Shown here: one piece after another, positions 1 through 64,000 of the stretch
Layout of the letters: each line of letters begins with the position of its first letter
Numbering within the stretch: the stretch's first letter is position 1
Assembly: GCA_049719805.1 (NCBI GenBank)
Contig: JBNARF010000002.1
Span: forward strand, 275,495 to 339,494
Direction of reading: 5' to 3'
Length of the DNA: 64,000 bases
DNA from: Candidatus Hydrothermia bacterium
GTDB taxonomy: Bacteria; Hydrothermota; Hydrothermia; UBA1063
The notes under the pieces: model-generated
The model's database searches: none
What the model was told of the DNA's origin: nothing
What the model saw: the letters and a program-made list of their open reading frames with translations, nothing else
Program-made: the position numbers and the translations under genes

Positions 1-132
1 TACAAGAGTGAGTGATAATTCATCTCCTACGAGGGAAACATCCTTTAGAAGGCCCAATTTAAATAAGGTTTCACCCGTTAAGGGATCCTTGATTTCAGCC
101 AGTCTGGCATATATTTCCTTGAAACTCGGCAT
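1..132 (-). CDS. Partial gene (N-terminal 44 codons, continues past window start): MIP18/DUF59-like N-terminus, possibly an Mrp/ApbC-type Fe-S cluster carrier
   Basis: Not in ORF track (cut by window edge). Minus-strand ATG at 132..130 preceded by AAGGAGG (complement of 141..147); frame open to position 1; translation MPSFKEIYARLAEIKDPLTGETLFKLGLLKDVSLVGDELSLTLV resembles the DUF59-type N-terminal domain of Mrp/NBP35 proteins. Confidence 0.4.
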   Translation of the reverse strand, partial: MPSFKEIYARLAEIKDPLTGETLFKLGLLKDVSLVGDELSLTLV

Positions 133-145
133 ATTTATATCCTCC

Positions 146-1525
146 TTAAAAATTCATTTCTTCATAGAGCTGCGGTTTCATAATGTTATTGAAGCCCAGC
201 GCCTTGAGTTGTTGTGCTAGTGTATCTCTTTCATTATCTTCACCATGGGTTATCACCACGGTGCTATCTCTTTCTAAGTTTTTTGACCAATCTAATAAAA
301 TTTTCTGGTCAGCATGGGCAGAGAACCCGTTAATAGTGTATATTGAAGCCTTTACTGCAACGGTTTCCCCGTAAATTTCCACCTCTCTGGCGCCGTCAAC
401 AATTTCTCTGCCCAGTGTACCTTTGGCTTGAAAACCTACAAACACCACAGAACATTCTGGTCGCCATAAATTATGCTTTAGATGATGCTTAATACGCCCA
501 CCTGTACACATACCCGATCCCGCGATAATGATAGCTCCTTTCTTAATATTGTTTATAGCCATGGAAGCTTCTTTGCTTCTCGTAAAAAATAGGTTGGAGA
601 ATGAAAAAGGATCTTTGTGTTCTTTCACGAGTTCCCGGGTTTCATCATCAAAAACTTCCCTGTGAGCTCTGAAGATATTGGTTGCCGATATCGCAAGAGG
701 ACTGTCAAGAAAAACTTTTGTATCTTCAGGAATTTCTCCTTTTTCTTTAAACTCCCTGATATAATATAAGAGATCCTGAGCTCTTTCTATGGCAAAGGTG
801 GGAATAATGACATTTCCATGTTGGATGGTATTATTTATTGCTGCTTTAAGCTCTTCAACAGATTCTTCTACACTTTTGTGATTCCGGGAACCGTAAGTGG
901 ATTCAATAACTAAATAGTCAGCATCTTTCATTTTGATACTCTCAGGGTCCCGGATTATGGGCTTGTTCCGATTCCCGAGATCACCGGAGAAGACAATTTT
1001 TTTACCATCAACGACAATTTCTAGAAAAGAAGAGCCGAGAATATGACCTGCATCCCGAAAGGTTACCCTGAAACCTTCGAAGATCTCGTATTCAGTATCA
1101 TACTTTAAAGGAGGTGCAAAGAGGGCCATTGCTGAAACAGCATCGTCAAGAGTGTAAAGGGGTTCCGGGGTTTCAAGGCCTTTTCTCATATTTCTCTTAA
1201 GTTGAGATTCATACTCTTCTGACTGGAGTTTAGCTGCATCCATCAAAATGATTCTTGCCAGGTCCAGAGTAGCACCAGTACCTAAAACCTTGCCCTGAAA
1301 ACCATCTTTTACTAATTTTGGGAGCCTGCCTACATGATCAAGGTGTGCATGGGTAAGGATAATGTAATCAATTTCGCCGGGGTTAATGGGCAATGGTTTA
1401 TAATTTTCTTCCTCAAATTCGCCCTGAAATATTCCGCAGTCTATAAGAATATTTTTGTCCCGGTGAGACATTAAGTACATGGAACCTGTGACAGTTCCAC
1501 AGGCCCCAAGGAATTTTAAATTCAT
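146..1525 (-). CDS. beta-CASP family MBL-fold metallo-hydrolase (CPSF/RNase J-like RNA-metabolising nuclease)
   Basis: 459 aa; metallo-beta-lactamase His motif ILTHAHLDHVGRLP, further Asp/His ligands, C-terminal GFSAHAD typical of beta-CASP proteins. Confidence 0.75.
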   Translation of the reverse strand: MNLKFLGACGTVTGSMYLMSHRDKNILIDCGIFQGEFEEENYKPLPINPGEIDYIILTHAHLDHVGRLPKLVKDGFQGKVLGTGATLDLARIILMDAAKLQSEEYESQLKRNMRKGLETPEPLYTLDDAVSAMALFAPPLKYDTEYEIFEGFRVTFRDAGHILGSSFLEIVVDGKKIVFSGDLGNRNKPIIRDPESIKMKDADYLVIESTYGSRNHKSVEESVEELKAAINNTIQHGNVIIPTFAIERAQDLLYYIREFKEKGEIPEDTKVFLDSPLAISATNIFRAHREVFDDETRELVKEHKDPFSFSNLFFTRSKEASMAINNIKKGAIIIAGSGMCTGGRIKHHLKHNLWRPECSVVFVGFQAKGTLGREIVDGAREVEIYGETVAVKASIYTINGFSAHADQKILLDWSKNLERDSTVVITHGEDNERDTLAQQLKALGFNNIMKPQLYEEMNF

Positions 1526-2835
1526 CAGAATATTTCCCTTTTTATGATGTCTTCAATCTCTTTGATTTCGTGAAAGGCCTTTTCTATGTCCAGAGTTAAA
1601 AACTCACCATTTAAGTACAAAAACTTGCCCCCTACCATTACAGCCTTCACATCACTGGACTTCGCAGTGTATACAATGTGGGAGTAGGGGTCAAAAACCG
1701 GTTTCATGTGGGGGGAATCCAATGAAATAACCACAAGATCAGCCCACTTAGAAGCTTCAATGGTTCCTAATTTGTCCTGAAGTCCTAAAGCCCTGGCGCC
1801 ATTTTCAGTGGCCATTTTGAAAACTTCTCTGCTCGAGAGACTTTCGGGGTTTAAATCCTTTACCTTTTGAAGCAACGCAGCTGTTCTCATTTCTTCGATA
1901 ATATCAAGGTTATTATTAGAACATGCACCATCAGTCCCCAGGGTTACGTTGATCTGGTGCTTCAAATAAGAAGAGACGGGTGCAATACCTGAAGCCAATT
2001 TTGCGTTGCTTTCCGGGTTGTGGGAGATGTTAACATCCCGATTTCTGATAATATCAAATTCCTCCTCGGTTACCCATACAGAATGAGCTGCGATGACTCT
2101 ATTATTCAAAAATCCGATGGATTCGAGGTATGCAAAGGGGGTAAGTCCGGTGCGTTTTCTTAACTCTTCAAATTCCCATTGGGTTTCAGCGACGTGGATT
2201 AATATGGGGATTCCATATTTATCTGAAAGCTCCCGGGATTTTAGAAGGGTGTCCTTTCCCGTGGAGTAAGGCGCATGGGGAGCGACGGCCGGAAAGATAT
2301 AGCTATCATTTTCATAATTTTTATAAAAACTCTCCACAAATTTTAGAGTCTCACCGGGATTTTTGAAAGCTGGCGTGGGTCCATCTATAATTCCTTCCCC
2401 GAGAACTGCCCTCATCCCTGTTTCTTTAACGAGCTCTGCAGCAGTATCTTCGAAGAAATACATGTCTACGAAGGTAGTAATACCCGAGGATATCATTTCG
2501 GCCATGGCTAAAGGAAGGGTTTTTTTGATGAAGTATCGATTAACCAGTTTGAGCTCCGTGGGCCAGATATATTTCTCAAGCCATTCCTTTAACGGTAAAT
2601 CGTCTGCCATGCCCCTCATCCCAACCATGGCCGCGTGGGTATGGGTGTTAATGAAGCCAGGAGCGACGATGGAATCACCGAAATCGTATTGAGTGCGAAC
2701 TTCCGGGTAATTTAGTTTGTCAATTGTCCCAACATCTTCTATTATCCCGTCACGAATAACAACATAAGCGTTTTCCAGACATTCTTTATGATTTTTAATC
2801 AAAAAGCGCGCTTTTATAAGGATTTTTTCAGACAT
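1525..2835 (-). CDS. Amidohydrolase, likely 5'-methylthioadenosine/S-adenosylhomocysteine deaminase (MtaD-like)
   Basis: 436 aa; metal-binding HxH (FINTHTHAAM), HVAET and HN..S motifs typical of TRZ/ATZ-type amidohydrolases; 1-nt overlap with downstream gene. Confidence 0.6.
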   Translation of the reverse strand: MSEKILIKARFLIKNHKECLENAYVVIRDGIIEDVGTIDKLNYPEVRTQYDFGDSIVAPGFINTHTHAAMVGMRGMADDLPLKEWLEKYIWPTELKLVNRYFIKKTLPLAMAEMISSGITTFVDMYFFEDTAAELVKETGMRAVLGEGIIDGPTPAFKNPGETLKFVESFYKNYENDSYIFPAVAPHAPYSTGKDTLLKSRELSDKYGIPILIHVAETQWEFEELRKRTGLTPFAYLESIGFLNNRVIAAHSVWVTEEEFDIIRNRDVNISHNPESNAKLASGIAPVSSYLKHQINVTLGTDGACSNNNLDIIEEMRTAALLQKVKDLNPESLSSREVFKMATENGARALGLQDKLGTIEASKWADLVVISLDSPHMKPVFDPYSHIVYTAKSSDVKAVMVGGKFLYLNGEFLTLDIEKAFHEIKEIEDIIKREIF

Positions 2836-3139
2836 TGTACCCTAAATTTCTAAGTTTTTCTCTGCCTTCTTCAGTAATCATTTCGGGTGTCCATTGGGGT
2901 TCCCATGTGAGTTCAACATTTACATTACCGATTCCTTCAATCTCTTTTAATTTTTCTCTTACCTCTTCAGAAAGAGTTTGAGCCAGTGGGCATCCTGGAG
3001 CTGTGAGGGTCATTAGTATGTTAACATCTTTACCGTTAATCTCGATTCCGTATATAAGACCCAGATTATAAATGTCCACCGGAATCTCCGGGTCGTAGAT
3101 TTCCTTAAGTTTCTGAACAATTTGCTCTTTCAGATCCAT
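2828..3139 (-). CDS. DUF59/MIP18-family protein (SufT/PaaD-like Fe-S cluster assembly factor)
   Basis: 103 aa; conserved LTAPGCP motif and overall DUF59 pattern (DPEIPVDIYNLGLIY...). Confidence 0.7.
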   Translation of the reverse strand: MDLKEQIVQKLKEIYDPEIPVDIYNLGLIYGIEINGKDVNILMTLTAPGCPLAQTLSEEVREKLKEIEGIGNVNVELTWEPQWTPEMITEEGREKLRNLGYNV

Positions 3140-3223
3140 AAATACCTCCTTATACCTGTAATTATATTGTTCGACTTTTGAATTTTGAAAACTACCCTCG
3201 CCACATTAAAATTCTAAAGGAGT

Positions 3224-4171
3224 ATGAAAAGAATCCTTGACTATTATGTAAAGCTCTTTAAGACCCTGAAGGATCCTTCGCAGATAAAAAAGGGGTACGT
3301 TTTCTGGGGGAAAGAAGATTTTCTGATGGATCAAGCAGTTAACACCATATGCAGTACCATCGATGCTGAAAGGGTTGTTATTGATGGTTCTTCCAGGGAT
3401 TTTGTCGATAACGTGGGACTGAACATACAGGGAGGGTTATTTCAAAAGAAGAAACTTATAGTTGTGAAATTCATTGAAAAGCCAAAAAAAATTAGTGAGA
3501 TTTTGCCTCTGCTTTTAAAGTCTGGAGAGTATTTTGTTCTGGTTTACGGAGAACTGGAACCCACTGAAGTTCCTCAAGGTATTGAAAAAATAAAATTTCC
3601 ACCCCTTGATTATGAATCTTTAAAACACTGGATATACGATAAATTAAACAAAATGAAAAAAACGATACCCCAGGGGGATTTTCTCGATATAATCACTTTT
3701 CAGATGCCAGGGGATCTTAGATCTGCTTCCAATGAACTTAAAAAGATCGAACTTTTCAGTTTAGGGCAGAATGTTTTAAATCTCGAGCACCTTAGAGTTC
3801 TCAGCGAATACGAAAAGAGTAGTCTATATGAGATTATCAGTGATCTTCTTTCTCAAAGTAAGACTTATTTCAGGAAGTATTCGAAAGTTATTAAAGAGTT
3901 GCAGTCTCCAGTCTATGTCACAACTACTTTTGTGAATATTTTCAAGAACAATTTAAAAACGGGAGTGGATAAGAACAAACTAAAAACATCCAGTAGTTTT
4001 TACGGTTCTATGGGTTATTTTATTGGTAAACAGTTTTCTTACTCTGATGTACTTAGAATGCTCTTACTCTCAGTAAAATTTGATAGCCTTGTGAAAAGCG
4101 TAACCGTGGACAAAAATCTTATTTTGTACGAGATGGCTCTGAATTTTAAGGTCAATGCTGGCAACAATTAG
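3224..4171 (+). CDS. Possible DNA polymerase III delta subunit (HolA-like); otherwise hypothetical
   Basis: 315 aa; size and N-terminal pattern (GYVFWGKEDFLMDQAV..., later YGELEP) loosely resemble clamp-loader delta subunits; AAGGAG RBS before the ATG. Confidence 0.35.
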   Translation: MKRILDYYVKLFKTLKDPSQIKKGYVFWGKEDFLMDQAVNTICSTIDAERVVIDGSSRDFVDNVGLNIQGGLFQKKKLIVVKFIEKPKKISEILPLLLKSGEYFVLVYGELEPTEVPQGIEKIKFPPLDYESLKHWIYDKLNKMKKTIPQGDFLDIITFQMPGDLRSASNELKKIELFSLGQNVLNLEHLRVLSEYEKSSLYEIISDLLSQSKTYFRKYSKVIKELQSPVYVTTTFVNIFKNNLKTGVDKNKLKTSSSFYGSMGYFIGKQFSYSDVLRMLLLSVKFDSLVKSVTVDKNLILYEMALNFKVNAGNN

Positions 4172-5768
4172 TATTCTCTTAATTTTTGCCCAATCGACTC
4201 TGGACCTGTCCAGGGAAATGGAGCTTAATTACCTTGAGGCAGGTGGTAAATATAAAGAAGCTTTGCAGATTGCTACGCAGCTTTACGAGGAGACGGGGGA
4301 TCTTTACTATTTAAAAAAGATTTTCACTCTGGAATTGATGTTGGGGCAAAAAGGGGATGCGGTAAAAAGAGGATTGGACCTTCTTTCAAAACAATTCGAT
4401 TCCGAGGTTTTCACGAGTGTGGTATTTATGCTCAGGGAACAGGGAAAACTACAGGAAATGGTTCCCATCACCCTGAAGTGGGGTGACGAGGACTCAATCC
4501 AGGCCTACAAAGGTTACTTGTTTTACCTTTTGAATGATTTTAGAAGGGCTTATGGATTTTTTTCGAAGAGCAGTAAATATCTGACAGATAAGGGACTATT
4601 GATTTCTGCATACGCAGATGTCCTGTGGCGTTTAAATAAGACTGATGAATTAAAGGATTTTCTGCTGGAAGTTCAAGATATATCCAAAGAGATAGTTTAT
4701 CTTAAGGGTCTTTATTACCGGCTTTTAGGTGATTACAATATGGCCAGAGAAGTTTTTAGCAAGCTCCTTGGTGATTGGAATTATAAGGATTTTGGCTTTT
4801 TAAAGATTTATGTGGAAGTTCTTGACGAATCAGGGGATTATGAAAAAGCTGACTCCGTAATAGAGCTTTTGACCCAATTGTACCCTTTTTATGGAGAGTC
4901 ACATAAAGTTGCAGGTATACATTATTACAGGGCTGGAAAATTGGAAAATTCCTTTAAAGAACTATTGGTCGCCAACGCCCTCGTAGAGGGAGATGGCGAT
5001 ATTCACTACTATCTGGCAAGGGTACTTGCTGGGTTCAACTCCTTCCGGGATGCTTTAAGCGAAATAGAAATGGCACTATCCATTGCCCCTTATTCTGTGG
5101 ATTACAAATATTATAAGATTTACATCCTTCTTAATCTTGATAGTCTTTCAGCAGCTCTAAGGGAAATTTACTTGTTGGAGCTCCAGGGTGTAAAGAGTGG
5201 GTACCTATACTACCTGAAGGGGAATTGTTTTGAGAGGATGAATGAATATAAACTGGCCTCTGAGAGTTTTAGAACTGCCCTTGAAATAGACAGTTTAGAC
5301 CTAAAAAGGTATTACGATTTTTTGTACCATGCTTACTCAAGGGGTATCGGGGTAGACTTTGATTACTATTTAGATAAGGCCTTGCGACAGGCAAAGAATC
5401 AAGAAGACTCCATCTATATTTCTTATTTAGCTATGGAAATAAAGAGATACCCTTTCGCTATCAAGATTTTAGAAAATTATGTGAATCAGGATACTGTTTC
5501 CCCTGCTGTTCTCAATAATCTGGCCTTTGCTATCTGTGAAAGTGGTGCTGACCTCCATCGCGCTTTAGGCCTCGTAGATAGAGCCTTAGATCGGGAGCCT
5601 GATAATTATTATTTTCTTGATACAAAAGCGTGGATTTTATATAAGCTTGAAAGGCTTGAAGAGGCGCAGTATTACATTAAAAAAGCCGTGGAGCTGGGAG
5701 GCGAAAAAGAAGAGGAGATAAGATCCCATTGGGAACAAATTTTCAATAAAAAATGGCACGAAAAGTAA
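4155..5768 (+). CDS. TPR-repeat protein
   Basis: 537 aa; repeated ~34-aa helical units with W/L/G/Y/A/F/A/P spacing (e.g. YYLKGNCFERMNEYKLASESFRTALEIDSLD); true start may be an internal Met since the ORF overlaps the upstream gene by 17 nt. Confidence 0.6.
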   Translation: MLATISILLIFAQSTLDLSREMELNYLEAGGKYKEALQIATQLYEETGDLYYLKKIFTLELMLGQKGDAVKRGLDLLSKQFDSEVFTSVVFMLREQGKLQEMVPITLKWGDEDSIQAYKGYLFYLLNDFRRAYGFFSKSSKYLTDKGLLISAYADVLWRLNKTDELKDFLLEVQDISKEIVYLKGLYYRLLGDYNMAREVFSKLLGDWNYKDFGFLKIYVEVLDESGDYEKADSVIELLTQLYPFYGESHKVAGIHYYRAGKLENSFKELLVANALVEGDGDIHYYLARVLAGFNSFRDALSEIEMALSIAPYSVDYKYYKIYILLNLDSLSAALREIYLLELQGVKSGYLYYLKGNCFERMNEYKLASESFRTALEIDSLDLKRYYDFLYHAYSRGIGVDFDYYLDKALRQAKNQEDSIYISYLAMEIKRYPFAIKILENYVNQDTVSPAVLNNLAFAICESGADLHRALGLVDRALDREPDNYYFLDTKAWILYKLERLEEAQYYIKKAVELGGEKEEEIRSHWEQIFNKKWHEK

Positions 5769-6328
5769 TTATTGTTACAGGAAAGGCAGGTTCTGGTAAG
5801 TCCACTGCCTGTAAGTTTTTGGAAGAACTGGGGATTAAGGTAATAAATGTTGATAAAATTGCCCATGATTTGCTGGATGAGTTTAAGGAGTTAATAGTGA
5901 GGCTTTTTGGGAAGAAGGTTCTTTCTTCAGATGGTAGAATAGACAGATCTGTACTCGGGGAATTAGTTTTCAATGACCCAGTGAAGATGGAAGAGCTTGA
6001 GGGAATAGTGCACCCCCCTTTAAGGAACAGGGTGGTGGAAGAGGTATTGAGATCTCAGGGAAACGTGGTCATAGACGTTGCGATTCCTAAAAAACTTAAG
6101 CTTTACGAACTTGCAGATTTTGTTATTTTTCTCGATGTAGACAGAGATATTATTGTAAAAAGACTTAGAGAAAAGGGATGGCCTGAACAAAAAATCGAGT
6201 CTATTCTGAAAAAACAAGAAGATGAAACCCCTGAAGGTAAAGGGTATCTTATAAAAAATAACGGATCTCTCGAGGAACTCAGAAGTGAACTAATGAAAAT
6301 TTTGAAAAAAGAAGGTGTAATGCATTGA
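5753..6328 (+). CDS. coaE: Dephospho-CoA kinase
   Basis: 191 aa; P-loop VIIVTGKAGSGKST and CoaE-like layout; overlaps upstream gene. Confidence 0.85.
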   Translation: MARKVIIVTGKAGSGKSTACKFLEELGIKVINVDKIAHDLLDEFKELIVRLFGKKVLSSDGRIDRSVLGELVFNDPVKMEELEGIVHPPLRNRVVEEVLRSQGNVVIDVAIPKKLKLYELADFVIFLDVDRDIIVKRLREKGWPEQKIESILKKQEDETPEGKGYLIKNNGSLEELRSELMKILKKEGVMH

Positions 6329-7143
6329 AGATTTTTTCATTTGTTAAACTAACGCGGCCGATAAATCTTGTAATTGTGTTTTTGTCAGTTCTAGTATCTT
6401 TTTATGTTGCTGGTATTTTGAAAGATTGCTCTGTTTTACTGGTGTTTGCCATCCCCATAGTATTGCTTGCTGCATTTTCTAACGTTTTGAATGATATCAT
6501 GGATTATGAACTTGATAAAAAGGCTCATCCGCAAAGGCCTTTGCCACGGGGTGAAGTAAACCAGGTTGAAGCTTTTATTTTTCTTCTTTTAATTTTGGCG
6601 CTTTATGTAGTGAGCATTTTTTTCCTCCCTTCAATTCGTGCAAGGTTCTTTATGGTTCTGGGTATTTTTCTGGCGTTTCTTTACGACCTGTTTCTTAAAA
6701 GGCTTCCCTTCCTGGGAAATTTTGCAGTTAGCTTACTGACTTCCTTTCCATTTTTAATTGTTGCTGTTGCCTTTGACAAATTTAGCAGGTTGTGGTATCC
6801 CGTTATTTGCGCTATTTTTTACAACCTCGCTCGCGAGGCTGTTAAAGACGCTGAGGATTTTGAACATGACAGAGAATTTGGGTATAAAACTATTCCTCTT
6901 TTTTTTGGCCTTAGGGGGACGAAAATTTATGCAGCGTCTTTGTTTTTTGCCCTTTTTATTCTTACTATGATCGCCTTTAAAATGGGGTTTGGCGGGTGGT
7001 TGTTCTTTGCATATATGTCTTTAATGTGGATTTTCCTTATTTTATTACTTTTTGTGGAGAAATCCCTATCCAGATTGAGCAAAGTTTTTAAAGCCTTTAT
7101 GATATTAATTATTGCGGGTTTCTTAATTGGGGGTGTTTCATGA
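6325..7143 (+). CDS. UbiA-family prenyltransferase (integral membrane)
   Basis: 272 aa, multiple TM helices; first Asp-rich motif NDIMDYELD (NDxxDxxxD) and second motif DAEDFEHDREFG. Confidence 0.75.
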   Translation: MKIFSFVKLTRPINLVIVFLSVLVSFYVAGILKDCSVLLVFAIPIVLLAAFSNVLNDIMDYELDKKAHPQRPLPRGEVNQVEAFIFLLLILALYVVSIFFLPSIRARFFMVLGIFLAFLYDLFLKRLPFLGNFAVSLLTSFPFLIVAVAFDKFSRLWYPVICAIFYNLAREAVKDAEDFEHDREFGYKTIPLFFGLRGTKIYAASLFFALFILTMIAFKMGFGGWLFFAYMSLMWIFLILLLFVEKSLSRLSKVFKAFMILIIAGFLIGGVS

Positions 7144-7646
7144 AAATCGCATTCGTATCCGATACTCACGATCACAAAGAAAACATACAAAAAATTTTCG
7201 AGGCTCTCGAGAAGGAAGGAATAAGGAATGTGGTCCATCTTGGTGATCTAATTTCCCCTTTCAATTTTAAGTTTATAAGAGAAGTTTATTCCGGAAATCT
7301 ATATGTAATTTTTGGAAACAATGATGGAGAGAAGTTATATCTCAAAGAGCAGGCAAAGGAATATGGAGTGACTCTTCTTAGATATCCGCAGCTTCTTGAA
7401 ATAAGTGGGATAAAGTTAGTGGTTATGCACGAGCCCTTTATGGTGGAGCAGCTCGCAAAAAGTGGGGATTTTGATATAGTGGCTTATGGACACACCCACA
7501 AATTACACATTGAGAAGATTGGTAATACGCTCATTATTAATCCTGGTGAAGCCTGTGGTTACCTAACAGGAAAAGCAACTTTTGTAATAGTAGAAACTGA
7601 TACCAGGGACTCAAAAGTGCTGGAGGTTTCCTATGAACGGCGTTGA
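7140..7646 (+). CDS. Metallophosphoesterase, YfcE/MJ0936 family
   Basis: 168 aa; MKIAFVSDTHDH, GDLISP, GNNDGE, GHTHK metal-binding motifs. Confidence 0.8.
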   Translation: MKIAFVSDTHDHKENIQKIFEALEKEGIRNVVHLGDLISPFNFKFIREVYSGNLYVIFGNNDGEKLYLKEQAKEYGVTLLRYPQLLEISGIKLVVMHEPFMVEQLAKSGDFDIVAYGHTHKLHIEKIGNTLIINPGEACGYLTGKATFVIVETDTRDSKVLEVSYERR

Positions 7647-8133
7647 CATTTTTAGTATCGTATTACTCGCTATTTTTAGTTTGAGGGGATTACTGGTAGG
7701 TTTTGTTAAAGAAATTCTTTCTCTTGTAGGTTTGATAATAGCTATTTTTGTCTCCCTTAAATTCAGCGACCTTATGACATTTTACCTGAAAGGTATTAAG
7801 GACCCCTTACTCCTTAAGGTTGCAAGTATTTTAATCCTTTTCGTCCTTGTCATATTCTTGACACAACTGGTGATTTTTTTGATACGGAAGGCTTTGAAGC
7901 CGACCTTTGTGGGAGTAATAGATAAGCTGCTGGGGTTTGCTATGGGCTTTTTTGAAGGCTTCATTGTGTGTGGTACGATTCTTTACTTCGCCGGGAGGTT
8001 TGATGTGATAAAGCCCTTCCTGGACAGGAGCAAGTTTTCACATAAAATTGCTTCGTATTATGAGAGATATGCTTTGAGTTATTTTGGAGAGCTCAAAGAG
8101 TTTTTCAGCAAGTCCATGGAGGAAAAGCCATGA
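7633..8133 (+). CDS. CvpA-family membrane protein
   Basis: 166 aa; N-terminal pattern DIFSIVLLAIFSLRGLLVGFVKEILSLVGLIIA typical of CvpA; 4 predicted TM helices. Confidence 0.65.
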   Translation: MNGVDIFSIVLLAIFSLRGLLVGFVKEILSLVGLIIAIFVSLKFSDLMTFYLKGIKDPLLLKVASILILFVLVIFLTQLVIFLIRKALKPTFVGVIDKLLGFAMGFFEGFIVCGTILYFAGRFDVIKPFLDRSKFSHKIASYYERYALSYFGELKEFFSKSMEEKP

Positions 8134-8369
8134 ACGGTATAAAGGTAATATGGTATGACGGAAATAAACCTTCGGAAAGACCCAGAGCTTTAGTAATAAA
8201 TGGAGAAACCCTTGAAGTTAAAAAATGGATTCCGGTGGGGATAGTAAGGAATTTCCTGGGAAAGGAAAGAGAAGTTCATAAAGTTTATCTGGAAGATGGC
8301 TCATGTTACAGGATAGAATTCGAAAGGGAGAGGGGCGAATGTGTGGTGGAGAGGCTGAGAAGCTTGTAA
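8130..8369 (+). CDS. Hypothetical small protein
   Basis: 79 aa ORF with 4-nt start/stop overlap to the upstream gene; no recognisable motif; 3' end overlaps the cdd start. Confidence 0.3.
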   Translation: MNGIKVIWYDGNKPSERPRALVINGETLEVKKWIPVGIVRNFLGKEREVHKVYLEDGSCYRIEFERERGECVVERLRSL

Positions 8370-8734
8370 AAGAAGCCGAAAAAGCCCTGGCGAATTCCTA
8401 CGCTCCCTATTCTGGTTATAAAGTGGCTGCTGCCCTTTTGTGCGAAGATGGGAAGATTTATACAGGTGTTAATGTTGAGAATGCATCTTATGGTTTGACT
8501 GTTTGTGCGGAGAGAGTTGCTATTTTTAAAGCCGTCTCTGAGGGGTGTCGCGATTTTAAAATGATCGCCATTGTGGCTGAAAACGAGGAATTCCCCCCTT
8601 ATCCCTGCGGAGCCTGTAGGCAGGTAATGGCAGAGTTCAACAAGAACTTATTGATTGTTATTAAGGATCGGGGAAAGCTGGTTTGTGTTAAACTAAGTGA
8701 CCTTTTGCCCTATTCCTTTGATTTTAAAAAATAA
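8339..8734 (+). CDS. cdd: Cytidine deaminase
   Basis: Zinc-binding CAERVAIF and PCGACRQ motifs; ORF track starts at 8303 but the internal ATG at 8339 (MCGGEAEKLV...) gives the canonical length. Confidence 0.85.
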   Translation: MCGGEAEKLVKEAEKALANSYAPYSGYKVAAALLCEDGKIYTGVNVENASYGLTVCAERVAIFKAVSEGCRDFKMIAIVAENEEFPPYPCGACRQVMAEFNKNLLIVIKDRGKLVCVKLSDLLPYSFDFKK

Positions 8735-9744
8735 GCCAGTTGTCCGCAGGCTCCTTTGATATCCTGCCCGCGGGATTTTCTGAGGGTTACCGCTCTTTTC
8801 ACTTTTTTTCTAAGCTTTGTAAGGAAATGATTTACTTCTTCGTCAGATGGGCTTCTATAGGGGCTGTAGGGGTGAGGATTATAAGGAATTAAATTTATCT
8901 TTGATGGTATTTCGCTTGCGTAATCTGCCAGAGCATCAATATCCTCTTTGCTGTTGTTTACTCCTGGAATTAATATGTATTCAAAGGTGATCCACCTATG
9001 TTTCTTTTGGTAAAAATAAAGAAGTGCGTCTTTTAGTTCAGCAAGGTTGTATTTTTTTGCTATGGGCATAATTTTTTCCCGTTTTTCTTGTATAGCTGAG
9101 TTAAGAGAAACAGCAAGTTTGAACTGTTCGGGCTCGTCGGCTAATTTTATTATTCCGGGGACAATTCCTGCGGTGGAAATAGTGATTTTCCTTGCTCCAA
9201 TGCTGAAAGCGTGGTTGTTATTCAGTATTCTGGCACTTTCCATGACTTCCTCGTAATTAAGGAGCGGCTCACCCATTCCCATGTAAACTACATTGGTGAT
9301 TCTTTGTTTTACGTAATCTCTAACAATTCGGACCTGTTCGAGAATTTCGTGGAATTTTAAGTTTCTGGTATATCCCAGTTTTCCGGTTGCGCAAAATTCA
9401 CATTTTAGCGGGCACCCTACCTGGGAGGATACGCAGATAGTAGCCCTGTCTGCGTCAGGTATAAAGACAGATTCGACTCTGTCACCGTTTTCAAGTTCTA
9501 TCAAAAATTTTATAGAACCATCTATGGAATGGAGAATAGACAGGGGCTTGCTTCTTAATATTATGAAATTTTGTGTAAGGAAATCTCTAAGGGATTTGGG
9601 TAGGTCTGAAAATTCTTCAATGTTATTGGACCCTTTTTCCCATATCCAACGTAAAATCTGATTTCTCCTGTATAGAGGAATGTTATGTTCCTTTAAGATC
9701 TTCTCAATTTCTGAAGGCTTGAGGGCAATTAAATTGTTCGTCAT
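8710..9744 (-). CDS. rlmN: 23S rRNA (adenine2503-C2)-methyltransferase RlmN (radical SAM)
   Basis: 344 aa; radical-SAM CPLKCEFCATG motif and RlmN-like N-terminal domain. Confidence 0.9.
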   Translation of the reverse strand: MTNNLIALKPSEIEKILKEHNIPLYRRNQILRWIWEKGSNNIEEFSDLPKSLRDFLTQNFIILRSKPLSILHSIDGSIKFLIELENGDRVESVFIPDADRATICVSSQVGCPLKCEFCATGKLGYTRNLKFHEILEQVRIVRDYVKQRITNVVYMGMGEPLLNYEEVMESARILNNNHAFSIGARKITISTAGIVPGIIKLADEPEQFKLAVSLNSAIQEKREKIMPIAKKYNLAELKDALLYFYQKKHRWITFEYILIPGVNNSKEDIDALADYASEIPSKINLIPYNPHPYSPYRSPSDEEVNHFLTKLRKKVKRAVTLRKSRGQDIKGACGQLAYFLKSKE

Positions 9745-11441
9745 TCAGGAAGTTTATCGGGTTTTAACACCCACACCTCCATAGATGTTGGTAGTTCCTC
9801 TATGGTTATACGGGATTCCAGTAACTTTACTGGACATTTTGCGAGGCTTGTAAAGGCATCGACTTCTGCAAGGGGGAGGTCACAGGCATCGGTTTTGAAT
9901 CTCATGGGAATAACCACCAGAGGATCCAGCTGATAAACTACCTCCCATGCATCTTTTATGGGGAGAGTGTCATATCCACCCACTGGAATCATCAAAATAT
10001 CCACAGGTCTTCCTATCTCTCGAATCTGTTCCTTGGTTAGTATATGACCTAATGCACCAAGATGTGTAATCCTCACACCGGAAATTTCGATATTGAACAC
10101 CATGTTAGAACCTCTTACATTGCCTTCAGCGTTGTCGTGGAAAGTATGAATTCCCTTAAATCTGAGGAATGGAAACTCTGAGAAGACCTTTTCCCCTTCG
10201 ACTTCTACCAATTTAGGATTCCCTGGAATTTCTTTCCAGGCACCCTGGTCCATATGGGCATGGCTAACAGTAACGAAATCTGCTTCAATATCAATAGGTT
10301 TATATTTTATGGAATTATTAAGGGCCAGATGTTTGTAAGGGTCAGTAAGGATTTTAACTCCCCTAGATTCGATGACAAATGCGGCGTGCCCAAGATAGGT
10401 AATTGATATGGGAGTTTCTAGTTTTAAGGTTTTTCTCTCTGGTTTTTCAATTACTTCAACAGCTTCCTCAGTTTCTTTGTGTGGAATTGTAGAGGGAATA
10501 CTTTCTACATTTTGTGAGGGCGTTGTTTCAACTGCTGGCTCCTTTACTTCTATTTCTTCAACAACCCCCTCGTCTCTCGGGAAAAGATCGATGGTGGGTA
10601 TCTCAGGTTCTGGTGTTTCTGGTATTTTCTCTTCTTTCTCCATTACAGCGCTTGGTGATTCCGCGAGAATTTTGAGTTTTACTTCCAGTACCTCCAGGGC
10701 AGACTTAAGTTCTTCGATTTCTTTGAAGTATTTTTTCATTTCAAACCCCACCATTTCGGCTATTCTCTCTGAAAGAGGGGATTGTAACAGGAGCTCTTTT
10801 GAACTGGTTGCTACTATTTCTGAAATTTTGTCCTTCAGTTGATCCGTAATATATTCACTCTGGTTTTTAAGAAGTTCGAGTATTATCTTTTTGATTCCTT
10901 CTTCAGATTCGTAAAGAGCCTTTAACGTTTTTTCTATGTTTTTCTTTATATCTTTCTGGTTTTTGTCGAGGACTTCCTGGGATAACTTTTTTAGCTCTTC
11001 TTCAAAGATATGGGTTTCTTCTTCAATGAATCTTTTTATTCTCTCATCGAGGCTTTCTTTGATTTTTTCAGGATCTAATGCTTCTTTCACATGCTGGTCC
11101 AGTTGACTTTCGAATTCCTTGATGCGGGATTCAAAAGACGATATAAGATCGTTTTTTAACTTTTCGATTTCCTTTGAAATTTCATCGGTTTTTTCACTGA
11201 TTATCCGATCAACTTGCTTTCTTTGTTCTTCAATAGCGTTTCTTATAGATTCGTCAACGAGGTTCTTAATGTAATCCTCTGTTAATTTGTCGGAGTAACT
11301 TTTAACAGCTTCTTCGGCCCTGGACTTAGCTTGATTTAGGATGCCTTCTGTCTCTTCGAAGGCTTTCTGGAAGAGGCTTGATAAAGCCTCTTCCAGTTCC
11401 TTTGCTATTTTTTGCTTTAGTTCTTCCCAGTTAATTTCCAT
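9741..11441 (-). CDS. Fusion protein: N-terminal highly charged coiled-coil region (~330 aa) + C-terminal MBL-fold metallo-hydrolase domain
   Basis: 566 aa; E/K-rich heptad-like N-terminal region, Pro/Glu/Thr linker, then ITYLGHAAFVIE...SHAHMDQ metallo-beta-lactamase-fold motifs. Confidence 0.6.
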   Translation of the reverse strand: MEINWEELKQKIAKELEEALSSLFQKAFEETEGILNQAKSRAEEAVKSYSDKLTEDYIKNLVDESIRNAIEEQRKQVDRIISEKTDEISKEIEKLKNDLISSFESRIKEFESQLDQHVKEALDPEKIKESLDERIKRFIEEETHIFEEELKKLSQEVLDKNQKDIKKNIEKTLKALYESEEGIKKIILELLKNQSEYITDQLKDKISEIVATSSKELLLQSPLSERIAEMVGFEMKKYFKEIEELKSALEVLEVKLKILAESPSAVMEKEEKIPETPEPEIPTIDLFPRDEGVVEEIEVKEPAVETTPSQNVESIPSTIPHKETEEAVEVIEKPERKTLKLETPISITYLGHAAFVIESRGVKILTDPYKHLALNNSIKYKPIDIEADFVTVSHAHMDQGAWKEIPGNPKLVEVEGEKVFSEFPFLRFKGIHTFHDNAEGNVRGSNMVFNIEISGVRITHLGALGHILTKEQIREIGRPVDILMIPVGGYDTLPIKDAWEVVYQLDPLVVIPMRFKTDACDLPLAEVDAFTSLAKCPVKLLESRITIEELPTSMEVWVLKPDKLPE

Positions 11442-11444
11442 TTT

Positions 11445-12770
11445 TTATTTCTCCATCTTCCTGAAAAACTCTGAAATAATGTCCTCTAAGTCTGGCTTTC
11501 CAATTTCCTGCAATTCATATTTCACTCTTACATATGGTTTGTTGATTTTTAGTATTTTTCCGAGATTTATTGGCGTTGCAACGATTACGAGGTCTGCAGG
11601 TACTGCATTTATGGTATCTTCCAGTTCTTTAAGCTGCTTAGGTGAATATCCCATGGCCGGCAGAATTACTTCAAGTTGGGTGTATTTTTCGTAGGTTTCC
11701 TTGATGGAACCCACTGCGTAAGGCCTTGGATCCACTATTTCGGATGCGCCGTACTTCTCTGCAGCCACATAACCAGCACCATAAGCCATTTCACCGTGGG
11801 TCAATGTGGGTCCATCTTCGATTACCAGGACTCTTTTGCCTTTTATTTTTTCGTGGTCTTCCACAAATATAGGAGATGCCGCTTCTATTATGGTGGCGTG
11901 TTTGTTAGCGGATCTGGCATTCTCTCTGACTACCTGGATGTCTTCAGGATATGCTGTTTCTACCTTATTGATAATAATAACGTTGGCCATTCTTAGGTTT
12001 GTTTCACCTGGATGATATGTCACCTCATGTCCTGGCCTATGAGGGTCTGCTACTACAATATGTAGATCGGGTTTAAAGAACGGGAAGTCATTGTTTCCAC
12101 CGTCCCACAAAATTACATCAGCTTCCTGCTCTGCCTGTCTTAATATTTTCTCGTAATCAACCCCTGCGTAGACCACGTTGCCACGGTCAATGTGGGGTTC
12201 GTACTCTTCTCTTTCTTCAATGGTGCAGTTGTGTTTGTCCAGGTCTTCATGGGAAGCAAACCTCTGAACCACTTGCTTTGTAAGGTCGCCATAAGGCATA
12301 GGATGCCTGATTACCACGGTCTTTTTACCAAGTTTTTTCAGGATCTCTGCTACCTTTCTGGTAGTTTGACTTTTACCAGAGCCAGTTCTGACAGCGCAGA
12401 CAGATATTACAGGTTTTGAGGATTTGAGCATAGTGTGATCGGGACCCAGGAGCATGAAGCTGGCTCCAGCTGCCATGGCTCTTGATGCCCTATTCATTAC
12501 ATACTCATGGGAAACATCTGAATATGCAAAAACTACAAAATCAATTTTATGCTTTTTTATGAGCTCTTCGAGCTCATCCTCATGATATATGGGTATTCCG
12601 TCAGGATATAGCTTTCCTGCAAGCTCAGCAGGATATTTACGGCCAGCTATGTCCGGTATCTGTGTCGCGGTGAAGGCAACGACTTCATATTCTTCGTTAT
12701 CCCTAAAAAATACGTTGAAATTATGAAAATCTCTTCCGGCAGCCCCCATTATCAAAACTTTTTTCCTCAT
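11445..12770 (-). CDS. P-loop NTPase with N-terminal Rossmann-like domain; tentatively cyclic 2,3-diphosphoglycerate synthetase-like family (uncertain)
   Basis: 441 aa; N-terminal VLIMGAAGRDFHNF, internal MobB-like Walker A (CAVRTGSGKSQTT) followed by VVIRHP; family assignment from memory only. Confidence 0.3.
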   Translation of the reverse strand: MRKKVLIMGAAGRDFHNFNVFFRDNEEYEVVAFTATQIPDIAGRKYPAELAGKLYPDGIPIYHEDELEELIKKHKIDFVVFAYSDVSHEYVMNRASRAMAAGASFMLLGPDHTMLKSSKPVISVCAVRTGSGKSQTTRKVAEILKKLGKKTVVIRHPMPYGDLTKQVVQRFASHEDLDKHNCTIEEREEYEPHIDRGNVVYAGVDYEKILRQAEQEADVILWDGGNNDFPFFKPDLHIVVADPHRPGHEVTYHPGETNLRMANVIIINKVETAYPEDIQVVRENARSANKHATIIEAASPIFVEDHEKIKGKRVLVIEDGPTLTHGEMAYGAGYVAAEKYGASEIVDPRPYAVGSIKETYEKYTQLEVILPAMGYSPKQLKELEDTINAVPADLVIVATPINLGKILKINKPYVRVKYELQEIGKPDLEDIISEFFRKMEK

Positions 12771-12785
12771 TTAAATACCTCCTTT

Positions 12786-14105
12786 TTAGATTTTCTTCAG
12801 GACTTCCCTGAAGATTTCCAGAGCTGTGTCAATTTCCTCTTTCTTGATGGTAAGTGCCGGACACCACCTGACGGTATTTGGTCCTGCACCCAAAAGTAGT
12901 AGCCCCCTGTAAAAACATTCATCAACAATTTTGTTTCTCAACTTTGGATCTGGCGTTTTTGAAGTTTTGTCTTTAACAATTTCAACACCTATCATAAGTC
13001 CTAAACCTCGAACATCACCAATGAATTCAAACTCGTCTTTTAGTTTCATTAGTTCTCCCTTCAAGTAGCTTCCCATATTTCTTGCATTTTCAATGAGTTC
13101 TTTTTCGAGGAGTTCAATGGTTTTTAGTGCCGCAACGCAGGAAACCGGGTTCCCACCAAAGGTGCTAGCATGGGTTCCTGACTCCCAATCCATAAGTGAT
13201 TTCCTTGCAATGGTAGCACCCAGAGGAAATCCTGAGGCTATTCCTTTCGCTACCGTTACAATATCGGGTATAACGTCAAAATGCTCAATAGCAAACATTT
13301 TCCCAGTCCTCCCCATTCCTGCCTGTACTTCGTCATCAATGAGAAGGATATCATATTTCTCCGCAAGCTTTTTAAGTTTCGGGAAGAAATCCATAGGTGG
13401 GACAACGTAACCACCTTCACCCTGTACAGGTTCAAAAATGAAGGCTGCCACCTCTTCAGGAGGTGCTATTGTAGTAAAAATGTAATTTTCAATATAACTA
13501 ATTATTGCATCACTAAGTTTATCGGGCTCGACCCCCATGAAGGGTCTGTATGGATTAGGATAAGGTACATGAACAACATGAGGAACTAAGGGACTAAAGT
13601 ATCTTCTATGAATGGCCTTTGAGGCCGAAACGCTCATAGTACCAAAGGTTCTGCCATGAAAGGCCCCTAAGAATGCTATGAAGATTGGCCTTTTTGTTTT
13701 GAATCTGGCGAGTTTTAAAGCGGCTTCGTTGGCTTCTGCACCGGAGTTTGAGAAAAATACTCTTTTGTTTTTGGAACCTGGTGCGATTTCAGCTAGCTTT
13801 TCTGCCAGTTCTATCTGATACGGATAGTAAAAATCTGTCCCCGACATATGAATGAGTTTTGTAACCTGTTCCTGAACCACTTTTACGATCTCTGGATGGC
13901 AGTGCCCTGTGGTAAGAACTGCAATTCCTGCAGCCATATCAAGAAATTTGTTCCCATCGACGTCGTAAACCCAGACTCCTTCTCCACGTTCAATCACTGC
14001 AGGGTATGTCCTGGTATAAGATGGAGAAATGTATTCTTCATCTCGTTTTAAAAATTCTTTTGCTTTTGGACCTGGAAGGGACGTTCTAATTTCCGGTTTT
14101 AACAT
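12786..14105 (-). CDS. Class III (PLP-dependent) aminotransferase, GabT/ArgD-like
   Basis: 439 aa; fold-type I class III features (LIDDEVQAGMGRTGKMFA with PLP lysine region TVAKGIASGFPLG). Confidence 0.8.
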   Translation of the reverse strand: MLKPEIRTSLPGPKAKEFLKRDEEYISPSYTRTYPAVIERGEGVWVYDVDGNKFLDMAAGIAVLTTGHCHPEIVKVVQEQVTKLIHMSGTDFYYPYQIELAEKLAEIAPGSKNKRVFFSNSGAEANEAALKLARFKTKRPIFIAFLGAFHGRTFGTMSVSASKAIHRRYFSPLVPHVVHVPYPNPYRPFMGVEPDKLSDAIISYIENYIFTTIAPPEEVAAFIFEPVQGEGGYVVPPMDFFPKLKKLAEKYDILLIDDEVQAGMGRTGKMFAIEHFDVIPDIVTVAKGIASGFPLGATIARKSLMDWESGTHASTFGGNPVSCVAALKTIELLEKELIENARNMGSYLKGELMKLKDEFEFIGDVRGLGLMIGVEIVKDKTSKTPDPKLRNKIVDECFYRGLLLLGAGPNTVRWCPALTIKKEEIDTALEIFREVLKKI

Positions 14106-14131
14106 CCTAAATCCTCCTTTTTTCTTAAGTG

Positions 14132-14160
14132 ATTATAAATCAGCAAGTTTGAATAGTCAA
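14132..14160 (-). promoter_or_regulatory. Putative sigma70-type promoter for the minus-strand aminotransferase operon
   Basis: On the minus strand: -35 TTGACT (complement of 14155..14160), 17-nt spacer, -10 TATAAT (complement of 14132..14137), ~25 nt upstream of GGAGGA RBS and ATG at 14105. Confidence 0.5.
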
Positions 14161-14177
14161 AGCTAAATCTTTATTAT
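14149..14177 (+). promoter_or_regulatory. Putative sigma70-type promoter for the plus-strand YfhO-like gene
   Basis: -35 TTGAAT (14149..14154), 17-nt spacer, -10 TATTAT (14172..14177); AGGAGG RBS at 14186..14191; leader would be very short. Confidence 0.3.
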
Positions 14178-14195
14178 ATTAAGCCAGGAGGAAAT

Positions 14196-16634
14196 ATGGG
14201 AAATGATAAAAAAGTTGTGAAAAAACCCCAAAAAGAAGCAAGCATCAAAACGTTAATGTTGAAGCCATATATTGTTTTTTTAGTTTATCTGGTGCTAACT
14301 CTGTTTGTTCTTGGGCCCTTTCTGTCCCCCTCTAAGAACCTTATGGGTACAGATTGGTTTAATGGAGGATATGCTAATTGGGCCTTTATGCGCGACTACA
14401 TCAAGGAAAATGGCAGGCTTGCACTCTGGAACATTTATATTTTTTCGGGTATGCCTACCATCGGGGCATTTTTCCCCGAAATTTTGACTCTCAGATTTTT
14501 GAGCACCTTTTTGATTCCCATTCACGCGGCACACGCTCTCGGGTTTATTCTTCTCTTACTGGTTGCGAGTCTTTCCATGTATTTTCTCCTTGTTGAGCTC
14601 TACGGTGAAAATTTAAGTGCTTTTCTTGGTGGCCTTTTTTATGGTTTTTCTGCAGTTCTTGTCTCTACTGCCTATGCCGGGCACCTGGGGAGGCTTACCA
14701 GCATGGCTCTATTCCCCCTCTACGTGGGGCTTTTAAAGAAGGGCATAGATTCAGGAAAACTCAAATGGTTCATTTTAATGGGAGCCTCGGTAGGCATCTC
14801 CTTTCTCAACGGTCATCCACAGATGTCCTATTACGGCGTCCTGTTTTTAGTTGCGTTTTTCATATTTTATAACCTCAACGTGGGTAATAATCTCAAATCT
14901 CAAAAATTTTATAAATATCTCGCATTTTCAATAATTGGTGCTGTGGTAGCGGTTTTGATTTATAGCTTTTATCTTCTCCCTGTTTTTGAAAATTTACCAT
15001 ATACAGCAAGGGGGGCAGAAAGGGGTTATGAATATGCTGTTAGCTGGTCTATGCCTCCTGAAGAGATTTTAAATCTTCTAACACCCAGGTTTTCTGGAAT
15101 ACTAGATGAATACTGGGGCAGGAGTTATTTTAAGTTACATTCAGAATACATGGGGATTATAACTCTTGTGCTTGCACTTTTAAGTATTGTCTATAAGTTT
15201 AAAAATGACAGGCTGGTAAGGTTTTTGACCATATATAGTATTTTTGTGCTTCTTTACGTTTTTGGAGGATACACCCCCTTTTTCAAAGTGTACTATTACA
15301 TTCTTCCCATGGTCAAAAAGTTCAGGGCTCCTAATTTAATGTTTTTTGTGTTTAACTTTATAAACGTGCTCCTTGCCGTCTCCCTTTTAAGGGATGCAAT
15401 AAAAGGCGACCTTGATTTAAAGCGATTTAAAAGAAGCGTCCTTTACGTTCTTGGGTCTTTAGTGGGGCTTTTCCTCATTTTTGTGATTTTTAAAAGTGGA
15501 TTCATAAATCTTTTCTCGGGTCTTTTGAAACGTGCAAAAGAGGTAACAAACCCCCAGGGTAGAATGTACCTTCTTGAGGATAATTACAACAGTTTCATTT
15601 CTATGTTCTTTGTCTCTTTAATCTTTGGTAGTGTTGGAGTTCTCCTTACTTATTTTATACTTACTAAAAAAGAAGCCCGTTTGACATTGATTTCCCTGGC
15701 TCTCGTATCATTTTTAGATCTCTACCTCGTAGATAAAAATTTCGTTGTGGATGCAGGAAAATCGGTGGATGAAATGTACGGCTCTGATGAAATCATTAAT
15801 GAAATCAAAAAAGATAGTGGTTTATTTAGAGTTTTTCCTCTCATGTATCCAAGGGCGAATGATGGGACTTTAATGATCCACAGAATTCAGTCCATAGGCG
15901 GATATACCAGTTCACCTCCCAGAAGATATCAGGAATTTATAGGTGCTGGAGAAAGTGTGATGTTTAATCCCCAGAATCTTTTAGAGAAACCCTCTTTACT
16001 TAACCTTCTTGATGTAAAATACGTTATTGCTTACAATTTTGATGCCATTGACACCACCAGGTTTGACGAAAATACGAGAGCTGTTGTAAGAAAATGGAAA
16101 GAGTATTTATCTTATTTTGAGCTGTGGAAACCTCTCGGGCAGTTTGCATTGTATAAAAACAACAATAACTTTGGTCGTGTCTTCTTTGTAAATCATTACA
16201 AAGTGGTGAAAGACCCGAAAGAGGCTCTGGATCATGTTATTTCACTCCCCGTTGATTCCCTGAGAAAGATGGTGATTTTGGAAAAAGATCCAGGTGTTCT
16301 TGATTCTTTAAAATATGACTCCCTGGAAAACAATGTAAATATAGAAGTTGAGAAATATGATGCTAATGAAATTATTTTACACGTAAACCTGCCAGGCCCT
16401 GGTTTTCTTGTATTTTCAGAGAATTATCATCCTGCCTGGAAATGCTATGTAGATGGCAAAATGACAGAGGTTCTCGTTGCCAATTATGCTTTCAGGGCAT
16501 GTTATTTACCGGAAGGGTCTCATGTTGTAAAGATGAAGTTTGATTCCGTTTATCATAAGATGGGATTTATTCTCTGCTTTTTAGGCTTTCTAGTTTCGGC
16601 TACAGCCCTGGCCTTTGTTTTCAAGAAAGAATGA
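14196..16634 (+). CDS. Large polytopic membrane protein, YfhO-like (putative membrane glycosyltransferase)
   Basis: 812 aa; many N-terminal TM helices, large central soluble domain, single C-terminal TM helix (GFILCFLGFLVSATALAFVF), matching YfhO-type topology. Confidence 0.4.
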   Translation: MGNDKKVVKKPQKEASIKTLMLKPYIVFLVYLVLTLFVLGPFLSPSKNLMGTDWFNGGYANWAFMRDYIKENGRLALWNIYIFSGMPTIGAFFPEILTLRFLSTFLIPIHAAHALGFILLLLVASLSMYFLLVELYGENLSAFLGGLFYGFSAVLVSTAYAGHLGRLTSMALFPLYVGLLKKGIDSGKLKWFILMGASVGISFLNGHPQMSYYGVLFLVAFFIFYNLNVGNNLKSQKFYKYLAFSIIGAVVAVLIYSFYLLPVFENLPYTARGAERGYEYAVSWSMPPEEILNLLTPRFSGILDEYWGRSYFKLHSEYMGIITLVLALLSIVYKFKNDRLVRFLTIYSIFVLLYVFGGYTPFFKVYYYILPMVKKFRAPNLMFFVFNFINVLLAVSLLRDAIKGDLDLKRFKRSVLYVLGSLVGLFLIFVIFKSGFINLFSGLLKRAKEVTNPQGRMYLLEDNYNSFISMFFVSLIFGSVGVLLTYFILTKKEARLTLISLALVSFLDLYLVDKNFVVDAGKSVDEMYGSDEIINEIKKDSGLFRVFPLMYPRANDGTLMIHRIQSIGGYTSSPPRRYQEFIGAGESVMFNPQNLLEKPSLLNLLDVKYVIAYNFDAIDTTRFDENTRAVVRKWKEYLSYFELWKPLGQFALYKNNNNFGRVFFVNHYKVVKDPKEALDHVISLPVDSLRKMVILEKDPGVLDSLKYDSLENNVNIEVEKYDANEIILHVNLPGPGFLVFSENYHPAWKCYVDGKMTEVLVANYAFRACYLPEGSHVVKMKFDSVYHKMGFILCFLGFLVSATALAFVFKKE

Positions 16635-17548
16635 AAAAGACCCTGTCAGTATTTTTTAAGGCTTTACAGATAGTTCTCGTCTTAGCCCTTCTTATCTACG
16701 TCCTTCTTCCTCTTTTTAGAAATGCAGGTGCGTTTAAAAATACGCTTTTAACCCTTAAACCCGTCCCTTTTTTCTTTGGAGTTATTATTCTATGTCTTGT
16801 TATTTTATGTTATCCTTTTATCTGGCGAAGCATCCTTAAAAGTCTTGGTTTTGAAATTGATTCAAGAACTTCATTGACATCATGGATTTACTCAAACATA
16901 GGTAAGTACATTCCGGGAAAAATATGGCAGTTTGTGGGAAGGTCCGCTCTAACAAAAGAGGTGAGACCAGAAATTACCTTGTTTACTGTTTTCCTCGAAG
17001 TAGCTATTTCCTTTTCTGCCGCGATTATGGTTTTTTTTCTCAGATTTTTAATAGTAAAAAACCTTCCCGTACTCTGGCTTTTGTACGCTACAACGCTGTT
17101 TTTGTTACTAATTGGAATTCAGCACCCGAAAATAATTCAGTTTTGTTTACGGCTCCTATATAAAATAAGAAAACAGGATGAAAATTTTGCCAACTATTCA
17201 TTGTCTCTGAAAAATAACATGATACTTTTTGGTGTTTATTTTGTTCTCTGGATTCTTACCGGATTCTCCTTTTGGGTCATGGTACAGGGCTCGGAAATAA
17301 AGGTCAGCCTCGTGGATGCTGTAACCACATACCCTATTTCCTGGATTTTAGGTTATTTATTTTTAATTGCACCAGCGGGACTCGGTGTAAGAGAAAGTAT
17401 TCTAATGACTTTGCTTAAGGGATATTATCCAGATCATGTGGCATCGGCCTTTTCGATAATTACAAGAATTGCTCTTGTAATTTCGGATTTTTTTCTGTTT
17501 TTTGTGGTTTGGTTATTTAACAATTTTTTATGCAAAAGGGAACGATAG
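16631..17548 (+). CDS. Polytopic membrane protein, flippase-like (lysylphosphatidylglycerol-synthase TM-region-like)
   Basis: 305 aa, ~8 TM helices; 4-nt overlap with upstream YfhO-like gene. Confidence 0.35.
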   Translation: MKKTLSVFFKALQIVLVLALLIYVLLPLFRNAGAFKNTLLTLKPVPFFFGVIILCLVILCYPFIWRSILKSLGFEIDSRTSLTSWIYSNIGKYIPGKIWQFVGRSALTKEVRPEITLFTVFLEVAISFSAAIMVFFLRFLIVKNLPVLWLLYATTLFLLLIGIQHPKIIQFCLRLLYKIRKQDENFANYSLSLKNNMILFGVYFVLWILTGFSFWVMVQGSEIKVSLVDAVTTYPISWILGYLFLIAPAGLGVRESILMTLLKGYYPDHVASAFSIITRIALVISDFFLFFVVWLFNNFLCKRER

Positions 17549-18207
17549 AGAAGTTATTTGATGTTCTTTTCGAGCATTTTGGGCCTCAAAACTGGTGGCC
17601 CGGTGATTCACCCCTTGAAATAATTGTGGGAGCAGTTCTCATGCAGAATACTGCTTGGAAAAATGTTGAAAAAGCGATAACAAACTTGAAAGAAAAGGGT
17701 CTTTTAGATGTTGAAAAAATACTGGGGATTGAGGATTCTTACCTTGCTGAAATTATAAAACCCAGTGGGTTCTATAATCTTAAGGCGAAAAGGTTGAAAT
17801 CGGTGCTTAAGTTTGTAAAAAATAATCGCGGGATTGAGGTGATTTCAGGGAAAGAAAAACACGAATTACGAAGTGAGCTCCTTAAAATTCCGGGAGTGGG
17901 AAAAGAAACAGCGGATTCTATAATACTTTACGCTTTGGGTAAGCCTATTTTTGTAGTGGATGCTTATACCCGCAGGATCTTAAAGAGAATTGGTATAATA
18001 GATGACGAAAATATGAGCTACGACGAAATTCAAAAACTATTTCACGAAAACCTTCCTAATGATGAGAAACTTTTTAACGAGTTTCACGCGTTATTTGTGG
18101 CCCTCGGGAAAAAGTATTGTTTAAAGAGAAATCCGTTATGTAACCTCTGCCCTGTCAAAAGTTATTGTAAATATGGGAGGGAATTTAGTGGTTCGAACGG
18201 GAATTGA
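17530..18207 (+). CDS. HhH-GPD base-excision DNA glycosylase (endonuclease III-related) with [4Fe-4S] cluster loop
   Basis: 225 aa; VLMQNTAWKNVEKAI region, helix-hairpin-helix (LLKIPGVGKETADSIILYA), C-terminal C-x6-C-x2-C-x5-C (CLKRNPLCNLCPVKSYC). Confidence 0.7.
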   Translation: MQKGTIEKLFDVLFEHFGPQNWWPGDSPLEIIVGAVLMQNTAWKNVEKAITNLKEKGLLDVEKILGIEDSYLAEIIKPSGFYNLKAKRLKSVLKFVKNNRGIEVISGKEKHELRSELLKIPGVGKETADSIILYALGKPIFVVDAYTRRILKRIGIIDDENMSYDEIQKLFHENLPNDEKLFNEFHALFVALGKKYCLKRNPLCNLCPVKSYCKYGREFSGSNGN

Positions 18208-19360
18208 TAACATTAATAGATTTTGGCCAAAAGCGCTGAAAAGAGCTAGGATTGGCCTTCTGGCTCATTCCGCTTCGGTTAGCAGTAACTTGAAGTATTC
18301 ATGGGATGTATTGAGGGATGAAAACCTGGCAGAACTGGTGGCAATTTTTGGACCACAACATGGACTTTTTGGTGAGACCCAGGCCAATATGGTGGAGTGG
18401 GAAGGTTATAAGGATCCTGTTACAGGCTTGTACATTTACAGTCTTTACGGAAAAAACAGAAAGCCGACAAAGGAAATGCTTGAAGGAATTGATGGCATAG
18501 TTATTGATCTTCAAGATGTGGGTTCTCGCTACTATACCTACATATGGACCATGTACTTGGTTATGGAAGCTTGCCTTGAGAATAAGAAGTTTGTTGTGGT
18601 TCTTGATAGACCCAATCCAATTAGTGGCATTTCCGTTGAGGGGCCTGTCTTAAAGGAGGAATATTCTTCCTTTGTGGGTCTAAAACCCCTTCCTATAAGG
18701 CACGGAATGACCATAGGAGAAATAGCATTATACTTTAAAGAGACTTTTCTTAAAGATCTTGAACTTCATGTTATAAGAATGACGGGATGGAAGCGTGGCT
18801 TTTTCTGGTCAGATACAGGATTGGAATGGGTAAATCCTTCACCCAATATGCCTTCCGAGAAAACTGCTCTTCTATATCCCGGTATGTGCCTTCTTGAGGG
18901 CACTAATTTAAGTGAAGGAAGGGGCACTACAAGACCCTTCGAAATTTTTGGTGCACCTTTTATAGACCCCTTTAAACTTAGCGAAAAATTGAATTCCCTT
19001 AAATTAGATGGAGTTTTCTTTAGACCCCTTTACTTCATCCCGAGTTTTGACAAATTTAAAGGCGAGAGATGTGGTGGCATACAGATTCATATTCTGGATA
19101 AGAGAAAAATAAAACCCTTTAAGGTCGGAGTTGCAGTACTTATGACCGTTATGAGTATGTATCCTGAAGGTTTCAGTTGGTCTTCCGGTCCATATGAATA
19201 TGAGTTTGAAAAGAAACCGATAGACATTCTTGCGGGGACAAGTCGTTTAAGGGAAGCACTGGAAAGGGGAGAGCCTCTGAAAAAACTGGAAGAGTGGTGG
19301 AATCAAGAATCAAAGGAATTTGATGAGCGGGTAAGAAAAAAGTATCTTCTTTATGAGTGA
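18173..19360 (+). CDS. DUF1343-family protein (NamZ-like exo-beta-N-acetylmuramidase)
   Basis: 395 aa; DUF1343 signatures (GLLAHSASV, FGPQHG, DRPNP); start may be an internal Met since the ORF overlaps the upstream gene. Confidence 0.65.
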   Translation: MGGNLVVRTGIDNINRFWPKALKRARIGLLAHSASVSSNLKYSWDVLRDENLAELVAIFGPQHGLFGETQANMVEWEGYKDPVTGLYIYSLYGKNRKPTKEMLEGIDGIVIDLQDVGSRYYTYIWTMYLVMEACLENKKFVVVLDRPNPISGISVEGPVLKEEYSSFVGLKPLPIRHGMTIGEIALYFKETFLKDLELHVIRMTGWKRGFFWSDTGLEWVNPSPNMPSEKTALLYPGMCLLEGTNLSEGRGTTRPFEIFGAPFIDPFKLSEKLNSLKLDGVFFRPLYFIPSFDKFKGERCGGIQIHILDKRKIKPFKVGVAVLMTVMSMYPEGFSWSSGPYEYEFEKKPIDILAGTSRLREALERGEPLKKLEEWWNQESKEFDERVRKKYLLYE

Positions 19361-21230
19361 GCTATATATCCTTGTTTTATCCGCTGGATTCGGTGAACGC
19401 CTCAGACCTATTACTTACTCTATTCCCAAGGTTCTTTTACCTGTACTTGGCAAACCCCTCCTTATCAGGGTCCTTGATAATTTAAAAAAGTTTTTCCCGC
19501 GCTCAGAAGTTTACGTAAACTTGCACCATCTTGCTGAAAAAGTAAGCAGAAGTTTAAAGGAATTTTACCCTGAAGTTATTACCGTTTACGAGCCTCAGAT
19601 ATTAGGAACAGGTGGAGGAATTGTTAATGTTTCAAAAATCTCCCGTGGAGATAATATCCTGGTGCAAAATGGAGATATTCTAACATATTTTGATTTAAGA
19701 GGGTTTTATGAATACCATAAAAAGAATAATTTTGACATTACGCTGGCTATTAGCCAAAAAGTTTCTAAAAAAAATCTGCTGGTAAAAGGCACATTATTTC
19801 AGGGTATAAAGGAGGAAGGGCATACAGGATTTGCCGGCGTTGCTATTTATAACATGGAATTACTTCGGAACATGAGTCTGTATACTTTTGATGCTAAGGA
19901 AGTATGGGAATATTGCATAAGAAGAGGTGGACGTATTGGAGTATTTGACATTGGAGATTCCTTCTGGGTGGATGTGGGTACTCCACAAAGTTACGCCAGA
20001 TTGATACGAAATATATTGCAAAAATATGGCGAAAATGTTTTTATAAATACAACATCTTTGGATTTGCCAGTGGTGGAATTTGACGGCTTTTTCGTGATAG
20101 AAGGGGAACCTCGCCTTATTAAAGGGAGCAAATTCAGGAATGTCATTATTATCGGAGATCCTGAGGTAGAGTTCGGAATTTATGAAAACTGTCTGATTTC
20201 ACCTTCGGGTAAGACTACCTTTAGTGAGATAGAGGTTTTTGGTGGGGTGGGTAATGGGTATGAAACAGGATTTGGAGGATCTGACAGGAAGTTTATAAGG
20301 TTTTTCAAGGGCTCAGGGGAAAGATTAGTGGAATGCCATTTTGGTAATGATAGAGAAAGTTTAGAAAAACATTTAATGGCTTATAATTTACTTTTAAAAT
20401 GCGGCATCCCAGTGGCACGAATTTACAATGTGGATCATAAACGTAATGTTATTCAGATGGAAGATCTCGGAGATGTAACCCTTTATTCTTTTTTGAAGTA
20501 TCCGCCCAACAAAGTTTTTGAGAAAGAATTCTATTTTAAAGGTATTGATTATTTAGCAAGATTACATGCCTTGGGGGTTAAAGAGAAAGAATCGGAATAC
20601 TTTAGAAGGTGGCAATTTGATTACGAGTATTTTCTTTGGGAGCAAAACCATTTTTTCAACAATTTTTTGGAAAGAGTGTTGGGAGTTAAGGCAGGAAATA
20701 GTTTAAAGGAATGTTTGAGCAAAATTGCGGAGATTTCCGCGTCCTTTCCACGAGTTGTTCTGCACAGGGATTTTCAGAGTCAGAATTTAATGGTGGACAG
20801 GATGGGGGGTTTAAGAGTAATTGACTTTGTAGGAATGCGTTGGGGTCCTAAAACTTATGACCTTGTTTCTTTCCTGTTTGATCCCTACAGAGACATAGGA
20901 GAAGAACTAAGAGAGAGCTTAATCAGTTATTATATAGAGCGATATAAAGAGCTAAGTGGTAACAAACTAACTAGAGAAGAAATTGATAAGGAACTCCCTT
21001 ATATCAGGGTCCAAAGACTCCTTCAAGCTCTGGGTGCATACGGATATCTTTCCAGGGTGAAGGGTAAAACATTTTTTGAAAAGTTTTTCTTCCGAGGCGT
21101 GCAACTTCTCATTGATGTCCTAGCTCACAAAGCTTTGCGATGTAAAGAGTTAAATGAATTATTTCTGATTTTAAAAAATGCTTTTCTTGACACTAAGGAT
21201 AATATTGATTATAATATACCAATTGTTTGA
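19353..21230 (+). CDS. Bifunctional sugar-1-phosphate nucleotidyltransferase (MurU/LicC-like) / APH-fold kinase (AmgK/LicA-like)
   Basis: 625 aa; N-terminal NTP-transferase motifs (LVLSAGFGERLRP, GTGGG); C-terminal phosphotransferase Brenner motif (VVLHRDFQSQNLMV) and DFVGM metal-binding loop. Confidence 0.6.
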   Translation: MSELYILVLSAGFGERLRPITYSIPKVLLPVLGKPLLIRVLDNLKKFFPRSEVYVNLHHLAEKVSRSLKEFYPEVITVYEPQILGTGGGIVNVSKISRGDNILVQNGDILTYFDLRGFYEYHKKNNFDITLAISQKVSKKNLLVKGTLFQGIKEEGHTGFAGVAIYNMELLRNMSLYTFDAKEVWEYCIRRGGRIGVFDIGDSFWVDVGTPQSYARLIRNILQKYGENVFINTTSLDLPVVEFDGFFVIEGEPRLIKGSKFRNVIIIGDPEVEFGIYENCLISPSGKTTFSEIEVFGGVGNGYETGFGGSDRKFIRFFKGSGERLVECHFGNDRESLEKHLMAYNLLLKCGIPVARIYNVDHKRNVIQMEDLGDVTLYSFLKYPPNKVFEKEFYFKGIDYLARLHALGVKEKESEYFRRWQFDYEYFLWEQNHFFNNFLERVLGVKAGNSLKECLSKIAEISASFPRVVLHRDFQSQNLMVDRMGGLRVIDFVGMRWGPKTYDLVSFLFDPYRDIGEELRESLISYYIERYKELSGNKLTREEIDKELPYIRVQRLLQALGAYGYLSRVKGKTFFEKFFFRGVQLLIDVLAHKALRCKELNELFLILKNAFLDTKDNIDYNIPIV

Positions 21231-21250
21231 TAGGTGTAAGGTGATAAAAA

Positions 21251-23050
21251 ATGTTTAAGACAAGTGGACCAGATTTCAAAAAAATTAAGCTCGAAGCCCA
21301 AAAGCTCATTGGGCAGGGTAAATATCAGGAAGCGTTAAATAAGTTAATAGAACTAAGCAAGCAGATCAGCGACCCAGAAGTTTACAATTCTATTGGCGAC
21401 CTCTATATCAGGTTCCAGAATAATGAGCAAGCCCTTCAATATCTCGAAAAAGCATACAAAATCTACAGAGAGCAGGATTTCAGAGAGATAGCTATTTCTG
21501 TGGCTAAGAAAATTCTTCGTATCGAAAAGGATAGGCATGATATTTACATTGATTTGGTTGAAATGGAAATGGAGAACGGTAATGTGGATAAAGCCCTTGA
21601 TTGGGCATTGGAGTTTGTAAAGCTACCTAACCCTGATCCTAGCTATGTGGGTAAGCTTTTTAGATTATTAAATGATATAGCTAATGAAATTCAGGAGAAT
21701 ACAGAACAGGCGACAAAATTCGAGAGACTCTTCATTAAATTGCAAGAGCTTGCGGAGCAGCTCTCTTTAGCTACCCTTGAGTCAGGAATTGAAATTGCGG
21801 ATGCAAAGGAATTTTTTGATAAAGGAGATTTTGAAGAATACGGTGGATTTTTTGATGCGGGTCACCCAGCTGAAGAAGCGAAGATTAAGAAAACCACCAG
21901 AAAGAAGGAAGAGCAAGAACCTGTTGAAAAGATAGAATTTTTTGAACAAGAAGAGGAAGAGAAAAGTTTTATAACTGCTTCTGGATTTTCCAATTTTCTT
22001 GAAGTGGAGAAATCTGATAATATTGAAAAAACCGTTCTGGAAGAGAAACCTACATCTTCTCATAAGTCAGAAGAAAGTGTGAAATTCGAGATTTCTGAGA
22101 AAACTGAGTTTGTAGAAGAAACTGAAGAAAAATTGGATTTGTTACCCCCTGAATCCAAGAGCGTCTCGGATAAGAGGCCGCCATCTGAGCAGTTTAAAAC
22201 AGTTTTAGAGGAAGAGCTTCCAGAGGAAATCGAGGCAGAACAAAAGGTATGGGAATCATTGACATCAAAAAAAATCACCGAACAGAAGCCGGTTCCTGAA
22301 GTAACAAGCAGTAAAGAATCTTCAGCTGAAGAGGAGGAACCTGAAAAACTCAGGGTGGCTTTTGACGAGTATGTGAAACTGAAAGAAGAGGAGAAAAAAG
22401 TCACTTTTGATGAGGTTGTAAGCGAGAAATTTAAGAGTGAATCAAAGGAAGAACCGAAACTGGAGCAAAAACCGACTGAGGGGGGAGTTCTCGAAAAAGT
22501 TGTAAAAGAGTCAACAACTGAGAAATTCTCCAAGGAGTTTAAGTCTTCCGTTTTTCAGGAAAAAGAAGCAGCACCCGCTGTAGTGCAGAAACCTAGAGAA
22601 TTTAGTGAAGCTATGTCAGATTTACTAAAGATTATAAGAGATTTCAAAGAAGATCTTGTTGGTTTAGAGACGTGGCCTTACTCTTCCGATTCTCCCTTTG
22701 AAGTTGCAAAAGAATATTACGAAATGAAGCTCTATCAGCCAGCAGTCGAAGAATTCCAGAAGCTTCTAGGAGACCCCAGATACAGGCTTCAATCAATGAC
22801 TTATTTAGGAAAGATATTCTATGAAAGGGGTGAGTTAGATTTTGCCGAGGCAATACTCAGGAAGGCTATCGAAGAAGCTGGATATATGGAGAAGGAATCC
22901 ATTGAGGCTTACTATTATCTTGCCCTAACCCTTGAGGCGCTTAAGCGTTTTATGGAAGCAAAAGAATTATATTTGAGGGTGTATATATTCGATTCAAGTT
23001 TTAGGGATGTTGCTGCAAAAGTAATGACATTAAGGAGTAAAGCACTATGA
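21251..23050 (+). CDS. Hypothetical protein: TPR-like helical termini flanking a long acidic/Lys-rich low-complexity region
   Basis: 599 aa; TPR-like N- and C-terminal segments, central ~300 aa rich in E/K/S/T; stop overlaps the next gene's start (ATGA). Confidence 0.45.
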   Translation: MFKTSGPDFKKIKLEAQKLIGQGKYQEALNKLIELSKQISDPEVYNSIGDLYIRFQNNEQALQYLEKAYKIYREQDFREIAISVAKKILRIEKDRHDIYIDLVEMEMENGNVDKALDWALEFVKLPNPDPSYVGKLFRLLNDIANEIQENTEQATKFERLFIKLQELAEQLSLATLESGIEIADAKEFFDKGDFEEYGGFFDAGHPAEEAKIKKTTRKKEEQEPVEKIEFFEQEEEEKSFITASGFSNFLEVEKSDNIEKTVLEEKPTSSHKSEESVKFEISEKTEFVEETEEKLDLLPPESKSVSDKRPPSEQFKTVLEEELPEEIEAEQKVWESLTSKKITEQKPVPEVTSSKESSAEEEEPEKLRVAFDEYVKLKEEEKKVTFDEVVSEKFKSESKEEPKLEQKPTEGGVLEKVVKESTTEKFSKEFKSSVFQEKEAAPAVVQKPREFSEAMSDLLKIIRDFKEDLVGLETWPYSSDSPFEVAKEYYEMKLYQPAVEEFQKLLGDPRYRLQSMTYLGKIFYERGELDFAEAILRKAIEEAGYMEKESIEAYYYLALTLEALKRFMEAKELYLRVYIFDSSFRDVAAKVMTLRSKAL

Positions 23051-24288
23051 TGAAGAAGGATTTAAAAGTTGAAGAAAAACCTCAAGGTAAGGTTACCTTC
23101 GTGGAGCTTCTTGAAAAGAGCGGCATCATTTCCAAAGAGGCCATTAAAGCTGCCCTTGCTGAGCAATGGGAGAGAGGGGGAACTTTAGAAGAGATTCTCG
23201 TTGAAAAGGGATACTTAAACGAGGAACAATTTGTTAAATTTATACTTGATAAATTTCCTATGCTACATTATGTGAGCTTGAAAGATATAGATATTGATAC
23301 TGAAGCTGTTGAACATATCCCAGCCAGAATTGCTAAGAAGTACTTACTGATCCCGGTTAGAAAGAAGGGGAAATCCTTAGCTGTGACCATGGCAAATCCC
23401 TTAAATAAAGAAATGCTCATCGAACTGAAAAACGTTACAGATTTGAAAATTAGACCATTTGTTTCAAAGATTTCGGAGATAAAGGAAGCCATTGCTAAGT
23501 ATTACGGAGAGATTGGAGAAGCAGAGGAAATTCCAGAACCTTTCACTGCAGATAAAGTTAAGAAAGAGATTGGAGTCCTGATAGCAAAGGATAAAACCTT
23601 TGAAAATTTCGTGGTCGGGGAAACTAATAAGCATGCCTATTTGCTTTGCGCAGATATTGCAAAAACTCGAGGAGTTGGAGAGAAGCGGCTTTTCATATGG
23701 GGGCCAGAAGGTACGGGGAAAACTCATCTTCTTCAAGCTATTGCGAACTACCTTTTAGAGAATGAAGCTCTAAGGAGATTCATATACATTGATGCTATAA
23801 AGTTTGTTACAACCCTGAAGGGTTTTAAGTCAGAGCGCGAGGTGGATCGGTATTTAAAAATTCTTACAGATCTTGATTTACTTCTCTTTGATGACTTAGA
23901 CTTTCTAATAGGTAAGGATTATGCTCAAGAGGCTTTATTTTCAGTGCTTTCTGAATTAAGAATGACCGATAAACAAGTGGTAATATCCTCATCATATCCG
24001 ATGAAGGATATGCCTACTTTGAGCGTAAAAGTAAAATCTTTAATTTCTGAATTCCTTGTAGTTGGAATGGATGAGCCCTCCGTGGAGCTTAAAAGGGACA
24101 TTGTAAAAAGATTTTTGCAGGAAGAATCACTTCCCTCTGGTGTAGTTGAGTTTCTTGTAAAGAAGCCTGGTTTAACAGTTAAAAAGATTGAATCTATTGT
24201 TCGCACATTGCTCACTTACAAGAGGATAGGAGAGAAAATTGATGAAAATCTTTTAAATAAGGTGGTTTCAGGGATTATTGAAAGTTAA
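23047..24288 (+). CDS. Fusion protein: N-terminal GspE-N (T2SSE_N/MshEN-like) domain + DnaA/Hda-like AAA+ ATPase domain, no DnaA domain IV
   Basis: 413 aa; residues ~15-155 match the GspE/PilB N-terminal domain pattern; residues ~180-400 match DnaA domain III: FVVGETNKHAY, Walker A WGPEGTGKTHLL, Walker B LLLFDDLDFL. Confidence 0.6.
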   Translation: MMKKDLKVEEKPQGKVTFVELLEKSGIISKEAIKAALAEQWERGGTLEEILVEKGYLNEEQFVKFILDKFPMLHYVSLKDIDIDTEAVEHIPARIAKKYLLIPVRKKGKSLAVTMANPLNKEMLIELKNVTDLKIRPFVSKISEIKEAIAKYYGEIGEAEEIPEPFTADKVKKEIGVLIAKDKTFENFVVGETNKHAYLLCADIAKTRGVGEKRLFIWGPEGTGKTHLLQAIANYLLENEALRRFIYIDAIKFVTTLKGFKSEREVDRYLKILTDLDLLLFDDLDFLIGKDYAQEALFSVLSELRMTDKQVVISSSYPMKDMPTLSVKVKSLISEFLVVGMDEPSVELKRDIVKRFLQEESLPSGVVEFLVKKPGLTVKKIESIVRTLLTYKRIGEKIDENLLNKVVSGIIES

Positions 24289-24302
24289 AAGGGGGTTTTA
24301 AA

Positions 24303-25922
24303 ATGGCTTTGTTAGGTCAACTGGGTTTGGGAGCTAAGGGCAAAACGAAAGGGAGCATAGTAGCCCTTGATATAGGTTCAAAATATGTAAAAGCTGCGTT
24401 ATTTGAGAGAAGGAAGAACGAGTTAGTGTTTAGGGGACTAGCTGTGGAAAAGGTCCCACCCGATGTGATCCTGGGTAAAGATATAATCGACCGGCAGGTT
24501 CTGGTAGATAAGATAAGGGATGCTTACTCCAAGCTTGGCACTGAAGTTAGAGATGTGGTGGTGAACGTAGCCGGTGGTGAGGTGAAAACTAAGGCCTTCG
24601 TTATACCTGACCTAAAGAAAAAAGAAAAGATAGCGGAGGCAGTGGACTGGAAGATAAAGGATGAGTTGCACGTGGATCCTACCGAGATAGTCAGGGATTA
24701 CGAACTTCTTGGAAAAAGCGAAGTGAGTGAGTCTCTGGATATGCTTGTGGGTACTGCCAAGTTGAGTGTGGTTTATGATATCATGGATATTGTGAGGGCT
24801 GCAAGACTTGAGCCTATAATGGTTACAACCGATCTCCTGGCCCTTTGGAGAGTTATTGAGGCCCTCGATTTAAAAGACCTTCCTGGAGATAACGTATTTT
24901 TCCATCTGGGTTACGAAGTGGGACTCCTAATTCATGTTAAAGATGGCAAGATCCAACAGATGATCGAAGTCCCAGCGGGTTTAAAATCATATGTGGATAA
25001 CTTATCCAGATTCTTTGACCTAAGAGTAGAAGAGGCCGAAGAAATTGTTATAAATGGCCCTACTTCCGGTATTGATAAAGTTTCTTTTGATGAGACTGTT
25101 GATTCGCTCCATGAGAGGTTTCTTTCGCCTGAAAAATATATACCTTTACTTGGTGAGCCAGGTGTTAAATTTAATTTATACATCTCTGGTGGTGGAAGTA
25201 AATTATACGGTGTAAGTGCTTTTGTTAAGAATAAGTATGGTGTCGATCTTAAATTCATAGATGTCTCAACCTTGTTTGCAGTTGAAGAACCTGTAAAGGG
25301 TATCAAAGATTATTTAAACTTACTAACTATAGTAATTGGTGATGCACTTCATTATTTCAGGAAAGGGCACAAGATAAACTTAATGCCTCAAGAAGCAGGG
25401 ATGGAAGCAGTAGCGGTTGAGGGTGAGGTTTCTTTATTACCTCATGTGGTGGGGGCACTCTCAATATGGCTTGTAATTGTCATTGTAATTGCTGTGCTGT
25501 CCATCGGAACCTCAAGGAGGATTTCAGGGCTTAAGAATCAAATAGCCAGGTTACAGGCTGAAGAGGTGGAACTTCAGAGAAAAGCTGACGAAATCAGGGG
25601 ATTTAAACAAGAAATTGAAGACGCCAGGCGAAAATTGGATCTTATTCAGCAGCTTCAAATGGGTAGAACGGTTTATGTAAGACTTCTCGATGAAATAAAC
25701 AGGGTTCTTCCCTCCGGGTGCTGGCTCGAGTCTGTAAGAAAAAGTGGTAGTTATCTTAATGTTTCTGGAGGAGCCCTTTCAAATATTAGAATATCTCAAT
25801 TTATGTCTAATCTCAAAAAGTCAGATGTAGTTGATTCTGTATACCTCCAGTCCATTGAAGTCTCTGGGGGTAGTCAACAAGAAAGATATGCAAGGTTTGA
25901 AATTAATGTTAAACTGAAATAA
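24303..25922 (+). CDS. pilM: Type IV pilus assembly protein PilM fused to PilN-like TM/coiled-coil/periplasmic region
   Basis: 539 aa; actin-like PilM N-terminus (IVALDIGSKYVKAA), then TM helix (ALSIWLVIVIVIAVLSIG), coiled coil and periplasmic domain as in PilN. Confidence 0.65.
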   Translation: MALLGQLGLGAKGKTKGSIVALDIGSKYVKAALFERRKNELVFRGLAVEKVPPDVILGKDIIDRQVLVDKIRDAYSKLGTEVRDVVVNVAGGEVKTKAFVIPDLKKKEKIAEAVDWKIKDELHVDPTEIVRDYELLGKSEVSESLDMLVGTAKLSVVYDIMDIVRAARLEPIMVTTDLLALWRVIEALDLKDLPGDNVFFHLGYEVGLLIHVKDGKIQQMIEVPAGLKSYVDNLSRFFDLRVEEAEEIVINGPTSGIDKVSFDETVDSLHERFLSPEKYIPLLGEPGVKFNLYISGGGSKLYGVSAFVKNKYGVDLKFIDVSTLFAVEEPVKGIKDYLNLLTIVIGDALHYFRKGHKINLMPQEAGMEAVAVEGEVSLLPHVVGALSIWLVIVIVIAVLSIGTSRRISGLKNQIARLQAEEVELQRKADEIRGFKQEIEDARRKLDLIQQLQMGRTVYVRLLDEINRVLPSGCWLESVRKSGSYLNVSGGALSNIRISQFMSNLKKSDVVDSVYLQSIEVSGGSQQERYARFEINVKLK

Positions 25923-25935
25923 AGGAGGTTTAATT

Positions 25936-26385
25936 ATGAAGAGGTATTTTTACCTTATAATTGCAGTAGTCCTTGGTCTTGTGCTTTCATCCTGTGAAAA
26001 GGTGGATAAAGACGCTACACTGACAGGTCGGGTAGGGTATGCCATTGCGTATATCGATACGGTTCATCAGGAAACCACCTTTGTTTTTCAAAATGCAGCG
26101 GGTGCAAGGGTTTATTTAATGGGTGATGATGCTTCACCTAATCCTTATACAGGTCCGGTACTTGAAACCACTACTGATTCCACCGGAACTTATCAGTTTG
26201 TCGTAAATGCTGTGACTGAGCCCAGTACCTCTTTTATCCCTACTAACAATTTTGGGATTAAGATTCAGGTGTTCTACTTTGATAATATAATTGGCCCAGC
26301 CTATGGAGAACTTAGCGGATATCACTTTACGCCCGGGAAAGACGCCACACTTCCAATAATATATCTTAAGCGGCAAACTCAGTAG
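25936..26385 (+). CDS. Small lipoprotein, beta-sandwich-like (carboxypeptidase-regulatory-like); unknown function
   Basis: 149 aa; signal peptide with lipobox LVLSSC; TGTYQF-type motif; AGGAGG RBS; sits between pilMN and pilO. Confidence 0.5.
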   Translation: MKRYFYLIIAVVLGLVLSSCEKVDKDATLTGRVGYAIAYIDTVHQETTFVFQNAAGARVYLMGDDASPNPYTGPVLETTTDSTGTYQFVVNAVTEPSTSFIPTNNFGIKIQVFYFDNIIGPAYGELSGYHFTPGKDATLPIIYLKRQTQ

Positions 26386-26394
26386 GAGTGAAAA

Positions 26395-26985
26395 ATGGAA
26401 AAATTAAAATCTCCGGCAGTAATATGGCTTTTAGGAGTAATTATATACGTATTGACCTTTATGTTCCTCTGGAATTCCATGTATGCCTCCAAATCCAGGG
26501 AACTCAAGACAGTAGAAGCAAAATATAAGGAGCAATACTCTAGAGTTCAGAATCTTCGTGAATTTGTAAAGGATTATGATAGAATAATAAGAGAAAAGGA
26601 CTCTTTGCTTGCCCTGTGGGAGGAGACTCAGAGGTTTTTGCCTCAGGAAGAAAATATGGACACATGGCTTTCTCAGATTACTGGTATGGCCATTAGTTCA
26701 GGGGTTCAAATATACAGTTTTAAGCCACAGTCACCCAGACAGCAGGAATTATATCGAGAGTATCCCATTGTGATGAAGGTAAGGGGTGGCTTCCATGAGC
26801 TTGGTACATTTATAAGCTTTATAGCCAACTCAGAGAGGATAATGAGTGTGGAGAATCTTCAACTACAACGTGTATCAGGACAAGAAATAGAGAGTGGACA
26901 AACGGTTGATGCTGAATTGACGGTTATATGTTATGTTTATAGTCCAGTGCAGGGGGCCGGAAAACCATCGGGAGGTTCACGATGA
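26395..26985 (+). CDS. pilO: Type IV pilus assembly protein PilO-like
   Basis: 196 aa; N-terminal TM helix, coiled coil, periplasmic domain; position between pilMN and pilP/pilQ. Confidence 0.55.
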   Translation: MEKLKSPAVIWLLGVIIYVLTFMFLWNSMYASKSRELKTVEAKYKEQYSRVQNLREFVKDYDRIIREKDSLLALWEETQRFLPQEENMDTWLSQITGMAISSGVQIYSFKPQSPRQQELYREYPIVMKVRGGFHELGTFISFIANSERIMSVENLQLQRVSGQEIESGQTVDAELTVICYVYSPVQGAGKPSGGSR

Positions 26986-27770
26986 GAAAAATTGTATTTT
27001 TTAATTTTTTATTTATTACATTATTGCTTAGCACTTTGCGAGCCCAGAATATGATAACTTCTTATTCTGTTCAAGAATCCGATGAAGGAGTTAGCATTAT
27101 TCTCGAGTTCTCTGAAGGGGTACCTCAGTATAGAGATTTTACCCTTGCAAATCCTCCCAGGATAGTGGTAGATTTGATTAACGTGGGGTATTCCTTAGGG
27201 GGAAAGCTTTTCGTAGTGGGAAAAGGTGGAGTGGAGCGAATAAGAGGAGCTCAGTACCAGAGAGAGCCGGAACTTGTTGCAAGAATTGTTCTTGATGTAG
27301 ATGAGTTTAGAAGCTACTCCATAGTAACATCGGAGAAATCCCTTATAATAAAAGTAGGTGGTATATCCAGCGTACCCTATTCCTCTTCTGCGCCAGGCGA
27401 AGCTGCTCCAGCACCTACCGAGAAAACCACTACAGTAAAAACTGAAGAAAAACAATACAAATTGGAAGTTGGGGAGAAGTACTTCTATTCTTCAAGGGGT
27501 AAAAAAGACCCCTTTAAGCCAGAAGCATTTGGTGAAGAGGAAGAACTTTTAAATGTTAGCGAGGCAAAACTCCTTGGGATTATAAAAAGCGATGAAGGAA
27601 ATGTAGCCCTTCTTCAGGATAGAAGGGGAGTAGGCTACGTTTTGAAAGAAGGAGACAGGGTCAGAAACGGTCGGGTAGTAAAGATTGAATCCGACCGTGT
27701 AGTTTTCGCTATTGTAGATTTTGGTTTTACAAGAAGGGTTGAATTAAAATTGGAGGAAGAAAATAAATAA
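26982..27770 (+). CDS. Secreted AMIN-domain protein with C-terminal PilP-like domain
   Basis: 262 aa; signal peptide; AMIN-like motifs (PPRIVVDLINV, ARIVLDVDE); Pro/Ala/Thr linker; C-terminal KDPFKP...LLGII...VKIESDRVVF resembles PilP. Confidence 0.5.
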   Translation: MRKIVFFNFLFITLLLSTLRAQNMITSYSVQESDEGVSIILEFSEGVPQYRDFTLANPPRIVVDLINVGYSLGGKLFVVGKGGVERIRGAQYQREPELVARIVLDVDEFRSYSIVTSEKSLIIKVGGISSVPYSSSAPGEAAPAPTEKTTTVKTEEKQYKLEVGEKYFYSSRGKKDPFKPEAFGEEEELLNVSEAKLLGIIKSDEGNVALLQDRRGVGYVLKEGDRVRNGRVVKIESDRVVFAIVDFGFTRRVELKLEEENK

Positions 27771-27784
27771 AAGGAGGTTTAGTA

Positions 27785-28969
27785 ATGGGGATTTTTAGAA
27801 AAGCGCTTCTTATCCTGCTTACGGTGAGTGTAATATCTGCTCAAGAAGCCCGAATCACCATGAGTGTAGAACAGGCAGATATAAAAACCGTATTGAGAGC
27901 CTTTGCAGAAGTTGGGAGAGTTAATATAATTACAACACCGTCCGTAACTCAGAAAGTTACTTTTAACATAAAAGATGTACCCTGGAGACTGGCTCTAAAA
28001 TCCTTGCTTGATGCCTATGGGCTTGCAATGATTGAAAGTGAGGGACTCATCACCATTATGACTCAACAGGAGTTTGCAAACTTAAAAACAGCAGCGGACC
28101 TGGATATTAAAGTACTTAAAGTACGTTATGCCGATGCCCGAAAAGTTGCAGAGGTCTTAAAGTCGCAGTTATCTCCAAGAGGAGATATTAAGTTGGATGA
28201 AAGCTCTAACGCCCTTATTGTCACGGATCTCAGAGTAAACCTGTACAGAGTGGAGGATCTCCTCACCCAGGTAGATAAGCCTTACCCCCAGGTTATGATA
28301 AAAGGAAGAATAGTGGAAGTGGACTACAATGAGTCAAGAAGGCTTGGGTCAGAGCTTAAAGCAATTAGGTTTGGAAATCCCGGTTTCGAAGCCTCACCCT
28401 ATACTGCTGGAGGACTTGAACCTGAAAACGCAACTTATTTAACGGTGAATTATCTCGGACCTAATGCTGCAAGAATTGAGGCAGCTATTGATGCTCTTGA
28501 GGGCAAATCAAAAGCCAATACCATTTCTGAGCCTAAAATCATGGTCCTTGACAATGAAAAGGCATCTATATATTCGAAGATAAGGGTGCCGGTTATTTCA
28601 AGGGATATGGCCGGAAATACTGTCGTTCAGTTTGAAGAAACCGGTATAAGCCTTGAAGTAACACCTCATATTATTCCAGATGGCAAAGTGGTTCTACACA
28701 TTAAAACAGAGACTGGGGACCTCACCGGATATTCTGCTGCTGGTCAACCAATAACCTCCAAGAGAGGAGCAGAGACGAAGGTTACAGTACCTGATGGAGA
28801 AACTGTATTAATTGGTGGTGTTATCATTGACAAGGATAAGAAAGCTAATTCAGGCCTTCCTTTGCTTTTGAGAATCCCCATTTTAGGCCAGATTTTTGGT
28901 CGTCATTCTGTAGAAAAAAGTAAGGCTGAGATTTTGATATTCTTAACACCCACTGTGGTGAGAGAATGA
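27785..28969 (+). CDS. pilQ: Type IV pilus secretin PilQ (minimal form)
   Basis: 394 aa; signal peptide, secretin N-domains, C-terminal secretin signature (GETVLIGGVI...PLLLRIPILGQIFG...ILIFLTPTVV). Confidence 0.85.
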   Translation: MGIFRKALLILLTVSVISAQEARITMSVEQADIKTVLRAFAEVGRVNIITTPSVTQKVTFNIKDVPWRLALKSLLDAYGLAMIESEGLITIMTQQEFANLKTAADLDIKVLKVRYADARKVAEVLKSQLSPRGDIKLDESSNALIVTDLRVNLYRVEDLLTQVDKPYPQVMIKGRIVEVDYNESRRLGSELKAIRFGNPGFEASPYTAGGLEPENATYLTVNYLGPNAARIEAAIDALEGKSKANTISEPKIMVLDNEKASIYSKIRVPVISRDMAGNTVVQFEETGISLEVTPHIIPDGKVVLHIKTETGDLTGYSAAGQPITSKRGAETKVTVPDGETVLIGGVIIDKDKKANSGLPLLLRIPILGQIFGRHSVEKSKAEILIFLTPTVVRE

Positions 28970-29526
28970 AAATAAGATTTTTCAATCACAAGAAGGGCCT
29001 CACATTAGTTGAGGTCCTTCTTGTGATTTTTATTATCAGTATCTTAGTAGCAATACCTTTCTGGGGGGGGACTCAATATATAGCCCGCAACAGGCTAAGA
29101 AGTGAAGCGGTTAAGATTAAATCCTTTACCGAAAACGAGAGAACCAATGCTATGGCCATGACCACAAGACGTGCCATAGAGTTCAATGGGTGGGATGTAA
29201 CAATTTACGTGGAAGATCTATCGCGCCCTTTGCCTAATCTGGATTCTATTGTTGCCACTTACCCCAATTACTTTAGCTCTAAAATAAATTTCGGCGGGCT
29301 TCCGGGTGCGACGGCTCTAAGGGGAGGTTCCATTGACTCCGATGGTGTAATGTTTGGGAGTTCTCAGAATAATAACAGGTTGGTCTTCACAGCCTTTGGA
29401 CTTGTTGAGAATCCCGGAGAGCTATATATAAATGATGGACGAAATCTAATGTGTATCGCTGTTAACGGATTTGGACAAGTTAGAATATATAGATGGACAG
29501 GGGGAAGCTGGAATGAAGTTAAATAA
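28966..29526 (+). CDS. Prepilin-type minor pilin/pseudopilin (FimU/GspH-like)
   Basis: 186 aa; class III signal peptide KKG/LTLVEVLLVIFIISILVAI with Glu at +5. Confidence 0.65.
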   Translation: MKIRFFNHKKGLTLVEVLLVIFIISILVAIPFWGGTQYIARNRLRSEAVKIKSFTENERTNAMAMTTRRAIEFNGWDVTIYVEDLSRPLPNLDSIVATYPNYFSSKINFGGLPGATALRGGSIDSDGVMFGSSQNNNRLVFTAFGLVENPGELYINDGRNLMCIAVNGFGQVRIYRWTGGSWNEVK

Positions 29527-29935
29527 AAAAGGTTTTTCTCTTATTGAGCTTCTCGTGGCTCTTTCTATACTGGCTATTGGACTCCTCGGTATAATTCCCC
29601 TTGCTATCACCACTATACGCCTCAATACCTATCAGAATCAAATGCTTAATGCTAAGTATTTAGCAGAGAGGCAGGCGGAATTTTTAAGAAGTATTACGTT
29701 TACTGCACCTGAACTCGCAAATGATAACGACAACAATGACCTATACGATACCGCAAACCCTGACCACATTCTTGCTACAACCATTGAAGGGATCACATAT
29801 AATGTGATGTGGAACATTGTGGATGATTCTGCCGGGACTAGAACTATTAATATAATAGTTCAGTGGGTTACGCCACGAACTGGAGAAACAAAAAACTATA
29901 ATATTACCCTCGTAAGGAGTAGCTATGAAATTTAG
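29513..29935 (+). CDS. Prepilin-type minor pilin (PilV-like)
   Basis: Prepilin motif KKG/FSLIELLVALSILAIGLLG; chosen start ATG 29513 (MKLNKKGF...), ORF track starts at 29471; overlaps upstream gene by 14 nt. Confidence 0.65.
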   Translation: MKLNKKGFSLIELLVALSILAIGLLGIIPLAITTIRLNTYQNQMLNAKYLAERQAEFLRSITFTAPELANDNDNNDLYDTANPDHILATTIEGITYNVMWNIVDDSAGTRTINIIVQWVTPRTGETKNYNITLVRSSYEI

Positions 29936-30827
29936 AAGAGCTATAACACTCTTGGAACTTATTGTGGCTTTGGGCATATTATCTGTGCTTCTTACTAGTG
30001 TTTTTATAGTATATAGAAATCAAATGAGGACAGCCACCACTCAGCAAAGTATTTCCGTTCTCCAGACTGATATTCAGCAGGCTTTTAACATTCAAAAGTG
30101 GGATATGCTGATGAGCGGGTATGGTGTTAGTGCAAATGTTGCTCCCATATGGAGCATAAATAAGACAAATGCCCCTGATTCTTTAATATTACGGAGCACG
30201 GGTTTTCTTATTGGTGGTACCACCCGCTGGAGTTACGTTATGGATGCAATGACGGGGACTGAACTTATCGTTGGGCGCTGGAATGACGAAAGGGAAGATA
30301 TTCATGTTGGTGACGTGATTGTAATAATGACTGATAGAAAGGGTCAGATAGCTCCACCTGTTTCTGTCACAGCTCGCGAGGCGATGACTTATAACAATCA
30401 GGATGCGTACAGGCTGACCTTAAGTGGGAATGTTCAAACGGCTCAGGGTAACTTTGTCTTTGTGGTTCCTGGAGGTCAATTTCAAACTGTAGTTTATTGG
30501 GTTAGAAATGACACGCTGTTTCGGGGGAATGAGCCCTTTTTAACGGGAGTTGAAGATTTTCAGGTATCTCACTGGGTGGACTTAAATGGCAATGGGATAG
30601 AGGATGTGGGGGAGAGGGTTATGAATCCTTCTGGTGTAAGTAATTTTACGGGTTTCTTAAGGTCTACAAGGGTTAGTCTTGTGCTTTTAGGTCCTGTGGA
30701 TAGAGATTATACATTCCCTGATAATCAAATTACTGTGGAAGATCATACCTATACAATTACCGGGTCTGCGAGGAATAGAAGGCGCAGGTTTTATACCATA
30801 GAAGTAAAAGCGAGGAATATAAGATGA
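29925..30827 (+). CDS. Prepilin-type minor pilin (PilW-like), atypical Ala at -1
   Basis: 300 aa; N-terminus MKFRRA/ITLLELIVALGILSVLL with Glu at +5 but Ala instead of Gly before the cleavage site. Confidence 0.55.
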   Translation: MKFRRAITLLELIVALGILSVLLTSVFIVYRNQMRTATTQQSISVLQTDIQQAFNIQKWDMLMSGYGVSANVAPIWSINKTNAPDSLILRSTGFLIGGTTRWSYVMDAMTGTELIVGRWNDEREDIHVGDVIVIMTDRKGQIAPPVSVTAREAMTYNNQDAYRLTLSGNVQTAQGNFVFVVPGGQFQTVVYWVRNDTLFRGNEPFLTGVEDFQVSHWVDLNGNGIEDVGERVMNPSGVSNFTGFLRSTRVSLVLLGPVDRDYTFPDNQITVEDHTYTITGSARNRRRRFYTIEVKARNIR

Positions 30828-31273
30828 AAAAAGGAGTTGCTTTAATAACGGTGATTCTCGTAGTTGCGTTTCTTGTGGTTTTAGGTGGAATAACAGCCTA
30901 CATGGTCCAGAGAAGTTTGAGAATTACCGGGACCTTCAGAAGGGCTCTATCCACCTTTGAGGCTGCGGAAGGTGGTATTGAGATAGGTGTGAATGAGATA
31001 TGGTCTGCTTCAGAAGAAGGAAGATCACTGGGAACGATAACGAGGAACGTAGGACAAAGGTCAGTAACTGTAACACCATCTCGTCTTTTTGTGATGACGG
31101 AAAGGGGTGGCTCATTAGAGTTTGCTGCGGCATACGAAGGTGTTGGAAGGGGAGTAGGAGGGGGTGGTGCTGCAATATTTTATAGAATCTTATCTTTATC
31201 CCGCGGTGGACCTGAAGATAGGGTGGAACTTGAAGTTTTATATAGGAAAGTTGTAGGTATAATAGCACAATAA
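30824..31273 (+). CDS. PilX-like minor pilin / pilus assembly protein
   Basis: 149 aa; N-terminal hydrophobic helix (GVALITVILVVAFLVVLGGITAY) lacking Glu5, as in PilX. Confidence 0.5.
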   Translation: MKKGVALITVILVVAFLVVLGGITAYMVQRSLRITGTFRRALSTFEAAEGGIEIGVNEIWSASEEGRSLGTITRNVGQRSVTVTPSRLFVMTERGGSLEFAAAYEGVGRGVGGGGAAIFYRILSLSRGGPEDRVELEVLYRKVVGIIAQ

Positions 31274-31284
31274 AAGGAAAAGGG

Positions 31285-34200
31285 GTGATAATTATGTTTA
31301 AAAAAAGGTGGTTATTTGGTACATTAATGATTATAGTGGGGGCACTCATGGCTCAAACCACTGAGATGCCCTGCAACGTTCCGCCGTTTTTGGCGGAGAA
31401 AATTCCGCCGAATATCTTAGTTATTATGGACAATTCTGGTTCTATGGGTGAAATGGCATATAATGAGCCTTATAACCCTAACAAAAAATACTATGGCTAT
31501 TTTAATCCCGATGCAGTTTATCGTTATGACAACAATGAATGGGTTCCTGTAGATCAAAGTGCAAACTTTAATACCACCTGGCCTGGAAACCTCTTGAACT
31601 GGGCAATTATGTCACGTTTCAGTGTTTTAAAGAAAGTTCTTGTGGGTGGAAAGGCAACGGCACGAAGCCCCAGGGGATTTGCCCACACCCTGATTTGTGA
31701 GTCACGCAATTCCTGGGATAAATATTACACATATGGCGGAAGTAAATACCGTTTTACCGTTTCCGGTGGAAGTGCTGGATCTGCGAGTAGTATAGTAATA
31801 AGGAGATGGACAGGAAGGAATTGGGTGCAACTGCTTTCTGCAACTAATAAAGTTGCAATCGACTCAACCTTCTCCCGAGGTGTTATTCAGAAGCTTGGTG
31901 ATAAGGATATAGATGGCAGATGGGATGATGACACTCCGAGATTCTGGCTAATAATGTTTAATAGCAGAGGGAATAACAGTGAAATGGGGTCAGGTAGTAC
32001 AACCCCAGTAAATGTCAGCGGGGAACACGATGGCGGTCGTGTGGAGTCTTATTATCAGGATAACAATTCAATGAGTGATTTTGTTAATGCCATTCAGAAT
32101 GCCAAAGCAGAGACCTGGACCCCCCTCGCTGAATGTTTACTTGAGACATGCTGGTATTTTAGACAAGTTCCCACACCTCTTTTCTTCCCTAATGACTACG
32201 GGACGGACCGGCAATGGGATCCTATGGAGCCTAAGAGTGTATGGTGCCGAAAGTCTTTTGTGCTCTTTTTGACCGACGGCCAGGCAACGAGAGATAGAGA
32301 TCCCGTTTTGCATCAGCATATAGGTGATTACGATGGTGACGGAATGGAACCATCGTTTTATCAGGGTGTAGATGATCCACAGTTCAGCAGCCATTACCTT
32401 GATGATGTAGCCTTTTGGATGCATACCAACGATCTGAGACCTGATATCCCGGGGACCCAGAACCTCACCCTTTATGGTGTCTTTGTTTTTGGATATGGGC
32501 ACGATCTTTTAAAAGAAGCCTGTAAAGATGGCGGATTCATCGATTACAATGGTAACAATAGACCTGACCTTACGAGAGAGTGGGATCATAATGAAGACGG
32601 AGTTCCCGATACATATTTCGAGGCACAGGAGGGAGAGCAGATCGAAAAGGCTATTATGGATGCGATACTCTCTATTTTAGCGAGGGTAAGTTCAGCTACG
32701 GCTGCATCTGTGGTCACTCAGACCCAGAGAGGTGAAGGAACTATATATCAGGCCTTTTTCCAGCCCACTTACACTACGCCTCTGGGCGAGATAAAATGGC
32801 TTGGACAATTGGTGGGCTACTTTGTTGATAAAAATGGAAATATTAGAGAAGATAGCAATAATGATTTAAGACTCACTAGTGATGACCGTATTTTGAAATT
32901 TAAGACTGAAGGAATTGAAACCAGAGTTGAGAGATGGGCTGCCACTTCTGATGATAATCCCCTTTACAAGGTTGATGAAGTAGACCTCTGGGATGTTAAT
33001 TTCCTCTGGGATGCTGGCAAAAGATTACTGGAAAGAAGCGCTGACGAGCGGATTATAAAAGCAATAATTAAACAGAATAACACATTTGCTCTCATAGATT
33101 TCAAAACCAATAACAGGAGCCTTCTCAGCTCTTACATGGAAGGTTCTGATGCCTTCAAGGACTCTTTAATAAATTACATTAGAGGTGTTGATTATAATAA
33201 TCCCAGCTGGCGATCCAGGACATTTGAGCCGAATAAGGTCTGGAAACTTGGTGATATAGTCTACTCTACGCCGACTTTTGTTGGAAGACCGACGGAAAGG
33301 TATGATCTCATATATGATGATGTATCTTACAGGGAATTTTACAACCGGAAGAAGAACAGGCGAAACATAGTCCTTGTTGGCGCCAACGATGGAATGCTCC
33401 ATGCGTTTAATGCCGGTATTTTTGATACACTTGAAAGAAGGGTAGATGGAATGGGTAGGAGTTTGGGTGAAGAATTGTGGGCAGTTATTCCTATGAACCT
33501 CCTTCCCCATTTGAAATGGCTGAAGGATCAGCAATATTGCCATGTTTACTATGTTGACCTTAAACCAAAAGTTACAGACGTAAAGATATTTAGTGATGAT
33601 GAGGATCATCCTGAAGGCTGGGGTACTGTCGCCATCGTAGGAATGAGATTTGGAGGAACTCCAATATCCATATCCAGTGGCACGTATAGGTCTGCTTTCT
33701 TTGCTCTTGACATTTCTAACCCAGATAATCCCCGGGTGTTGTGGGAGTTTACAGATCCCAATCTTGGTTATACTATTTCCTATCCCTCTGTTTTGAAAGT
33801 TGTGGATCAGAACGGTGAAAAGTGGTTCGTTGTTTTTGGTTCTGGAACCACAACTACCCCCACAGGACACACTTCCAATCAAAATGCTTATTTCTATATC
33901 CTTGATCTTAAGACGGGAGCCCTTTTAAGAAAGATACAGATACCATATCCTTCAAATCAGACGCAAGGTGCGTTTTGTGGTAATCCCATCTCCGTGGACG
34001 TTAAGCTGGATTACAGTTGTGATATAATCTATTTACCTGTTACATATATTGAAAGATCAGGTAATACAAATATAGAAAAGGGTGCTCTTTACAGGATAGT
34101 AACTGGCAATAGTACAAATCCGCAAGCCTGGTCCCTCTCCATGGCGATAAGACTAGATAGGCCAGTAACCTCAGGGACTGCCGCTTCCATGGACGAATAT

Positions 34201-34857
34201 GGTAATTTATGGGTATTCTTTGGGAGCGGGAAGTACTTTACAGACCAGGATGAGATTGATTCAAGGACCAATTATCTTCTAGGATTTAAGGATCAGTACT
34301 GGAATGGTGGTTGGACAAGTGCTACCTCTCCAAGCTATGCCCTTTCAGATCTTCTCAATGCAACTAATATTAATGTAAGAGTTGACACTTCCACTGGCAG
34401 TGCCACTGTTGAAAACGTACAAGGCCTTCCAAATAATTTATCTTTCGAAGCCTTTGTGGATTCTGTTAATAGAAGATATAAGGGGTGGTATGTGGAGCTC
34501 CAGAGTGGTGAAAAGTCCCTTAATTTCCCATTAGTTCTTGGCGGTGCTGTATTTTTCACCACCTATAAGGTTATTGATGACCCTTGTGCTTTTGGTGGTC
34601 AGGGATGGCTCTATGTACTCTATTACAAGACTGGAACAGCATCTAAAAATGCGCCCCTGGGTTTACTACAGAACAATTACGCTGCCACCAAGGTTGAAGT
34701 ACAGGGTATGCCTGCTTCTCCTGCAGTTCACATAGGATCAAGGGATGAGGCAAGGGCGGTGGTTCAGACCTCAACTGGCGAGATTATTTCCATGCCCGTG
34801 GAACTTCCCTGGAGTCCGAAGAGCGGTGCAAGGGTCTGGAGACCCGCAAACTTTTAA
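31285..34857 (+). CDS. PilY1/PilC-like pilus tip adhesin with N-terminal vWA (MIDAS) domain
   Basis: 1190 aa; signal peptide; MIDAS motif VIMDNSGSM near the N-terminus; large C-terminal region consistent with a PilY1 beta-propeller; follows four minor pilin genes. Confidence 0.65.
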   Translation: MIIMFKKRWLFGTLMIIVGALMAQTTEMPCNVPPFLAEKIPPNILVIMDNSGSMGEMAYNEPYNPNKKYYGYFNPDAVYRYDNNEWVPVDQSANFNTTWPGNLLNWAIMSRFSVLKKVLVGGKATARSPRGFAHTLICESRNSWDKYYTYGGSKYRFTVSGGSAGSASSIVIRRWTGRNWVQLLSATNKVAIDSTFSRGVIQKLGDKDIDGRWDDDTPRFWLIMFNSRGNNSEMGSGSTTPVNVSGEHDGGRVESYYQDNNSMSDFVNAIQNAKAETWTPLAECLLETCWYFRQVPTPLFFPNDYGTDRQWDPMEPKSVWCRKSFVLFLTDGQATRDRDPVLHQHIGDYDGDGMEPSFYQGVDDPQFSSHYLDDVAFWMHTNDLRPDIPGTQNLTLYGVFVFGYGHDLLKEACKDGGFIDYNGNNRPDLTREWDHNEDGVPDTYFEAQEGEQIEKAIMDAILSILARVSSATAASVVTQTQRGEGTIYQAFFQPTYTTPLGEIKWLGQLVGYFVDKNGNIREDSNNDLRLTSDDRILKFKTEGIETRVERWAATSDDNPLYKVDEVDLWDVNFLWDAGKRLLERSADERIIKAIIKQNNTFALIDFKTNNRSLLSSYMEGSDAFKDSLINYIRGVDYNNPSWRSRTFEPNKVWKLGDIVYSTPTFVGRPTERYDLIYDDVSYREFYNRKKNRRNIVLVGANDGMLHAFNAGIFDTLERRVDGMGRSLGEELWAVIPMNLLPHLKWLKDQQYCHVYYVDLKPKVTDVKIFSDDEDHPEGWGTVAIVGMRFGGTPISISSGTYRSAFFALDISNPDNPRVLWEFTDPNLGYTISYPSVLKVVDQNGEKWFVVFGSGTTTTPTGHTSNQNAYFYILDLKTGALLRKIQIPYPSNQTQGAFCGNPISVDVKLDYSCDIIYLPVTYIERSGNTNIEKGALYRIVTGNSTNPQAWSLSMAIRLDRPVTSGTAASMDEYGNLWVFFGSGKYFTDQDEIDSRTNYLLGFKDQYWNGGWTSATSPSYALSDLLNATNINVRVDTSTGSATVENVQGLPNNLSFEAFVDSVNRRYKGWYVELQSGEKSLNFPLVLGGAVFFTTYKVIDDPCAFGGQGWLYVLYYKTGTASKNAPLGLLQNNYAATKVEVQGMPASPAVHIGSRDEARAVVQTSTGEIISMPVELPWSPKSGARVWRPANF

Positions 34858-34870
34858 AAGGGGGTAGAGC

Positions 34871-35227
34871 ATGTTTGCCTTTATAATTTTAATTTCCATC
34901 TTGACTCAATCAGGGATTCAGGTGACCCAGGGGGTGATTAGTACCCCCAGGGTCCTGCAAAAAGAATATCTAACTGATGAAGAGATGAGGGCCCTTCAAA
35001 ATACCATAGGCGGAGTTTTTATGGGGGTTTCTGATGATTCAAACTACATTTTCGTGAACGAAAAATACATAAAAATCGATAAGAGAACATTCAATTTCAA
35101 GAATTTGCCTGCTGTTGGCGAGGATGTCTTTATACGATTGGAAGAACGTGGGAAGGATAAAATCGGAGTATTCTGCTCTAATAACCTGGATGATGCTGTT
35201 TATTACAAAAAGGGACTTTTTAAATGA
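34871..35227 (+). CDS. Hypothetical small secreted/membrane-anchored protein
   Basis: 118 aa; N-terminal hydrophobic segment; no recognised motif. Confidence 0.3.
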   Translation: MFAFIILISILTQSGIQVTQGVISTPRVLQKEYLTDEEMRALQNTIGGVFMGVSDDSNYIFVNEKYIKIDKRTFNFKNLPAVGEDVFIRLEERGKDKIGVFCSNNLDDAVYYKKGLFK

Positions 35228-35778
35228 AGGGGCTTCTAATTCTTCTCATCATTCTTGTAATTTTGATTGTGGTTTTCATTTCCATCTACAATAGCCTTGT
35301 AAGATTGAGGGTCCTTGTTAAAAATGCTTTTGCTGATATTGACGTGCAGCTTAAGAAAAGACATGATCTTGTGCCTAATCTTGTGGAGACCGTAAAAGGC
35401 TACGCTGCCCACGAGAGAACCACACTGGAAAACGTAATTAAAGCAAGGCAGATGGCAGTTTCAGCTTCAACTCCCGATGACAAAATGAAATCCGAAAATA
35501 TGCTCACACAAGCTTTGAGACAGCTCTTTGCAGTCGTTGAAAATTATCCCAATCTAAAGGCTAATGAGAATTTTATGGCGCTGCAACAGGAGCTTTCCAA
35601 AATAGAAGAGTCTATTCAGAATGCACGCAGGTACTACAACGCCGTAGTCCGGGATTACAATACACGAATTATGGTTTTTCCGTCCAATATTGTTGCCAGT
35701 ATGTTTGGTTTCAGACCGGAGTCATTTTTCGAGATCGGAGAAGAGACAGAAAGAGAAGCACCCCAGGTTAAGTTCTGA
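35224..35778 (+). CDS. LemA-family membrane protein
   Basis: 184 aa; N-terminal TM helix then LemA pattern (YNSLVRLRVLVKNAFADIDVQLKKRHDLVPNLVETVKGYA). Confidence 0.8.
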   Translation: MKGLLILLIILVILIVVFISIYNSLVRLRVLVKNAFADIDVQLKKRHDLVPNLVETVKGYAAHERTTLENVIKARQMAVSASTPDDKMKSENMLTQALRQLFAVVENYPNLKANENFMALQQELSKIEESIQNARRYYNAVVRDYNTRIMVFPSNIVASMFGFRPESFFEIGEETEREAPQVKF

Positions 35779-35797
35779 ATAGGGATGAATCAAAGGA

Positions 35798-35834
35798 TGT
35801 GCGCGCCCCTTCGGGGCGCGCACAATTTTTATTT
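35798..35834 (+). terminator. Rho-independent terminator (possibly bidirectional)
   Basis: Perfect GC-rich hairpin TGTGCGCGCCCC-TTC-GGGGCGCGCACA (35798..35824) followed by AATTTTTATTT; lies between convergent LemA (+) and DUF192 (-) genes. Confidence 0.7.
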
Positions 35835-36260
35835 ACTTATCCACGGAAATATTGCGGTATCTCCGATATCAATATTGTTCCGCTTAAACCAGCCACTGTT
35901 TACCTCAAGGGCGTATTTACAGGGGGTTTTTGATGTAATTGTAGATTCATCAAAGGCTTTCATGTCGTAGATTTCCCTGATAACGCCATCTTCACTTATG
36001 TATGCTATGGAGAGTTCTATTGGGGTATTTTTCATCCAGAAGGAAAGAATTTGCGATTCCGGGAAAACAAAGAGCATACCCTCGGAATCGGGCAAATAAC
36101 TTGTATACATGAGCCCCCTTTCCCATTCCTGGGGACTCGTAGCCAATCTCACATAAAGTGTCTTATCCTTAACCTTGATCTCTTTTAAAAAACCTGTGGA
36201 TTTTATTTTTTCTTTACCACAAGCTAAGAAAGCGAGGAGTACAAGGCTATATTTTTTCAC
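35829..36260 (-). CDS. DUF192-family protein (secreted/lipoprotein)
   Basis: 143 aa; N-terminal signal peptide ([10 protein letters not shown]); DUF192-like core ([21 protein letters not shown]...[10 protein letters not shown]). Confidence 0.55.
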
Positions 36261-36618
36261 GTATTCTGGCAGCTTTACCCTTACGCTCTCTGATGTAGTA
36301 GATCCTGGCTCTTCTTACTCTACCCCTTCTGAGCACCTCTATTTTTTCTATTACAGGAGAGTGAACGGGAAATATCTTTTCGATCCCGATCCCCTGAGTA
36401 ACTTTTCTTACGGTAAAAGTTTCGGAAAGACCACTACCTCTTCTTCTTATAACCACACCTTCAAATGGTTGTACTCTAACTTTTTCCACAAGCTGTTTTG
36501 TCTTTGGGTCTTCTTTTAATTCTTTTATTTTAACGTGCACCCTTATGGTATCGCCTGGGCCAAAGTCGGGAATATCATTTCTCATAAATTCTTTTTCGAT
36601 TTCTCTTATGTCAACCAT
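36247..36618 (-). CDS. rplS: 50S ribosomal protein L19
   Basis: 123 aa; canonical L19 sequence ([17 protein letters not shown]...[16 protein letters not shown]). Confidence 0.95.
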
Positions 36619-37336
36619 TTTTAGCCTCCTTCTCTATTTCTTTAATTAACTCCAGATCTTCTGCTGTAAGATTCGCCTTATATAAAAGATCTGGCCGCCT
36701 TAAAATCGTGTTTCTAATACTTTCCTTTCGCGCCCACTTCAATACCTTTGAATGGTCTCCTGATACTAATACATCAGGAACCGTTTCACCCAGGTATTCC
36801 CTGGGGCGCGTATAATAAGGTGCATCAAGTATACTGGAAATTATAGAATCAGTCAAACAAGAGTCCTTATCTCCAAGTGCCCCGTCCTTTAGTCTTGATA
36901 TAGCATCAAGGAGTATGAGTGCCATAATTTCACCGCCTGAAAGAATATAATCGCCACAGGAAAGCTCCAAATCCACAAATTTATTAATTCTATTATCTAT
37001 TCCCTTGTATCTTCCGCATAGGATGGTAAGGCTCTGCTCTTTTGAGAGTTCTTCTACTATTTTCTGATTTAAAATCTTCCCCTGGGGTGTAGGTAAAATG
37101 ACTTTGCCTTTATCCTGTATACTCTCCAATATTTTATGAATGGGCTCAATCTTGAGGACCATCCCCGCAAAACCGCCGAAGGGGTAATCGTCCACCTCTT
37201 TGGGAGAGTCAGCGTAGTCTCTTGGATTGTATATATTAACTTCGATGTGCCCAAGTTCAATGGCTTTTTTCAAAGGTCCTATATTGAGATATGGTTTAAA
37301 CACTTCGGGGAAAAGGGTGATGATGTAAAACTTCAT
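36611..37336 (-). CDS. trmD: tRNA (guanine37-N1)-methyltransferase
   Basis: 241 aa; TrmD motifs ([29 protein letters not shown]). Confidence 0.95.
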
Positions 37337-37857
37337 GGATTGAGGTTTTTTAGTTCGTCGAATCCGGTTATTTTTATTGTTTTCTTCGAAATGTCCACAG
37401 CTTTTACGTACCTTTTAACGAAGGGGATGAATACCTCCCTCTCATCCTGGGAGATTACCACGAGACTCCCTGAAAGCCCCTGGTTTAAATAGTCTACAAC
37501 CTGCCCAAGATTTTTATCATCTTCAAATATGGAACAACCGATTAAATCTTTGATATAAAACTCTTCTTCCTGGGTTTCGGGTAATTCTTCTTCGTATACT
37601 AATAACTTAAACCCTTTTAATTTTTCGGCCATTTCCCTGGAGTCTATTTCTTTAAATTTAACGATCAAGCTATCTCCAGCACCTCTTCGGATGGACTCCA
37701 CAGTAAGGTGTTTCTTCCCACCTTTCTGACTTATAACGAGGAATTTATTGAAGAGAAGAAAGTCCTCTAAAAAAACTTCGGGGTGAACCTTCAGTTCACC
37801 CCGAAGTCCGAATGCTTTGACTATTTTACCTACTTCTACAAGATTATCCTTATTCAA
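37333..37857 (-). CDS. rimM: Ribosome maturation factor RimM
   Basis: 174 aa; RimM N-terminal motif VGKIVKAFGLRGELKV. Confidence 0.9.
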   Translation of the reverse strand: MNKDNLVEVGKIVKAFGLRGELKVHPEVFLEDFLLFNKFLVISQKGGKKHLTVESIRRGAGDSLIVKFKEIDSREMAEKLKGFKLLVYEEELPETQEEEFYIKDLIGCSIFEDDKNLGQVVDYLNQGLSGSLVVISQDEREVFIPFVKRYVKAVDISKKTIKITGFDELKNLNP

Positions 37858-38089
37858 GGATCTCTATATGGGCCCTCTTGCCCCTCCTCATAGCGGCAGC
37901 CTGGATAATCTGCCTAATTGCCTTTGCAGTCCTTCCTTCCCTGCCAATTACCTTTCCGAGGTCGCCTGGACCTACTCTCAGTTCGAAGATTACCGTCTTT
38001 TCGCCGGGTATCTCTTTTACAGATACCGAACTTTCATCATCTACCAGCTGTTTTACCACGTATTCGAGTAGTTCTTTCAGTTCAGCCAT
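37850..38089 (-). CDS. KH-domain RNA-binding protein (YlqC/UPF0109 family)
   Basis: 79 aa; KH motif VIGREGRTAKAIRQI; conserved position between rpsP and rimM. Confidence 0.85.
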   Translation of the reverse strand: MAELKELLEYVVKQLVDDESSVSVKEIPGEKTVIFELRVGPGDLGKVIGREGRTAKAIRQIIQAAAMRRGKRAHIEILE

Positions 38090-38101
38090 CTTTGTACCTC
38101 C

Positions 38102-38353
38102 TTATTGCATACTTACCTGTTTTGTTTTTTTGTAAAATTTGTAGAGTTTGACCACCCTGGGGGTCATTTGTGCCCCCTGAGAAATCCACTTCTCAAGGAG
38201 TTCGGTGTTTATTTCCGTTATGTCCTTAATGGGATCGTAATATCCAATTATGTCAATAACTTTTCCATCTCTATGAACCCTTGAGTCCTGAACAACAATT
38301 CTATAAAGAGGTCTTCCGGTTTTCCCCATTCGCTGTAACCTGATTTTTACCAC
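38102..38353 (-). CDS. rpsP: 30S ribosomal protein S16
   Basis: 83 aa; MVKIRLQRMGKTGRPLYRIVVQDSR canonical S16 N-terminus. Confidence 0.95.
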   Translation of the reverse strand: MVKIRLQRMGKTGRPLYRIVVQDSRVHRDGKVIDIIGYYDPIKDITEINTELLEKWISQGAQMTPRVVKLYKFYKKTKQVSMQ

Positions 38354-38388
38354 AGTAACCTCCTATTTCAGTTTCGGTTAATTATATA

Positions 38389-39030
38389 TCAAAGTCGGAG
38401 TTCTTTCAACTTCTCAATGGTATCTTTTCTATTTTTCGAAGAAAAGATGTATTGTGCAGAAACTATGATATCCACATAAGGGGCCACCAGTTTTGCGGTT
38501 TCCTCATTTATTCCACCATCCACTTCTATAAGGTATGGAAAGTTTTTGGTATCCTTTAATTCTTTGAGCTTCTCGAGTTTTGGTAGAACCTGGGGCATAA
38601 ATTTTTGACCGTAAAACCCTGGATTAACAGACATCACCAGAATTAGATCTAAGTATTCGAAATAAGGTAAGAGGTTTCTTATTGGAGTTTCGGGATTCAG
38701 CGAAATTCCCGCTTTAATGCCTTTACTTTTAATTTTTTTTATGGTCTTGAGGGGATCCGCTTTAGATTCTATGTGAAAGATTATGACGTCCGAACCTGCA
38801 TCGGCAAATGCATCAATATACTTGTATGGATCAATGATCATTAGGTGGGATTCCAAAGGGATCTCTGTGAGTCTATTAATGGTCTCCACGAGGAAAGGTC
38901 CAAAAGTAATGTTAGGAACAAACACTCCGTCCATGATGTCGAGGTGAAGGAAGTCGGCATTTTCAACGCTTTTAAGCTCTTCTTCAAGGTGCGCCCAATC
39001 ACAGGCGAGGATGGATGGAGAAACCTTCAT
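38389..39030 (-). CDS. rpe: Ribulose-phosphate 3-epimerase
   Basis: 213 aa; SILACDWAHLEEE, LHLDIMDG, DGG motifs. Confidence 0.9.
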   Translation of the reverse strand: MKVSPSILACDWAHLEEELKSVENADFLHLDIMDGVFVPNITFGPFLVETINRLTEIPLESHLMIIDPYKYIDAFADAGSDVIIFHIESKADPLKTIKKIKSKGIKAGISLNPETPIRNLLPYFEYLDLILVMSVNPGFYGQKFMPQVLPKLEKLKELKDTKNFPYLIEVDGGINEETAKLVAPYVDIIVSAQYIFSSKNRKDTIEKLKELRL

Positions 39031-39629
39031 TTTTCTCTCCTTTTCTTAAGGGTTTCGATAAGCTCAGAAAAAAATGGTACCTGTTTTATAAACTCATAGT
39101 TTTTGTCTTCGTTAAAGAAGCTTTCAAGATTCCTGTGCCCGGTTTTTTCGTATAAATAGGCTTGAATCAAAAGGTCCACCTTATCGGCGGCTCTAACGAT
39201 TTTTGCTTCTACTGTTTCGCCATTCTCAAATTCTTTGTAAAGGTCTAAAAGCTCATTTTTGACTTCTTCCGGTAGTTTTGAGACAAGATCATGGAAGGCT
39301 CTGTGTTCCACTGATTCAATGCTTTTTCCTATATATCTCCTTGCCTCAAGGTGTATGTCACCAATCAGAGCTTCTCCGAGTTCATGTATAACAGCCATTT
39401 TTATCGCCTTTTCTACATCCAATTTTTCGCCCTGTTTTAAAAGCAGTTTTGCGGTGATATAGGTTATCAGCGAGACACCAAAAATATGCTCTGCTACACT
39501 TTCCGGGTTTTCCACTCCATAATACCAGAAGCCAGCCCTGGGGGTCCTCTTGAGCCTGTAAGCCTCCTCTAAGAAATCCAGAAAGTTCTGCATGGTAATA
39601 TATCTTAAAGATTGGGTAAGGTTTATCAA
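39027..39629 (-). CDS. HD-domain phosphohydrolase (YfbR/HDDC2-like 5'-deoxynucleotidase family)
   Basis: 200 aa; HD motif (ESVAEHIFGV...VIHELGEALIGD); true start may be the internal Met (MQNFLDFLE...). Confidence 0.7.
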   Translation of the reverse strand: MINLTQSLRYITMQNFLDFLEEAYRLKRTPRAGFWYYGVENPESVAEHIFGVSLITYITAKLLLKQGEKLDVEKAIKMAVIHELGEALIGDIHLEARRYIGKSIESVEHRAFHDLVSKLPEEVKNELLDLYKEFENGETVEAKIVRAADKVDLLIQAYLYEKTGHRNLESFFNEDKNYEFIKQVPFFSELIETLKKRREK

Positions 39630-39632
39630 AAT

Positions 39633-40640
39633 TTACTTTAGCATTTCAATAAAATTGCCTATAAACTTCTCTTCAGTGAATAAATGTGCGGTTTTAGCTG
39701 CGTTTTGTGAAATTATATTCCATTTCTGGGTATCGTGGGAGAGGGATTTGATAATGCGCACTGCATCATCAACGCTTTTGGCCAAGAATCCGTTATACTC
39801 GTTTATTATATATTCCGCTGGACCTGTTTTTGTAAAGACAATGGGAACCACCCCCCGGGACATGGCTTCAAGGGGAGGAAGACCAAAGCCTTCTCTTAGC
39901 GACGGTAGGATAAAAAATCTGGCTCTATCAAGGATTTCAATAAGCTCCTTTGTTTTTAAGTATCCAAGATAAAATTTTCGGGAATCTAAAGCTCCTGGCG
40001 AGTCTCCTATTATGTAGAATGTGAAGTCTTTAAGACCATTGTGCTTTAAAAGTTCCATGGATATACCCGCGCCCTTTCTCTTTTTTAGTCTCACAAAGAT
40101 AACGATGGCGTTTTCTTTTCCATGGGTGTTCAAAGGCTGACTCAGGAAATCACGGGACAGAGGGGGATGTATTATGGGACCTTTTGAGAGAGTCCCCCTC
40201 ATTACCCATCTTGAGACTGCTGGCCTGTAATCTTGAGGAAGAAAATATGAAAGATATGCCAGAAGGGAAAAAGGGAATGGATAAAAATATTGTTCTGCAT
40301 CCTGCCTCAGGTAGGTAATCCTGGCGCTTTTAAAAAGTTTGGCAAAAAAAGCCGGATAAAAGGTGGGAAAAAAACTAACAACTACGTAAGAATGTGGTGG
40401 TATATTTCTGTAAAGTTGAAAGAGGATGGATAGCAGGCTTAAAGGATCTTTACCCTGCCTTTTGCTCTCTACGAATTTAATATTGACCTTATCGTTTAAA
40501 CTGTAAAAATCCTCAAAGCGGTTTTTAGGCACAATTAGGGTTACTTTGAATCCTTTTTCAGCAAGACCGTTCATTAAAATTGCAAGAACTCTTACTCCTC
40601 CGTGTTTCTTAAAAGAAAGGAGGGGAAAAACAAAATTCAT
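39633..40640 (-). CDS. Glycosyltransferase family 4 (GT-B, group 1)
   Basis: 335 aa; C-terminal GT4 signature FFILPSLREGFGLPPLEAMSRGVVPIV (E-x7-E). Confidence 0.8.
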   Translation of the reverse strand: MNFVFPLLSFKKHGGVRVLAILMNGLAEKGFKVTLIVPKNRFEDFYSLNDKVNIKFVESKRQGKDPLSLLSILFQLYRNIPPHSYVVVSFFPTFYPAFFAKLFKSARITYLRQDAEQYFYPFPFSLLAYLSYFLPQDYRPAVSRWVMRGTLSKGPIIHPPLSRDFLSQPLNTHGKENAIVIFVRLKKRKGAGISMELLKHNGLKDFTFYIIGDSPGALDSRKFYLGYLKTKELIEILDRARFFILPSLREGFGLPPLEAMSRGVVPIVFTKTGPAEYIINEYNGFLAKSVDDAVRIIKSLSHDTQKWNIISQNAAKTAHLFTEEKFIGNFIEMLK

Positions 40641-41080
40641 CTGTTTTTCTGTTCGTAGTTCTCGATCTTGGTTAATCTACGCTGATGTCTTCCTCCCTCA
40701 AATTGAGTTTCAAGAAAAGCTATAACTGCACTTAGTGCCTCGTCTTCTTTTATAAATCCGCCAGGTAGGCAGATGATGTTGGCGTTATTGTGCTTTCTTG
40801 ACATAATGGCATATCTTTCATCTACCACATGCGCAGCTCTTATGCCTTTAACTTTGTTAGCAGCTATTGACATCCCTATTCCTGTATAACAGATGAGGAT
40901 TCCGAAGTTGAACTCTCCCCGAGCTACTCCCTCGGCAAGGGGTATGGCAACATCTGGATAGTCTGCCTGCTCATCAGAGTAAACGCCGAAATCTACAACT
41001 TCATGGGCGATGGAAAGTTTTTCTTTTAAGAACTCTTTGAGTTTAAATCCCCTGTGATCTGAACCGATGGCCAGCTTCAT
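40637..41080 (-). CDS. rpiB: Ribose-5-phosphate isomerase B
   Basis: 147 aa; RpiB/LacAB family (MKLAIGSDHRGFKLKE, ICYTGIGMSIAANK). Confidence 0.85.
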   Translation of the reverse strand: MKLAIGSDHRGFKLKEFLKEKLSIAHEVVDFGVYSDEQADYPDVAIPLAEGVARGEFNFGILICYTGIGMSIAANKVKGIRAAHVVDERYAIMSRKHNNANIICLPGGFIKEDEALSAVIAFLETQFEGGRHQRRLTKIENYEQKNR

Positions 41081-41081
41081 T

Positions 41082-42008
41082 TTACTTTACCCATGTGAAA
41101 TAATGTTCGTATTTTTCGTCGGCATCCTCTATGATCCTGAAGAATTCCTGCTGAAGTTTCTTGGTTATAGGACCTATTTTTCCTTCTCCTATCTGAATTT
41201 TGTCCACGGACCTTATCGGGGTAATCTCAGCTGCAGTCCCTGTGAAGAAGATTTCGTCGGCAATGTAAAGCATTTCTCGAGGAATTCTTGTCTCAATAAC
41301 TTCAAATCCCATGTTTCTTGCAATCTCCATCACCGTTAATCTTGTGATACCCGGAAGTATCATGGAGTCAAGGCTTGGGGTGAAGATTTTACCATCTTTT
41401 ACGACGAAAATGTTTTCCCCTGAACCCTCGGAAACTGTGCCATCGGGGTTTAATGCAATCCCCTCAGCAAAACCGTATAGCACTGCCTCCATTTTTATGA
41501 GCTGAGCATTTGCATAATTTGCTGTAGCCTTTGCCATGGCTGGGAATGTGTTGGGTGCCATCCTATTCCAGCTTGAAATCATAACATCAACCCCTTTTTC
41601 CAGGGCTTCAGGTCCCAGATATTTACCCCATTTCCATGCGGCAATGGATACCTCTACCGGACATTCCATAGGGTTTACGCCGAGGTTATAGTAGCCTCTA
41701 TAAATCAGGGGTCTTATATAGCATTCGTCAAGTTCATTGGCTTTTATAAGTTCCACGGTGGCGTTGATAAGTTCTTCGAGAGAAAACGGAGATTCCATCC
41801 TGTAAATCTTTGCTGAATCTATGAGCCTTTTCAAATGCTCTTTCAGGCGGAAAACCGCTGTTCCTCTTTTTGTCTTATAAGCGCGTATACCTTCAAAGAC
41901 TGCGGAACCGTAGTGCAAAGCATGGGTTAGAACATGGACTTTTGCATCCTTCCATGGGACCAATTTTCCAGACATCCATATATAATTAGCTTCGTTGATT
42001 CCAGCCAT
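41082..42008 (-). CDS. ilvE: Branched-chain amino acid aminotransferase (PLP fold type IV)
   Basis: 308 aa; IlvE-like N-terminus (YIWMSGKLVPWKDAKVHV) and EGSGENIF motif. Confidence 0.85.
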   Translation of the reverse strand: MAGINEANYIWMSGKLVPWKDAKVHVLTHALHYGSAVFEGIRAYKTKRGTAVFRLKEHLKRLIDSAKIYRMESPFSLEELINATVELIKANELDECYIRPLIYRGYYNLGVNPMECPVEVSIAAWKWGKYLGPEALEKGVDVMISSWNRMAPNTFPAMAKATANYANAQLIKMEAVLYGFAEGIALNPDGTVSEGSGENIFVVKDGKIFTPSLDSMILPGITRLTVMEIARNMGFEVIETRIPREMLYIADEIFFTGTAAEITPIRSVDKIQIGEGKIGPITKKLQQEFFRIIEDADEKYEHYFTWVK

Positions 42009-42019
42009 AATGCCCTCCT

Positions 42020-42862
42020 TTAAAATACAATTTTGGCGATTCTATTTGCAGAACAGTTGAAGGCTACTGCAACGGGGAGCTGGGCTATATGGGTAGGGTA
42101 AACTTCCACCCTGACGTCGAGGGCATAAAACCTTCCCCCAAGCCCCCCGGGTCCAACTCCCAGGCTGTTAATTTCTTTGAGTAATTCCTTTTCCAGATTT
42201 GAATAAAATAGGTCAGGGTGTCTTACTCCCCAGGGCCTTAATAGGGCCTTTTTGGCCAGAAAAGTAACATAATCGAAGTTTCCACCAATTCCAACTCCAA
42301 TGGTTACTGGTGGACAGGGGTTTGGACCCGCTGCTTTGACTGTATCGATAACAAATCTTTTGATTCCATCTAAACCCTCATGAGGAGCCAGCATTTTCAA
42401 TTGGCACATCTGTTCACTTCCTCCACCTTTCGGGACAATATAAATGGTAAGATTTTCACCTTCCACAAGCTCGAAGTGAAAGACTGCCGGTGTGTTGTCC
42501 TGGGTGTTGATTCTATTTATAGGGTCTTTGACCACCGAGGCTCTCAGATAATTTTCTCTGTATGCTTCTTTTACAGCCTCGTTGAGAACCTCTTTTAAAT
42601 TAGCTCCTTCAAGTATTACATTTTGTCCAATTTCAATGTAAAAATTTACCATTCCGGTGTCCTGACAGATAGGAATTCTTTCCTTTTTTGCAATTTCTGC
42701 ATTATCAATAAGGTCTTTCAGGACTTGCCTTCCAGGAGGGAATAATTCAGAATTGTAAGCCTCTTTCAGCAGTCCGTAATATTCTTCATCAAATTCAAAG
42801 TTAATTCTGCTCAGGATTTCTTTAACTTTTTCTTTAATTTCTGCGGTATTAATGACTTTCAT
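42020..42862 (-). CDS. Class I (Fe-S) fumarate hydratase / L(+)-tartrate dehydratase alpha-subunit family
   Basis: 280 aa; fumarate hydratase alpha-type catalytic-domain pattern with conserved Cys ([17 protein letters not shown]); no beta subunit adjacent. Confidence 0.7.
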
Positions 42863-44192
42863 GGAAATAGTTTTTTATGATCCCTTTTTGTTCCAAAAAA
42901 TCCTGGAGTTTTCGCGTTCTCAGAATAATCTCTGTTGCAGTTTTAAGTTCTTCCTCGTAGCTTAAAGGTTTACGTGCAACACCTTCTTTTGAAGCTTCAT
43001 GGGCAGCCCTTGCGGCAATTTTAGGGTAAAGTTCCCATTCATCCATCCTGGGAATTATATATTCCTCGTTTATCCCTTTTTCTTCTGCAAATTTGGCAAT
43101 TTCTTCGGCGACCCCCACACACATGCTATCCGTTATGGTTTTTGCGGAAACATCAAGTACCCCTCTAAAGATTCCTGGGAATACTAAGGAATTATTAACC
43201 TGATTGGGAAAATCTGAACGTCCGGTTGCTACGACCTTAGCCCCTGCCTCCCTGGCTTCCCATGGCCAGATTTCTGGCACTGGATTGGCACAGGCAAAGA
43301 CTATAGGGTCGTTTGCCATGGTTTTAACGTCATCTTTAGATATTACACCGGGGCCAGGGGTTGAGAGGGCAATTAGGACATCGGCTCCTCTTATTGCCTT
43401 TCTGTAATCCCCTTTAATTTTTTCTCCGTTGGTTTTTTTCAATAACTCAGCATTTATTCCAAACTTTTCTTCGAGATCTTCACGGTCAGGGTGAATGGTG
43501 CCCTTTCTATCTGCCAGGATAATTAATTCTGGTTTTGCACCGGCTATGAGAAGTAATTTCAGGGTGGCAACTCCAGCCGCTCCCGCGCCTAATATAAATA
43601 TTTTTATCTCGCCCATATTTTTGTTTACAATTTTCAATGCATTTATAAGCCCTGCCAGTATCACTGTTGCTGTCCCTTGCTGGTCATCATGCCATACAGG
43701 AATACTCATTTCGTTTCTAAGCTTCTCAAGAATGTAAAAACACTTAGGTTTTTCAATATCTTCCAGGTTAATCCCCCCAAAGGATGGTTCCATTGCTTTG
43801 ACAATTTCAACGATTCTGTCGGGGTCTTTTTCTTTCAGGCATAAAGGAAAAGCATCTACACCGCCCAAATACTTGAATAGAAGCGCTTTACCTTCCATGA
43901 CAGGAAGGCCTGCCTCTGGTCCGATGTTTCCGAGTCCTAACACCCTTGTCCCGTCAGAGACTACAGCCACTGTGTTCCAGCGTGATGTGAAGGAGAAGGA
44001 AAGTTCAGGATTTTCTAATATTTTTTTGCAGGCAGCGGCAACACCTGGAGTGTACCAGATAGCGAAATACTCGAGTCTCGAAGTAGGTACCCTGGGTATT
44101 ATCTCGATTTTCCCTCTATACTTGGGGTGAAGCTCTTCTGAAATTTTAAGAGGTTCTTCAGCTTTTTTCTTCAAAATATTATCATCTTGCAT
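42849..44192 (-). CDS. NAD(P)-dependent malic enzyme
   Basis: 447 aa; malic-enzyme N-terminal domain and NAD(P)-binding Rossmann motif (IFILGAGAAGVA). Confidence 0.85.
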   Translation of the reverse strand: MQDDNILKKKAEEPLKISEELHPKYRGKIEIIPRVPTSRLEYFAIWYTPGVAAACKKILENPELSFSFTSRWNTVAVVSDGTRVLGLGNIGPEAGLPVMEGKALLFKYLGGVDAFPLCLKEKDPDRIVEIVKAMEPSFGGINLEDIEKPKCFYILEKLRNEMSIPVWHDDQQGTATVILAGLINALKIVNKNMGEIKIFILGAGAAGVATLKLLLIAGAKPELIILADRKGTIHPDREDLEEKFGINAELLKKTNGEKIKGDYRKAIRGADVLIALSTPGPGVISKDDVKTMANDPIVFACANPVPEIWPWEAREAGAKVVATGRSDFPNQVNNSLVFPGIFRGVLDVSAKTITDSMCVGVAEEIAKFAEEKGINEEYIIPRMDEWELYPKIAARAAHEASKEGVARKPLSYEEELKTATEIILRTRKLQDFLEQKGIIKNYFHESH

Positions 44193-44220
44193 TGTATCTT
44201 ATTATAGACCTATTTTCTCG

Positions 44221-44811
44221 TTAAAAAAATTCCTCAATTTTCCCGATATTTTCCCATTTTGGAGTTATACCGAGTATTTTCAGGTCCTCGTAAATGTATT
44301 CAATGGGGATTCCAACAACGTTATAATAAGAACCTTCGATTTTCTCGATGAAAAGGCCGGCAATGCCCTGAATTCCATAGGCCCCTGCTTTATCGAAAGC
44401 GTTTCCGTATTGTATAAGTATTTCCATTTCTTCGTCATCTAATCTTTTGAACTTTACTCGCGTTTTTACCAATTTTTTCTTTTCTAAAGAGCCTGCTAAA
44501 ATGGCATACCCCGTGTATACCTCGTGCCATCTACCCGATAACATTTTTAAAAAGGTTTTTGCCTCGTGATAATTTTTGGGTTTTCCCAAAATTTTATCCT
44601 TTATAACTACTATTGTGTCGCAGGCCAGTATTACTCTATTCGCGATATCCAGGCTTCTGGCTTTCTCTTCTGCTAATTTTAATGCATCCTGAATTTCTTT
44701 TGGCTCTTCGTTAATTCCTTTCGGGGGAATTACATCAAAATCGTAGCCGAATTTTTGAAGTATAAATCTTCTTCTGGGGGATGTGGATGCAAGAATGAGT
44801 TTGTTATTCAT
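44221..44811 (-). CDS. maf: Maf-like nucleoside triphosphate pyrophosphatase
   Basis: 196 aa; LILASTSPRRRFILQ N-terminal motif. Confidence 0.9.
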   Translation of the reverse strand: MNNKLILASTSPRRRFILQKFGYDFDVIPPKGINEEPKEIQDALKLAEEKARSLDIANRVILACDTIVVIKDKILGKPKNYHEAKTFLKMLSGRWHEVYTGYAILAGSLEKKKLVKTRVKFKRLDDEEMEILIQYGNAFDKAGAYGIQGIAGLFIEKIEGSYYNVVGIPIEYIYEDLKILGITPKWENIGKIEEFF

Positions 44812-45532
44812 TATAGTATTTCCATAAGCCGGAGATTCTCAGGTAATTATCTATAGTTAAGGGAACCACCCGGTATAGAATTCTAACAACCCCTTTTGCT
44901 AATTCCCGCATCTCCCATTGAGCTTTGGGACTCAAGCGCTGTTCCAGGAAATTCATGAGGCTTCTCATATTTATGGTCCAGTAGAGGGAAGTTCTAAGTC
45001 CGGCGGGAAGGACTGTCCTTGCCGCTTCTTTCCTAAGGCCTGCCTCCACTAGTTTTTGATAAAGCTCAATGGATTTTTTTACGTGAGAAATAATCTCTTT
45101 CAAGAGTTCCTCTTTCTGCTCAATATGGGATTCTCTGAGGTTGAAAAATTCCGGCGGGATATGAACAATCTTATTTAGACCCTCGGGTGAATATTCAATG
45201 GATGTACCTTTATCCGGGCTTGTGTATCTAAAAGAACGTTTTAATGGGCTTGCAATTCTGTGCCTTAAGAGCTGTTCTCCAATATACATGGGAATACCTT
45301 CAATTTTGAATCTGAATACCTGCTGTTCGAAGGGTGAAAAATGTCCCATCTCTAATAGCTTAACGAGAAGTCTCTTATTGGCTTCTTCATCGCCTTCTGA
45401 TAGATAAGAGATTCTTGCAACGCGAGCTGGAGTGAGATCATCGCCCAACATTTCCTCGAGTAAAACCCTTCCTCCTCCAAGTATTTCCTCTGTAATGGGT
45501 GGATCGAAAACTGGCATGAAAAAATTATACAA
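44804..45532 (-). CDS. thyX: Flavin-dependent thymidylate synthase ThyX
   Basis: 242 aa; ThyX signature RHRIASPLKRS (RHR-x7-S). Confidence 0.85.
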   Translation of the reverse strand: MYNFFMPVFDPPITEEILGGGRVLLEEMLGDDLTPARVARISYLSEGDEEANKRLLVKLLEMGHFSPFEQQVFRFKIEGIPMYIGEQLLRHRIASPLKRSFRYTSPDKGTSIEYSPEGLNKIVHIPPEFFNLRESHIEQKEELLKEIISHVKKSIELYQKLVEAGLRKEAARTVLPAGLRTSLYWTINMRSLMNFLEQRLSPKAQWEMRELAKGVVRILYRVVPLTIDNYLRISGLWKYYNE

Positions 45533-45630
45533 ACATCAAGATGAAATGGGAAATTTTAGACAAATTATTCTGCCTGGTACTTTAATTTTGAGTTTATTTG
45601 CTGATTAAGTTCAGTATGTGATAACGAAAT

Positions 45631-45659
45631 TTGAATTTACATCGGCCAGACTTTATCAT
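45631..45659 (+). promoter_or_regulatory. Putative sigma70-type promoter for the tRNA-Arg/tRNA-Trp/rpmG cluster
   Basis: -35 TTGAAT (45631..45636), 17-nt spacer, -10 TATCAT (45654..45659), 11 nt upstream of the tRNA 5' end. Confidence 0.4.
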
Positions 45660-45670
45660 TAACTTTGCCT

Positions 45671-45744
45671 GCCCCCGTAGCTCAGTAGGATAGAGCGGCG
45701 GTTTCCTAAACCGCAGGCCAGAGGTTCGAATCCTCTCGGGGGCA
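45671..45744 (+). tRNA. tRNA-Arg (anticodon CCT)
   Basis: Hand-folded cloverleaf: acceptor GCCCCCG/CGGGGGC, D-stem GCTC/GAGC, anticodon stem GCGGT/ACCGC with loop TTCCTAA, T-arm AGAGG-TTCGAAT-CCTCT, discriminator A; no encoded CCA. Confidence 0.9.
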
Positions 45745-45791
45745 TTGTTTGACTGTTTTATTTTTTAGATTTATAATTTACAAACTTTCAC

Positions 45792-45866
45792 AGGCCTGTA
45801 GCTCAATTCGGCTAGAGCGCTGGATTCCAAATCCAGTGGTTGGGGGTTCAAGTCCCTCCAGGCCTG
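45792..45866 (+). tRNA. tRNA-Trp (anticodon CCA)
   Basis: Hand-folded cloverleaf: acceptor AGGCCTG/CAGGCCT, D-stem GCTC/GAGC, anticodon stem CTGGA/TCCAG with loop TTCCAAA, T-arm GGGGG-TTCAAGT-CCCTC, discriminator G; no encoded CCA. Confidence 0.9.
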
Positions 45867-45882
45867 TATAAGGAGGGAAGTT

Positions 45883-46032
45883 ATGAGGATAAAAATTGCC
45901 CTTGTATGTTCAGAGTGTAAAAGGAAAAATTATTACACTACTAAAAACAAAGACAAAAAAGACAAGTTAGAGATCAAAAAATATTGTAAGTTTTGCAATA
46001 AGCACACGGTGCATAAGGAGTCCAAGGTATGA
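45883..46032 (+). CDS. rpmG: 50S ribosomal protein L33 (Cys4 zinc-ribbon form)
   Basis: 49-aa ORF below the ORF-track cutoff: [49 protein letters not shown]; GGAGGG RBS; stop overlaps secE start (ATGA). Confidence 0.85.
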
Positions 46033-46211
46033 GAAAAATTGTGGACTTTCTTAAGGAGTCTTATCAAGAATTTATGAAGATGACCTGGCCTACTAAGGAA
46101 AGCTTGTGGGGAGGAACACTGGGAGTTATATTAATTTCGCTTTTCTTCATTCTCTTTATGTTTTTAATTGATTTTATCGTTTCTAAGCTTATTCAGCTCA
46201 TTTTGGGGTGA
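46029..46211 (+). CDS. secE: Preprotein translocase subunit SecE
   Basis: 60 aa; single C-terminal TM helix, SecE-like N-terminus ([20 protein letters not shown]); position between rpmG and nusG. Confidence 0.85.
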
Positions 46212-46215
46212 TAGG

Positions 46216-46812
46216 ATGATTGAAACAACGCAGGAAAAGAAGTGGCTTATATTTCAAACTTTTTCCGGGAAGGAAAAGAAAGCATTAAGTGCCGCACAAA
46301 AAGTTATTAAAGAACATGGTCTTGAGGATCTTGTGGAGCCCATTCTTCCTACGGAGTTTGTTTCTAAGGTAGTTACCCGTGGGAGGGGTCCCAACAGGGA
46401 AAGGGTCAGGGTTAATATTGAAAAGCCTATCTACCGAGGATATCTCTTTGTGGGTGTGTCCGGTGGCCGGGAAGTCCTGGACAAAGTGGTTAATTTGCTC
46501 ACTGAGACGAGGCTCATGAGAGCCCTTACCAAGAAAGACGAGAAGACGGGAGAACCTATCTATGTTTTCCTTAGCCAGGAAGAGGTTAACGAGTTAAAGC
46601 AGAAGATGGAAATAGAGCAGCAGAAGAAAGAGCAAAAAGTCCCATTCCTGGAGGGCGAAAGGGTTAAAATTTTAATGGGCAATTTTGAGGGTGTTATAGG
46701 TACCGTAGAGGAAGTTTATCCGCAAAAGAGAAAATTAAAGGTTTTAGTTAATTTAATGAACAGAACCACTCCAATTGTTATTGACTTTGATGGAGTGGAG
46801 AAGGCGGATTAA
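46216..46812 (+). CDS. nusG: Transcription termination/antitermination factor NusG
   Basis: NGN and KOW domains (KWLIFQTFSGKEKK...; GERVKILMGNFEGVIGTVEEV); start taken at internal ATG 46216 (ORF track starts 46168). Confidence 0.95.
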   Translation: MIETTQEKKWLIFQTFSGKEKKALSAAQKVIKEHGLEDLVEPILPTEFVSKVVTRGRGPNRERVRVNIEKPIYRGYLFVGVSGGREVLDKVVNLLTETRLMRALTKKDEKTGEPIYVFLSQEEVNELKQKMEIEQQKKEQKVPFLEGERVKILMGNFEGVIGTVEEVYPQKRKLKVLVNLMNRTTPIVIDFDGVEKAD

Positions 46813-46824
46813 AAGGAGGACAAG

Positions 46825-47262
46825 ATGCCCCCGAAAAAGAAAGAAATAGTAGCTCAAGTTAGATTGCAGTTACCTGCTGGCCAGGCGACGCCCGCTCCCC
46901 CTGTAGGTCCAGCTCTTGGTCAACATGGCGTAAATTTGATGCAGTTTGTAAAAGAGTTTAATGATAAGACAAGGGATAAACAGGGATTGGTTGTTCCTGT
47001 TATTGTGACAGTTTATAAAGATAGGTCTTTCACTTTTGAGGTAAAAACCCCTCTTGCGTCGGAACTCCTAAAACGTGCAGCCGGCATCGTGAAAGGTTCA
47101 GGGGAACCCAATAAAGTAAAGGTGGGTAAGGTAAAGAGGTCTGACATTCGAAAGATTGCTGAAATGAAGATGCAGGATCTGAATGCCAATGACATTGAGG
47201 CTGCTATGAGAATAATAGAGGGCACTGCCAGGAGCATGGGCATCGAAATAGTGGAGGGATAA
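46825..47262 (+). CDS. rplK: 50S ribosomal protein L11
   Basis: 145 aa; canonical L11 ([26 protein letters not shown]). Confidence 0.95.
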
Positions 47263-47263
47263 A

Positions 47264-47974
47264 ATGGCAAAACATGGTAAAAGATATTTGATGTTACTGG
47301 AGAAAGTGGACAAAAATAAGGAATACAATCTTGATGAGGCGATTAACAAGATAAAAGAGCTTGCTTCAGCTAAATTTGATGAAACTGTTGAAATTGCTGT
47401 AAAACTTGGCGTGGATCCGAGAAAGGCAGATCAAATGGTGCGCGGTTCTGCTGTATTGCCTGCAGGCCTTGGAAAGACTGTTAGAGTAGCAGTTATCACT
47501 AGGGGTGACGAGGAGAAGGAGGCATTAGAAGCCGGCGCCGATTATGTAGGTTATCAGGATTTAATTGAGAAGATAAAGAATGGATGGCTCGAGTTTGATG
47601 CTTTAGTTGCGACTCCTGATGTAATGCCGGAGCTGGCAAAGCTCGGTAAGATTCTGGGTCCCAGAGGATTGATGCCTTCTCCCAAGACCGGGACTGTCAC
47701 AAAGGAAGTAGGAAAGGTGGTGAAAGAATTAAAGATGGGAAGAGTTGAATTTAAAGTTGATAAGACTGGAAATGTACACGTCCCGGTGGGTAAAGTTTCT
47801 TTCTCGGGAGAAGCACTGAAAGAAAATATTCTTTCCTTCTTCCGTGAACTGATAAACGCTAAACCTAAGACCATGAAGGGTACTTATATTAAACAGGCCT
47901 ATATGACCACTACCATGGGGCCAAGTATAAAATTGAATGTAAATGACATTCTATCGCAGGTGGAGAGGGTATAG
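47264..47974 (+). CDS. rplA: 50S ribosomal protein L1
   Basis: 236 aa; canonical L1 (DETVEIAVKLGVDPRKADQMVRG). Confidence 0.95.
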   Translation: MAKHGKRYLMLLEKVDKNKEYNLDEAINKIKELASAKFDETVEIAVKLGVDPRKADQMVRGSAVLPAGLGKTVRVAVITRGDEEKEALEAGADYVGYQDLIEKIKNGWLEFDALVATPDVMPELAKLGKILGPRGLMPSPKTGTVTKEVGKVVKELKMGRVEFKVDKTGNVHVPVGKVSFSGEALKENILSFFRELINAKPKTMKGTYIKQAYMTTTMGPSIKLNVNDILSQVERV

Positions 47975-47976
47975 CC

Positions 47977-48501
47977 ATGGTTAAACCAGAGAAAATTCAG
48001 TTAGTAAAAGAAATCAAGGAAGATTTGTCCAAGGCCAGGGCCTTCTATTTGTGTGACTTTAGTAAACTTACAGTGGCCGAGATTACCGAACTCAGGAGAA
48101 AGCTCAGAGAAAAAGGTGCAAAGCTAAAAGTTGTAAAGAATACGGCGCTTTACTTTGCTCTTAAAGAGATGAATTACAACGGTATGGAAAATTACCTTGC
48201 AGGACCCACAGCAGTCCTGTATGCCCATCAGGATGAAATAGAACCCTTTAAGGTCGCTTATGAATATTCAAAAGAGATATCAAAACTATCATTCAAAGCT
48301 GGATGGCTTGAAGGAAAGGTTTATGACAATAAGGAACTTGCCCTTCTTGCCACGATGCCGGGCAAGAAAGAACTTCAGGCAAAATTGGTAGGGACATTGA
48401 ATGCCCCTATTTATAAGCTTGTATATGCTTTGAACTGGCCTATACAAGCCCTTGTTTTAACCCTTGAGCAAATTAGAAAACAAAAAGAGGAGGTTATGTA
48501 A
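47977..48501 (+). CDS. rplJ: 50S ribosomal protein L10
   Basis: 174 aa; L10 pattern and conserved position before rplL. Confidence 0.95.
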
Positions 48502-48502
48502 A

Positions 48503-48895
48503 ATGGCAGAGAAGAAAAGTGTTGCTGAAATTGTTGAGATGATCGAATCTCTATCCGTTCTCGAATTGGCTGAACTGGTGAAGGAACTTGAGAATAAGTT
48601 CGGTGTGTCTGCTGCTATGCCCGTTATGGCTGCTGGTATTGCTGCGCCTGGTGCAGCTCCTGCTGCCGCTGCTGTGGAAGAAAAGACAGAATTTGACGTT
48701 ATACTTGTTGATGCTGGTCAGGATAGAATCAATGTTTTGAAAGAAGTAAGAGCTTTAACTGGTCTTGGGCTAAAAGAGGCGAAAGATTTCGTCGATAATT
48801 TACCTAAACCCCTGAAGGAAGGAGTTTCAAAAGAGGAAGCAGAAAAGATCAAACAGCAATTTGAAAAGCTCGGTGCAAAAGTGGAAATAAAATAA
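48503..48895 (+). CDS. rplL: 50S ribosomal protein L7/L12
   Basis: Ala-rich hinge and conserved C-terminal domain ([44 protein letters not shown]); start at ATG 48503 after GAGGAGG (ORF track starts 48464). Confidence 0.95.
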
Positions 48896-48945
48896 CCTAA
48901 GATAGTCAGAGATTGTTCTCGGCTCAAAAAATAAAGGCTAAAATT

Positions 48946-48959
48946 GGGGCATTTGCCCC
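48946..48959 (+). terminator. Short GC hairpin in the rplL-rpoB spacer, possible attenuator/weak terminator
   Basis: GGGGC-ATTT-GCCCC stem-loop followed by GTTTAGCCATTTT in the only sizeable gap (48896..48997) of the ribosomal/RNAP cluster. Confidence 0.3.
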
Positions 48960-48997
48960 GTTTAGCCATTTTATGAGAAATTTTAAGGAGGTGGGTT

Positions 48998-51900
48998 TTG
49001 TCTATTATGGACAAAATAGTTAGAAAAGGCTATAAGCCTGAAAGATACGAGATGCCCAATCTCCTCTATATTCAGCTGGACTCCTTCAAGAGACTTCTGT
49101 CCGAAGGGGTCCCTAAAGAGGAGAGGCCTCTCGGAAGCCTGGAATATATATTCAAAGAATTTTTCCCGGTAAAGGACAAAAATGAGAAATATCTTCTGGA
49201 ATACATTGATTACTCCATAGTTAAGCCGAGGTTAAACCCCGAAGAATGTAAAGAAAAAAGTTTGACGTATTCTGCTTCCCTTAAGGCTACTTTGAGACTT
49301 TCAAAAAAGGATCCGGTCACAAAAAAGTTTGAAGAGAGTATCGTCCAGGAGGTATATTTAGGCGAAATCCCGTTCATGACAGATAGAGGGACTTTCGTAA
49401 TAAATGGTGTAGAAAGGGTTCTTGTTAGCCAGATCCACAGGTCGCCGGGAGTTTACTATGAAACCGAGGAAAAGGGTACTCTGACTTACAGGGCTCTTCT
49501 TGTTCCTTATCGGGGGCCCTGGGTGGAGTTTAACATTGATGGAAACAAAAATCTAACGGTTACCGTTTCAAAGAGGAGAAAAATACCAGTAACCAGGCTT
49601 CTACGTGTACTTACGGGATGGTCTATCGTTGAAGTTTTTAGACATCTTCTGCCACATGCGGAAATTTCTCTGAGTGAGATTAATGAAAAAGACAGGTATA
49701 TTCTTGCAAAAGATGTGGTAGATTCTAAAACAGGGGAAGTGATTGCTGAGGCTCTCGACGAGCTGGATTCTTCGACAATTAAGAAACTGAAAGAGTTTAA
49801 TGTGAGTCGGGTTAAAGTTTTTGACTTGAATATTCCGGAGGTTAGCATTCTATATACCACGTACAGGCAGGATCGTCTTAAGAATGAGAACATGGCCATT
49901 GAAAATGTTTACAGGAATCTGAAGTATACCACTCCGCCCAGTCTTGAGGAGGCTAAAATCTTCGTTCGTAACTTTTTTATGAGTGAAGCCAGCTTTTATC
50001 TTGGCGAGGTTGGTAGATTTAAACTGAATTTGAGGCTCTATGAAGATCCTGGAAAGAGGTCCGAGCTAAGCTTAACAATAGATGATATTTTAATGATAGT
50101 CAGGAGACTGATAAATCTTTACAAGGGTGAAGAAAAGGAAGATGATGTTGATGATCTTGCCAATAGAAGAGTAAGGAGTGTGGGTGAACTTCTATATGAG
50201 CAAATCAGGTTGGCTTTCCAGAGGCTTCAGAGGAATATTTCGGAAAAGATGCTTTCTATCACAGATGAATCAAGAATCATTCCTAAGAATTTAATTGATC
50301 CAAAGGTTGTAACGAGTACTCTTGTTAATTATTTCACCCGTGAGAGACTCTCTCAGTTTCTTGATCAGACCAACCCCCTTTCAGAACTCACCCATAAGAG
50401 AAGGATATCAGCACTTGGAAAGGGTGGACTCACTAGAGAGACGGCAGGCTTTGAAGTTCGTGACGTACATCCATCGCATTATGGCAGACTTTGCCCTATC
50501 GAAACCCCAGAGGGTCAGAATGTAGGTCTCATTAATTCCCTTACGACTTATGCTATGGTTGACAGCCTTGGCTTTATAAGAACTCCTTTAAGAGTGGTTA
50601 GAGATGGTTATGTGACTCCAGAGATTGTGGAAGTTAGTCCTATTGAGGAGGAGAATGCTTATATTGCATCTGCTGACACCGAATATGATCCTGAAACAGG
50701 CTTAATTAAAGATGAAAAGGTCTGGGTTAGAGCTAAGAATGGCTATCCTTTGGTCAGAAGGGAAGAAGTAAACTATATTGACGTGTCCCCAAGACAGGTG
50801 GTTTCCCCGTCTGCTTCCTTAATTCCTTTCTTAGAACACGACGACGCTCTTAGAGCTTTAATGGGTTGTAACATGCAGAGACAGGCTGTACCCCTTATTG
50901 ATCCAGAACCTCCTATTGTAGGTACTGGTATGGAAGGAAAGATAGCAAGAGATTCTGGAGCTCTGCTCCTTGCAAGAAGTAACGGTACTGTTGTTTATGT
51001 AGATGCAAACAGAATAGTCATAAGGGTTGCGAAGCGGGGCAAGAAAATTTCCAAGTTTGAGGAAGAGCTTGATGAGTACGATCTTGTGAAGTTTAGAAGG
51101 TCTAATCAGAATACTCTTATTAATATGAGGCCGATAGTTAAGGTAGGCGATAAAGTGAAAGCCGGCGATGTTATTGCAGACGCCTCTGCCACCAAAAATG
51201 GCGAGCTTGCGTTGGGGAAAAATGTACTTGTGGCGTTTGTTCCCTGGTATGGTTATAACTACGAAGATGCCATTGTGGTTTCAGAGAACATCTTGAAGGA
51301 CGATACTTTTACATCTATCCATATTCTCGAATATGAAGTGGAAGTTAGGGAAACAGCTTTGGGGCCTGAGGAAGTTACGGTGGATATTCCTGGTGTAAGA
51401 GACGAGGATATTAAAAATCTCGACCACTTCGGGATTATCAGGATTGGTTCTGAGGTAAAACCCAAAGATATCCTCGTTGGAAAAGTGACTCCTAAGGGTG
51501 AAGAAGAAGAAGCATCCCCGGAGAAGAAGCTTTTAATGGCCATTACTGGAAGGAAATGGGATGTAAGGGACACATCAAAGCGAGTTCCACCCGGGGTTTC
51601 TGGTTACGTTGTTGACGTGGTGATTTTGACAAGAACGAAGAATGATCCTCTTTCTCTTAGTGTTATAAAAGAAAGAAAGGAAAAAGCCGAAAGAAGAGCT
51701 GAAGAGGAAAAGAGGATGGTGAGAAATAGGCTTAGAGAGTTTATTGCAGAAGCGTTAATAGGCCACACACTCCTTGATGACCTGAGGACAAAGGATGGAA
51801 AGATTGTACTTGAAAAAGGAACGGTAATTACTGAGGAAATTCTAAGGGATTTGGTGGTTAATAAAGGTATTGATATATCCAGGCTTGACTACGAAAAACC

Positions 51901-52801
51901 GGTTGTAGAGGCTGAAATTCAAGAAAAGATTAATAATCTCATAGCTGATGCTCAAAGAAGGGAGAAGGAAATAAATGAAAGGCTTATGCAAAAATTTGAA
52001 GAAATCGAGAGGGGCGACGAATTACCTCCAGGAGTGAATCAGCTAATTAAAGTGTATCTTGCTCAGAAAAGGAAACTTCAGGTGGGTGATAAGATTACTG
52101 GAAGGCATGGAAATAAAGGTGTGGTGGCTAAGATTGCTCCCGTAGAAGATATGCCTTTCCTCGAGGATGGAACACCTATTGACATTGTTTTGAGTCCACT
52201 TGGTGTCCCCTCTCGTATGAATGTTGGTCAAATTCTTGAGACTATTCTGGGATGGGCAGGTAAGGTCAAAGGCGAATATTATGCCTGTCCTGTGTTCGAA
52301 GGTATGACTATTGAAGAAATTGAAGAAGAAATGAGGTCTGCAGGACTTACATTTCCAGGAAAGGTTAAACTAAGAGACGGTCATACAGGCGAATACTTCG
52401 ATTATCCGGTAACTGTTGGCTATATGTACATAATTAAACTCATTCACATGGTAGACGACAAGGTCCATGCAAGATCAATAGGACCATACTCATCGATTAC
52501 TCAACAACCTGTTGGTGGAAAATCTCATTTTGGTGGTCAAAGATTTGGCGAAATGGAGGTCTGGGCTCTTGAAGCTCATGGCGCAGCGTATACTCTGCAG
52601 GAAATTCTAACTATTAAGTCAGACGATATAGAGGGAAGAAACGTGCTTTATAAAGATTTACAATACGGACGCAGGCCCAAAGAACCGGGTTTGCCAGCTT
52701 CCTTCGATGTGCTGGTGAATCACCTAAGGGGACTTTGCCTTGATGTGGAGCTTAAAACATATGAGGGAAAACCAAAACAAATTTTAACAGAAAAACAGTA
52801 A
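48998..52801 (+). CDS. rpoB: DNA-directed RNA polymerase subunit beta
   Basis: 1267 aa; canonical RpoB motifs; apparent TTG start at 48998, 6 nt after AAGGAGGTG (alternative ATG at 49007). Confidence 0.97.
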   Translation: MSIMDKIVRKGYKPERYEMPNLLYIQLDSFKRLLSEGVPKEERPLGSLEYIFKEFFPVKDKNEKYLLEYIDYSIVKPRLNPEECKEKSLTYSASLKATLRLSKKDPVTKKFEESIVQEVYLGEIPFMTDRGTFVINGVERVLVSQIHRSPGVYYETEEKGTLTYRALLVPYRGPWVEFNIDGNKNLTVTVSKRRKIPVTRLLRVLTGWSIVEVFRHLLPHAEISLSEINEKDRYILAKDVVDSKTGEVIAEALDELDSSTIKKLKEFNVSRVKVFDLNIPEVSILYTTYRQDRLKNENMAIENVYRNLKYTTPPSLEEAKIFVRNFFMSEASFYLGEVGRFKLNLRLYEDPGKRSELSLTIDDILMIVRRLINLYKGEEKEDDVDDLANRRVRSVGELLYEQIRLAFQRLQRNISEKMLSITDESRIIPKNLIDPKVVTSTLVNYFTRERLSQFLDQTNPLSELTHKRRISALGKGGLTRETAGFEVRDVHPSHYGRLCPIETPEGQNVGLINSLTTYAMVDSLGFIRTPLRVVRDGYVTPEIVEVSPIEEENAYIASADTEYDPETGLIKDEKVWVRAKNGYPLVRREEVNYIDVSPRQVVSPSASLIPFLEHDDALRALMGCNMQRQAVPLIDPEPPIVGTGMEGKIARDSGALLLARSNGTVVYVDANRIVIRVAKRGKKISKFEEELDEYDLVKFRRSNQNTLINMRPIVKVGDKVKAGDVIADASATKNGELALGKNVLVAFVPWYGYNYEDAIVVSENILKDDTFTSIHILEYEVEVRETALGPEEVTVDIPGVRDEDIKNLDHFGIIRIGSEVKPKDILVGKVTPKGEEEEASPEKKLLMAITGRKWDVRDTSKRVPPGVSGYVVDVVILTRTKNDPLSLSVIKERKEKAERRAEEEKRMVRNRLREFIAEALIGHTLLDDLRTKDGKIVLEKGTVITEEILRDLVVNKGIDISRLDYEKPVVEAEIQEKINNLIADAQRREKEINERLMQKFEEIERGDELPPGVNQLIKVYLAQKRKLQVGDKITGRHGNKGVVAKIAPVEDMPFLEDGTPIDIVLSPLGVPSRMNVGQILETILGWAGKVKGEYYACPVFEGMTIEEIEEEMRSAGLTFPGKVKLRDGHTGEYFDYPVTVGYMYIIKLIHMVDDKVHARSIGPYSSITQQPVGGKSHFGGQRFGEMEVWALEAHGAAYTLQEILTIKSDDIEGRNVLYKDLQYGRRPKEPGLPASFDVLVNHLRGLCLDVELKTYEGKPKQILTEKQ

Positions 52802-52811
52802 GAGGGAGAAT

Positions 52812-55800
52812 ATGGCAAGACTTTCACCAAAAGATTTATATTCCATAAAAATAAGAATAGCTTCACCTGAGGCCATAAGAAGCTGGTCTCATGGTGAAGT
52901 AAAAAGTCCTGAGACCATTAATTACAGGACTCAAAGACCTGAACCAGGCGGACTCTTCTGCGAGAGAATTTTCGGACCGATACAGGACTACAAGTGTGCA
53001 TGTGGAAGATATTCTGGCAGGAAGTTCAAAGGAACGAAGTGCCCTCATTGTGGTGTGGAAGTACTACCCAAGAAGGTTAGAAGGGAACGCATGGGCCATA
53101 TTGAGCTTGCTGTACCTGTAGGTCACATCTGGTTTTACAAGGCTACTCCATCCCCTATTGGAATTCTTTTAGATCTGAGCGTAAAGGATCTTGAAAGAGT
53201 TGTCTATTATGATGCTTATATTGTTACTAAGGTCTCTGAGGATGTTGCTAAGAAGGAAAAAGACCTTCGCGTAGGCAAAGTACTGAGCGTTTCAGAATAC
53301 ATTCACTTCAAGGAAATTTACGGGAATCAGTTTGAAGCTGAAATGGGTGCCCCTGGCCTTAAGAAGATTCTTGCGAGCTTAAATCTTGAAGACCTGAGAA
53401 ACGAGTTAAGGGTCAAAATTAAGGCTGAACAATCACCTATTAAGAGAGCTAAATTCCTCAAGAAATATAAAATTGTTGAGGCTCTCTTAAATTCAAAAAC
53501 AAGGCCAGAGTGGATGATATTAGAGGTTCTTCCTGTTATTCCCCCGGATCTACGTCCCATAGTTTTCCTTGAAAATGGGCAGATTGCTACTACCGAAATA
53601 AATCAGCTTTACCGAAGAGTAATAATGAGGAACAACAGGTTAAAACTCCTTAAAGAGCAAGGTGCTCCTGAAATCCTTATAAATAACGAAAAAAGGATGT
53701 TACAGGAAGCTGTTGAGGCACTTCTGGACAACTCTAAGAGGAGACGTCCGGTAACCTCACAGAAAGGAGGTAGGAAGCTTAAGTCTATATCCGATGTTTT
53801 GAGAGGCAAAAAAGGCCTTCTGAGAAGGAATCTTCTGGGAAAAAGAGTTGACTATTCAGGCCGCTCTGTTATTGTAGTGGCTCCCGAACTTAAACTCAAT
53901 CAAGTTGCTTTGCCTAAAGAGATGGCTCTTGAACTCTTCAGGCCCATGGTGGAACATGAACTTAAAGAGTCCGGAATTGCAAGTACCCTGAAAGAAGCCG
54001 AGGCTAAATTGAGACAAAGGGATCCAGCTATATGGGACATGTTGGAGAGGATTATCAAGGATCATCCTGTACTTTTAAACCGTGCACCCACCTTACACAG
54101 GGTATCTATTCAAGCTTTTGAACCTGTCCTTTGGGATAACAAGGCCATAGGGTTACATCCCCTCGTTTGTTCGGCGTACAATGCTGACTTTGATGGAGAT
54201 ACCATGAGTGTTTATGTTCCTATTTCTTACGAGGCACAGCTTGAAAGCTACGCACTGTTGATTTCAATTAACAACATCCTCTCCCCAGCTCATGGTGGAC
54301 CTCTTGCTGCTCCAACTAGAGATATAGTTCTTGGCATTAATTACCTAACCAAATTTTTGCCAGGTGAAAAAGGTGAGGGTAAAATTTTTAGCTCTACTTC
54401 TGAAGCCGTTTTGGCCTTCGAGAACGGAATCGTTGGATTAAGGGCTAAGATCAAAGTACTTCTTAACAATGAATTAGTAGATACATCTGTAGGAAGGATT
54501 ATATTTAACGAAGTGCTTCCTGAGGAGCTTAGATTTATTAACAAAGAAATGAAAAAGAACGAGCTTTCGGACATTGTTTTGCAGGTACATTACAAATATG
54601 GACCGGCTAAAACTGCGGAGCTTCTGGATGCTCTTAAAGAACTCGGTTTCCGTTACTCTACGATTTCCGGTATAACTTTTGGTTTAGATGACATGGTTAT
54701 TCCGGAGAAGAAAAAAGAAATTGTGGAAAGAGCGAAAAAAGACGCTGAAAGGTTTGAGAAAGCCTTTGAGAGAGGAATAATGTCAGCAAGAGAGAAGTAT
54801 CAGAATGTACTTGATATCTGGACCTGGGCTACAGAAAGAGTTAAGAGAGAAATGCTGGATTTAATGTCAAAGGACAAAGACGGATTTAATCCCATTTATT
54901 TGATGCTTACTTCTGGTGCAAGGGGAAATGAAGACCAGGTGAAACAGCTTGCGGGAATGAGAGGACTGATGGCTAGGCCGGGTAAGGGAAAAGAGGCTGG
55001 TGAGTTGATCGAAAATCCTATTATTTCTAATTTTAAGGAAGGTTTGAGAGTATTAGAATACTTTATATCAACCCACGGCTCTAGAAAAGGGCTTTCAGAT
55101 ACTGCTTTGAAGACTGCCGATGCTGGTTACCTCACGAGAAGATTGGTGGATGTGGCTCACAATATCGTGATTAAAGAAGAGGATTGTGGTACTTTAACGG
55201 GTAGAAAATTAACGGCTCTAACGGATGGTGAAAAGGTCATAAAGCCCCTCTCTGAAAGAATTGTTGGCAGAATAGCCGTAAATGATATATATCATCCTCT
55301 TACAGGTGAACTTTTAGTTGAAGAAGGAAAGGAAATAACCGAAGAGATGGCTAAGAGAATCGAAGAGAGCGGAATTGCTGAGGTAGAAGTTCGTTCAGTG
55401 TTAAGATGTAGATCAAAGAAAGGCGTATGTGCTAAATGTTATGGTCGCAATCTTGCAACGGGTAAACTTGTGGAAGTAGGAGAGGCCGTAGGAGTTATGG
55501 CAGCGCAATCTATTGGAGAACCAGGTACTCAGCTGACCTTAAGAACTTTCCATACAGGTGGCACTGCGGAAAGGATTACTGAAGCATCTTACTATGAAGC
55601 ACCTTTTGATGGCATCATAATTTACGATAATGTGAAAACTGTTGAAAATCCACATGAAGGCCTGATAAATGTAAGTAGGAAGGCTAATTTGATCCTTAGA
55701 ACTGTCGATGGAAACTATGAGAGAAAATACTCGGTACCATATGGTGCTAAATTGGTGGTTAAGGATACCGCTGGGAATGTCATTGGGGCTACAACAAATG

Positions 55801-56918
55801 GAATTGAGGTTAGGAGAGGGTATCGTTTCTGCGAGTGGGAACCTTACAGCTTGCCGATATTGTCAACTTCAAGAGGAAAAGTACAATTCATTGATCTTGT
55901 GCCTGATATTACTTTGAAAGAAGTAATTCTCGCAACGGGTAAGATTGAAAGAGTAGTTGAGCTGGACAGAGATAGGAAATTATTCCCAAGGCTGAGGGTT
56001 GTAGATCCCGAAAGTGGTGAAGTTATTGAAGAAATAATGCTTGTAAAAGAATCTACCCTGATTGTATATGACGGTGATCAAGTTGAGCCTGGTACGGTTT
56101 TGGCTAAGGTTCCAAAAAGCTCTGTCAAGACGAGAGATATTACCGGTGGTCTTCCTCAGGTAGAAGACTATTTTGAAGCAAGAGTTCCAAAGGACAAAGC
56201 ATTACTTGCTGAAATCAGCGGGACTGTCGAGGTAAAATTCGTGATGGAAGGCAGAGAAAAAGGTATAAGGATCATAATTCACGCTGATTCGGGTGATAAG
56301 AGAGAATATATGGTGCCATACGGAAAGTATCTCCATGTTGGAGATGGAGATAGAATTGAAGCCGGCGAACCTATTACTGAAGGCCCTATCGATCCTCATG
56401 ACATTTTAAGAATTAAAGGTATAGACGCAGTACAAGAATTCCTCTTAGATAAAATTCTTGAGGTATACAGATTATCGGGTGTAAAAATAGACGACAAACA
56501 TGTTGAAATTATCGTCAGGCAGATGTTGAGAAAGGTTAAGATTAAAGATGCAGGTGACACAAGAAATCTTGTTGAGGGTGATATAGTTGATATCAGTGTT
56601 GTAGAAGAAGAGAATCAAGCGGTAAGAGAAAAAGGTGGAAGACCGGCTACTTACGAATTCCAGCTTCTCGGCATTACCAGGGCTGCCCTTGCTGCTGAAA
56701 GCTTCCTGTCCGCCGCATCGTTCCAGGAAACTACTAAAGTGCTAACAGAAGCCGCTATTGCTGGTCGTGAAGATAGGCTTGAAGGTCTAAAAGAGAATGT
56801 TATCATTGGTAACCTTATCCCTACAGGTACAGGCTTCAAAAAGTATAGAAACATTGTAGTTGAGGGTGAAATTGAGACAGTTGAAAGCGAAGAGGAGGAA
56901 GAATCTTCAGAAGCATAA
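52812..56918 (+). CDS. rpoC: DNA-directed RNA polymerase subunit beta'
   Basis: 1368 aa; zinc-binding CxxC motifs near the N-terminus, catalytic NADFDGD motif. Confidence 0.97.
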   Translation: MARLSPKDLYSIKIRIASPEAIRSWSHGEVKSPETINYRTQRPEPGGLFCERIFGPIQDYKCACGRYSGRKFKGTKCPHCGVEVLPKKVRRERMGHIELAVPVGHIWFYKATPSPIGILLDLSVKDLERVVYYDAYIVTKVSEDVAKKEKDLRVGKVLSVSEYIHFKEIYGNQFEAEMGAPGLKKILASLNLEDLRNELRVKIKAEQSPIKRAKFLKKYKIVEALLNSKTRPEWMILEVLPVIPPDLRPIVFLENGQIATTEINQLYRRVIMRNNRLKLLKEQGAPEILINNEKRMLQEAVEALLDNSKRRRPVTSQKGGRKLKSISDVLRGKKGLLRRNLLGKRVDYSGRSVIVVAPELKLNQVALPKEMALELFRPMVEHELKESGIASTLKEAEAKLRQRDPAIWDMLERIIKDHPVLLNRAPTLHRVSIQAFEPVLWDNKAIGLHPLVCSAYNADFDGDTMSVYVPISYEAQLESYALLISINNILSPAHGGPLAAPTRDIVLGINYLTKFLPGEKGEGKIFSSTSEAVLAFENGIVGLRAKIKVLLNNELVDTSVGRIIFNEVLPEELRFINKEMKKNELSDIVLQVHYKYGPAKTAELLDALKELGFRYSTISGITFGLDDMVIPEKKKEIVERAKKDAERFEKAFERGIMSAREKYQNVLDIWTWATERVKREMLDLMSKDKDGFNPIYLMLTSGARGNEDQVKQLAGMRGLMARPGKGKEAGELIENPIISNFKEGLRVLEYFISTHGSRKGLSDTALKTADAGYLTRRLVDVAHNIVIKEEDCGTLTGRKLTALTDGEKVIKPLSERIVGRIAVNDIYHPLTGELLVEEGKEITEEMAKRIEESGIAEVEVRSVLRCRSKKGVCAKCYGRNLATGKLVEVGEAVGVMAAQSIGEPGTQLTLRTFHTGGTAERITEASYYEAPFDGIIIYDNVKTVENPHEGLINVSRKANLILRTVDGNYERKYSVPYGAKLVVKDTAGNVIGATTNGIEVRRGYRFCEWEPYSLPILSTSRGKVQFIDLVPDITLKEVILATGKIERVVELDRDRKLFPRLRVVDPESGEVIEEIMLVKESTLIVYDGDQVEPGTVLAKVPKSSVKTRDITGGLPQVEDYFEARVPKDKALLAEISGTVEVKFVMEGREKGIRIIIHADSGDKREYMVPYGKYLHVGDGDRIEAGEPITEGPIDPHDILRIKGIDAVQEFLLDKILEVYRLSGVKIDDKHVEIIVRQMLRKVKIKDAGDTRNLVEGDIVDISVVEEENQAVREKGGRPATYEFQLLGITRAALAAESFLSAASFQETTKVLTEAAIAGREDRLEGLKENVIIGNLIPTGTGFKKYRNIVVEGEIETVESEEEEESSEA

Positions 56919-56945
56919 ATTTTTATAATAAGAATTCAATAAATA

Positions 56946-56974
56946 TTGAACGTTTAATAAGTTTGCTGTAAAAT
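56946..56974 (+). promoter_or_regulatory. Putative sigma70-type promoter upstream of rpsL
   Basis: -35 TTGAAC (56946..56951), 17-nt spacer, -10 TAAAAT (56969..56974), ~30 nt upstream of the rpsL ATG with a G-rich RBS (AAAGGGGGAAG) between. Confidence 0.45.
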
Positions 56975-57005
56975 TTCCTACTGATTTTTTAAAGGGGGAA
57001 GTATT

Positions 57006-57380
57006 ATGCCAACAATTAATCAACTTGTTAAAAATGAGAGAAAGCCGAAAAGAAAAAAGTCCAAAGCGCCGGCTTTGGATAGTTGCCCTCAAAAAAGAGG
57101 TGTTTGTATCAGGGTGTACACAACTACGCCCAAAAAACCTAACTCGGCTTTAAGAAAGGTGGCTAAAGTTCGTTTATCTAATGGAAAAGAGGTTATTGCA
57201 TATATTCCTGGCGAAGGACATAATCTGCAGGAACACTCCATAGTACTCGTGAGAGGTGGAAGAGTTAAGGACCTTCCTGGTGTTAAATATCACATTATTA
57301 GAGGAAAATATGATGCTGCCGGTGTTGAGGGAAGGAAGAACTCTAGGTCTCTTTACGGTACTAAAAAGCCAAAGAAATAA
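57006..57380 (+). CDS. rpsL: 30S ribosomal protein S12
   Basis: 124 aa; canonical S12 (PTINQLVK..., [12 protein letters not shown]). Confidence 0.97.
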
Positions 57381-57389
57381 TGGAGGTAG

Positions 57390-57863
<474 letters not shown>

Positions 57864-57866
57864 ACT

Positions 57867-59912
57867 ATGGATAACGTGTATAATAACATCGCCAACCTGA
57901 GGAATATAGGTTTTGCAGCTCACATAGACGCTGGTAAAACTACTACTACTGAAAGGATTTTATACTATACCAAGAAAATTCACAGGCTTGGCGATGTTGA
58001 TGAGGGGACTGCCACAACAGATTATTTAATACAAGAAAAAGAGAGAGGTATTACCATAACCAGTGCTGCTGTAAGTTGTTACTGGAAAGATCACAGGATT
58101 AACATCATAGATACGCCAGGTCATGTGGATTTTACCGTAGAAGTAGAGAGGTCTCTCAGGGTTTTGGATGGTTTGATAGTGATTTTCTGTGGAGTAGCCG
58201 GAGTTCAACCTCAGTCTGAGACGGTATGGCTCCAAGCAGATAGGTATAAAGTTCCAAGGATTGTGTTTATCAATAAGCTTGACAGAATAGGTGCGGACCC
58301 GGAGCGGGTTATTAAGGAGATAGAGGAGAAATTCAACAAAGTCGTTCTTCCTATTCAGCTTCCTGTAGGGCTTGAGGATAAGTTTGTGGGAGTTATAGAT
58401 CTTGTCGGGTTAAAAAGATATATATGGGATATTGACGAGACTGGAGAACAGTATAGAATGGAAGATGTCCCAGTTGAAGAAGTTATAAAGGAACGTGAAA
58501 AACTTGTTGACAGGCTGGCGGAAGTGGATGAGGAGGTCATTCAATACGTTCTGGATGGAAAGGATATTACAGGAGAAATTTTAGATCGGGCGATTCGAAG
58601 AGCCACAATTTCCATGAAAGCAGTCCCGGTATTTTTAGGTTCTGCGTTAAAAAATAAGGGAATTCAGCCTCTTCTTGATGGAATCATTAAGTATCTTCCA
58701 TCCCCTCTTGACAAGGGAGAAGTCTTGGGAATTGAACCCCAAACCGGAGAAAAAAGGATTAGAAAGCCACTTTATGATGAACCTTTCTCTTCTGTAGTTT
58801 TTAAAATTCAAAATGATCCCCATGCAGGAAATATTTTATATACCAGAGTTTACTCGGGTAGTATATCAGTTAATCAGAAAGTTTTGAACTCTGCAACGGG
58901 AAAGATTGAGAGAGTTTTGAGAATATACTTGCTACACGCAGATAAGAAAGAGCAAATCAAGGAGGCAAAGGCTGGGGAGATTGTTGGACTAGTGGGCGTT
59001 AGAGAAGTCAAAACAGGGGATACCCTTTGTGACCCCGGAGATCCAATTTTCTTCGAAGGGATGCATTTTCCTGATCCCCTTATTTCTATTGCTATAGAGC
59101 CCAGGTCCTCAAAGGACGAAGACAAGCTAAAGGAAGTTCTTAACATTCTTCAGATTGAAGATCCCACTTTCAGGGTGGGTAAAGATCGAGAAACCGGGCA
59201 ACTTTTAATTAGCGGTATGGGTGAACTACATCTTGAGATAATAGTGGATCGTATCGTTAGGGAGTTTAGAGTCCCTGTTAGGACCGGAAAACCACAAGTA
59301 GCTTATAGAGAAACCATTACGGAAGAGAGAGAAGTAGAAGAGCTATTTGAGAAGGAAGTGGGAAATATTAAAGAGAAAGGATTTGCTAAAGTCCGTCTCG
59401 TGCCCCGTGATCAGGGTGAAGGTAACCGGATAACCATAGGGATTGAGATTAGTCATCAATTAAGAGAGCAGTATATTAATGTCATTTCAGAGTCTCTTTC
59501 CTTCGGGCCGATCCTTGGTTACCCGGTAACTGACGTAGAGGTGATCCTAACCGCCCTAGGCGATGAGAGCATCTATACCCATCTGGGGAACGAACTTGCT
59601 TTGAGAAGAGCCATTCAAAAGGGGCTTCAAATGGCAAAGCCAGTGCTCCTTGAACCAGTGGTTGTACTCGAGGTAATTTGTCCCACAGAGTATGTAGGTA
59701 ATGTAGTAAGTGACCTTGGCCATAGGGGAGGGGAGCTGGATAAAATTGAGAGTATAAGTGAAAAAATTCAAAAAATTAGGGCTTTTGCCCCTTTGACAAA
59801 GCTCCTGGGCTATGTGACTGATTTAAGGTCTCTAACCCAGGGAAAAGCAAGCTTTTGGATGAAATTGAATCATTATGCACCAATAAAAAATGAAAAAACT
59901 GTAATAATATAA
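57867..59912 (+). CDS. fusA: Elongation factor G
   Basis: 681 aa; G1 motif [29 protein letters not shown] domains II-V. Confidence 0.95.
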
Positions 59913-59928
59913 ATGGAGGTAAGTGCAA

Positions 59929-61131
59929 ATGGCTAAGGAAAAATTTGTGAGAACTAAGCCACACGTAAACGTTGGTACCATTGGTCATGTAGACCACGGA
60001 AAGAGCACATTGACAGCTGCTATTACTAAATATCTATCTCTTAAGGGATTTGCTCAGTATGTTCCTTATGATCAGATCGATAAGGCTCCTGAAGAAAGGG
60101 CTCGTGGAATTACTATTCAGCTGGCTCATATTGAGTACGAAACTGAAAAGAGACATTATGCACACATTGACTGCCCAGGACATGCAGACTACGTTAAGAA
60201 CATGATTACGGGAGCTGCCCAAATGGATGGTGCTATTCTCGTAGTTTCTGCTGCTGATGGTGTTCAGCCACAGACTAGAGAGCACGTGCTTCTTGCAAGA
60301 CAGGTGAACGTTCCTTATATTGTGGTATTTATGAACAAAATTGATATGCTTGACGACCCAGAGCTTCAGGAATTGGTGGAACTTGAAGTTAGAGACCTTC
60401 TTAATAAGTACGAATTCCCTGGTGATGAGGTCCCGGTAATAAAGGGTTCTGCCCTTAAAGTAATTGAAGAATGTGGCGAAGACGTTAATTGTAATTGGTA
60501 TAAATCAATTCAGGAGCTTCTTGACGCTCTTGATAACTACATTCCTGAACCAGTGAGAGCAGTAGATAAGCCATTCTTGATGGCCATTGAGGATATTTTC
60601 TCCATTACAGGTCGTGGAACGGTGGTTACCGGGAGAATAGAGCGTGGTAGGATAACTCCTGGTGAGGAAGTGGAGATTGTTGGCTTTAGAGATGAGCCTC
60701 TAAAGACTACGGTAACATCCATTGAAATGTTCAGGAAGGAACTTGACGAAGGATTACCTGGTGATAATGTCGGACTTCTCCTTCGTGGTGTGAAAAAAGA
60801 GGATGTAGAAAGGGGTATGGTGGTGGCAAAGCCCGGTTCAATTAAGCCTCACAAAAAGTTTAGAGCACAAGTTTACGTCCTTACAAAAGAAGAGGGTGGA
60901 AGGCATACTCCGTTCATGACGGGTTATAGACCGCAATTCTATTTTAGAACTACAGACGTTACCGGATCCATAAAACTTCCAGAGGGTCGCGAAATGGTAA
61001 TGCCTGGTGACCATGTGAACCTTGAAGTGGAACTAATGTATCCAGTTGCTATTGAAAAGGAATTGAGATTTGCTATTCGTGAGGGTGGAAGAACTGTAGG
61101 CGCTGGTGTGGTAACTGATATCGCAGAGTAA
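59929..61131 (+). CDS. tuf: Elongation factor Tu
   Basis: Canonical EF-Tu ([27 protein letters not shown]); start taken at ATG 59929 (MAKEKF...), 9 nt after GGAGG; ORF track starts at GTG 59923. Confidence 0.97.
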
Positions 61132-61136
61132 TAATC

Positions 61137-61451
61137 ATGGTTATCGAAGCGAAGATTAGAATAAAACTCAGGTCTTTTGATCCCGCGCTCCTGGACCGTT
61201 CAGCTCAAAGCATTGCACATACAGCCCGATCCAGTGGTGCAGAGGTTGCAGGTCCTATACCTCTTCCTTCTAAGAGAACACTGTATTCGGTAATAAGGTC
61301 ACCCCATATAGATAAAGGGTCTCAGGAGCAGTTTGAGTTAAAAATTCATAAAAGACTTATAGAGATAAGAAAGCCAACTCCCGAAACGATAGAAAAACTC
61401 TCAAGGCTGGATCTTCCCCCGGGAGTGGATGTGGAAATAAAAATGATGTGA
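61137..61451 (+). CDS. rpsJ: 30S ribosomal protein S10
   Basis: 104 aa; canonical S10 (IRIKLRSFDPALLDRS...GPIPLP). Confidence 0.95.
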   Translation: MVIEAKIRIKLRSFDPALLDRSAQSIAHTARSSGAEVAGPIPLPSKRTLYSVIRSPHIDKGSQEQFELKIHKRLIEIRKPTPETIEKLSRLDLPPGVDVEIKMM

Positions 61452-61459
61452 GGTGAATT

Positions 61460-62107
61460 ATGACAGGACTTATCGGTAGAAAGCTGGGTATGACCCAGAT
61501 CCCTACCAAAGACGGCTCGATGACCGCTGTTACGGTCATTGAAGCCGGCCCCTGTACAATATTACAGGGGAAGACTATTGAGAGGGACGGGTACACAGCC
61601 ATAAAACTTGGATTTGGCGAGGTTGCAGCAAAGAAGCTGTCAAAACCTCAGCTTGGAGAACTTAAGAAAGTTCTGGGAGAAAGGGATAAATATCCAGCAC
61701 TGGTGATAAAGGAATTTCGAGTTGAAGATCCATCAAAGTTCATGGTCGGAAAAGAGATCACTGTTACTGAGCTCTTCACAGAGGGCGAGAAGATCGACGT
61801 CACCGGCATTTCTAAGGGTAAAGGATTTCAAGGTGTTGTTAAGAGATGGGGATTTTCGGGTGGTCCTAAGAGTCACGGTTCAAAATTCCATGATAGGCCT
61901 GGATCCATCGGACAGCACACAGAACCAGCGAGAGTTTATAAGGGCAAGAAGCTTGCGGGTCATGATGGGCTTAAGAGAATTACGGTAAAGAATATAGAGA
62001 TAATTAAAATAATGCCGGAGAAGAATGTGATCCTGGTAAGGGGAGCAATACCTGGACCAACGGGTGGAATAGTCCTTATAGAGAAAGCTAAGGAGAGGCA
62101 GAAATGA
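61460..62107 (+). CDS. rplC: 50S ribosomal protein L3
   Basis: 215 aa; canonical L3 (GLIGRKLGMTQI). Confidence 0.95.
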   Translation: MTGLIGRKLGMTQIPTKDGSMTAVTVIEAGPCTILQGKTIERDGYTAIKLGFGEVAAKKLSKPQLGELKKVLGERDKYPALVIKEFRVEDPSKFMVGKEITVTELFTEGEKIDVTGISKGKGFQGVVKRWGFSGGPKSHGSKFHDRPGSIGQHTEPARVYKGKKLAGHDGLKRITVKNIEIIKIMPEKNVILVRGAIPGPTGGIVLIEKAKERQK

Positions 62108-62730
62108 AAGCACCTTTATATAGCGCAACTGGTGAATTAATTGGCGAAATTGAACTTAATGCCGAAATCTTCGGCGTGAAGCCAGAGAAGCATTTACTCT
62201 GGGAGATTTCAAAGATGTATCTCGATAACCAGAGGCAAGGAACTCATAAGGCTAAAACTCGTGCTGAAGTAAATGCGTCTGGTAGGAAGCTATGGCCTCA
62301 AAAGGGGCTAGGACGTTCACGCCACGGTGACATTAAAGCACCAATTTTTGTAGGCGGTGGTAAATCCCATGGACCCAGGCCCAGGGACTATTACCATGAT
62401 ATTCCTGTGAAAATCAGAAGAATGGCCCTAATTCATACATTATCAGATAAAGCGAGGGATAACAAGGTTCTTGTCATAGAAAAATTTGATTTTTCAGAGC
62501 CAAAGACCAGGAAGATGGCGGAGCTTTTGAGTAAAATGGGTCTCCGAGGTTCTAAGACATTAATACTCACTTCCGACTATAGCAAATATGTTTATCTTTC
62601 TGGTAGAAACATTCCAACTTGTGATGTAATTCCTGCAAAGGATGTGAATGCGCTTCATGTTTTAAATTCTAAATACGTTGTAATTGAAAAAGATGGGCTT
62701 TCTAAAATAGAGGAGAGGCTGCAATCATGA
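62104..62730 (+). CDS. rplD: 50S ribosomal protein L4
   Basis: 208 aa; L4 pattern; 4-nt overlap with rplC. Confidence 0.95.
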   Translation: MKAPLYSATGELIGEIELNAEIFGVKPEKHLLWEISKMYLDNQRQGTHKAKTRAEVNASGRKLWPQKGLGRSRHGDIKAPIFVGGGKSHGPRPRDYYHDIPVKIRRMALIHTLSDKARDNKVLVIEKFDFSEPKTRKMAELLSKMGLRGSKTLILTSDYSKYVYLSGRNIPTCDVIPAKDVNALHVLNSKYVVIEKDGLSKIEERLQS

Positions 62731-63014
62731 AAGATCCAAGAGATGTTGTTATAAGGCCAATTATCACTGAAAAAACTGCCTTGCTCAGGGAATATGGACA
62801 GTTTGTATTTGAGGTTGCTCCGAATTCCAACAAAATCGAAATTAAAAAAGCTGTCGAGGAGTTGTTTAAGGTTCATGTGGAGAAGGTAAGGGTTATAAAC
62901 GTGAAACCGAAACCTAAAAGGGTTAGACTCGCGCCAGGTTATACAAGGGGCTGGAAAAAAGCCATTGTAACATTGAGAAAGGGCGAATCTATACCATTCT
63001 TTGAAGGAGTATAA
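62727..63014 (+). CDS. rplW: 50S ribosomal protein L23
   Basis: 95 aa; L23 pattern ([10 protein letters not shown]); 4-nt overlap with rplD. Confidence 0.95.
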
Positions 63015-63016
63015 AG

Positions 63017-63838
63017 ATGGGCGTTAAGAAATATAAACCTTATACCCCCTCCAGACGATTTATGACAGTCTCCGATTTTTCGGAGATTACAAAAGAAGAA
63101 CCAGAAAAATCTTTAATTGTTCCTCTGAAAAAGTCTGGAGGCAGGAATAATACTGGAAGGATTACTGTAAGGTTCAGAGGCGGTGGTCACAAGCGTCACT
63201 ATAGAATTATCGATTTTAAAAGGGATAAACATGGCGTACCGGGAAAGGTGATATCCATTGAATATGACCCCAACAGAACTGCCAGAATCGCCCTGATTCA
63301 ATATGCCGATGGTGAGAAGAGGTACATTATTGCACCCCACGAACTGAAAGTTGGTGATACCATTATGTCTGGTCCGAATGCAGAAGTTAAGGTCGGAAAT
63401 GCCCTTCCCCTGGCTAATATTCCTGAGGGGATTCCCATCCACAATATTGAACTTGTTCCTGGCAAGGGTGGTCAGCTTGTTAGGGCTGCCGGATCCAGCG
63501 CAGTTATCTTGTCCAAAGAAGGGAATTATGCTTATGTTCAGCTTCCTTCGGGTGAAGTAAGGATGATAAATCTGAAGTGCTACGCCACAATTGGTCAGGT
63601 TTCTAACATTGATCATGAAAATGTTATAATCGGAAAAGCTGGTAGAACGAGATGGCTTGGTAGAAGACCCCACGTCAGGGGCATGGTTATGAATCCAGTG
63701 GATCATCCTCTTGGGGGTGGCGAGGGAAGATCGAAGTCAGGAAGGCATCCATGTAGTCCTACAGGTGTTGTTGATGGCAAGAAGACCAGGAAGAAGAGGA
63801 AACCGGGTAGTAGATTTATTGTAAGGAGGCGGAAATAA
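63017..63838 (+). CDS. rplB: 50S ribosomal protein L2
   Basis: 273 aa; canonical L2 ([37 protein letters not shown]). Confidence 0.97.
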
Positions 63839-64000
63839 TGGGCAGATCTTCTAAAAAGGGACCTTTTGTAAACGAAAAGTTACTCAAGAAGATTTTAGAA
63901 ATGAACGAAAAGGGTGAAAAGAAAGTTATAAAGACATACTCCAGAGCCTCTACTATAACCCCCGATTTCGTGGGACATACCATTGCAGTTCATAATGGCA
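63838..64000 (+). CDS. rpsS: 30S ribosomal protein S19 (3'-partial, continues past window end)
   Basis: Not in ORF track (truncated). ATG at 63838 overlaps the rplB stop (TAATG); translation [54 protein letters not shown] matches S19. Confidence 0.9.

Follow-up and report, generated by a model that had tools for sequence, protein, structure and literature searches.

Public NCBI and UniRef records give the name cyclic 2,3-diphosphoglycerate (cDPG) synthase to a 441-residue protein, and to its homologs, encoded by a thermophilic bacterium of the WOR-3/"Candidatus Hydrothermia" lineage. This name raises the question of whether a bacterium makes the thermoprotectant cDPG, and what part is played by the neighboring gene, which fuses a long helical region to an MBL-fold hydrolase domain. 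Our overall reading, which we consider very likely, is that the 441-residue protein is an ortholog of the arginine synthetase ArcE, with a catabolic role shared with a transaminase, and that the fusion gene is its neighbor through clade-level synteny.

A compact four-gene block

Within the window (the whole 64-kb stretch of DNA analyzed), four co-directional genes on the minus strand encode a class-III (omega-) aminotransferase (12786..14105), the ArcE-like protein (441-aa ORF, 11445..12770), the fusion protein (566-aa ORF, 9741..11441), and RlmN, a dual-specificity RNA methyltransferase whose gene ends the block (8710..9744). The first-pass annotation had called both central ORFs, a 3-bp gap between them, and the same flanking functions, and all of these hold: the 566-aa ORF starts 3 bp past the stop of the 441-aa ORF, the upstream product matches PF00202 (E 1e-127), and the downstream product matches TIGR00048 (352 bits vs a cutoff of 290). 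The rlmN gene overlaps the fusion gene by 4 bp. Such spacing is the norm for this genome; across the window, co-directional genes have a median gap of -4 bp, with no more than 5 bp between the members of 34 of 52 pairs.

A sigma-70-like promoter candidate (TTGACT-17-TATAAT, 14132..14160, minus strand) matches 11 of 12 consensus positions and is followed by an AAGGAGG ribosome-binding site upstream of the transaminase gene. It scores best in the region but is a consensus match only, with the number of sites in the region equal to that expected from shuffles. No sense-strand terminator was found inside the block, and arcE and the upstream transaminase gene are probably transcribed from a single promoter.

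Assignment of the 441-residue protein to the ArcE family

The 441-residue protein begins with MRKKVLIMGAAGRDFHNF, a segment previously described as Rossmann-like, and the AlphaFold model (pLDDT 91) has a consistent beta-alpha-beta start. The Walker A motif and VVIRHP sequence are likewise present as described, with the P-loop (CAVRTGSGKSQTT) spanning residues 125-137 and VVIRHP occupying residues 152-157. Within the core of this loop (AVRTGSGKS, residues 126-134; 12369..12395, minus strand), R128, T129, G130, G132, K133, and S134 are invariant across the family alignment (A1). Profile searches of Pfam and NCBIfam returned no family match. The protein aligns with the Thermococcus protein P0118 at 75% identity (434 aa, zero gaps). 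Termini of P0118 and its companions P0119 and P0120 (N-terminal MAEKKRRRVII or MTEKKKKRVII, C-terminal EKCEKLKKKE) agree with those of TK2200 as translated from the published primers dTK2200inF and dTK2200inR (MAEKKKKRVLI and KNCEKLKK followed by a stop); the link to TK2200 is thus drawn through 19 primer-derived residues and its authors' description rather than through the full TK2200 sequence.

TK2200, the ArcE of Thermococcus kodakarensis, is a characterized arginine synthetase, or ATP-forming arginine deiminase, that reversibly converts L-arginine, ADP, and Pi to L-citrulline, NH3, and ATP (Michimori et al. 2024, PMC11032458). According to the same authors, its homologs, defined by BLASTP at E <= 1e-10, are annotated as "GTPase," are weakly similar to cDPG synthetase (cDPGS), and occur in bacteria including Coprothermobacter and Caldisericum (PMC11032458), which correspond to two of the matches retrieved here (P0098 and L017). 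A positional-orthology test via pyrB/pyrI found no such neighbors in Thermococcus sp. M39. By sequence, the 441-residue protein belongs to the ArcE family as an ortholog of TK2200, and it would be expected to act as an arginine synthetase.

Gene context elsewhere points to arginine metabolism. Among 80 arcE loci surveyed from more distant genomes, neighbors included arginine-tRNA ligase (27 loci, all Chloroflexota, with arcE directly following), ornithine carbamoyltransferase (OTC; 11), and carbamate kinase (CK; 6). These genes often overlap arcE or stand within 6 bp of it, as also at the WOR-3 locus L010, and in other phyla the slot after arcE is filled by OTC or CK. OTC, CK, and arginyl-tRNA synthetase (ArgS) were not found in the 64-kb window. 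In none of the 80 distant genomes surveyed does arcE adjoin the transaminase or the fusion gene, indicating that the coupling of transaminase and ArcE is clade-specific.

Direction of the pathway

The upstream transaminase scores 684 bits against NF004426 (cutoff 552), and among solved structures its closest relative is 7VNO (53.4% identity across 436 aa; E 8e-149), which we take to be the Pyrococcus enzyme PH1423. Both PH1423 and TK2101 are characterized ornithine aminotransferases, and TK2101 works downstream of ArcE/OTC in T. kodakarensis. Amino-acid racemases are close paralogs in this subfamily; the upstream gene probably encodes an ornithine aminotransferase, with ornithine as the presumed substrate. 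This match fits a route from arginine through ornithine to glutamate semialdehyde. In a peptide-feeding host, ArcE would convert arginine to citrulline with formation of ATP, an OTC encoded elsewhere in the genome would yield ornithine and carbamoyl phosphate, and the upstream omega-aminotransferase would convert ornithine to glutamate 5-semialdehyde.

The same enzymes could operate in reverse, with ArcE forming arginine from citrulline, NH3, and ATP while the transaminase makes ornithine from glutamate semialdehyde, giving a short, acetyl-free route to arginine. The ArcE reaction does run both ways and in vivo sustains arginine synthesis if citrulline is supplied, its position right after ArgS in Chloroflexota hints at arginine supply, and the window yielded no CK. 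However, the equilibrium lies on the side of citrulline and ATP (K = 10.1; PMC11032458), and in other lineages the catabolic gene arcC adjoins arcE. The sole cultured WOR-3 relative requires yeast extract, suggesting a feeder on complex organics. Although flux direction is unreadable from sequence, we consider biosynthesis possible but rather unlikely and infer a catabolic role for ArcE here.

The helical/MBL fusion protein

Residues 1-262 of the fusion protein (10656..11441, minus strand) are rich in Glu and Lys (19% and 14.5%; net charge -17) and are modeled by AlphaFold as five long amphipathic helices (residues 5-52, 55-121, 124-178, 180-212, and 223-261). Their hydrophobic periodicity of 3.65-3.8 plus ~10.75 residues was reached by none of 300 shuffles, and residues 135-175 form a conserved helical core (alignment A2). 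No transmembrane segment was predicted in this region, and no Pfam family matched it beyond sub-threshold hints of apolipoprotein, YtxH, and phasin. Residues 263-338 (10428..10655, minus strand) form an acidic linker rich in Pro, Glu, Thr, and Val (25% Glu, 14.5% Pro; net charge -13) that is predicted to be disordered (pLDDT < 50 for residues 261-337), varies in length among relatives, and is indel-rich in alignment A2. The ~330-aa coiled coil proposed earlier is therefore correct in its E/K-rich helical character but not in its extent, with ~260 residues of helices preceding a 75-residue acidic disordered linker.

Residues 339-566 (9744..10427, minus strand) constitute a TM0207-type MBL-fold domain, the hydrolase domain that had been recognized before (Lactamase_B_3, PF13483, 148.8 bits, residues 347-513). 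It matches TM0207 (PDB 1VJN) in sequence (E 4e-37, 34% identity) and structure (TM 0.89, rmsd 2.5 Å). The metal ligands H394, H396, D398, and H460 are kept, whereas site-2 ligands are replaced in this clade (H to Q399, D to A463, and H to R514) at positions where TM0207, sister clades, and stand-alone relatives retain H, D, and H. As judged from these aligned residues, metal site 1 is kept in this clade and the degenerate site 2 is dismantled. The nearest relatives stand alone as 215-aa proteins with no known function. The full architecture is confined to three clusters at 50% identity in a set of 1.84 billion representatives (3 of 4,264 MBL matches), and all 31 homologs come from WOR-3/Hydrothermia, so the fusion that the first-pass annotation found unfamiliar is rare and lineage-restricted. 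We infer that the helices self-associate and that the acidic linker serves as a tether. The protein may be a mononuclear hydrolase that is cytoplasmic and either oligomeric or tethered to a scaffold, or a substrate-binding derivative of one, with a small anionic ester or phosphoester as its putative ligand.

The start of the fusion gene also encodes a conserved mRNA hairpin with a 13-bp stem and a 4-nt loop (11367..11396, minus strand; nt +46 to +75 of the gene, ~50 nt past the arcE stop). Its folding energy is -25.7 kcal/mol, and it recurs in relatives even where protein identity drops to 56-61%. In covariation tests, pairing reached 83.8% vs 72% in shuffles (0 of 500 as high), 7 of the 13 pairs had changed on both sides (2 of 500 shuffles), and pairing collapsed in slid controls.

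Is the fusion tied to arcE?

The order transaminase-arcE-fusion-rlmN is kept in all nine distinct relatives' loci examined. One of these is L084, whose fusion shares 42% identity and whose upstream flank is different, yet the arcE-fusion-rlmN position is unchanged. Such a fixed slot across the clade, filled in other phyla by OTC or CK (both missing from the window), could mean a functional link in which the fusion protein processes citrulline or carbamoyl phosphate or scaffolds ArcE. We regard such a partnership in the arginine pathway as improbable. The flanking genes cdd, cvpA, metallophos, ubiA, and coaE are kept in relatives too, and the order may simply reflect relatedness; the tight spacing is uninformative, and no MBL gene adjoins arcE in the 80 other genomes. 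The closest relatives have no known function, and the likeliest effect of the conserved hairpin that separates the two genes, if it has one, would be to uncouple their expression. The "adjacent pair" first described is thus real as adjacency but not established as a functional unit. The link is conserved within this clade only, and the fusion probably owes its place next to arcE to synteny shared across the clade, in a highly compact genome, rather than to a demonstrated role in arginine metabolism.

Other readings of the P-loop protein

The "predicted GTPase" annotation would make the 441-residue protein a G3E/SIMIBI-type GTPase or metallochaperone (CobW/HypB/UreG-like). HypB, UreG, and MeaB are among the structural neighbors of its model, and residues 267-271 form an NKxD-like motif (INKVE), but the cobW match (PF02492, 17.7 bits) falls below the gathering cutoff of 20.7. 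G3E proteins also lack the extra N- and C-terminal domains, and the family context is arginine metabolism, not metallocenter assembly. TK2200 carries out a defined metabolic reaction and prefers ADP, with GDP giving 8.4% relative activity (PMC11032458). We find a GTPase very hard to reconcile with this evidence.

The resemblance to cDPGS noted at the outset stands at the superfamily level, where cDPGS 8ORU is the nearest solved structure to the AlphaFold model (Foldseek E 2e-17), but fails as an identity (16% identity, TM 0.44), and the family profile matches cDPGS over only ~110 residues (E 1e-6 to 2e-9). Aligning the ArcE loop with G-T-G-K145-R146-I-G-K149-T150 of cDPGS places the family-invariant T129 and G130 at the 2,3-DPG ligands K145 and R146. 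No NCBIfam model in the release searched matched, leaving the public name without curated HMM backing; it is a naming error, the same one that the first-pass annotation made. Despite that name, the structural match, and a thermophilic lineage, a true cDPGS making cDPG is scarcely credible for a protein that shares 75% identity with orthologs of a demonstrated arginine/citrulline enzyme and whose family adjoins OTC, CK, and ArgS genes; we rejected this identity, and a thermoprotective-solute enzyme in this bacterium is unsupported because the protein belongs to the ArcE family.

Comparison with known systems

The cDPGS of Methanothermus fervidus (PDB 8ORK/8ORU; PMC10690619) is a remote relative only. 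Both proteins share a two-domain fold, an N-terminal alpha/beta domain followed by an LpxK-like P-loop kinase domain, with Walker A and Walker B regions in common; they differ in chemistry, genomic context, and substrate ligands. ArcE/TK2200 is far closer, given ~75% full-length identity to the Thermococcus orthologs, a similar length (441 vs 450 aa), the P-loop, and an LpxK-like structural neighbor. The host here is bacterial, however, and arcE lies between the genes for an ornithine-type transaminase and the MBL fusion, not beside arcB or arcC as in other genomes carrying the family. Like the arginine deiminase pathway (arcA-arcB-arcC), the proposed route would run from arginine through citrulline to ornithine and carbamoyl phosphate, and OTC and CK adjoin arcE in other lineages; here these partners are unclustered, and ArcE performs the first step as an unrelated P-loop enzyme that keeps the energy as ATP instead of hydrolyzing. 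The upstream gene resembles the Thermococcales ornithine delta/omega-aminotransferases PH1423 and TK2101 in class and sequence, but in Thermococcus the arcE and transaminase genes lie apart. The fusion protein shares a compact ~215-aa MBL core with TM0207, itself of unknown function, and with the small PF13483/UPF0173 hydrolases TM1162 and Igni18, from which it differs by a 338-residue N-terminal helical region with acidic extension and by the three changed metal-site-2 ligands of its clade.

Assignment of the 441-residue protein to the ArcE family

The protein encoded at 11445..12770 (minus strand) matched no Pfam or NCBIfam family above threshold, with a cobW match remaining sub-threshold, and it was therefore identified through its homologs and the literature. 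Alignment with a Thermococcus homolog (P0118) gave 75% identity over 434 residues with zero gaps. The wider ArcE-like family is conserved to an extraordinary degree: members from Chloroflexota, Caldisericota, Acidobacteriota, Thermoplasmatota, Asgard, and Thermococcus share 65-75% identity, and its P-loop (TGSGKS) is invariant. In Thermococcus kodakarensis, the arginine synthetase ArcE (TK2200) catalyzes Arg + ADP + Pi ↔ Cit + NH3 + ATP (Michimori et al., PMC11032458). That paper reports that earlier annotation had left TK2200 hypothetical and labelled its homologs GTPases, that ArcE homologs are widespread among bacteria and weakly similar to cyclic 2,3-diphosphoglycerate synthetase (cDPGS), and that LpxK is a structural relative. 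LpxK (4EHY) also matched the AlphaFold model of the 441-residue protein (pLDDT 91, pTM 0.90) in Foldseek at E 3e-8.

Three Thermococcus homologs (P0118-P0120, 450 aa) begin with MAEKKRRRVII or MTEKKKKRVII and finish with EKCEKLKKKE. We tie them to TK2200 because both ends resemble the TK2200 termini (N-terminal MAEKKKKRVLI and C-terminal KNCEKLKK followed by the stop codon), which were translated from primers, designed inside the target gene, in the supplement to a 2026 follow-up paper. The ArcE authors define homologs by BLASTP E ≤ 1e-10. The 441-residue protein is an arcE product under the authors' own definition, with a predicted catalytic activity that was demonstrated for TK2200 alone.

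Relationship to cDPGS and GTPases

The first-pass annotation had likened this protein to the cDPGS family, and the motifs it cited were found in the sequence. The resemblance held at the superfamily level, with ArcE replacing cDPGS as the family. A cDPGS structure (8ORU) was the top PDB match for the model in Foldseek (E 2e-17, probability 1.00), with a TM-score of 0.44 and 16% identity in the structural alignment; judged from the model, the common two-domain fold is a sign of superfamily-level kinship. Profile searches returned partial similarity. With phmmer, the match to the solved cDPGS reached E 9e-4 across residues 210-322 alone, while a profile of 34 ArcE-like members gave E 2e-9 to 1e-6 over ~110 residues, just around Walker-B. 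In the cDPGS P-loop (GTGKRIGKT), K145 and R146 are 2,3-DPG ligands (PMC10690619), whereas the aligned residues of the 441-residue protein (AVRTGSGKS) are T129 and G130, which are invariant in the 34 family members. Lacking both full-length similarity and the K/R pair that binds 2,3-DPG, the protein was rejected as a cDPGS. Two further cDPGS residues, E45 and K46, come from the partner subunit, in its N-terminal domain (PMC10690619); the N-terminal domains of cDPGS and the ArcE-like family aligned at 1.2 bits, too weakly to trust at these positions. Membership in the G3E GTPases (CobW/HypB/UreG, PF02492) was likewise rejected at 17.7 bits, under the Pfam gathering cutoff of 20.7, with the match confined to residues 235-295.

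Automatic annotation in GenBank, NCBI, and UniRef calls homologs of the 441-residue protein either "cyclic 2,3-diphosphoglycerate synthase" or "GTPase". Misnamed records include Thermococcus proteins orthologous to the characterized enzyme (e.g., WP_167885888.1), and none of the models in the searched NCBIfam release matched these misnamed ArcE orthologs. Naming arginine synthetase orthologs as cDPG synthases appears to be a systematic error, one that would mislead genome mining for cDPG-based thermoprotection and the reconstruction of energy metabolism in uncultured thermophiles. The cyclic 2,3-diphosphoglycerate synthase name is borne by the records of three homologs, P0001, P0118, and P0119 (e.g., WP_167885888.1 and WP_297125843.1).

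The four-gene block and a predicted arginine route

The arcE gene belongs to a block of four co-directional genes on the minus strand, which encode a class-III aminotransferase (12786..14105; 439 aa), the ArcE-like protein, a 566-residue helical/metallo-beta-lactamase (MBL) fusion (9741..11441), and RlmN (8710..9744). Family scans agree with the first-pass annotation on the aminotransferase and RlmN neighbors, and they place a Lactamase_B_3 domain in the 566-residue protein. Given a near-consensus candidate promoter and a ribosome-binding site 5' of the transaminase gene and the lack of any sense-strand terminator within the block in a terminator scan, co-transcription of the four genes is plausible.

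The aminotransferase matched NF004426 at 684 bits (cutoff 552). Its best solved relative is 7VNO from P. horikoshii (E 8e-149, 53% identity; 499 bits, versus 399 for an Ala/Ser racemase and 304 for a broad-specificity racemase), which we take to be PH1423. Both PH1423 and TK2101 are characterized ornithine aminotransferases, and TK2101 functions downstream of ArcE and ornithine carbamoyltransferase (OTC) in T. kodakarensis. The scores fit a predicted ornithine-type omega-aminotransferase, and the predicted activities of the transaminase and ArcE fit a route from arginine through citrulline and ornithine to glutamate semialdehyde. No gene for OTC or carbamate kinase was found within the 64-kb window. 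Close homologs place the organism in the WOR-3/Hydrothermia lineage, whose sole cultured relative is a heterotroph that grows at 70 °C and requires yeast extract.

Neighborhoods of arcE in other genomes

ORFs flanking arcE were clustered across 80 more distant genomes (no Thermococcus among them), and neighbors were named by NCBIfam matches above cutoffs. Three neighbors recurred: arginine-tRNA ligase (27 loci), OTC (11 loci), and carbamate kinase (6 loci). The ligase gene lies directly upstream of arcE in all 27 of its loci, and the OTC and carbamate kinase genes directly adjoin arcE; many of these neighbors overlap arcE or sit ≤6 bp away, as does carbamate kinase at a WOR-3 locus (L010). All three are linked to arginine, and this context independently supports the ArcE identity. 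Adjacency of the transaminase and arcE genes, by comparison with the 80 genomes, is limited to the clade of the window. The pyrI and pyrB genes, neighbors of arcE in TK and TON, were both absent within 9 kb of arcE in Thermococcus sp. M39, the one genome to which this result applies.

The argS-arcE order occurs at 27 loci among L015-L077, mostly from Anaerolineae/Chloroflexota, and the two genes in most cases overlap or are separated by a very short gap; at one of them, L053, argS spans 4033-5811 and arcE 6001-7287. The consulted portions of the ArcE papers name arcB and arcC as neighbors and contain no mention of the argS linkage. The linkage hints at a role in arginine supply or homeostasis in Chloroflexota.

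A helical/MBL fusion with replaced metal ligands

The 566-residue protein comprises three regions. Residues 1-262 form five long helices rich in Glu (19%) and Lys (14.5%), with hydrophobic periodicities of 3.65-3.8 and ~10.75 residues that were reached in 0 of 300 shuffles. This region contains no transmembrane segment and matches no Pfam family; a scan at E ≤ 10 yielded nothing beyond sub-threshold matches driven by composition. Residues 263-338 are a disordered, acidic, Pro/Glu/Thr-rich linker that is prone to indels. The compact MBL domain follows at residues 339-566 (PF13483, 148.8 bits, cutoff 24, residues 347-513) and is nearest to Thermotoga maritima TM0207 (1VJN; E 4e-37, TM-score 0.89, rmsd 2.5 Å), a structural-genomics protein without an assigned function.

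A word-indexed search retrieved 31 fusion homologs, every one from WOR-3/Hydrothermia. When 1.84 billion representatives were searched exhaustively with HMMER, 4,264 relatives of the MBL domain were returned, among which the complete architecture occurred in just three clusters at 50% identity (P0133, P0150, and P0153), in keeping with its description as unfamiliar in the first-pass annotation. Nearly all remaining relatives are stand-alone proteins of ~215 aa. Other arrangements of the TM0207-type domain include a secreted-looking triple tandem repeat (P0152, 735 aa) and a 380-residue protein (P0155) in which the domain is preceded by a hydrophobic stretch and by an N-terminal region, FHA-like by eye; this small core seems prone to modular fusion.

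The active-site motifs of the fusion (HAHMDQ, HLGALGH, and IPMR) differ from those of TM0207 (HQHFDH, HLGDLGH, and IPMH) at three ligand positions: Q399 takes the place of the last His in HxHxDH, A463 that of the Asp in HLGDLGH, and R514 that of the His in IPMH. This state characterizes 21 of 25 fusion sequences, corresponding to the clade of the window. H394, H396, D398, and H460 are invariant, and the domain is still highly conserved. The canonical H/D/H ligands are retained in the sister clades, in P0148-P0151 and P0153, in TM0207, and in the stand-alone relatives. Because the sister clades and P0153 keep these ligands, the fusion event is, as read from the aligned sequences, older than the loss of metal site 2. 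We infer that the domain is a derived form, mononuclear or metal-reduced, whose Arg514 would provide positive charge.

A conserved hairpin at the start of the fusion gene

The fusion mRNA contains a predicted hairpin at 11367..11396 (minus strand; dG -25.7 kcal/mol) with a stem of 12-13 bp (13 bp in the window), occupying nt +46..+75 of the fusion gene, ~50 nt past the arcE stop. Equivalents occur at the related loci L081, L085, and L088-L091, including relatives with only 56-61% protein identity, where compensatory changes alter both encoded residues. In a small sample of nine sequences, one of which had supplied the structure itself, 83.8% of cells were paired versus 72% in shuffles (0/500), 7 of 13 pairs had changed on both sides (2/500 shuffles), and the covariation score was 0.331 versus 0.158 (0/500); slid controls collapsed. 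L087 has a degenerate form of the hairpin, and L084 has none. An intrinsic terminator was rejected, as the hairpin lacks a trailing U-tract on the sense strand and the terminator scan flagged the antisense strand only. The element may instead be an mRNA 3'-end stabilizer or a processing site separating transaminase-arcE from fusion-rlmN expression.

Is the fusion functionally linked to ArcE?

The order transaminase-arcE-fusion-rlmN was conserved at all nine distinct loci of relatives that we examined, including L084, a locus with 42% identity in the fusion and a different upstream flank. A functional tie between the fusion and ArcE is nevertheless improbable: the flank downstream of the block is also syntenic among relatives, none of the 80 sampled, more distant genomes has an MBL gene beside arcE, and tight spacing prevails throughout the window. 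Co-directional genes there have a median spacing of -4 bp, with 34 of 52 pairs at ≤5 bp and many ATGA-type 4-bp overlaps. After this control, the 3-bp gap between arcE and the fusion was dropped as evidence of coupling; genes in this genome are packed so extremely tightly that adjacency alone reveals little about function.

A further reading, in our judgment very unlikely, makes the transaminase-ArcE-MBL block a module for arginine degradation that is complete in itself and independent of OTC. ArcE would yield citrulline and ATP; the tethered protein derived from an MBL domain, its Arg514 standing in for a metal ligand, would act as a citrullinase converting citrulline directly to ornithine; the transaminase would carry ornithine to glutamate semialdehyde; and the ratio of expression along the transcript would be governed by the conserved hairpin. 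To our knowledge, no gene has been assigned to citrullinase activity.

A conserved ORF of 79-81 aa without a Pfam match separates the gene for cytidine deaminase from cvpA at every relative's locus (L081:10160-10399, L084:9980-10219, L085:10093-10338; window equivalent about 8130-8370).

Other features of the window

A long co-directional cluster at 23047..35778 (plus strand) encodes a 1,190-aa protein and several products whose N-termini are prepilin-like (e.g., KKGLTLVEVLLV, KKGFSLIELLVAL, and RRAITLLELIVAL); from translations alone, it resembles a type IV pilus locus or a type II secretion-like one. Genes for tRNA-Arg(CCT) and tRNA-Trp(CCA) lie at 45670..45867 (plus strand). Just downstream of both, the 46-64 kb region resembles, again by translation, a cluster of nusG, ribosomal protein, rpoB-rpoC, and translation-factor genes.

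Comparison with known systems

ArcE is a known enzyme family, described in 2024 with its bacterial spread already reported, and the value of the present assignment lies mainly in correcting a propagating misannotation. Read as arcE, the gene would give WOR-3/Hydrothermia a substrate-level, ATP-yielding step of arginine catabolism. The pairings of arcE with an ornithine-type transaminase in the clade of the window and with argS in Chloroflexota provide wider contexts for this newly found enzyme. The fusion shows no sign of a new system; it is a genuine and rare variant, specific to its lineage, of a fold already known, a natural case in which the second metal site of an MBL domain was replaced after joining a helical tether, and it could serve the study of MBL active-site repurposing.

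Follow-up and report, generated by a model that had tools for sequence, protein, structure and literature searches.

The window analysed here, a 64-kb stretch of DNA, carries a NamZ-like gene followed by a gene whose product joins a MurU-like nucleotidyltransferase to an AmgK-like kinase in one polypeptide, and we consider it reasonably probable that this pair serves the cytoplasmic salvage of MurNAc and GlcNAc to UDP-sugars. The system is most likely a variant of the known MurNAc recycling shortcut and not a novel system type. The original prediction of such a pair was borne out for the genes themselves, as both open reading frames are present as described with the 8-nt overlap ATGAGTGA, and the motifs quoted for the fused protein were located at residues 10-19 (SAGFGERLRP) and 471-478 (HRDFQSQN). 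Its MurNAc salvage reading stands in part: the AmgK-like and MurU-like halves and the conserved NamZ pairing speak for it, and the absence of the NamZ residue Glu92 together with the GMPP/HddC-like loop and the beta-helix speaks against it. The coordinates of all features are given in the table.

Table. Features of the gene pair and its surroundings (positions in the window)
Feature	Position	Strand	Remarks
Upstream co-directional trio (YfhO-like, LPG_synthase_TM-like, EndoIII-like)	14196..18207	+	stops and starts overlap
NamZ-like gene (DUF1343, GH171)	18173..19360	+	395 aa from ATG 18173; without signal peptide
GPQHG motif	18350..18364	+	Gln62 (codon 18356-18358) in place of Glu of GPEHG
Clade-specific segment ETQANMVEWE	18374..18403	+	one-residue insertion Asn72, plus Glu75
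SEGRGTTRPF	18911..18940	+	family-invariant Arg250; conserved in at least 85% of Gln- and Glu-type representatives
NamZ stop/fused-gene start overlap	19353..19360	+	8 nt, ATGAGTGA
Fused gene	19353..21230	+	625 aa: MurU-like nucleotidyltransferase, beta-helix connector, AmgK-like kinase
Sugar-1-phosphate nucleotidyltransferase domain	19353..20024	+	residues 1-224
G-E-R loop of transferase	19380-19409	+	
Transferase Asn56	codon 19518-19520	+	aligns with MurU Asn52
Transferase Glu80, Asp108, Asp207	within 19353..20024	+	
Short left-handed beta-helix connector	20037..20219	+	residues 229-289; all-beta in the model
AmgK-like APH-fold kinase domain	20250..21188	+	residues 300-612
Kinase motif GGSDRKFIR	20268-20306	+	
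Kinase motif HRDFQSQN	20763-20786	+	
Kinase motif IDF (Asp491)	within 20250..21188	+	
Kinase C-terminal motif QR..QALGAYG...KGK	21000-21086	+	
Perfect sigma-70 consensus TTGACA-17-TATAAT	21187..21215	+	inside fused gene 3' end, 36 nt before next gene

The product of the first gene matched the Pfam models NamZ_N (5e-83) and NamZ_C (2e-55) as well as the Bacteroides structure 4k05 (4e-81). Its start is probably GTG 18188 (390 aa) in preference to ATG 18173; the public gene calls also give 390 aa, and a Shine-Dalgarno-like GGGAGGG lies at 18175-18181 ahead of this GTG. In the fused protein, Pfam placed NTP_transferase at residues 7-134 (3e-16) and APH at residues 332-529 (5e-18), and the catalytic motifs are intact in both halves. 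The fusion is real, with homologues of about 620 aa and the same domain order in at least 573 GTDB species; it represents a large, generically annotated family which is neither rare nor peculiar to the source genome. The order of transferase then kinase, previously described as reversed, is so in comparison with the canonical amgK-then-murU of Legionella and Bacteroides. AlphaFold gives a compact model of high confidence (pLDDT 93.4, pTM 0.91), in which transferase and beta-helix superpose on NT-LbH enzymes (CugP tlr0611, GMPP and ST0452) over about 335 columns. Hexapeptide matches are weak in the beta-helix segment of the relatives, and the window protein's own segment gave none.

The identity of the kinase half is the clearest. 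Its specific matches were to AmgK models only (79 and 40 bits, against 22 bits for the next family), and these models were the top and sole specific kinase match for the window protein as for each of the 45 family members. The AmgK-family structure 3csv was found at E 4e-16, against E of at least 0.017 for the next kinases, 0.35 for choline kinase and 0.43 for hygromycin kinase; with E >0.3 for the latter two, this half is clearly AmgK-like and not a choline or aminoglycoside kinase. The same structure is the only kinase among the top 50 fold matches to the model. The domain can be aligned from end to end with the AmgK proteins of Neisseria, Legionella, Aeromonas and Bacteroides, with which it has in common the N-lobe S/D-x-R-R/K-F/Y-x-R, HRDxxxxN, the IDFQ-type motif and the C-terminal QR...G...GK.

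These comparisons bear on the other activity that had been proposed, a LicC/LicA-like headgroup activator that would phosphorylate choline or ethanolamine and then form the CDP derivative. LicCA of the spirochaete Treponema is a CTP:phosphocholine cytidylyltransferase/choline kinase fusion with the identical domain order and the same superfamilies, choline kinases being members of the APH superfamily, but neither half of the fused protein groups with LicC or LicA in sequence and profile comparisons. LicC 1jyk reached no more than 23 bits, in a match to the first 60 residues, choline kinase lies far behind the AmgK-family structure in the E-values above, the Pfam model Choline_kinase gives no significant score for the window protein and a marginal one for its relatives, and the conserved neighbour belongs to a glycosidase family, so this activity is close to refuted and retains only a very slim chance.

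The transferase half comes closest to enzymes of the MurU type, not to the cytidylyltransferase LicC. MurU is its top NCBIfam model (full-length match, 78.5 bits), and among single-domain folds MurU 4y7t fits best (TM 0.87, rmsd 2.4 A), HddC giving 0.80-0.81. Asn56 is invariant in 45/45 family members, where GMPPs carry Ala and HddC Ser; the corresponding Asn52 of P. putida MurU holds UTP (PMC6981941). Of the 45 members, 39 have the G-E-R loop in its proteobacterial MurU form, and 44 find their best reference in a Bacteroides MurU-type protein (median 103 bits). Against solved structures the raw sequence scores are 54 bits for GMPP, 50 bits for HddC and 43 bits for P. putida MurU, the L6 loop E..ILGTGG resembles that of HddC and GMPP, and the beta-helix following the transferase domain is absent from MurU. 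Because of this loop and the beta-helix, the UTP specificity and strict MurU membership of the transferase are unproven.

An unlikely alternative is that the architecture works in the same manner but that the fused enzyme activates another sugar (for instance GlcNAc or GalNAc only, mannose or a heptose), possibly with GTP, and that the NDP-sugar goes to a glycoconjugate and not to peptidoglycan. The slightly higher GMPP and HddC scores, the likeness of the loop to the HddC motif in which Glu binds guanine, and the layout of transferase plus beta-helix as in GMPP, ST0452 and CugP all agree with this, as do the lack of a NamZ neighbour at about half of the fused genes and the co-directional YfhO-type glycosyltransferase upstream in the source genome. 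It is opposed by the similarity of the kinase half to AmgK alone, by the MurU-like Asn56, G-E-R loop and best fold match, and by the Bacteroides MurU-type protein, which outscores GMPP for 44/45 members. Moreover, every characterised member of the family of the sole conserved neighbour acts on MurNAc glycosides, and the YfhO neighbour is not kept in other lineages.

The distribution of the pair was analysed in 80 species loci, in which NamZ is the only recurrent neighbour of the fused gene. It lies directly upstream on the shared strand in 35 of them, from Nitrospirota, Elusimicrobia, Fibrobacterota, Krumholzibacteriia and the window's WOR-3 lineage (five phyla when that lineage is counted), several of them groups that have received little study, and elsewhere than in the window the spacing has a median gap of 18 nt. 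No NamZ neighbour of the fused gene was found in Verrucomicrobiota, Thermodesulfobacteriota, Hydrogenedentota and Syntrophia, and the Gln-type NamZ described below stands alone in four further lineages. It is very improbable that the genes are adjacent without a functional link and that the NamZ-like protein serves an unrelated process: in several phyla each gene is indeed met without its partner close by, but the 35 loci of four phyla and the WOR-3 lineage agree in gene order, strand and close spacing or overlap, in neighbourhoods otherwise without conserved genes. No transporter or further recycling gene is present within the 64-kb window. The study that described NamZ reports that it is largely missing where the AmgK/MurU route occurs (PMC8054146). 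These last points, like the incomplete linkage of the two genes, weigh against the salvage reading.

The NamZ-like partner itself has an altered motif. Structures 4k05 and 4jja have GPEHG where the window protein has GPQHG, and by the alignment offset Gln62 would correspond to Glu92 of B. subtilis NamZ, the proposed catalytic residue at the tip of strand beta2 (PMC8054146). Gln occupies this position in 32/32 intact adjacent NamZ proteins (alignment) and in 216/216 retrieved homologues, and the substitution has become fixed in one monophyletic clade, which holds 33 of the 35 Gln-types. Three residues co-vary with it, namely Asn72 (94% of Gln-type proteins, a gap in 100% of Glu-type), Glu75 (89% versus 4%) and Arg96; the other invariant residues are nearly all kept. 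The loss of NamZ catalytic residues, named beforehand as evidence against the prediction, is thus observed in part, the proposed catalytic Glu92 being replaced throughout the clade. Arg279 of B. subtilis NamZ (described in PMC8054146) probably has its counterpart, again from the offset, in the family-invariant Arg250. With Glu92 replaced by Gln, ordinary hydrolase activity is not to be assumed, though Glu75 may take a compensating catalytic role. No signal peptide was found in the window protein or its whole clade, the members of which look cytoplasmic.

Several glycoside phosphorylases evolved from hydrolases through loss of the catalytic base, and in the bifidobacterial LNB/GNB pathway a phosphorylase is paired with the APH-fold anomeric kinase NahK. 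With these precedents, the co-varying substitutions and the cytoplasmic appearance of the whole clade, it is conceivable, though quite improbable, that the Gln62 clade is not a simple hydrolase and is instead a phosphorylase giving MurNAc-alpha-1-phosphate directly, an enzyme for 1,6-anhydroMurNAc, or one with a relocated catalytic carboxylate; the fused enzyme would then mainly act on the GlcNAc released alongside and in uridylylation. The role of Glu92 is, however, itself a proposal, so the substitution may be neutral for hydrolysis, and the true catalytic residues could be among the other conserved acidic residues Asp107, Asp112, Asp115, Asp145, Glu183, Glu242 and Glu248.

According to the preferred MurNAc/GlcNAc salvage, the NamZ-like GH171 enzyme, placed in the cytoplasm since it lacks a signal peptide, would remove terminal MurNAc from imported MurNAc-beta-1,4-GlcNAc-type fragments. 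As homology suggests, the AmgK-like C-terminal domain would transfer phosphate from ATP to the anomeric hydroxyl of MurNAc and probably also to that of GlcNAc, and the MurU-like N-terminal domain would join a nucleotide, most probably UTP, to the resulting sugar-1-phosphate to give UDP-MurNAc for MurC. The product would bypass MurA/MurB, and the short beta-helix may keep both catalytic domains rigidly arranged.

The AmgK and MurU of Pseudomonas putida and P. aeruginosa, which form the anabolic MurNAc recycling shortcut, have an APH-fold kinase with the same family motifs and a GlmU/RmlA-fold transferase whose G-E-R loop and Asn52 find their equivalents in the fused protein. Genetic coupling of both activities is also common to the two systems, and Legionella, Neisseria, Aeromonas and Caulobacter have pairs orthologous to those of Pseudomonas, but there it involves two genes and here one polypeptide with the transferase first and a beta-helix connector. 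Identity to the references of Pseudomonas-type pairs is 25-34% over aligned regions, and the L6 loop reads LGTGG here and L-E/D-T-G/A-G in their MurU. Scores fall far under the NCBIfam equivalog cut-offs, which are narrow and also missed by AmgK/MurU-type pairs of Legionella, Aeromonas and Bacteroides genomes. Both halves find their nearest references in the Bacteroidetes type (the homologous pair of Bacteroides finegoldii), which has the GAYGF and FQS-type motifs in common with the fused protein and whose kinase aligns full length at 84 bits and 28% identity; its genes are separate, kinase then transferase, and its kinase bears a RapZ C-terminal domain, unlike here. We infer that this pair is orthologous to the tested enzymes of T. 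forsythia, whose AmgK/MurU were used for NAM-probe labelling. Activity was demonstrated earlier for AmgK and MurU of T. forsythia and for AmgK of L. pneumophila.

NamZ (GH171) of Bacillus subtilis and NamZ1/NamZ2 of Tannerella forsythia have the same two-domain DUF1343 fold, and almost all family-invariant residues are kept here, the Arg279 equivalent included; the characterised enzymes carry signal peptides and GPEHG and are secreted or periplasmic, whereas the window clade has no signal peptide, GPQHG and its own insertions. Salvage in one chain has an analogue in Fkp of Bacteroides fragilis, an L-fucokinase/GDP-fucose pyrophosphorylase in which a beta-helix links the pyrophosphorylase at the N terminus to the anomeric sugar kinase at the C terminus, but the Fkp kinase is of the GHMP fold, its sugar and nucleotide are different, and the kinase halves are not homologous.

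The upstream trio is not conserved beside the pair in other lineages and may share an operon with it in the source species only. Promoter-like counts overall are not above shuffled expectation; the sigma-70 match at the fused gene's 3' end may, as a consensus match, indicate where the downstream TPR/pilus unit begins.

The two co-directional genes are present as the original prediction had described them, with an 8-nt overlap between the NamZ-like and fused ORFs (ATGAGTGA), and the quoted motifs SAGFGERLRP and HRDFQSQN were located in the fused protein; coordinates are collected in the table. In Pfam, the NamZ-like protein is matched by NamZ_N (5e-83, 277.8 bits, cut-off 26.9) and NamZ_C (2e-55, 188.1 bits, cut-off 25), and the fused protein by NTP_transferase and APH (5e-18). 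For the NamZ-like gene the GTG codon is the more likely start, because a GGGAGGG run lies upstream of it and the public gene calls give 390 aa. A near-identical locus (98% identity) was found in a MAG on a contig of 1.69 Mb, and the members of the sequence cluster are labelled Candidatus Hydrothermia, WOR-3 lineage. Among the annotated ORFs of the 64-kb window murQ, anmK, nagZ, ampG and murA/B are absent, a count which covers the window and not the genome beyond it, and the window carries no other gene related to cell-wall recycling. In a scan of 10.6 kb the promoter and terminator counts were not above the shuffled expectation; the sole 12/12 match there is a perfect sigma-70 consensus (TTGACA-17 nt-TATAAT) within the 3'-terminal 45 nt of the fused gene, with a TPR gene directly downstream.

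Positions of the genes, domains and motifs described in the text (nucleotides of the window, or residues of the fused protein)
Feature	Position	Strand	Length	Remark
ORF without family	3224-4171	+	315 aa	
ORF without family	11445-12770	-	441 aa	
Apparent operon upstream of NamZ-like gene	14196-18207	+	812, 305 and 225 aa	three genes
NamZ-like gene	18173-19360	+	395 aa	
GTG codon of NamZ-like gene	18188			more likely start
Fused gene	19353-21230	+	625 aa	
Alpha/beta nucleotidyltransferase domain	residues 1-224			AlphaFold model
NTP_transferase	residues 7-134			Pfam
SAGFGERLRP	residues 10-19			
All-beta segment	residues 229-289			AlphaFold model
Kinase domain	residues 300-612			AlphaFold model
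APH	residues 332-529			Pfam
HRDFQSQN	residues 471-478			
IDF	residues 490-492			
Sigma-70 consensus	21187-21215	+		
TPR gene	21251			
MshEN/AAA+ gene	23047-24288	+	413 aa	
PilM-PilN fusion	24303-25922	+	539 aa	
PilY1-like protein	31285-34857		1190 aa	

The fusion is genuine and belongs to a widespread family. Relatives were found in at least 573 species when one genome per GTDB species was scanned, and in these the AmgK-like and MurU-type halves are coupled in a single chain. The homologues are abundant, of about 620 aa and with unchanged domain order, and they come from Nitrospirota/Thermodesulfovibrionia, Thermodesulfobacteriota (including the cultured Thermodesulfobacterium hveragerdense), Verrucomicrobiota, Hydrogenedentota, Elusimicrobia, Fibrobacterota, Rokubacteria, Syntrophia and Krumholzibacteriia. 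In public annotation they go by generic names ('phosphotransferase', 'sugar phosphate nucleotidyltransferase'). With 45 homologues as input, AlphaFold gave a very confident model (pLDDT 93.4, pTM 0.91), in which a transferase domain, an all-beta segment and a kinase domain follow one another. An origin of the fusion in gene calling or assembly is excluded.

The kinase half was predicted to be AmgK-like, and the similarity proved specific and full-length. HRDFQSQN and IDF are invariant in all 45 aligned members, so that the catalytic HxDxxxxN loop and the metal-binding Asp (DFx) are both in place. In NCBIfam the sole specific kinase matches are two AmgK models (79 and 40 bits, followed by Bud32 at 22 bits), of which NF045759 is matched with 79 bits over model positions 24-320 of 324, and AmgK is matched by every one of the 45 members. 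Among solved structures a single significant match was obtained, 3csv (E 4e-16), and no other kinase is present in the best 50 fold matches. The sequence of 3csv itself reaches 225 bits with an AmgK model, so that it belongs to the AmgK family. For reference we used the AmgK/MurU pairs of Legionella, Aeromonas and Bacteroides and the AmgK of Neisseria, taken from chromosomes and replicons filed in a plasmid collection. The kinase half aligns end to end with these AmgKs at 25-28% identity and has in common with them an unusual N-lobe motif (S/D-x-R-R/K-F/Y-x-R), HRDxxxxN, IDF and a C-terminal QR...G...GK helix motif. It falls under the NCBIfam AmgK equivalog cut-off (77-79 bits versus 550), as do the AmgK-type proteins encoded beside MurU in Legionella (263), Aeromonas (182) and Bacteroides (64); since the AmgK/MurU-type pairs of these three genera fail too, NCBIfam cut-offs were set aside as an uninformative test of membership. 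Kinetics have been measured for the AmgK of L. pneumophila, and AmgK/MurU of T. forsythia is functional in E. coli.

In Bacteroides finegoldii (NZ_OY725912.1, 3944-5374) the AmgK-like kinase encoded beside the MurU-type gene carries a fused RapZ domain at its C-terminus, and its RefSeq name, 'RNase adapter RapZ', looks misannotated by way of that domain. NZ_CP119142.1 (L085; Neisseria gonorrhoeae, 2.17 Mb) and NZ_AP026896.1 (L088; Aeromonas caviae, 4.94 Mb) are filed as plasmids and are evidently chromosomes; they supplied reference AmgK/MurU genes.

The transferase half was compared with MurU, GDP-mannose pyrophosphorylase (GMPP) and HddC. Its top NCBIfam model is MurU at 78.5 bits, under the 250-bit cut-off of that model, with a mannose-1-P guanylyltransferase model close at 75.6 bits; the MurU match is full length (residues 6-215 against model 3-221 of 226) whereas the guanylyltransferase matches are not. 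The best structural match among single-domain transferases is MurU 4y7t (TM 0.87, rmsd 2.4 A), HddC reaching 0.80-0.81. The catalytic Lys26 and the metal-binding Asp108 and Asp207 show no or almost no variation, and the G-E-R loop (AGFGERLRP), which is also that of proteobacterial MurU while most relatives have G-T-R, occurs in 39 of 45 fused members. In P. putida MurU the UTP is held by Asn52, a position occupied by Ser in HddC and by Val in most transferases (PMC6981941); the aligned Asn56 was found in 45/45 fused members and Asn in 3/3 MurU references, with Ala in that column of the GMPP structures. When each member was scored against five references, 44 of the 45 scored highest with the Bacteroides MurU-type protein (median 103 bits), the GMPPs giving 70-75 bits.

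Other observations count against strict membership of MurU, namely slightly higher raw scores of the domain with the solved structures of GMPP and HddC (54 and 50 bits, about 10 ahead of the 43 with P. putida MurU), an L6 loop (E..ILGTGG) which is HddC/GMPP-like, and the presence of a beta-helix. The Glu of that L6 loop binds guanine in HddC (PMC6981941). The transferase domain together with the short left-handed beta-helix can be superposed on CugP, GMPP and ST0452 across about 335 columns; MurU, in contrast, is a 'minimal' single-domain enzyme, whereas the transferase domain of the fused protein runs into beta-helix and kinase. We concluded that the domain probably works like MurU, with UTP as a candidate nucleotide. 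A similar route which handles another sugar or nucleotide, as the L6 loop and the GMPP/HddC scores might suggest, is kept as a secondary possibility of fairly low probability, with Asn56 and the Bacteroides MurU-type scores pointing the other way.

The original prediction had also offered a LicC/LicA-type activator as an alternative, and this is disfavoured by both profile and structure scores. On the kinase side the choline kinase 4r77 reaches only E 0.35 among solved structures, behind CDKs (0.017) and close to hygromycin kinase (0.43), and Pfam Choline_kinase gives no hit at E<0.01; on the transferase side LicC (1jyk) matches poorly, with 23 bits across 60 residues. We regard such an activator as highly improbable.

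The NamZ-like partner matches 4k05, a Bacteroides NamZ-family structure, at 4e-81. In B. subtilis NamZ, which has a signal peptide of 23 residues, Glu92 at the tip of strand beta2 was proposed as catalytic from a homology model (PMC8054146). Alignment offsets of 26-30 residues put this Glu92 on Gln62 of the window protein, which reads GPQHG where the Bacteroides structures read GPEHG. Arg250 in GRGTT (by its offset the likely equivalent of the active-site Arg279 of B. subtilis NamZ), His63, Asp107/112/115, DRPNP, Glu183, Glu242 and Glu248 are all kept, but the proposed Glu92 is replaced by a Gln which is fixed in the clade. This Gln was found in 32/32 of the aligned NamZ proteins that are intact and encoded next to a fused gene, and in 216/216 homologues from two word-based searches. 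An exhaustive search of 1.84 billion representatives gave a NamZ family of 8,339 members; the best 150 of these include 107 with Glu and 36 with Gln, and 33 of 35 Gln-types fall with the window protein in a single neighbour-joining clade. The clade has co-varying signatures (a one-residue insertion at Asn72, Glu75, Arg96 and a Tyr-Glu insertion near residue 343) and retains nearly all family-invariant residues. By a crude hydrophobicity test, no signal-peptide-like N-terminus was seen in the window protein or in any Gln-type representative; the characterised NamZ enzymes are all exported and have signal peptides.

Either the proposed catalytic Glu may be non-essential or the Gln clade may use an altered chemistry, and the clade casts doubt on the catalytic assignment of Glu92. 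We give a small chance to the partner being a non-hydrolytic variant. A similarly small chance is given to the clade being a mechanistically new cytoplasmic enzyme, either a MurNAc-glycoside phosphorylase yielding MurNAc-alpha-1-phosphate or a 1,6-anhydroMurNAc hydrolase replacing AnmK and MupP. If that were so, this enzyme and the fused MurU-AmgK protein would be sufficient to make both UDP-sugars from one peptidoglycan disaccharide while spending very little ATP, and the deep-branching phyla would possess a self-contained recycling route.

Very long Glu-type NamZ homologues with signal peptides and multiple domains were also retrieved, namely P0266 (990 aa), P0267 (1544 aa), P0281, P0302 and P0310, each with two to four matched stretches, and their sequences suggest tandem or decorated secreted muramidases. 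P0266 is a NamZ-transferase-kinase triple fusion of the Glu-type with a signal-like N-terminus.

The neighbourhood of the fused gene was surveyed in 80 species loci, of which about 70 have upstream sequence sufficient to judge. By tblastn, a NamZ homologue lies on the same strand within 500 nt upstream in 35 of the 80, and by unsupervised ORF clustering of these loci NamZ is the sole recurrent neighbour (33 loci, always upstream, median gap 18 nt). Minor neighbour clusters (ParA/ParB, MBL hydrolase, S41 protease, beta-lactamase-like, and an alpha-amylase-like one identified by eye only) are each limited to 4-6 related genomes. NamZ is directly upstream in nearly all Nitrospirota, in the WOR-3 lineage of the window, in one locus each of Elusimicrobia and Krumholzibacteriia and in one of three Fibrobacterota; it is directly upstream in none of the about 25 Verrucomicrobiota loci and in none from Thermodesulfobacteriota, Hydrogenedentota or Syntrophia. 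In Thermodesulfobacterium, Caldimicrobium, Hydrogenedentales and Syntrophaceae the neighbours are unrelated housekeeping genes. No kinase or transferase was found within 6 kb of four Gln-type NamZ genes (from Aminicenantes, Schekmanbacteria, Acidobacteria and another MAG), and the linkage is therefore lineage-restricted. Since NamZ is upstream in some lineages and absent in others, and Gln-types also stand alone, the pair is a conserved two-gene cassette in some phyla and not an obligate unit. Adjacency by mere chance would agree with the lineages lacking the partner, and with NamZ as the sole recurrent neighbour we consider it very unlikely.

Between WOR-3 and Nitrospirota (L004-L049) the NamZ partner has 54-60% identity and the adjoining fused enzyme 31-36%; the far better conservation of the former suggests that the two genes are under different constraints or have separate histories. 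Upstream of the NamZ gene, and in this species only, three genes with overlapping stops and starts run into it as an apparent operon. They encode a membrane glycosyltransferase resembling YfhO (812 aa), a protein of LPG_synthase_TM/flippase type (305 aa) and one resembling EndoIII/3-methyladenine glycosylase (225 aa), an unusual combination of envelope and DNA-repair functions.

The analysis shows the families to which the parts belong, catalytic motifs that are intact, a rigid fold in one chain and an adjacency that is conserved, and a function is proposed from these. The NamZ-like enzyme would release MurNAc in the cytoplasm from MurNAc-GlcNAc-type fragments, the AmgK-like domain would phosphorylate it at the anomeric position, and the MurU-like domain would transfer a nucleotidyl group to give UDP-MurNAc. 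We consider it probable, with some reserve, that these three steps together lead from cytoplasmic MurNAc release to UDP-MurNAc. Salvage which bypasses MurA/MurB underlies intrinsic fosfomycin tolerance in Proteobacteria and Bacteroidetes. If the proposed function is right, such MurNAc salvage reaches well past these two groups, into Nitrospirota, WOR-3/Hydrothermia, Verrucomicrobiota, Thermodesulfobacteriota and other mostly uncultured phyla, and is there carried by a single-polypeptide enzyme.

Both families are already in databases under generic names, and literature searches found no description of a MurU-AmgK fusion, of a cytoplasmic NamZ clade or of their operon. The cassette is a variant of the known MurNAc recycling pathway, new in form. 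NamZ was reported to be mostly missing where the anabolic (AmgK/MurU) route is present (PMC8054146), and the cassette is a counter-example to that pattern; GH171/NamZ gains a predicted cytoplasmic branch, genetically tied to the AmgK/MurU route, which the published distribution analysis missed. Bio-orthogonal MurNAc probes enter bacterial walls via AmgK and MurU, and the same enzymes make UDP-MurNAc derivatives; a compact bifunctional enzyme of this type from a hot-spring lineage could serve as a reagent, for example in single-chain labelling with MurNAc probes.

Some other genes of the window may be recorded. Two ORFs, of 441 and 315 aa, match no Pfam or NCBIfam family, and the former is also called in a related MAG, again without a domain. 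The 413-aa protein has an N-terminal MshEN-type cyclic-di-GMP-binding domain and a DnaA-like AAA+ ATPase domain without the DnaA DNA-binding domain; its gene lies between those of the TPR protein and pilM/N/O/secretin, a position from which it may serve the type IV pilus cluster as assembly ATPase or as a regulator that responds to c-di-GMP. The PilM-PilN fusion is followed by PilO, AMIN-domain, secretin and pilin-like genes, the window also encodes a PilY1-like protein, and the presence of the secretin implies an outer membrane.

Follow-up and report, generated by a model that had tools for sequence, protein, structure and literature searches.

Why a type IV pilus operon should carry a protein in which the N-terminal domain of a pilus extension ATPase is joined to an AAA+ module of the kind found in the replication initiator DnaA is the question raised by this locus. 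The gene (23047..24288, + strand, 413 aa) was analysed in the context of the window, by which we mean the whole stretch of DNA of 64,000 nucleotides. The reading that we favour, with a probability of roughly 55%, is that the fusion protein is an accessory cytoplasmic component of the type IVa pilus apparatus, and neither a replication protein nor a pilus motor.

A Pfam search of the fusion protein matched MshEN (PF05157) at residues 74–156 with an E value of 2.2e-16 and Bac_DnaA (PF00308) at residues 181–337 with an E value of 1.7e-33. The same search found no DnaA domain IV (PF08299), no T2SSE ATPase domain (PF00437) and no DnaA domain I (PF11638) in the protein, MshEN filling the N-terminus. 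With the NCBIfam DnaA model TIGR00362, residues 175–411 were aligned to model positions 100–339 of 437, so that the alignment stops short of domain IV; at 159.9 bits it is below the equivalog cutoff of 343.9. The PilB model TIGR02538 was aligned to residues 19–160 at 65 bits (equivalog cutoff 676), and the N-terminal half is homologous over its full length to the PilB N1 domain, as judged from PilF (6F8L; E = 4e-28) and PilB (5ZFR and 3JC8; E = 4e-17). Profiles for DnaC, DnaI and IstB gave weak matches, every score being below the family cutoff, and no NCBIfam family model claims the protein. An AlphaFold2 model (pLDDT 82.9) consists of two folded domains with a disordered linker between them, in which residues 155–173 have pLDDT values below 50. 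Structural comparison of the model in Foldseek matched T. maritima DnaA domain III (2Z4R) with a TM score of 0.90 and an r.m.s.d. of 2.2 Å, the lid included, followed by Hda structures as the next-best fold matches; MshE (5HTL) was matched with a TM score of 0.67. On the + strand, the protein is accordingly divided into an MshEN_N four-helix subdomain (residues 17–70; 23095..23256), an MshEN_C subdomain equivalent to the N1 domain of PilB and GspE (residues 71–156; 23257..23514), an acidic, disordered linker (residues 157–180; 23515..23586) and a DnaA domain III-type AAA+ module (23587..24285) with its base at residues 181–343 and its lid at residues 344–413. The original prediction of a GspE-N (MshEN) domain at the N-terminus is borne out by the PF05157 match, the homology across both subdomains and the 5HTL fold match, and that of a DnaA-like C-terminal domain by the PF00308 and 2Z4R matches; it was also right that no DNA-binding domain IV is present, PF08299 being unmatched and the TIGR00362 alignment ending early. 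Anti-phage defence was considered as a separate candidate function and rejected, as PADLOC gave just a weak generic AAA match.

The AAA+ module had been described as following DnaA motif by motif. This holds for Walker A (GPEGTGKT, residues 219–226; 23701..23724, +), Walker B (LLLFDD, residues 278–283; 23878..23895, +) and sensor II (Lys379, where most of the family has Arg; 24181..24183, +), but fails for the arginine finger and sensor I. The stretch equivalent to box VII (KVKSLIS, residues 328–334; 24028..24048, +), which had been read as box VII-like, is without the arginine finger: in HMMER alignments with T. maritima and B. subtilis DnaA, Lys328 falls at the position of R281 and Leu332 at that of the arginine finger R285. 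Sensor I is Ser-Tyr, compared with Asp-Arg in DnaA. Each of the 12 aligned subfamily members has Leu, Phe or Ile at the arginine finger position; of 166 wider-family domains, 113 have Arg there. The Walker A lysine and the first Walker B aspartate are present in all 166 of these domains and a basic sensor II residue (Arg or Lys) in 153, and many family members have a domain III motif set that is fully DnaA-like. Going by the residues retained, the AAA+ module should still bind ATP. Since the arginine finger is lost, it would more likely act as a nucleotide-dependent switch or a self-association module than as a DnaA-like cooperative ATPase; with sensor I altered as well, it may even be catalytically dead and purely structural.

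What the protein shares with DnaA is therefore the domain III fold with its lid, the Walker A (GxxGxGKTHL) and Walker B (hhhhDD) patterns and a basic residue at sensor II, whereas it differs in these other motifs, in its location in a pilus operon and in the absence of domains I, II and IV, without which it cannot read DnaA boxes or recruit helicase. DnaC, DnaI and IstB share the design of a partner-binding N-terminal domain placed before an initiator-clade AAA+ module, but their adaptor domain is a different one and DnaA is clearly the closer relative of the AAA+ module found here. Public annotations of these proteins read 'DnaA/Hda family protein' or 'chromosomal replication initiator protein DnaA'. 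The first of these labels, the nearness of the AAA+ module to DnaA and the rank of the Hda structures next after DnaA would suit a regulator of the Hda type, tying piliation to the state of the initiator DnaA, and Hda too resembles DnaA domain III and has no domain IV. We nevertheless regard such a role as very improbable. The Hda model TIGR03420 scores 73.9 bits against a cutoff of 194.8, and in Hda the N-terminus binds the clamp and the arginine finger is functional, being used to trigger hydrolysis of DnaA-bound ATP; the fusion protein has no clamp-binding motif of the QL[SDP]L[FPL] type and no such finger, and gene order indicates pili in 11 of 12 distinct loci. The coupling to replication or cell-cycle state that had been proposed is not upheld, the clamp motif and the arginine finger both being absent.

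A role in DNA handling during pilus-dependent DNA uptake also has points in its favour; single-stranded DNA would here be bound by a domain III oligomer at the base of a pilus of the competence type. DnaA domain III alone binds single-stranded DNA in 3R8F, one of the fold matches, and the complete DnaA-like motif set occurs in many family members. We consider this role improbable, as the subfamily lacks the arginine finger that ATP-dependent formation of DnaA filaments requires, and there are no com genes in the loci examined. Of what we take to be the single-stranded DNA contact triad of A. aeolicus DnaA (K188, R190 and T191, in GKERTQ), only the lysine appears to be kept here (GKDYAQ), which would also speak against it. 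As a point against the accessory-component reading, the fully DnaA-like domain III sequences of many members could indicate an activity connected with DNA or DnaA that is not apparent from the surrounding genes.

The setting of the gene points towards the favoured reading of an accessory pilus component. The fusion gene has an AGGAG Shine–Dalgarno sequence 9 nt upstream, and its start is overlapped (ATGA) by the stop codon of a gene for a 599-residue TPR protein (21251..23050, +), in which a Glu/Lys-rich stretch of about 300 residues lies between N- and C-terminal TPR blocks. The predicted translational coupling of the two genes is thus present in the sequence. A site with a 12/12 match to the σ70 consensus (TTGACA-17-TATAAT; 21187..21215, +), the sole perfect match within 19000..36000, ends 36 nt upstream of the TPR start codon and is probably the start of the operon. 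The fusion gene consequently does not head the operon, as had been supposed; it is the second gene, after the TPR gene with its consensus promoter. It does adjoin pilM-pilN, at a spacing of 14 nt and not the 15 nt given before, and in related loci the corresponding distance is 13–17 nt. On the + strand there follow the gene for the PilM–PilN fusion protein (24303..25922, 539 aa), a small conserved protein of 149 residues with a lipoprotein-like N-terminus (LSSC) and no Pfam match (25936..26385), PilO (26395..26985), an AMIN-domain protein in the usual position of PilP (26982..27770), the secretin PilQ (27785..28969), four genes (28966..31273) for three pilin-like proteins with the N-methylation motif, one of them also PilW-like, and one PilX-like protein, and a PilY1-like protein of 1190 residues (31285..34857). 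No P-loop of the PilB/PilT type occurs anywhere in the window, in agreement with the original prediction that it holds no PilB/PilT ATPase.

We defined the family as proteins with MshEN followed by DnaA domain III and with neither domain IV nor a T2SSE domain. About 35 close relatives were found in WOR-3/Hydrothermota, and the architecture is shared by at least 115 clusters at 50% identity, including members from KSB1, Calditrichota and Hydrogenedentes; it was present in 115 of the top 150 representatives. A homologue search with a broad alignment, limited by its word filter, brought in two more family members (P0270 and P0287), together with P0288, a fusion of TPR and DnaA domain III, and a search for the PilB of the lineage with the N-terminal domain alone returned just short stand-alone MshEN proteins. 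In the AAA+ module of P0288 and of two further TPR–DnaA domain III fusions (P0267 and P0276) the identity is about 50% to true DnaA and to the family alike, so that they provide a weak Rosetta-stone link to the TPR neighbour. Members without the arginine finger cluster in a neighbour-joining tree of domain III, which has long branches and no bootstrap values and does not set the family apart from DnaA as a single clade.

In 11 of the 12 distinct loci examined the fusion gene stands in a pilus context, just upstream of pilM-pilN or pilB. Such a context is seen in the window and in L001, L004, L007, L011, L012, L013, L016, L017, L018–L023 and L084; the exception, L015, has no pil genes within 9 kb. 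Gene order is kept in L001, L004, L007 and L018–L023, the last being six GTDB species, at 42–81% identity, and the genes further upstream differ. In these same loci a TPR homologue lies directly upstream of the fusion gene and the 149-residue protein is kept at its position; the ATGA overlap is retained in five of nine close loci, with a gap of 9–10 nt in the others. More distant arrangements run TPR, PilT-like, fusion, response regulator, histidine kinase, PilMN, PilO and secretin in a KSB1 locus (L011) and PilD, stand-alone MshEN, TPR, fusion and PilMN in a WOR-3 locus (L012), and in L013, L016, L017 and the Hydrogenedentes locus L084 the fusion gene is directly upstream of pilB. At L007, where the fusion relative is 42% identical, a canonical PilB (MshEN and T2SSE), PilT and PilC are encoded beside the operon. 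The fusion protein therefore does not replace the motor, and its candidacy as a substitute for PilB was dismissed on this ground. The family is not described in the literature searched, a 2024 review of PilB cofactors is silent on it, and no literature was returned under the current name of the phylum. That the domain combination is not a described family, as first suggested, agrees with this and with the want of an NCBIfam family model; its supposed rarity does not stand, since the architecture is frequent in a number of candidate phyla, whose pilus loci carry it as a rule. The fusion protein thus belongs to a widespread, pilus-associated family of uncultured bacteria for which no description was found, and it is probably an accessory component of the machine that has so far escaped study.

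The MshEN domain had suggested a c-di-GMP sensor. MshEN receptors of c-di-GMP carry two tandem 24-residue motifs, RLGxxhhxxGhhxxxxLxxxLxxQ (Wang et al., 2016; PMC5013675). In the fusion protein both half-sites are degenerate, TFV and TLE standing where RLG is expected and the second Gln being replaced by Lys; the changes at contact positions (R9T, G11V, R38T, G40E and Q61K) hold across the subfamily, and G11V and substitution of G40 are among those given by Wang et al. for the non-binding XpsE (PMC5013675). Neither the fusion protein nor any of 34 subfamily members matches the strict or the relaxed form of the motif, compared with 13 of 18 PilB-like controls for the relaxed form. On these residues, the MshEN domain of this subfamily appears no longer to have a c-di-GMP site: the binding residues, whose conservation was in question, are lost, and the proposal of c-di-GMP sensing is not supported. 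A relay of the signal from MshEN, as receptor of c-di-GMP or a related dinucleotide, through the AAA+ module to pilus assembly is accordingly rated as distinctly unlikely, and the window also has no GGDEF motif. In its favour are the hydrophobic core positions L25, L29, L39, L54 and L58, retained as I/L/L/F/I, the NCBIfam MshE-related c-di-GMP-binding domain model NF053729, which scores 42.7 bits, above its cutoff of 38, and more distant family members, of which 45 of 129 keep at least one half-site and 13 have a strict RLG...Q half-site; P0163 and P0258 are examples of relatives with RLG...Q. The NF053729 profile, however, recognizes the fold and core and not the ligand contacts. In this subfamily Trp41 and Glu48 are invariant in the former pocket, which might have been retuned to another ligand or partner.

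MshEN_C is also the best-conserved segment, with a mean pairwise identity of 75% (minimum 58%); the AAA+ base has 58% and the lid 45%. A PilB-like N-terminal part that is best conserved and homologous to PilB N1 throughout, followed by an AAA+ module with degenerate catalytic residues, could be viewed as a decoy or competitor of PilB: the N1 domain would fill the PilM socket or pair with PilB N1 and so block or time motor engagement, the AAA+ module being no more than a large plug, possibly an oligomeric one. Competition for the stator between extension and retraction ATPases is known (PMC11656802), which lends this some plausibility. We hold it to be unlikely, because selection maintains the Walker A, Walker B and sensor II residues, for which a passive plug would have no use, and because fixed co-expression within a structural operon suits a stoichiometric component better than an inhibitor.

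For the accessory component that we favour, the following course of action is proposed. Translational coupling would cause the fusion and TPR proteins to be made in fixed proportion, and the two are probably part of one complex. The N-terminal half appears to copy the N1 (MshEN/GSPII) domain with which PilB is thought to contact the PilM stator, a contact deduced from the T2SS structures 2BH1 and 4PHT (PMC11656802), and would serve to dock the protein either on PilM within the PilM–PilN fusion or on PilB. The DnaA domain III module, presumably still binding ATP, would then control assembly, positioning or the access of PilB and PilT at the base of the machine. Domain composition, motif states, conserved gene order and coexistence with canonical PilB, PilT and PilC are observed; binding partners, ATP binding and regulatory output are inferred. 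Compared with the extension ATPases PilB, MshE and PilF, the protein is homologous over both subdomains of its N-terminal 150 residues and has the pilus context in common, but an unrelated AAA+ module takes the place of T2SSE and the c-di-GMP half-sites are gone. Cytoplasmic accessory proteins that control pilus formation via PilB are SgmX of Myxococcus xanthus, which is a TPR protein, and PilZ and FimX (PMC7519303, PMC7668184, PMC11656802). The upstream neighbour of the fusion gene likewise encodes a TPR protein, but there is no real sequence relationship to SgmX (22 bits with the SgmX model, against a cutoff of 1800), and neither SgmX, PilZ nor FimX contains an AAA+ module, unlike the fusion protein.

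Known PilB cofactors are small adaptors such as PilZ, FimX and SgmX, and to our knowledge the sole ATPases ascribed to type IV pilus machines are the hexameric ones of the PilB/PilT family. As a tentative extension, the MshEN/DnaA domain III proteins, widespread among WOR-3/Hydrothermota, KSB1, Calditrichota, Hydrogenedentes and uncultured lineages related to them, may possibly form a third, hitherto unrecognised class of nucleotide-binding component of the pilus base, assembling on the PilM ring in an ATP-dependent, DnaA-like manner and gating either the access of the motor or the positioning of pili. The labels DnaA and DnaA/Hda that these proteins carry can lead predictions of replication origins astray, and likewise annotations of metagenome-assembled genomes. 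The fusion protein would offer a natural 'N1 domain on a different chassis' for study of the poorly resolved contact between PilB N1 and the PilM stator, and an AAA+ module of the DnaA type, built into the structural operon in several phyla, would give the type IV pilus machine a regulatory or assembly component of a kind not seen before.

The gene for the MshEN/DnaA domain III fusion (23047–24288, + strand) encodes 413 residues. AGGAG lies 9 nt 5' of its ATG, which overlaps the stop codon of a 599-residue upstream ORF (ATGA, 23047–23050). Residues 74–156 were assigned by Pfam to MshEN (E = 2.2e-16) and residues 181–337 to Bac_DnaA (E = 1.7e-33). Residues 175–411 were aligned with positions 100–339 of the NCBIfam DnaA model (437 positions) at a score of 159.9 against a cutoff of 343.9; the alignment spans domain III and the lid, and the domain IV part is entirely absent. 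Residues 19–160 match the N-terminus of the NCBIfam PilB model. Among solved structures, the best sequence match was domain III of T. maritima DnaA (E = 2e-32); the Thermus PilF MshEN domains were matched with E = 4e-28 and MshE (5HTL) with E = 6e-7. The AlphaFold2 model (pLDDT 82.9) has two folded domains separated by a disordered acidic linker (residues 155–173), and Foldseek matched it to 2Z4R (TM 0.90, r.m.s.d. 2.2 Å) and 5HTL (TM 0.67). The domain combination proposed in the original prediction is upheld by all of these analyses.

The fusion is the second gene of a co-directional block and not, as had been proposed, the head of the operon. The first gene encodes the 599-residue TPR protein (start 21251, +) and is taken as the operon head because the only sigma-70 consensus in the region matching at 12/12 positions (TTGACA-17-TATAAT, 21187–21215) lies directly ahead of it. 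The fusion is followed on the + strand by a PilM–PilN fusion (24303–25922, 539 residues), a small protein without a Pfam match (25936–26385, 149 residues), PilO (start 26395), a separate AMIN protein in the PilP position (26982–27770, 262 residues), a secretin itself lacking an AMIN domain (27785–28969), three genes for pilin-like proteins carrying the N-methylation motif (one of them also PilW-like) plus one PilX-like gene (28966–31273), and PilY1 (start 31285). The single PilM–PilN protein is a GspL-like arrangement that recurs at the MshEN/DnaA loci of WOR-3/Hydrothermota and KSB1 and at L012; Omnitrophota loci have separate genes. All close relatives keep the 149-residue protein, which has a lipoprotein-like signal (LSSC), between pilMN and pilO. 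Downstream of the pilus block, no convincing terminator precedes a strong bidirectional terminator-like hairpin (35798–35824; 12 pairs, 10 of them G–C), which lies 3' of a LemA gene. Upstream (18173–21230) are a NamZ exo-muramidase gene and a gene for a 625-residue nucleotidyltransferase/APH-type kinase fusion, which looks like an AmgK/MurU-like MurNAc recycling pair joined in one protein.

The complete order (TPR, fusion, PilMN, small protein, PilO, AMIN, PilQ, minor pilins, PilY1) is retained in the related loci L001, L004 and L007, and up to PilQ or the contig end in L018–L023 (six GTDB species); genes farther 5' vary from locus to locus. In five of these nine close loci the TPR and fusion genes share the ATGA overlap, the rest having a 9–10 nt gap, and PilMN usually starts 13–17 nt 3' of the fusion. 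More distant loci read TPR, PilT-like, fusion, response regulator, histidine kinase, PilMN, PilO, secretin (KSB1, L011) and PilD, stand-alone MshEN, TPR, fusion, PilMN (WOR-3, L012). The fusion gene lies immediately 5' of pilB in L013, L016, L017 and the Hydrogenedentes locus L084; among the loci examined, L015 alone lacks pil genes within 9 kb. The window contains just two GxxGxGK[ST] P-loops: one belongs to the fusion gene, and the PilB/PilT type is not represented. In L007, canonical PilB (MshEN + T2SSE), PilT, PilC and PilD directly adjoin the operon, so the fusion is an addition to the motor and not a stand-in for it.

Separately, a stand-alone MshEN of about 147 residues is encoded immediately 5' of a tandem pilB pair and pilC in the genomes of about 70 species of Omnitrophota and Planctomycetes (L024–L097, e.g. 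L027, 6965–12230; also L009, 6658–10137), often with PilT just ahead of it; a GGDEF cyclase gene directly precedes the MshEN gene in L009 and L010.

NCBI lists an identical protein, named 'DnaA ATPase domain-containing protein', in a genome bin of Candidatus Hydrothermia (the class is now named Caldifarciminia). The full architecture was found in about 35 clusters (90% identity), down to 41% identity and all from WOR-3/Hydrothermota; below these the score falls from 325 to 121 bits and true DnaA begins. An exhaustive profile search covered 1.84 billion representatives, and the best 150 proteins were classified by architecture: MshEN followed by DnaA domain III in 115 (linkers of 20 to about 780 residues), a tandem pair of domain III modules in 20 and TPR repeats followed by domain III in two. 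By their source names, available for a minority of records, members belong to WOR-3, Hydrothermota, KSB1, Calditrichota, Hydrogenedens and Hydrogenedentes; the neighbour-joining tree of domain III sequences is crude. Domain IV was found in none of ten family members scanned with Pfam. L016 (4619–16217, including proteins P0130 and P0131) has four consecutive MshEN paralogues 5' of pilB, three with DnaA domain III; among them are giants (977 and 1984 residues), each with two such modules, and similar proteins of 1876–1990 residues exist elsewhere. The tandem-pair proteins (P0135, P0137, P0139 and 17 more representatives; 430–1170 residues) lack MshEN, and several have no arginine finger in their second copy.

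The Walker A lysine and first Walker B aspartate are present in all 166 family domains, and sensor II, Lys in the fusion, is basic (Arg or Lys) in 153 of the 166. The AAA+ half should bind ATP. The arginine finger position is Leu in the fusion and L/F/I throughout its subfamily (the close WOR-3/Hydrothermota relatives). The finger is also missing in the KSB1/Calditrichota group, but Arg occupies the position in 113 of the 166 domains. In place of DnaA R281 stands an invariant Lys328, and the 'SDR' of sensor I reads 'SSY'. With the arginine finger missing, a DnaA-like cooperative ATPase is unlikely, and a nucleotide switch or scaffold is more likely. The suggested Hda-like link to replication is very improbable, as every Hda hallmark is missing; a role in handling ssDNA also appears improbable.

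The proposed c-di-GMP sensing is not supported for the subfamily. In MshE numbering (+8 gives fusion numbering), Q32 is kept as Gln40, and the other positions become Thr17 (one Ser; R9), Phe18 (L10), Val or Ala19 (G11), Thr, Ser or Pro46 (R38), an invariant Glu48 (G40) and Lys, Ser or Asn69 (Q61); the hydrophobic core is retained, as are the structural glycines G18 and G47. No match to the motif of Wang et al. (PMC5013675), in strict or relaxed form, was found in the fusion or in any of 34 subfamily members, and the substitutions listed there for the non-binding XpsE likewise include G11V and a change at G40. Although the fusion passes the cutoff of the NCBIfam domain model NF053729, we take this to reflect the fold and not ligand contacts. 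Outside the subfamily, 45 of 129 family members had at least one motif match, as had 13 of 18 PilB-like controls, and sensing is plausible for relatives keeping RLG...Q. The MshEN of this lineage's canonical PilB, in L007 (4011–5702, − strand; KLLNTLV...), also fails to match the relaxed motif.

Mean pairwise identity within the subfamily is highest in MshEN_C (residues 71–156, the N1 equivalent of PilB/GspE), at 75%; MshEN_N follows with 66%, and the AAA+ base (58%) and the lid (45%) are lower still. This conservation, together with the gene order, the coupling to TPR and the coexisting PilB, points to an accessory component of the pilus base. Contact between the N1 domain of PilB and the PilM stator has been inferred from the T2SS GspE–GspL structures 2BH1 and 4PHT (PMC11656802). 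By analogy, the MshEN half would dock on the PilM part of PilM–PilN, or on PilB, and the AAA+ half would bind ATP and act as a switch or scaffold; an N1 domain serving as a decoy is a live alternative.

The view that this is not a described family stands. No description of the architecture was found in literature searches on MshEN/T2SSE_N, DnaA, type IV pili and WOR-3; DnaA is not among the many partner domains listed in the MshEN paper and its supplement (PMC5013675), and a 2024 review of PilB cofactors does not mention DnaA, AAA+ or TPR. The protein falls under no NCBIfam family model, and source names of members are generic or, wrongly, 'replication initiator'. On these grounds, we rate the locus as a type IVa pilus system to which an undescribed family of AAA+ accessory proteins, built from two domains that are both already known, has been added.
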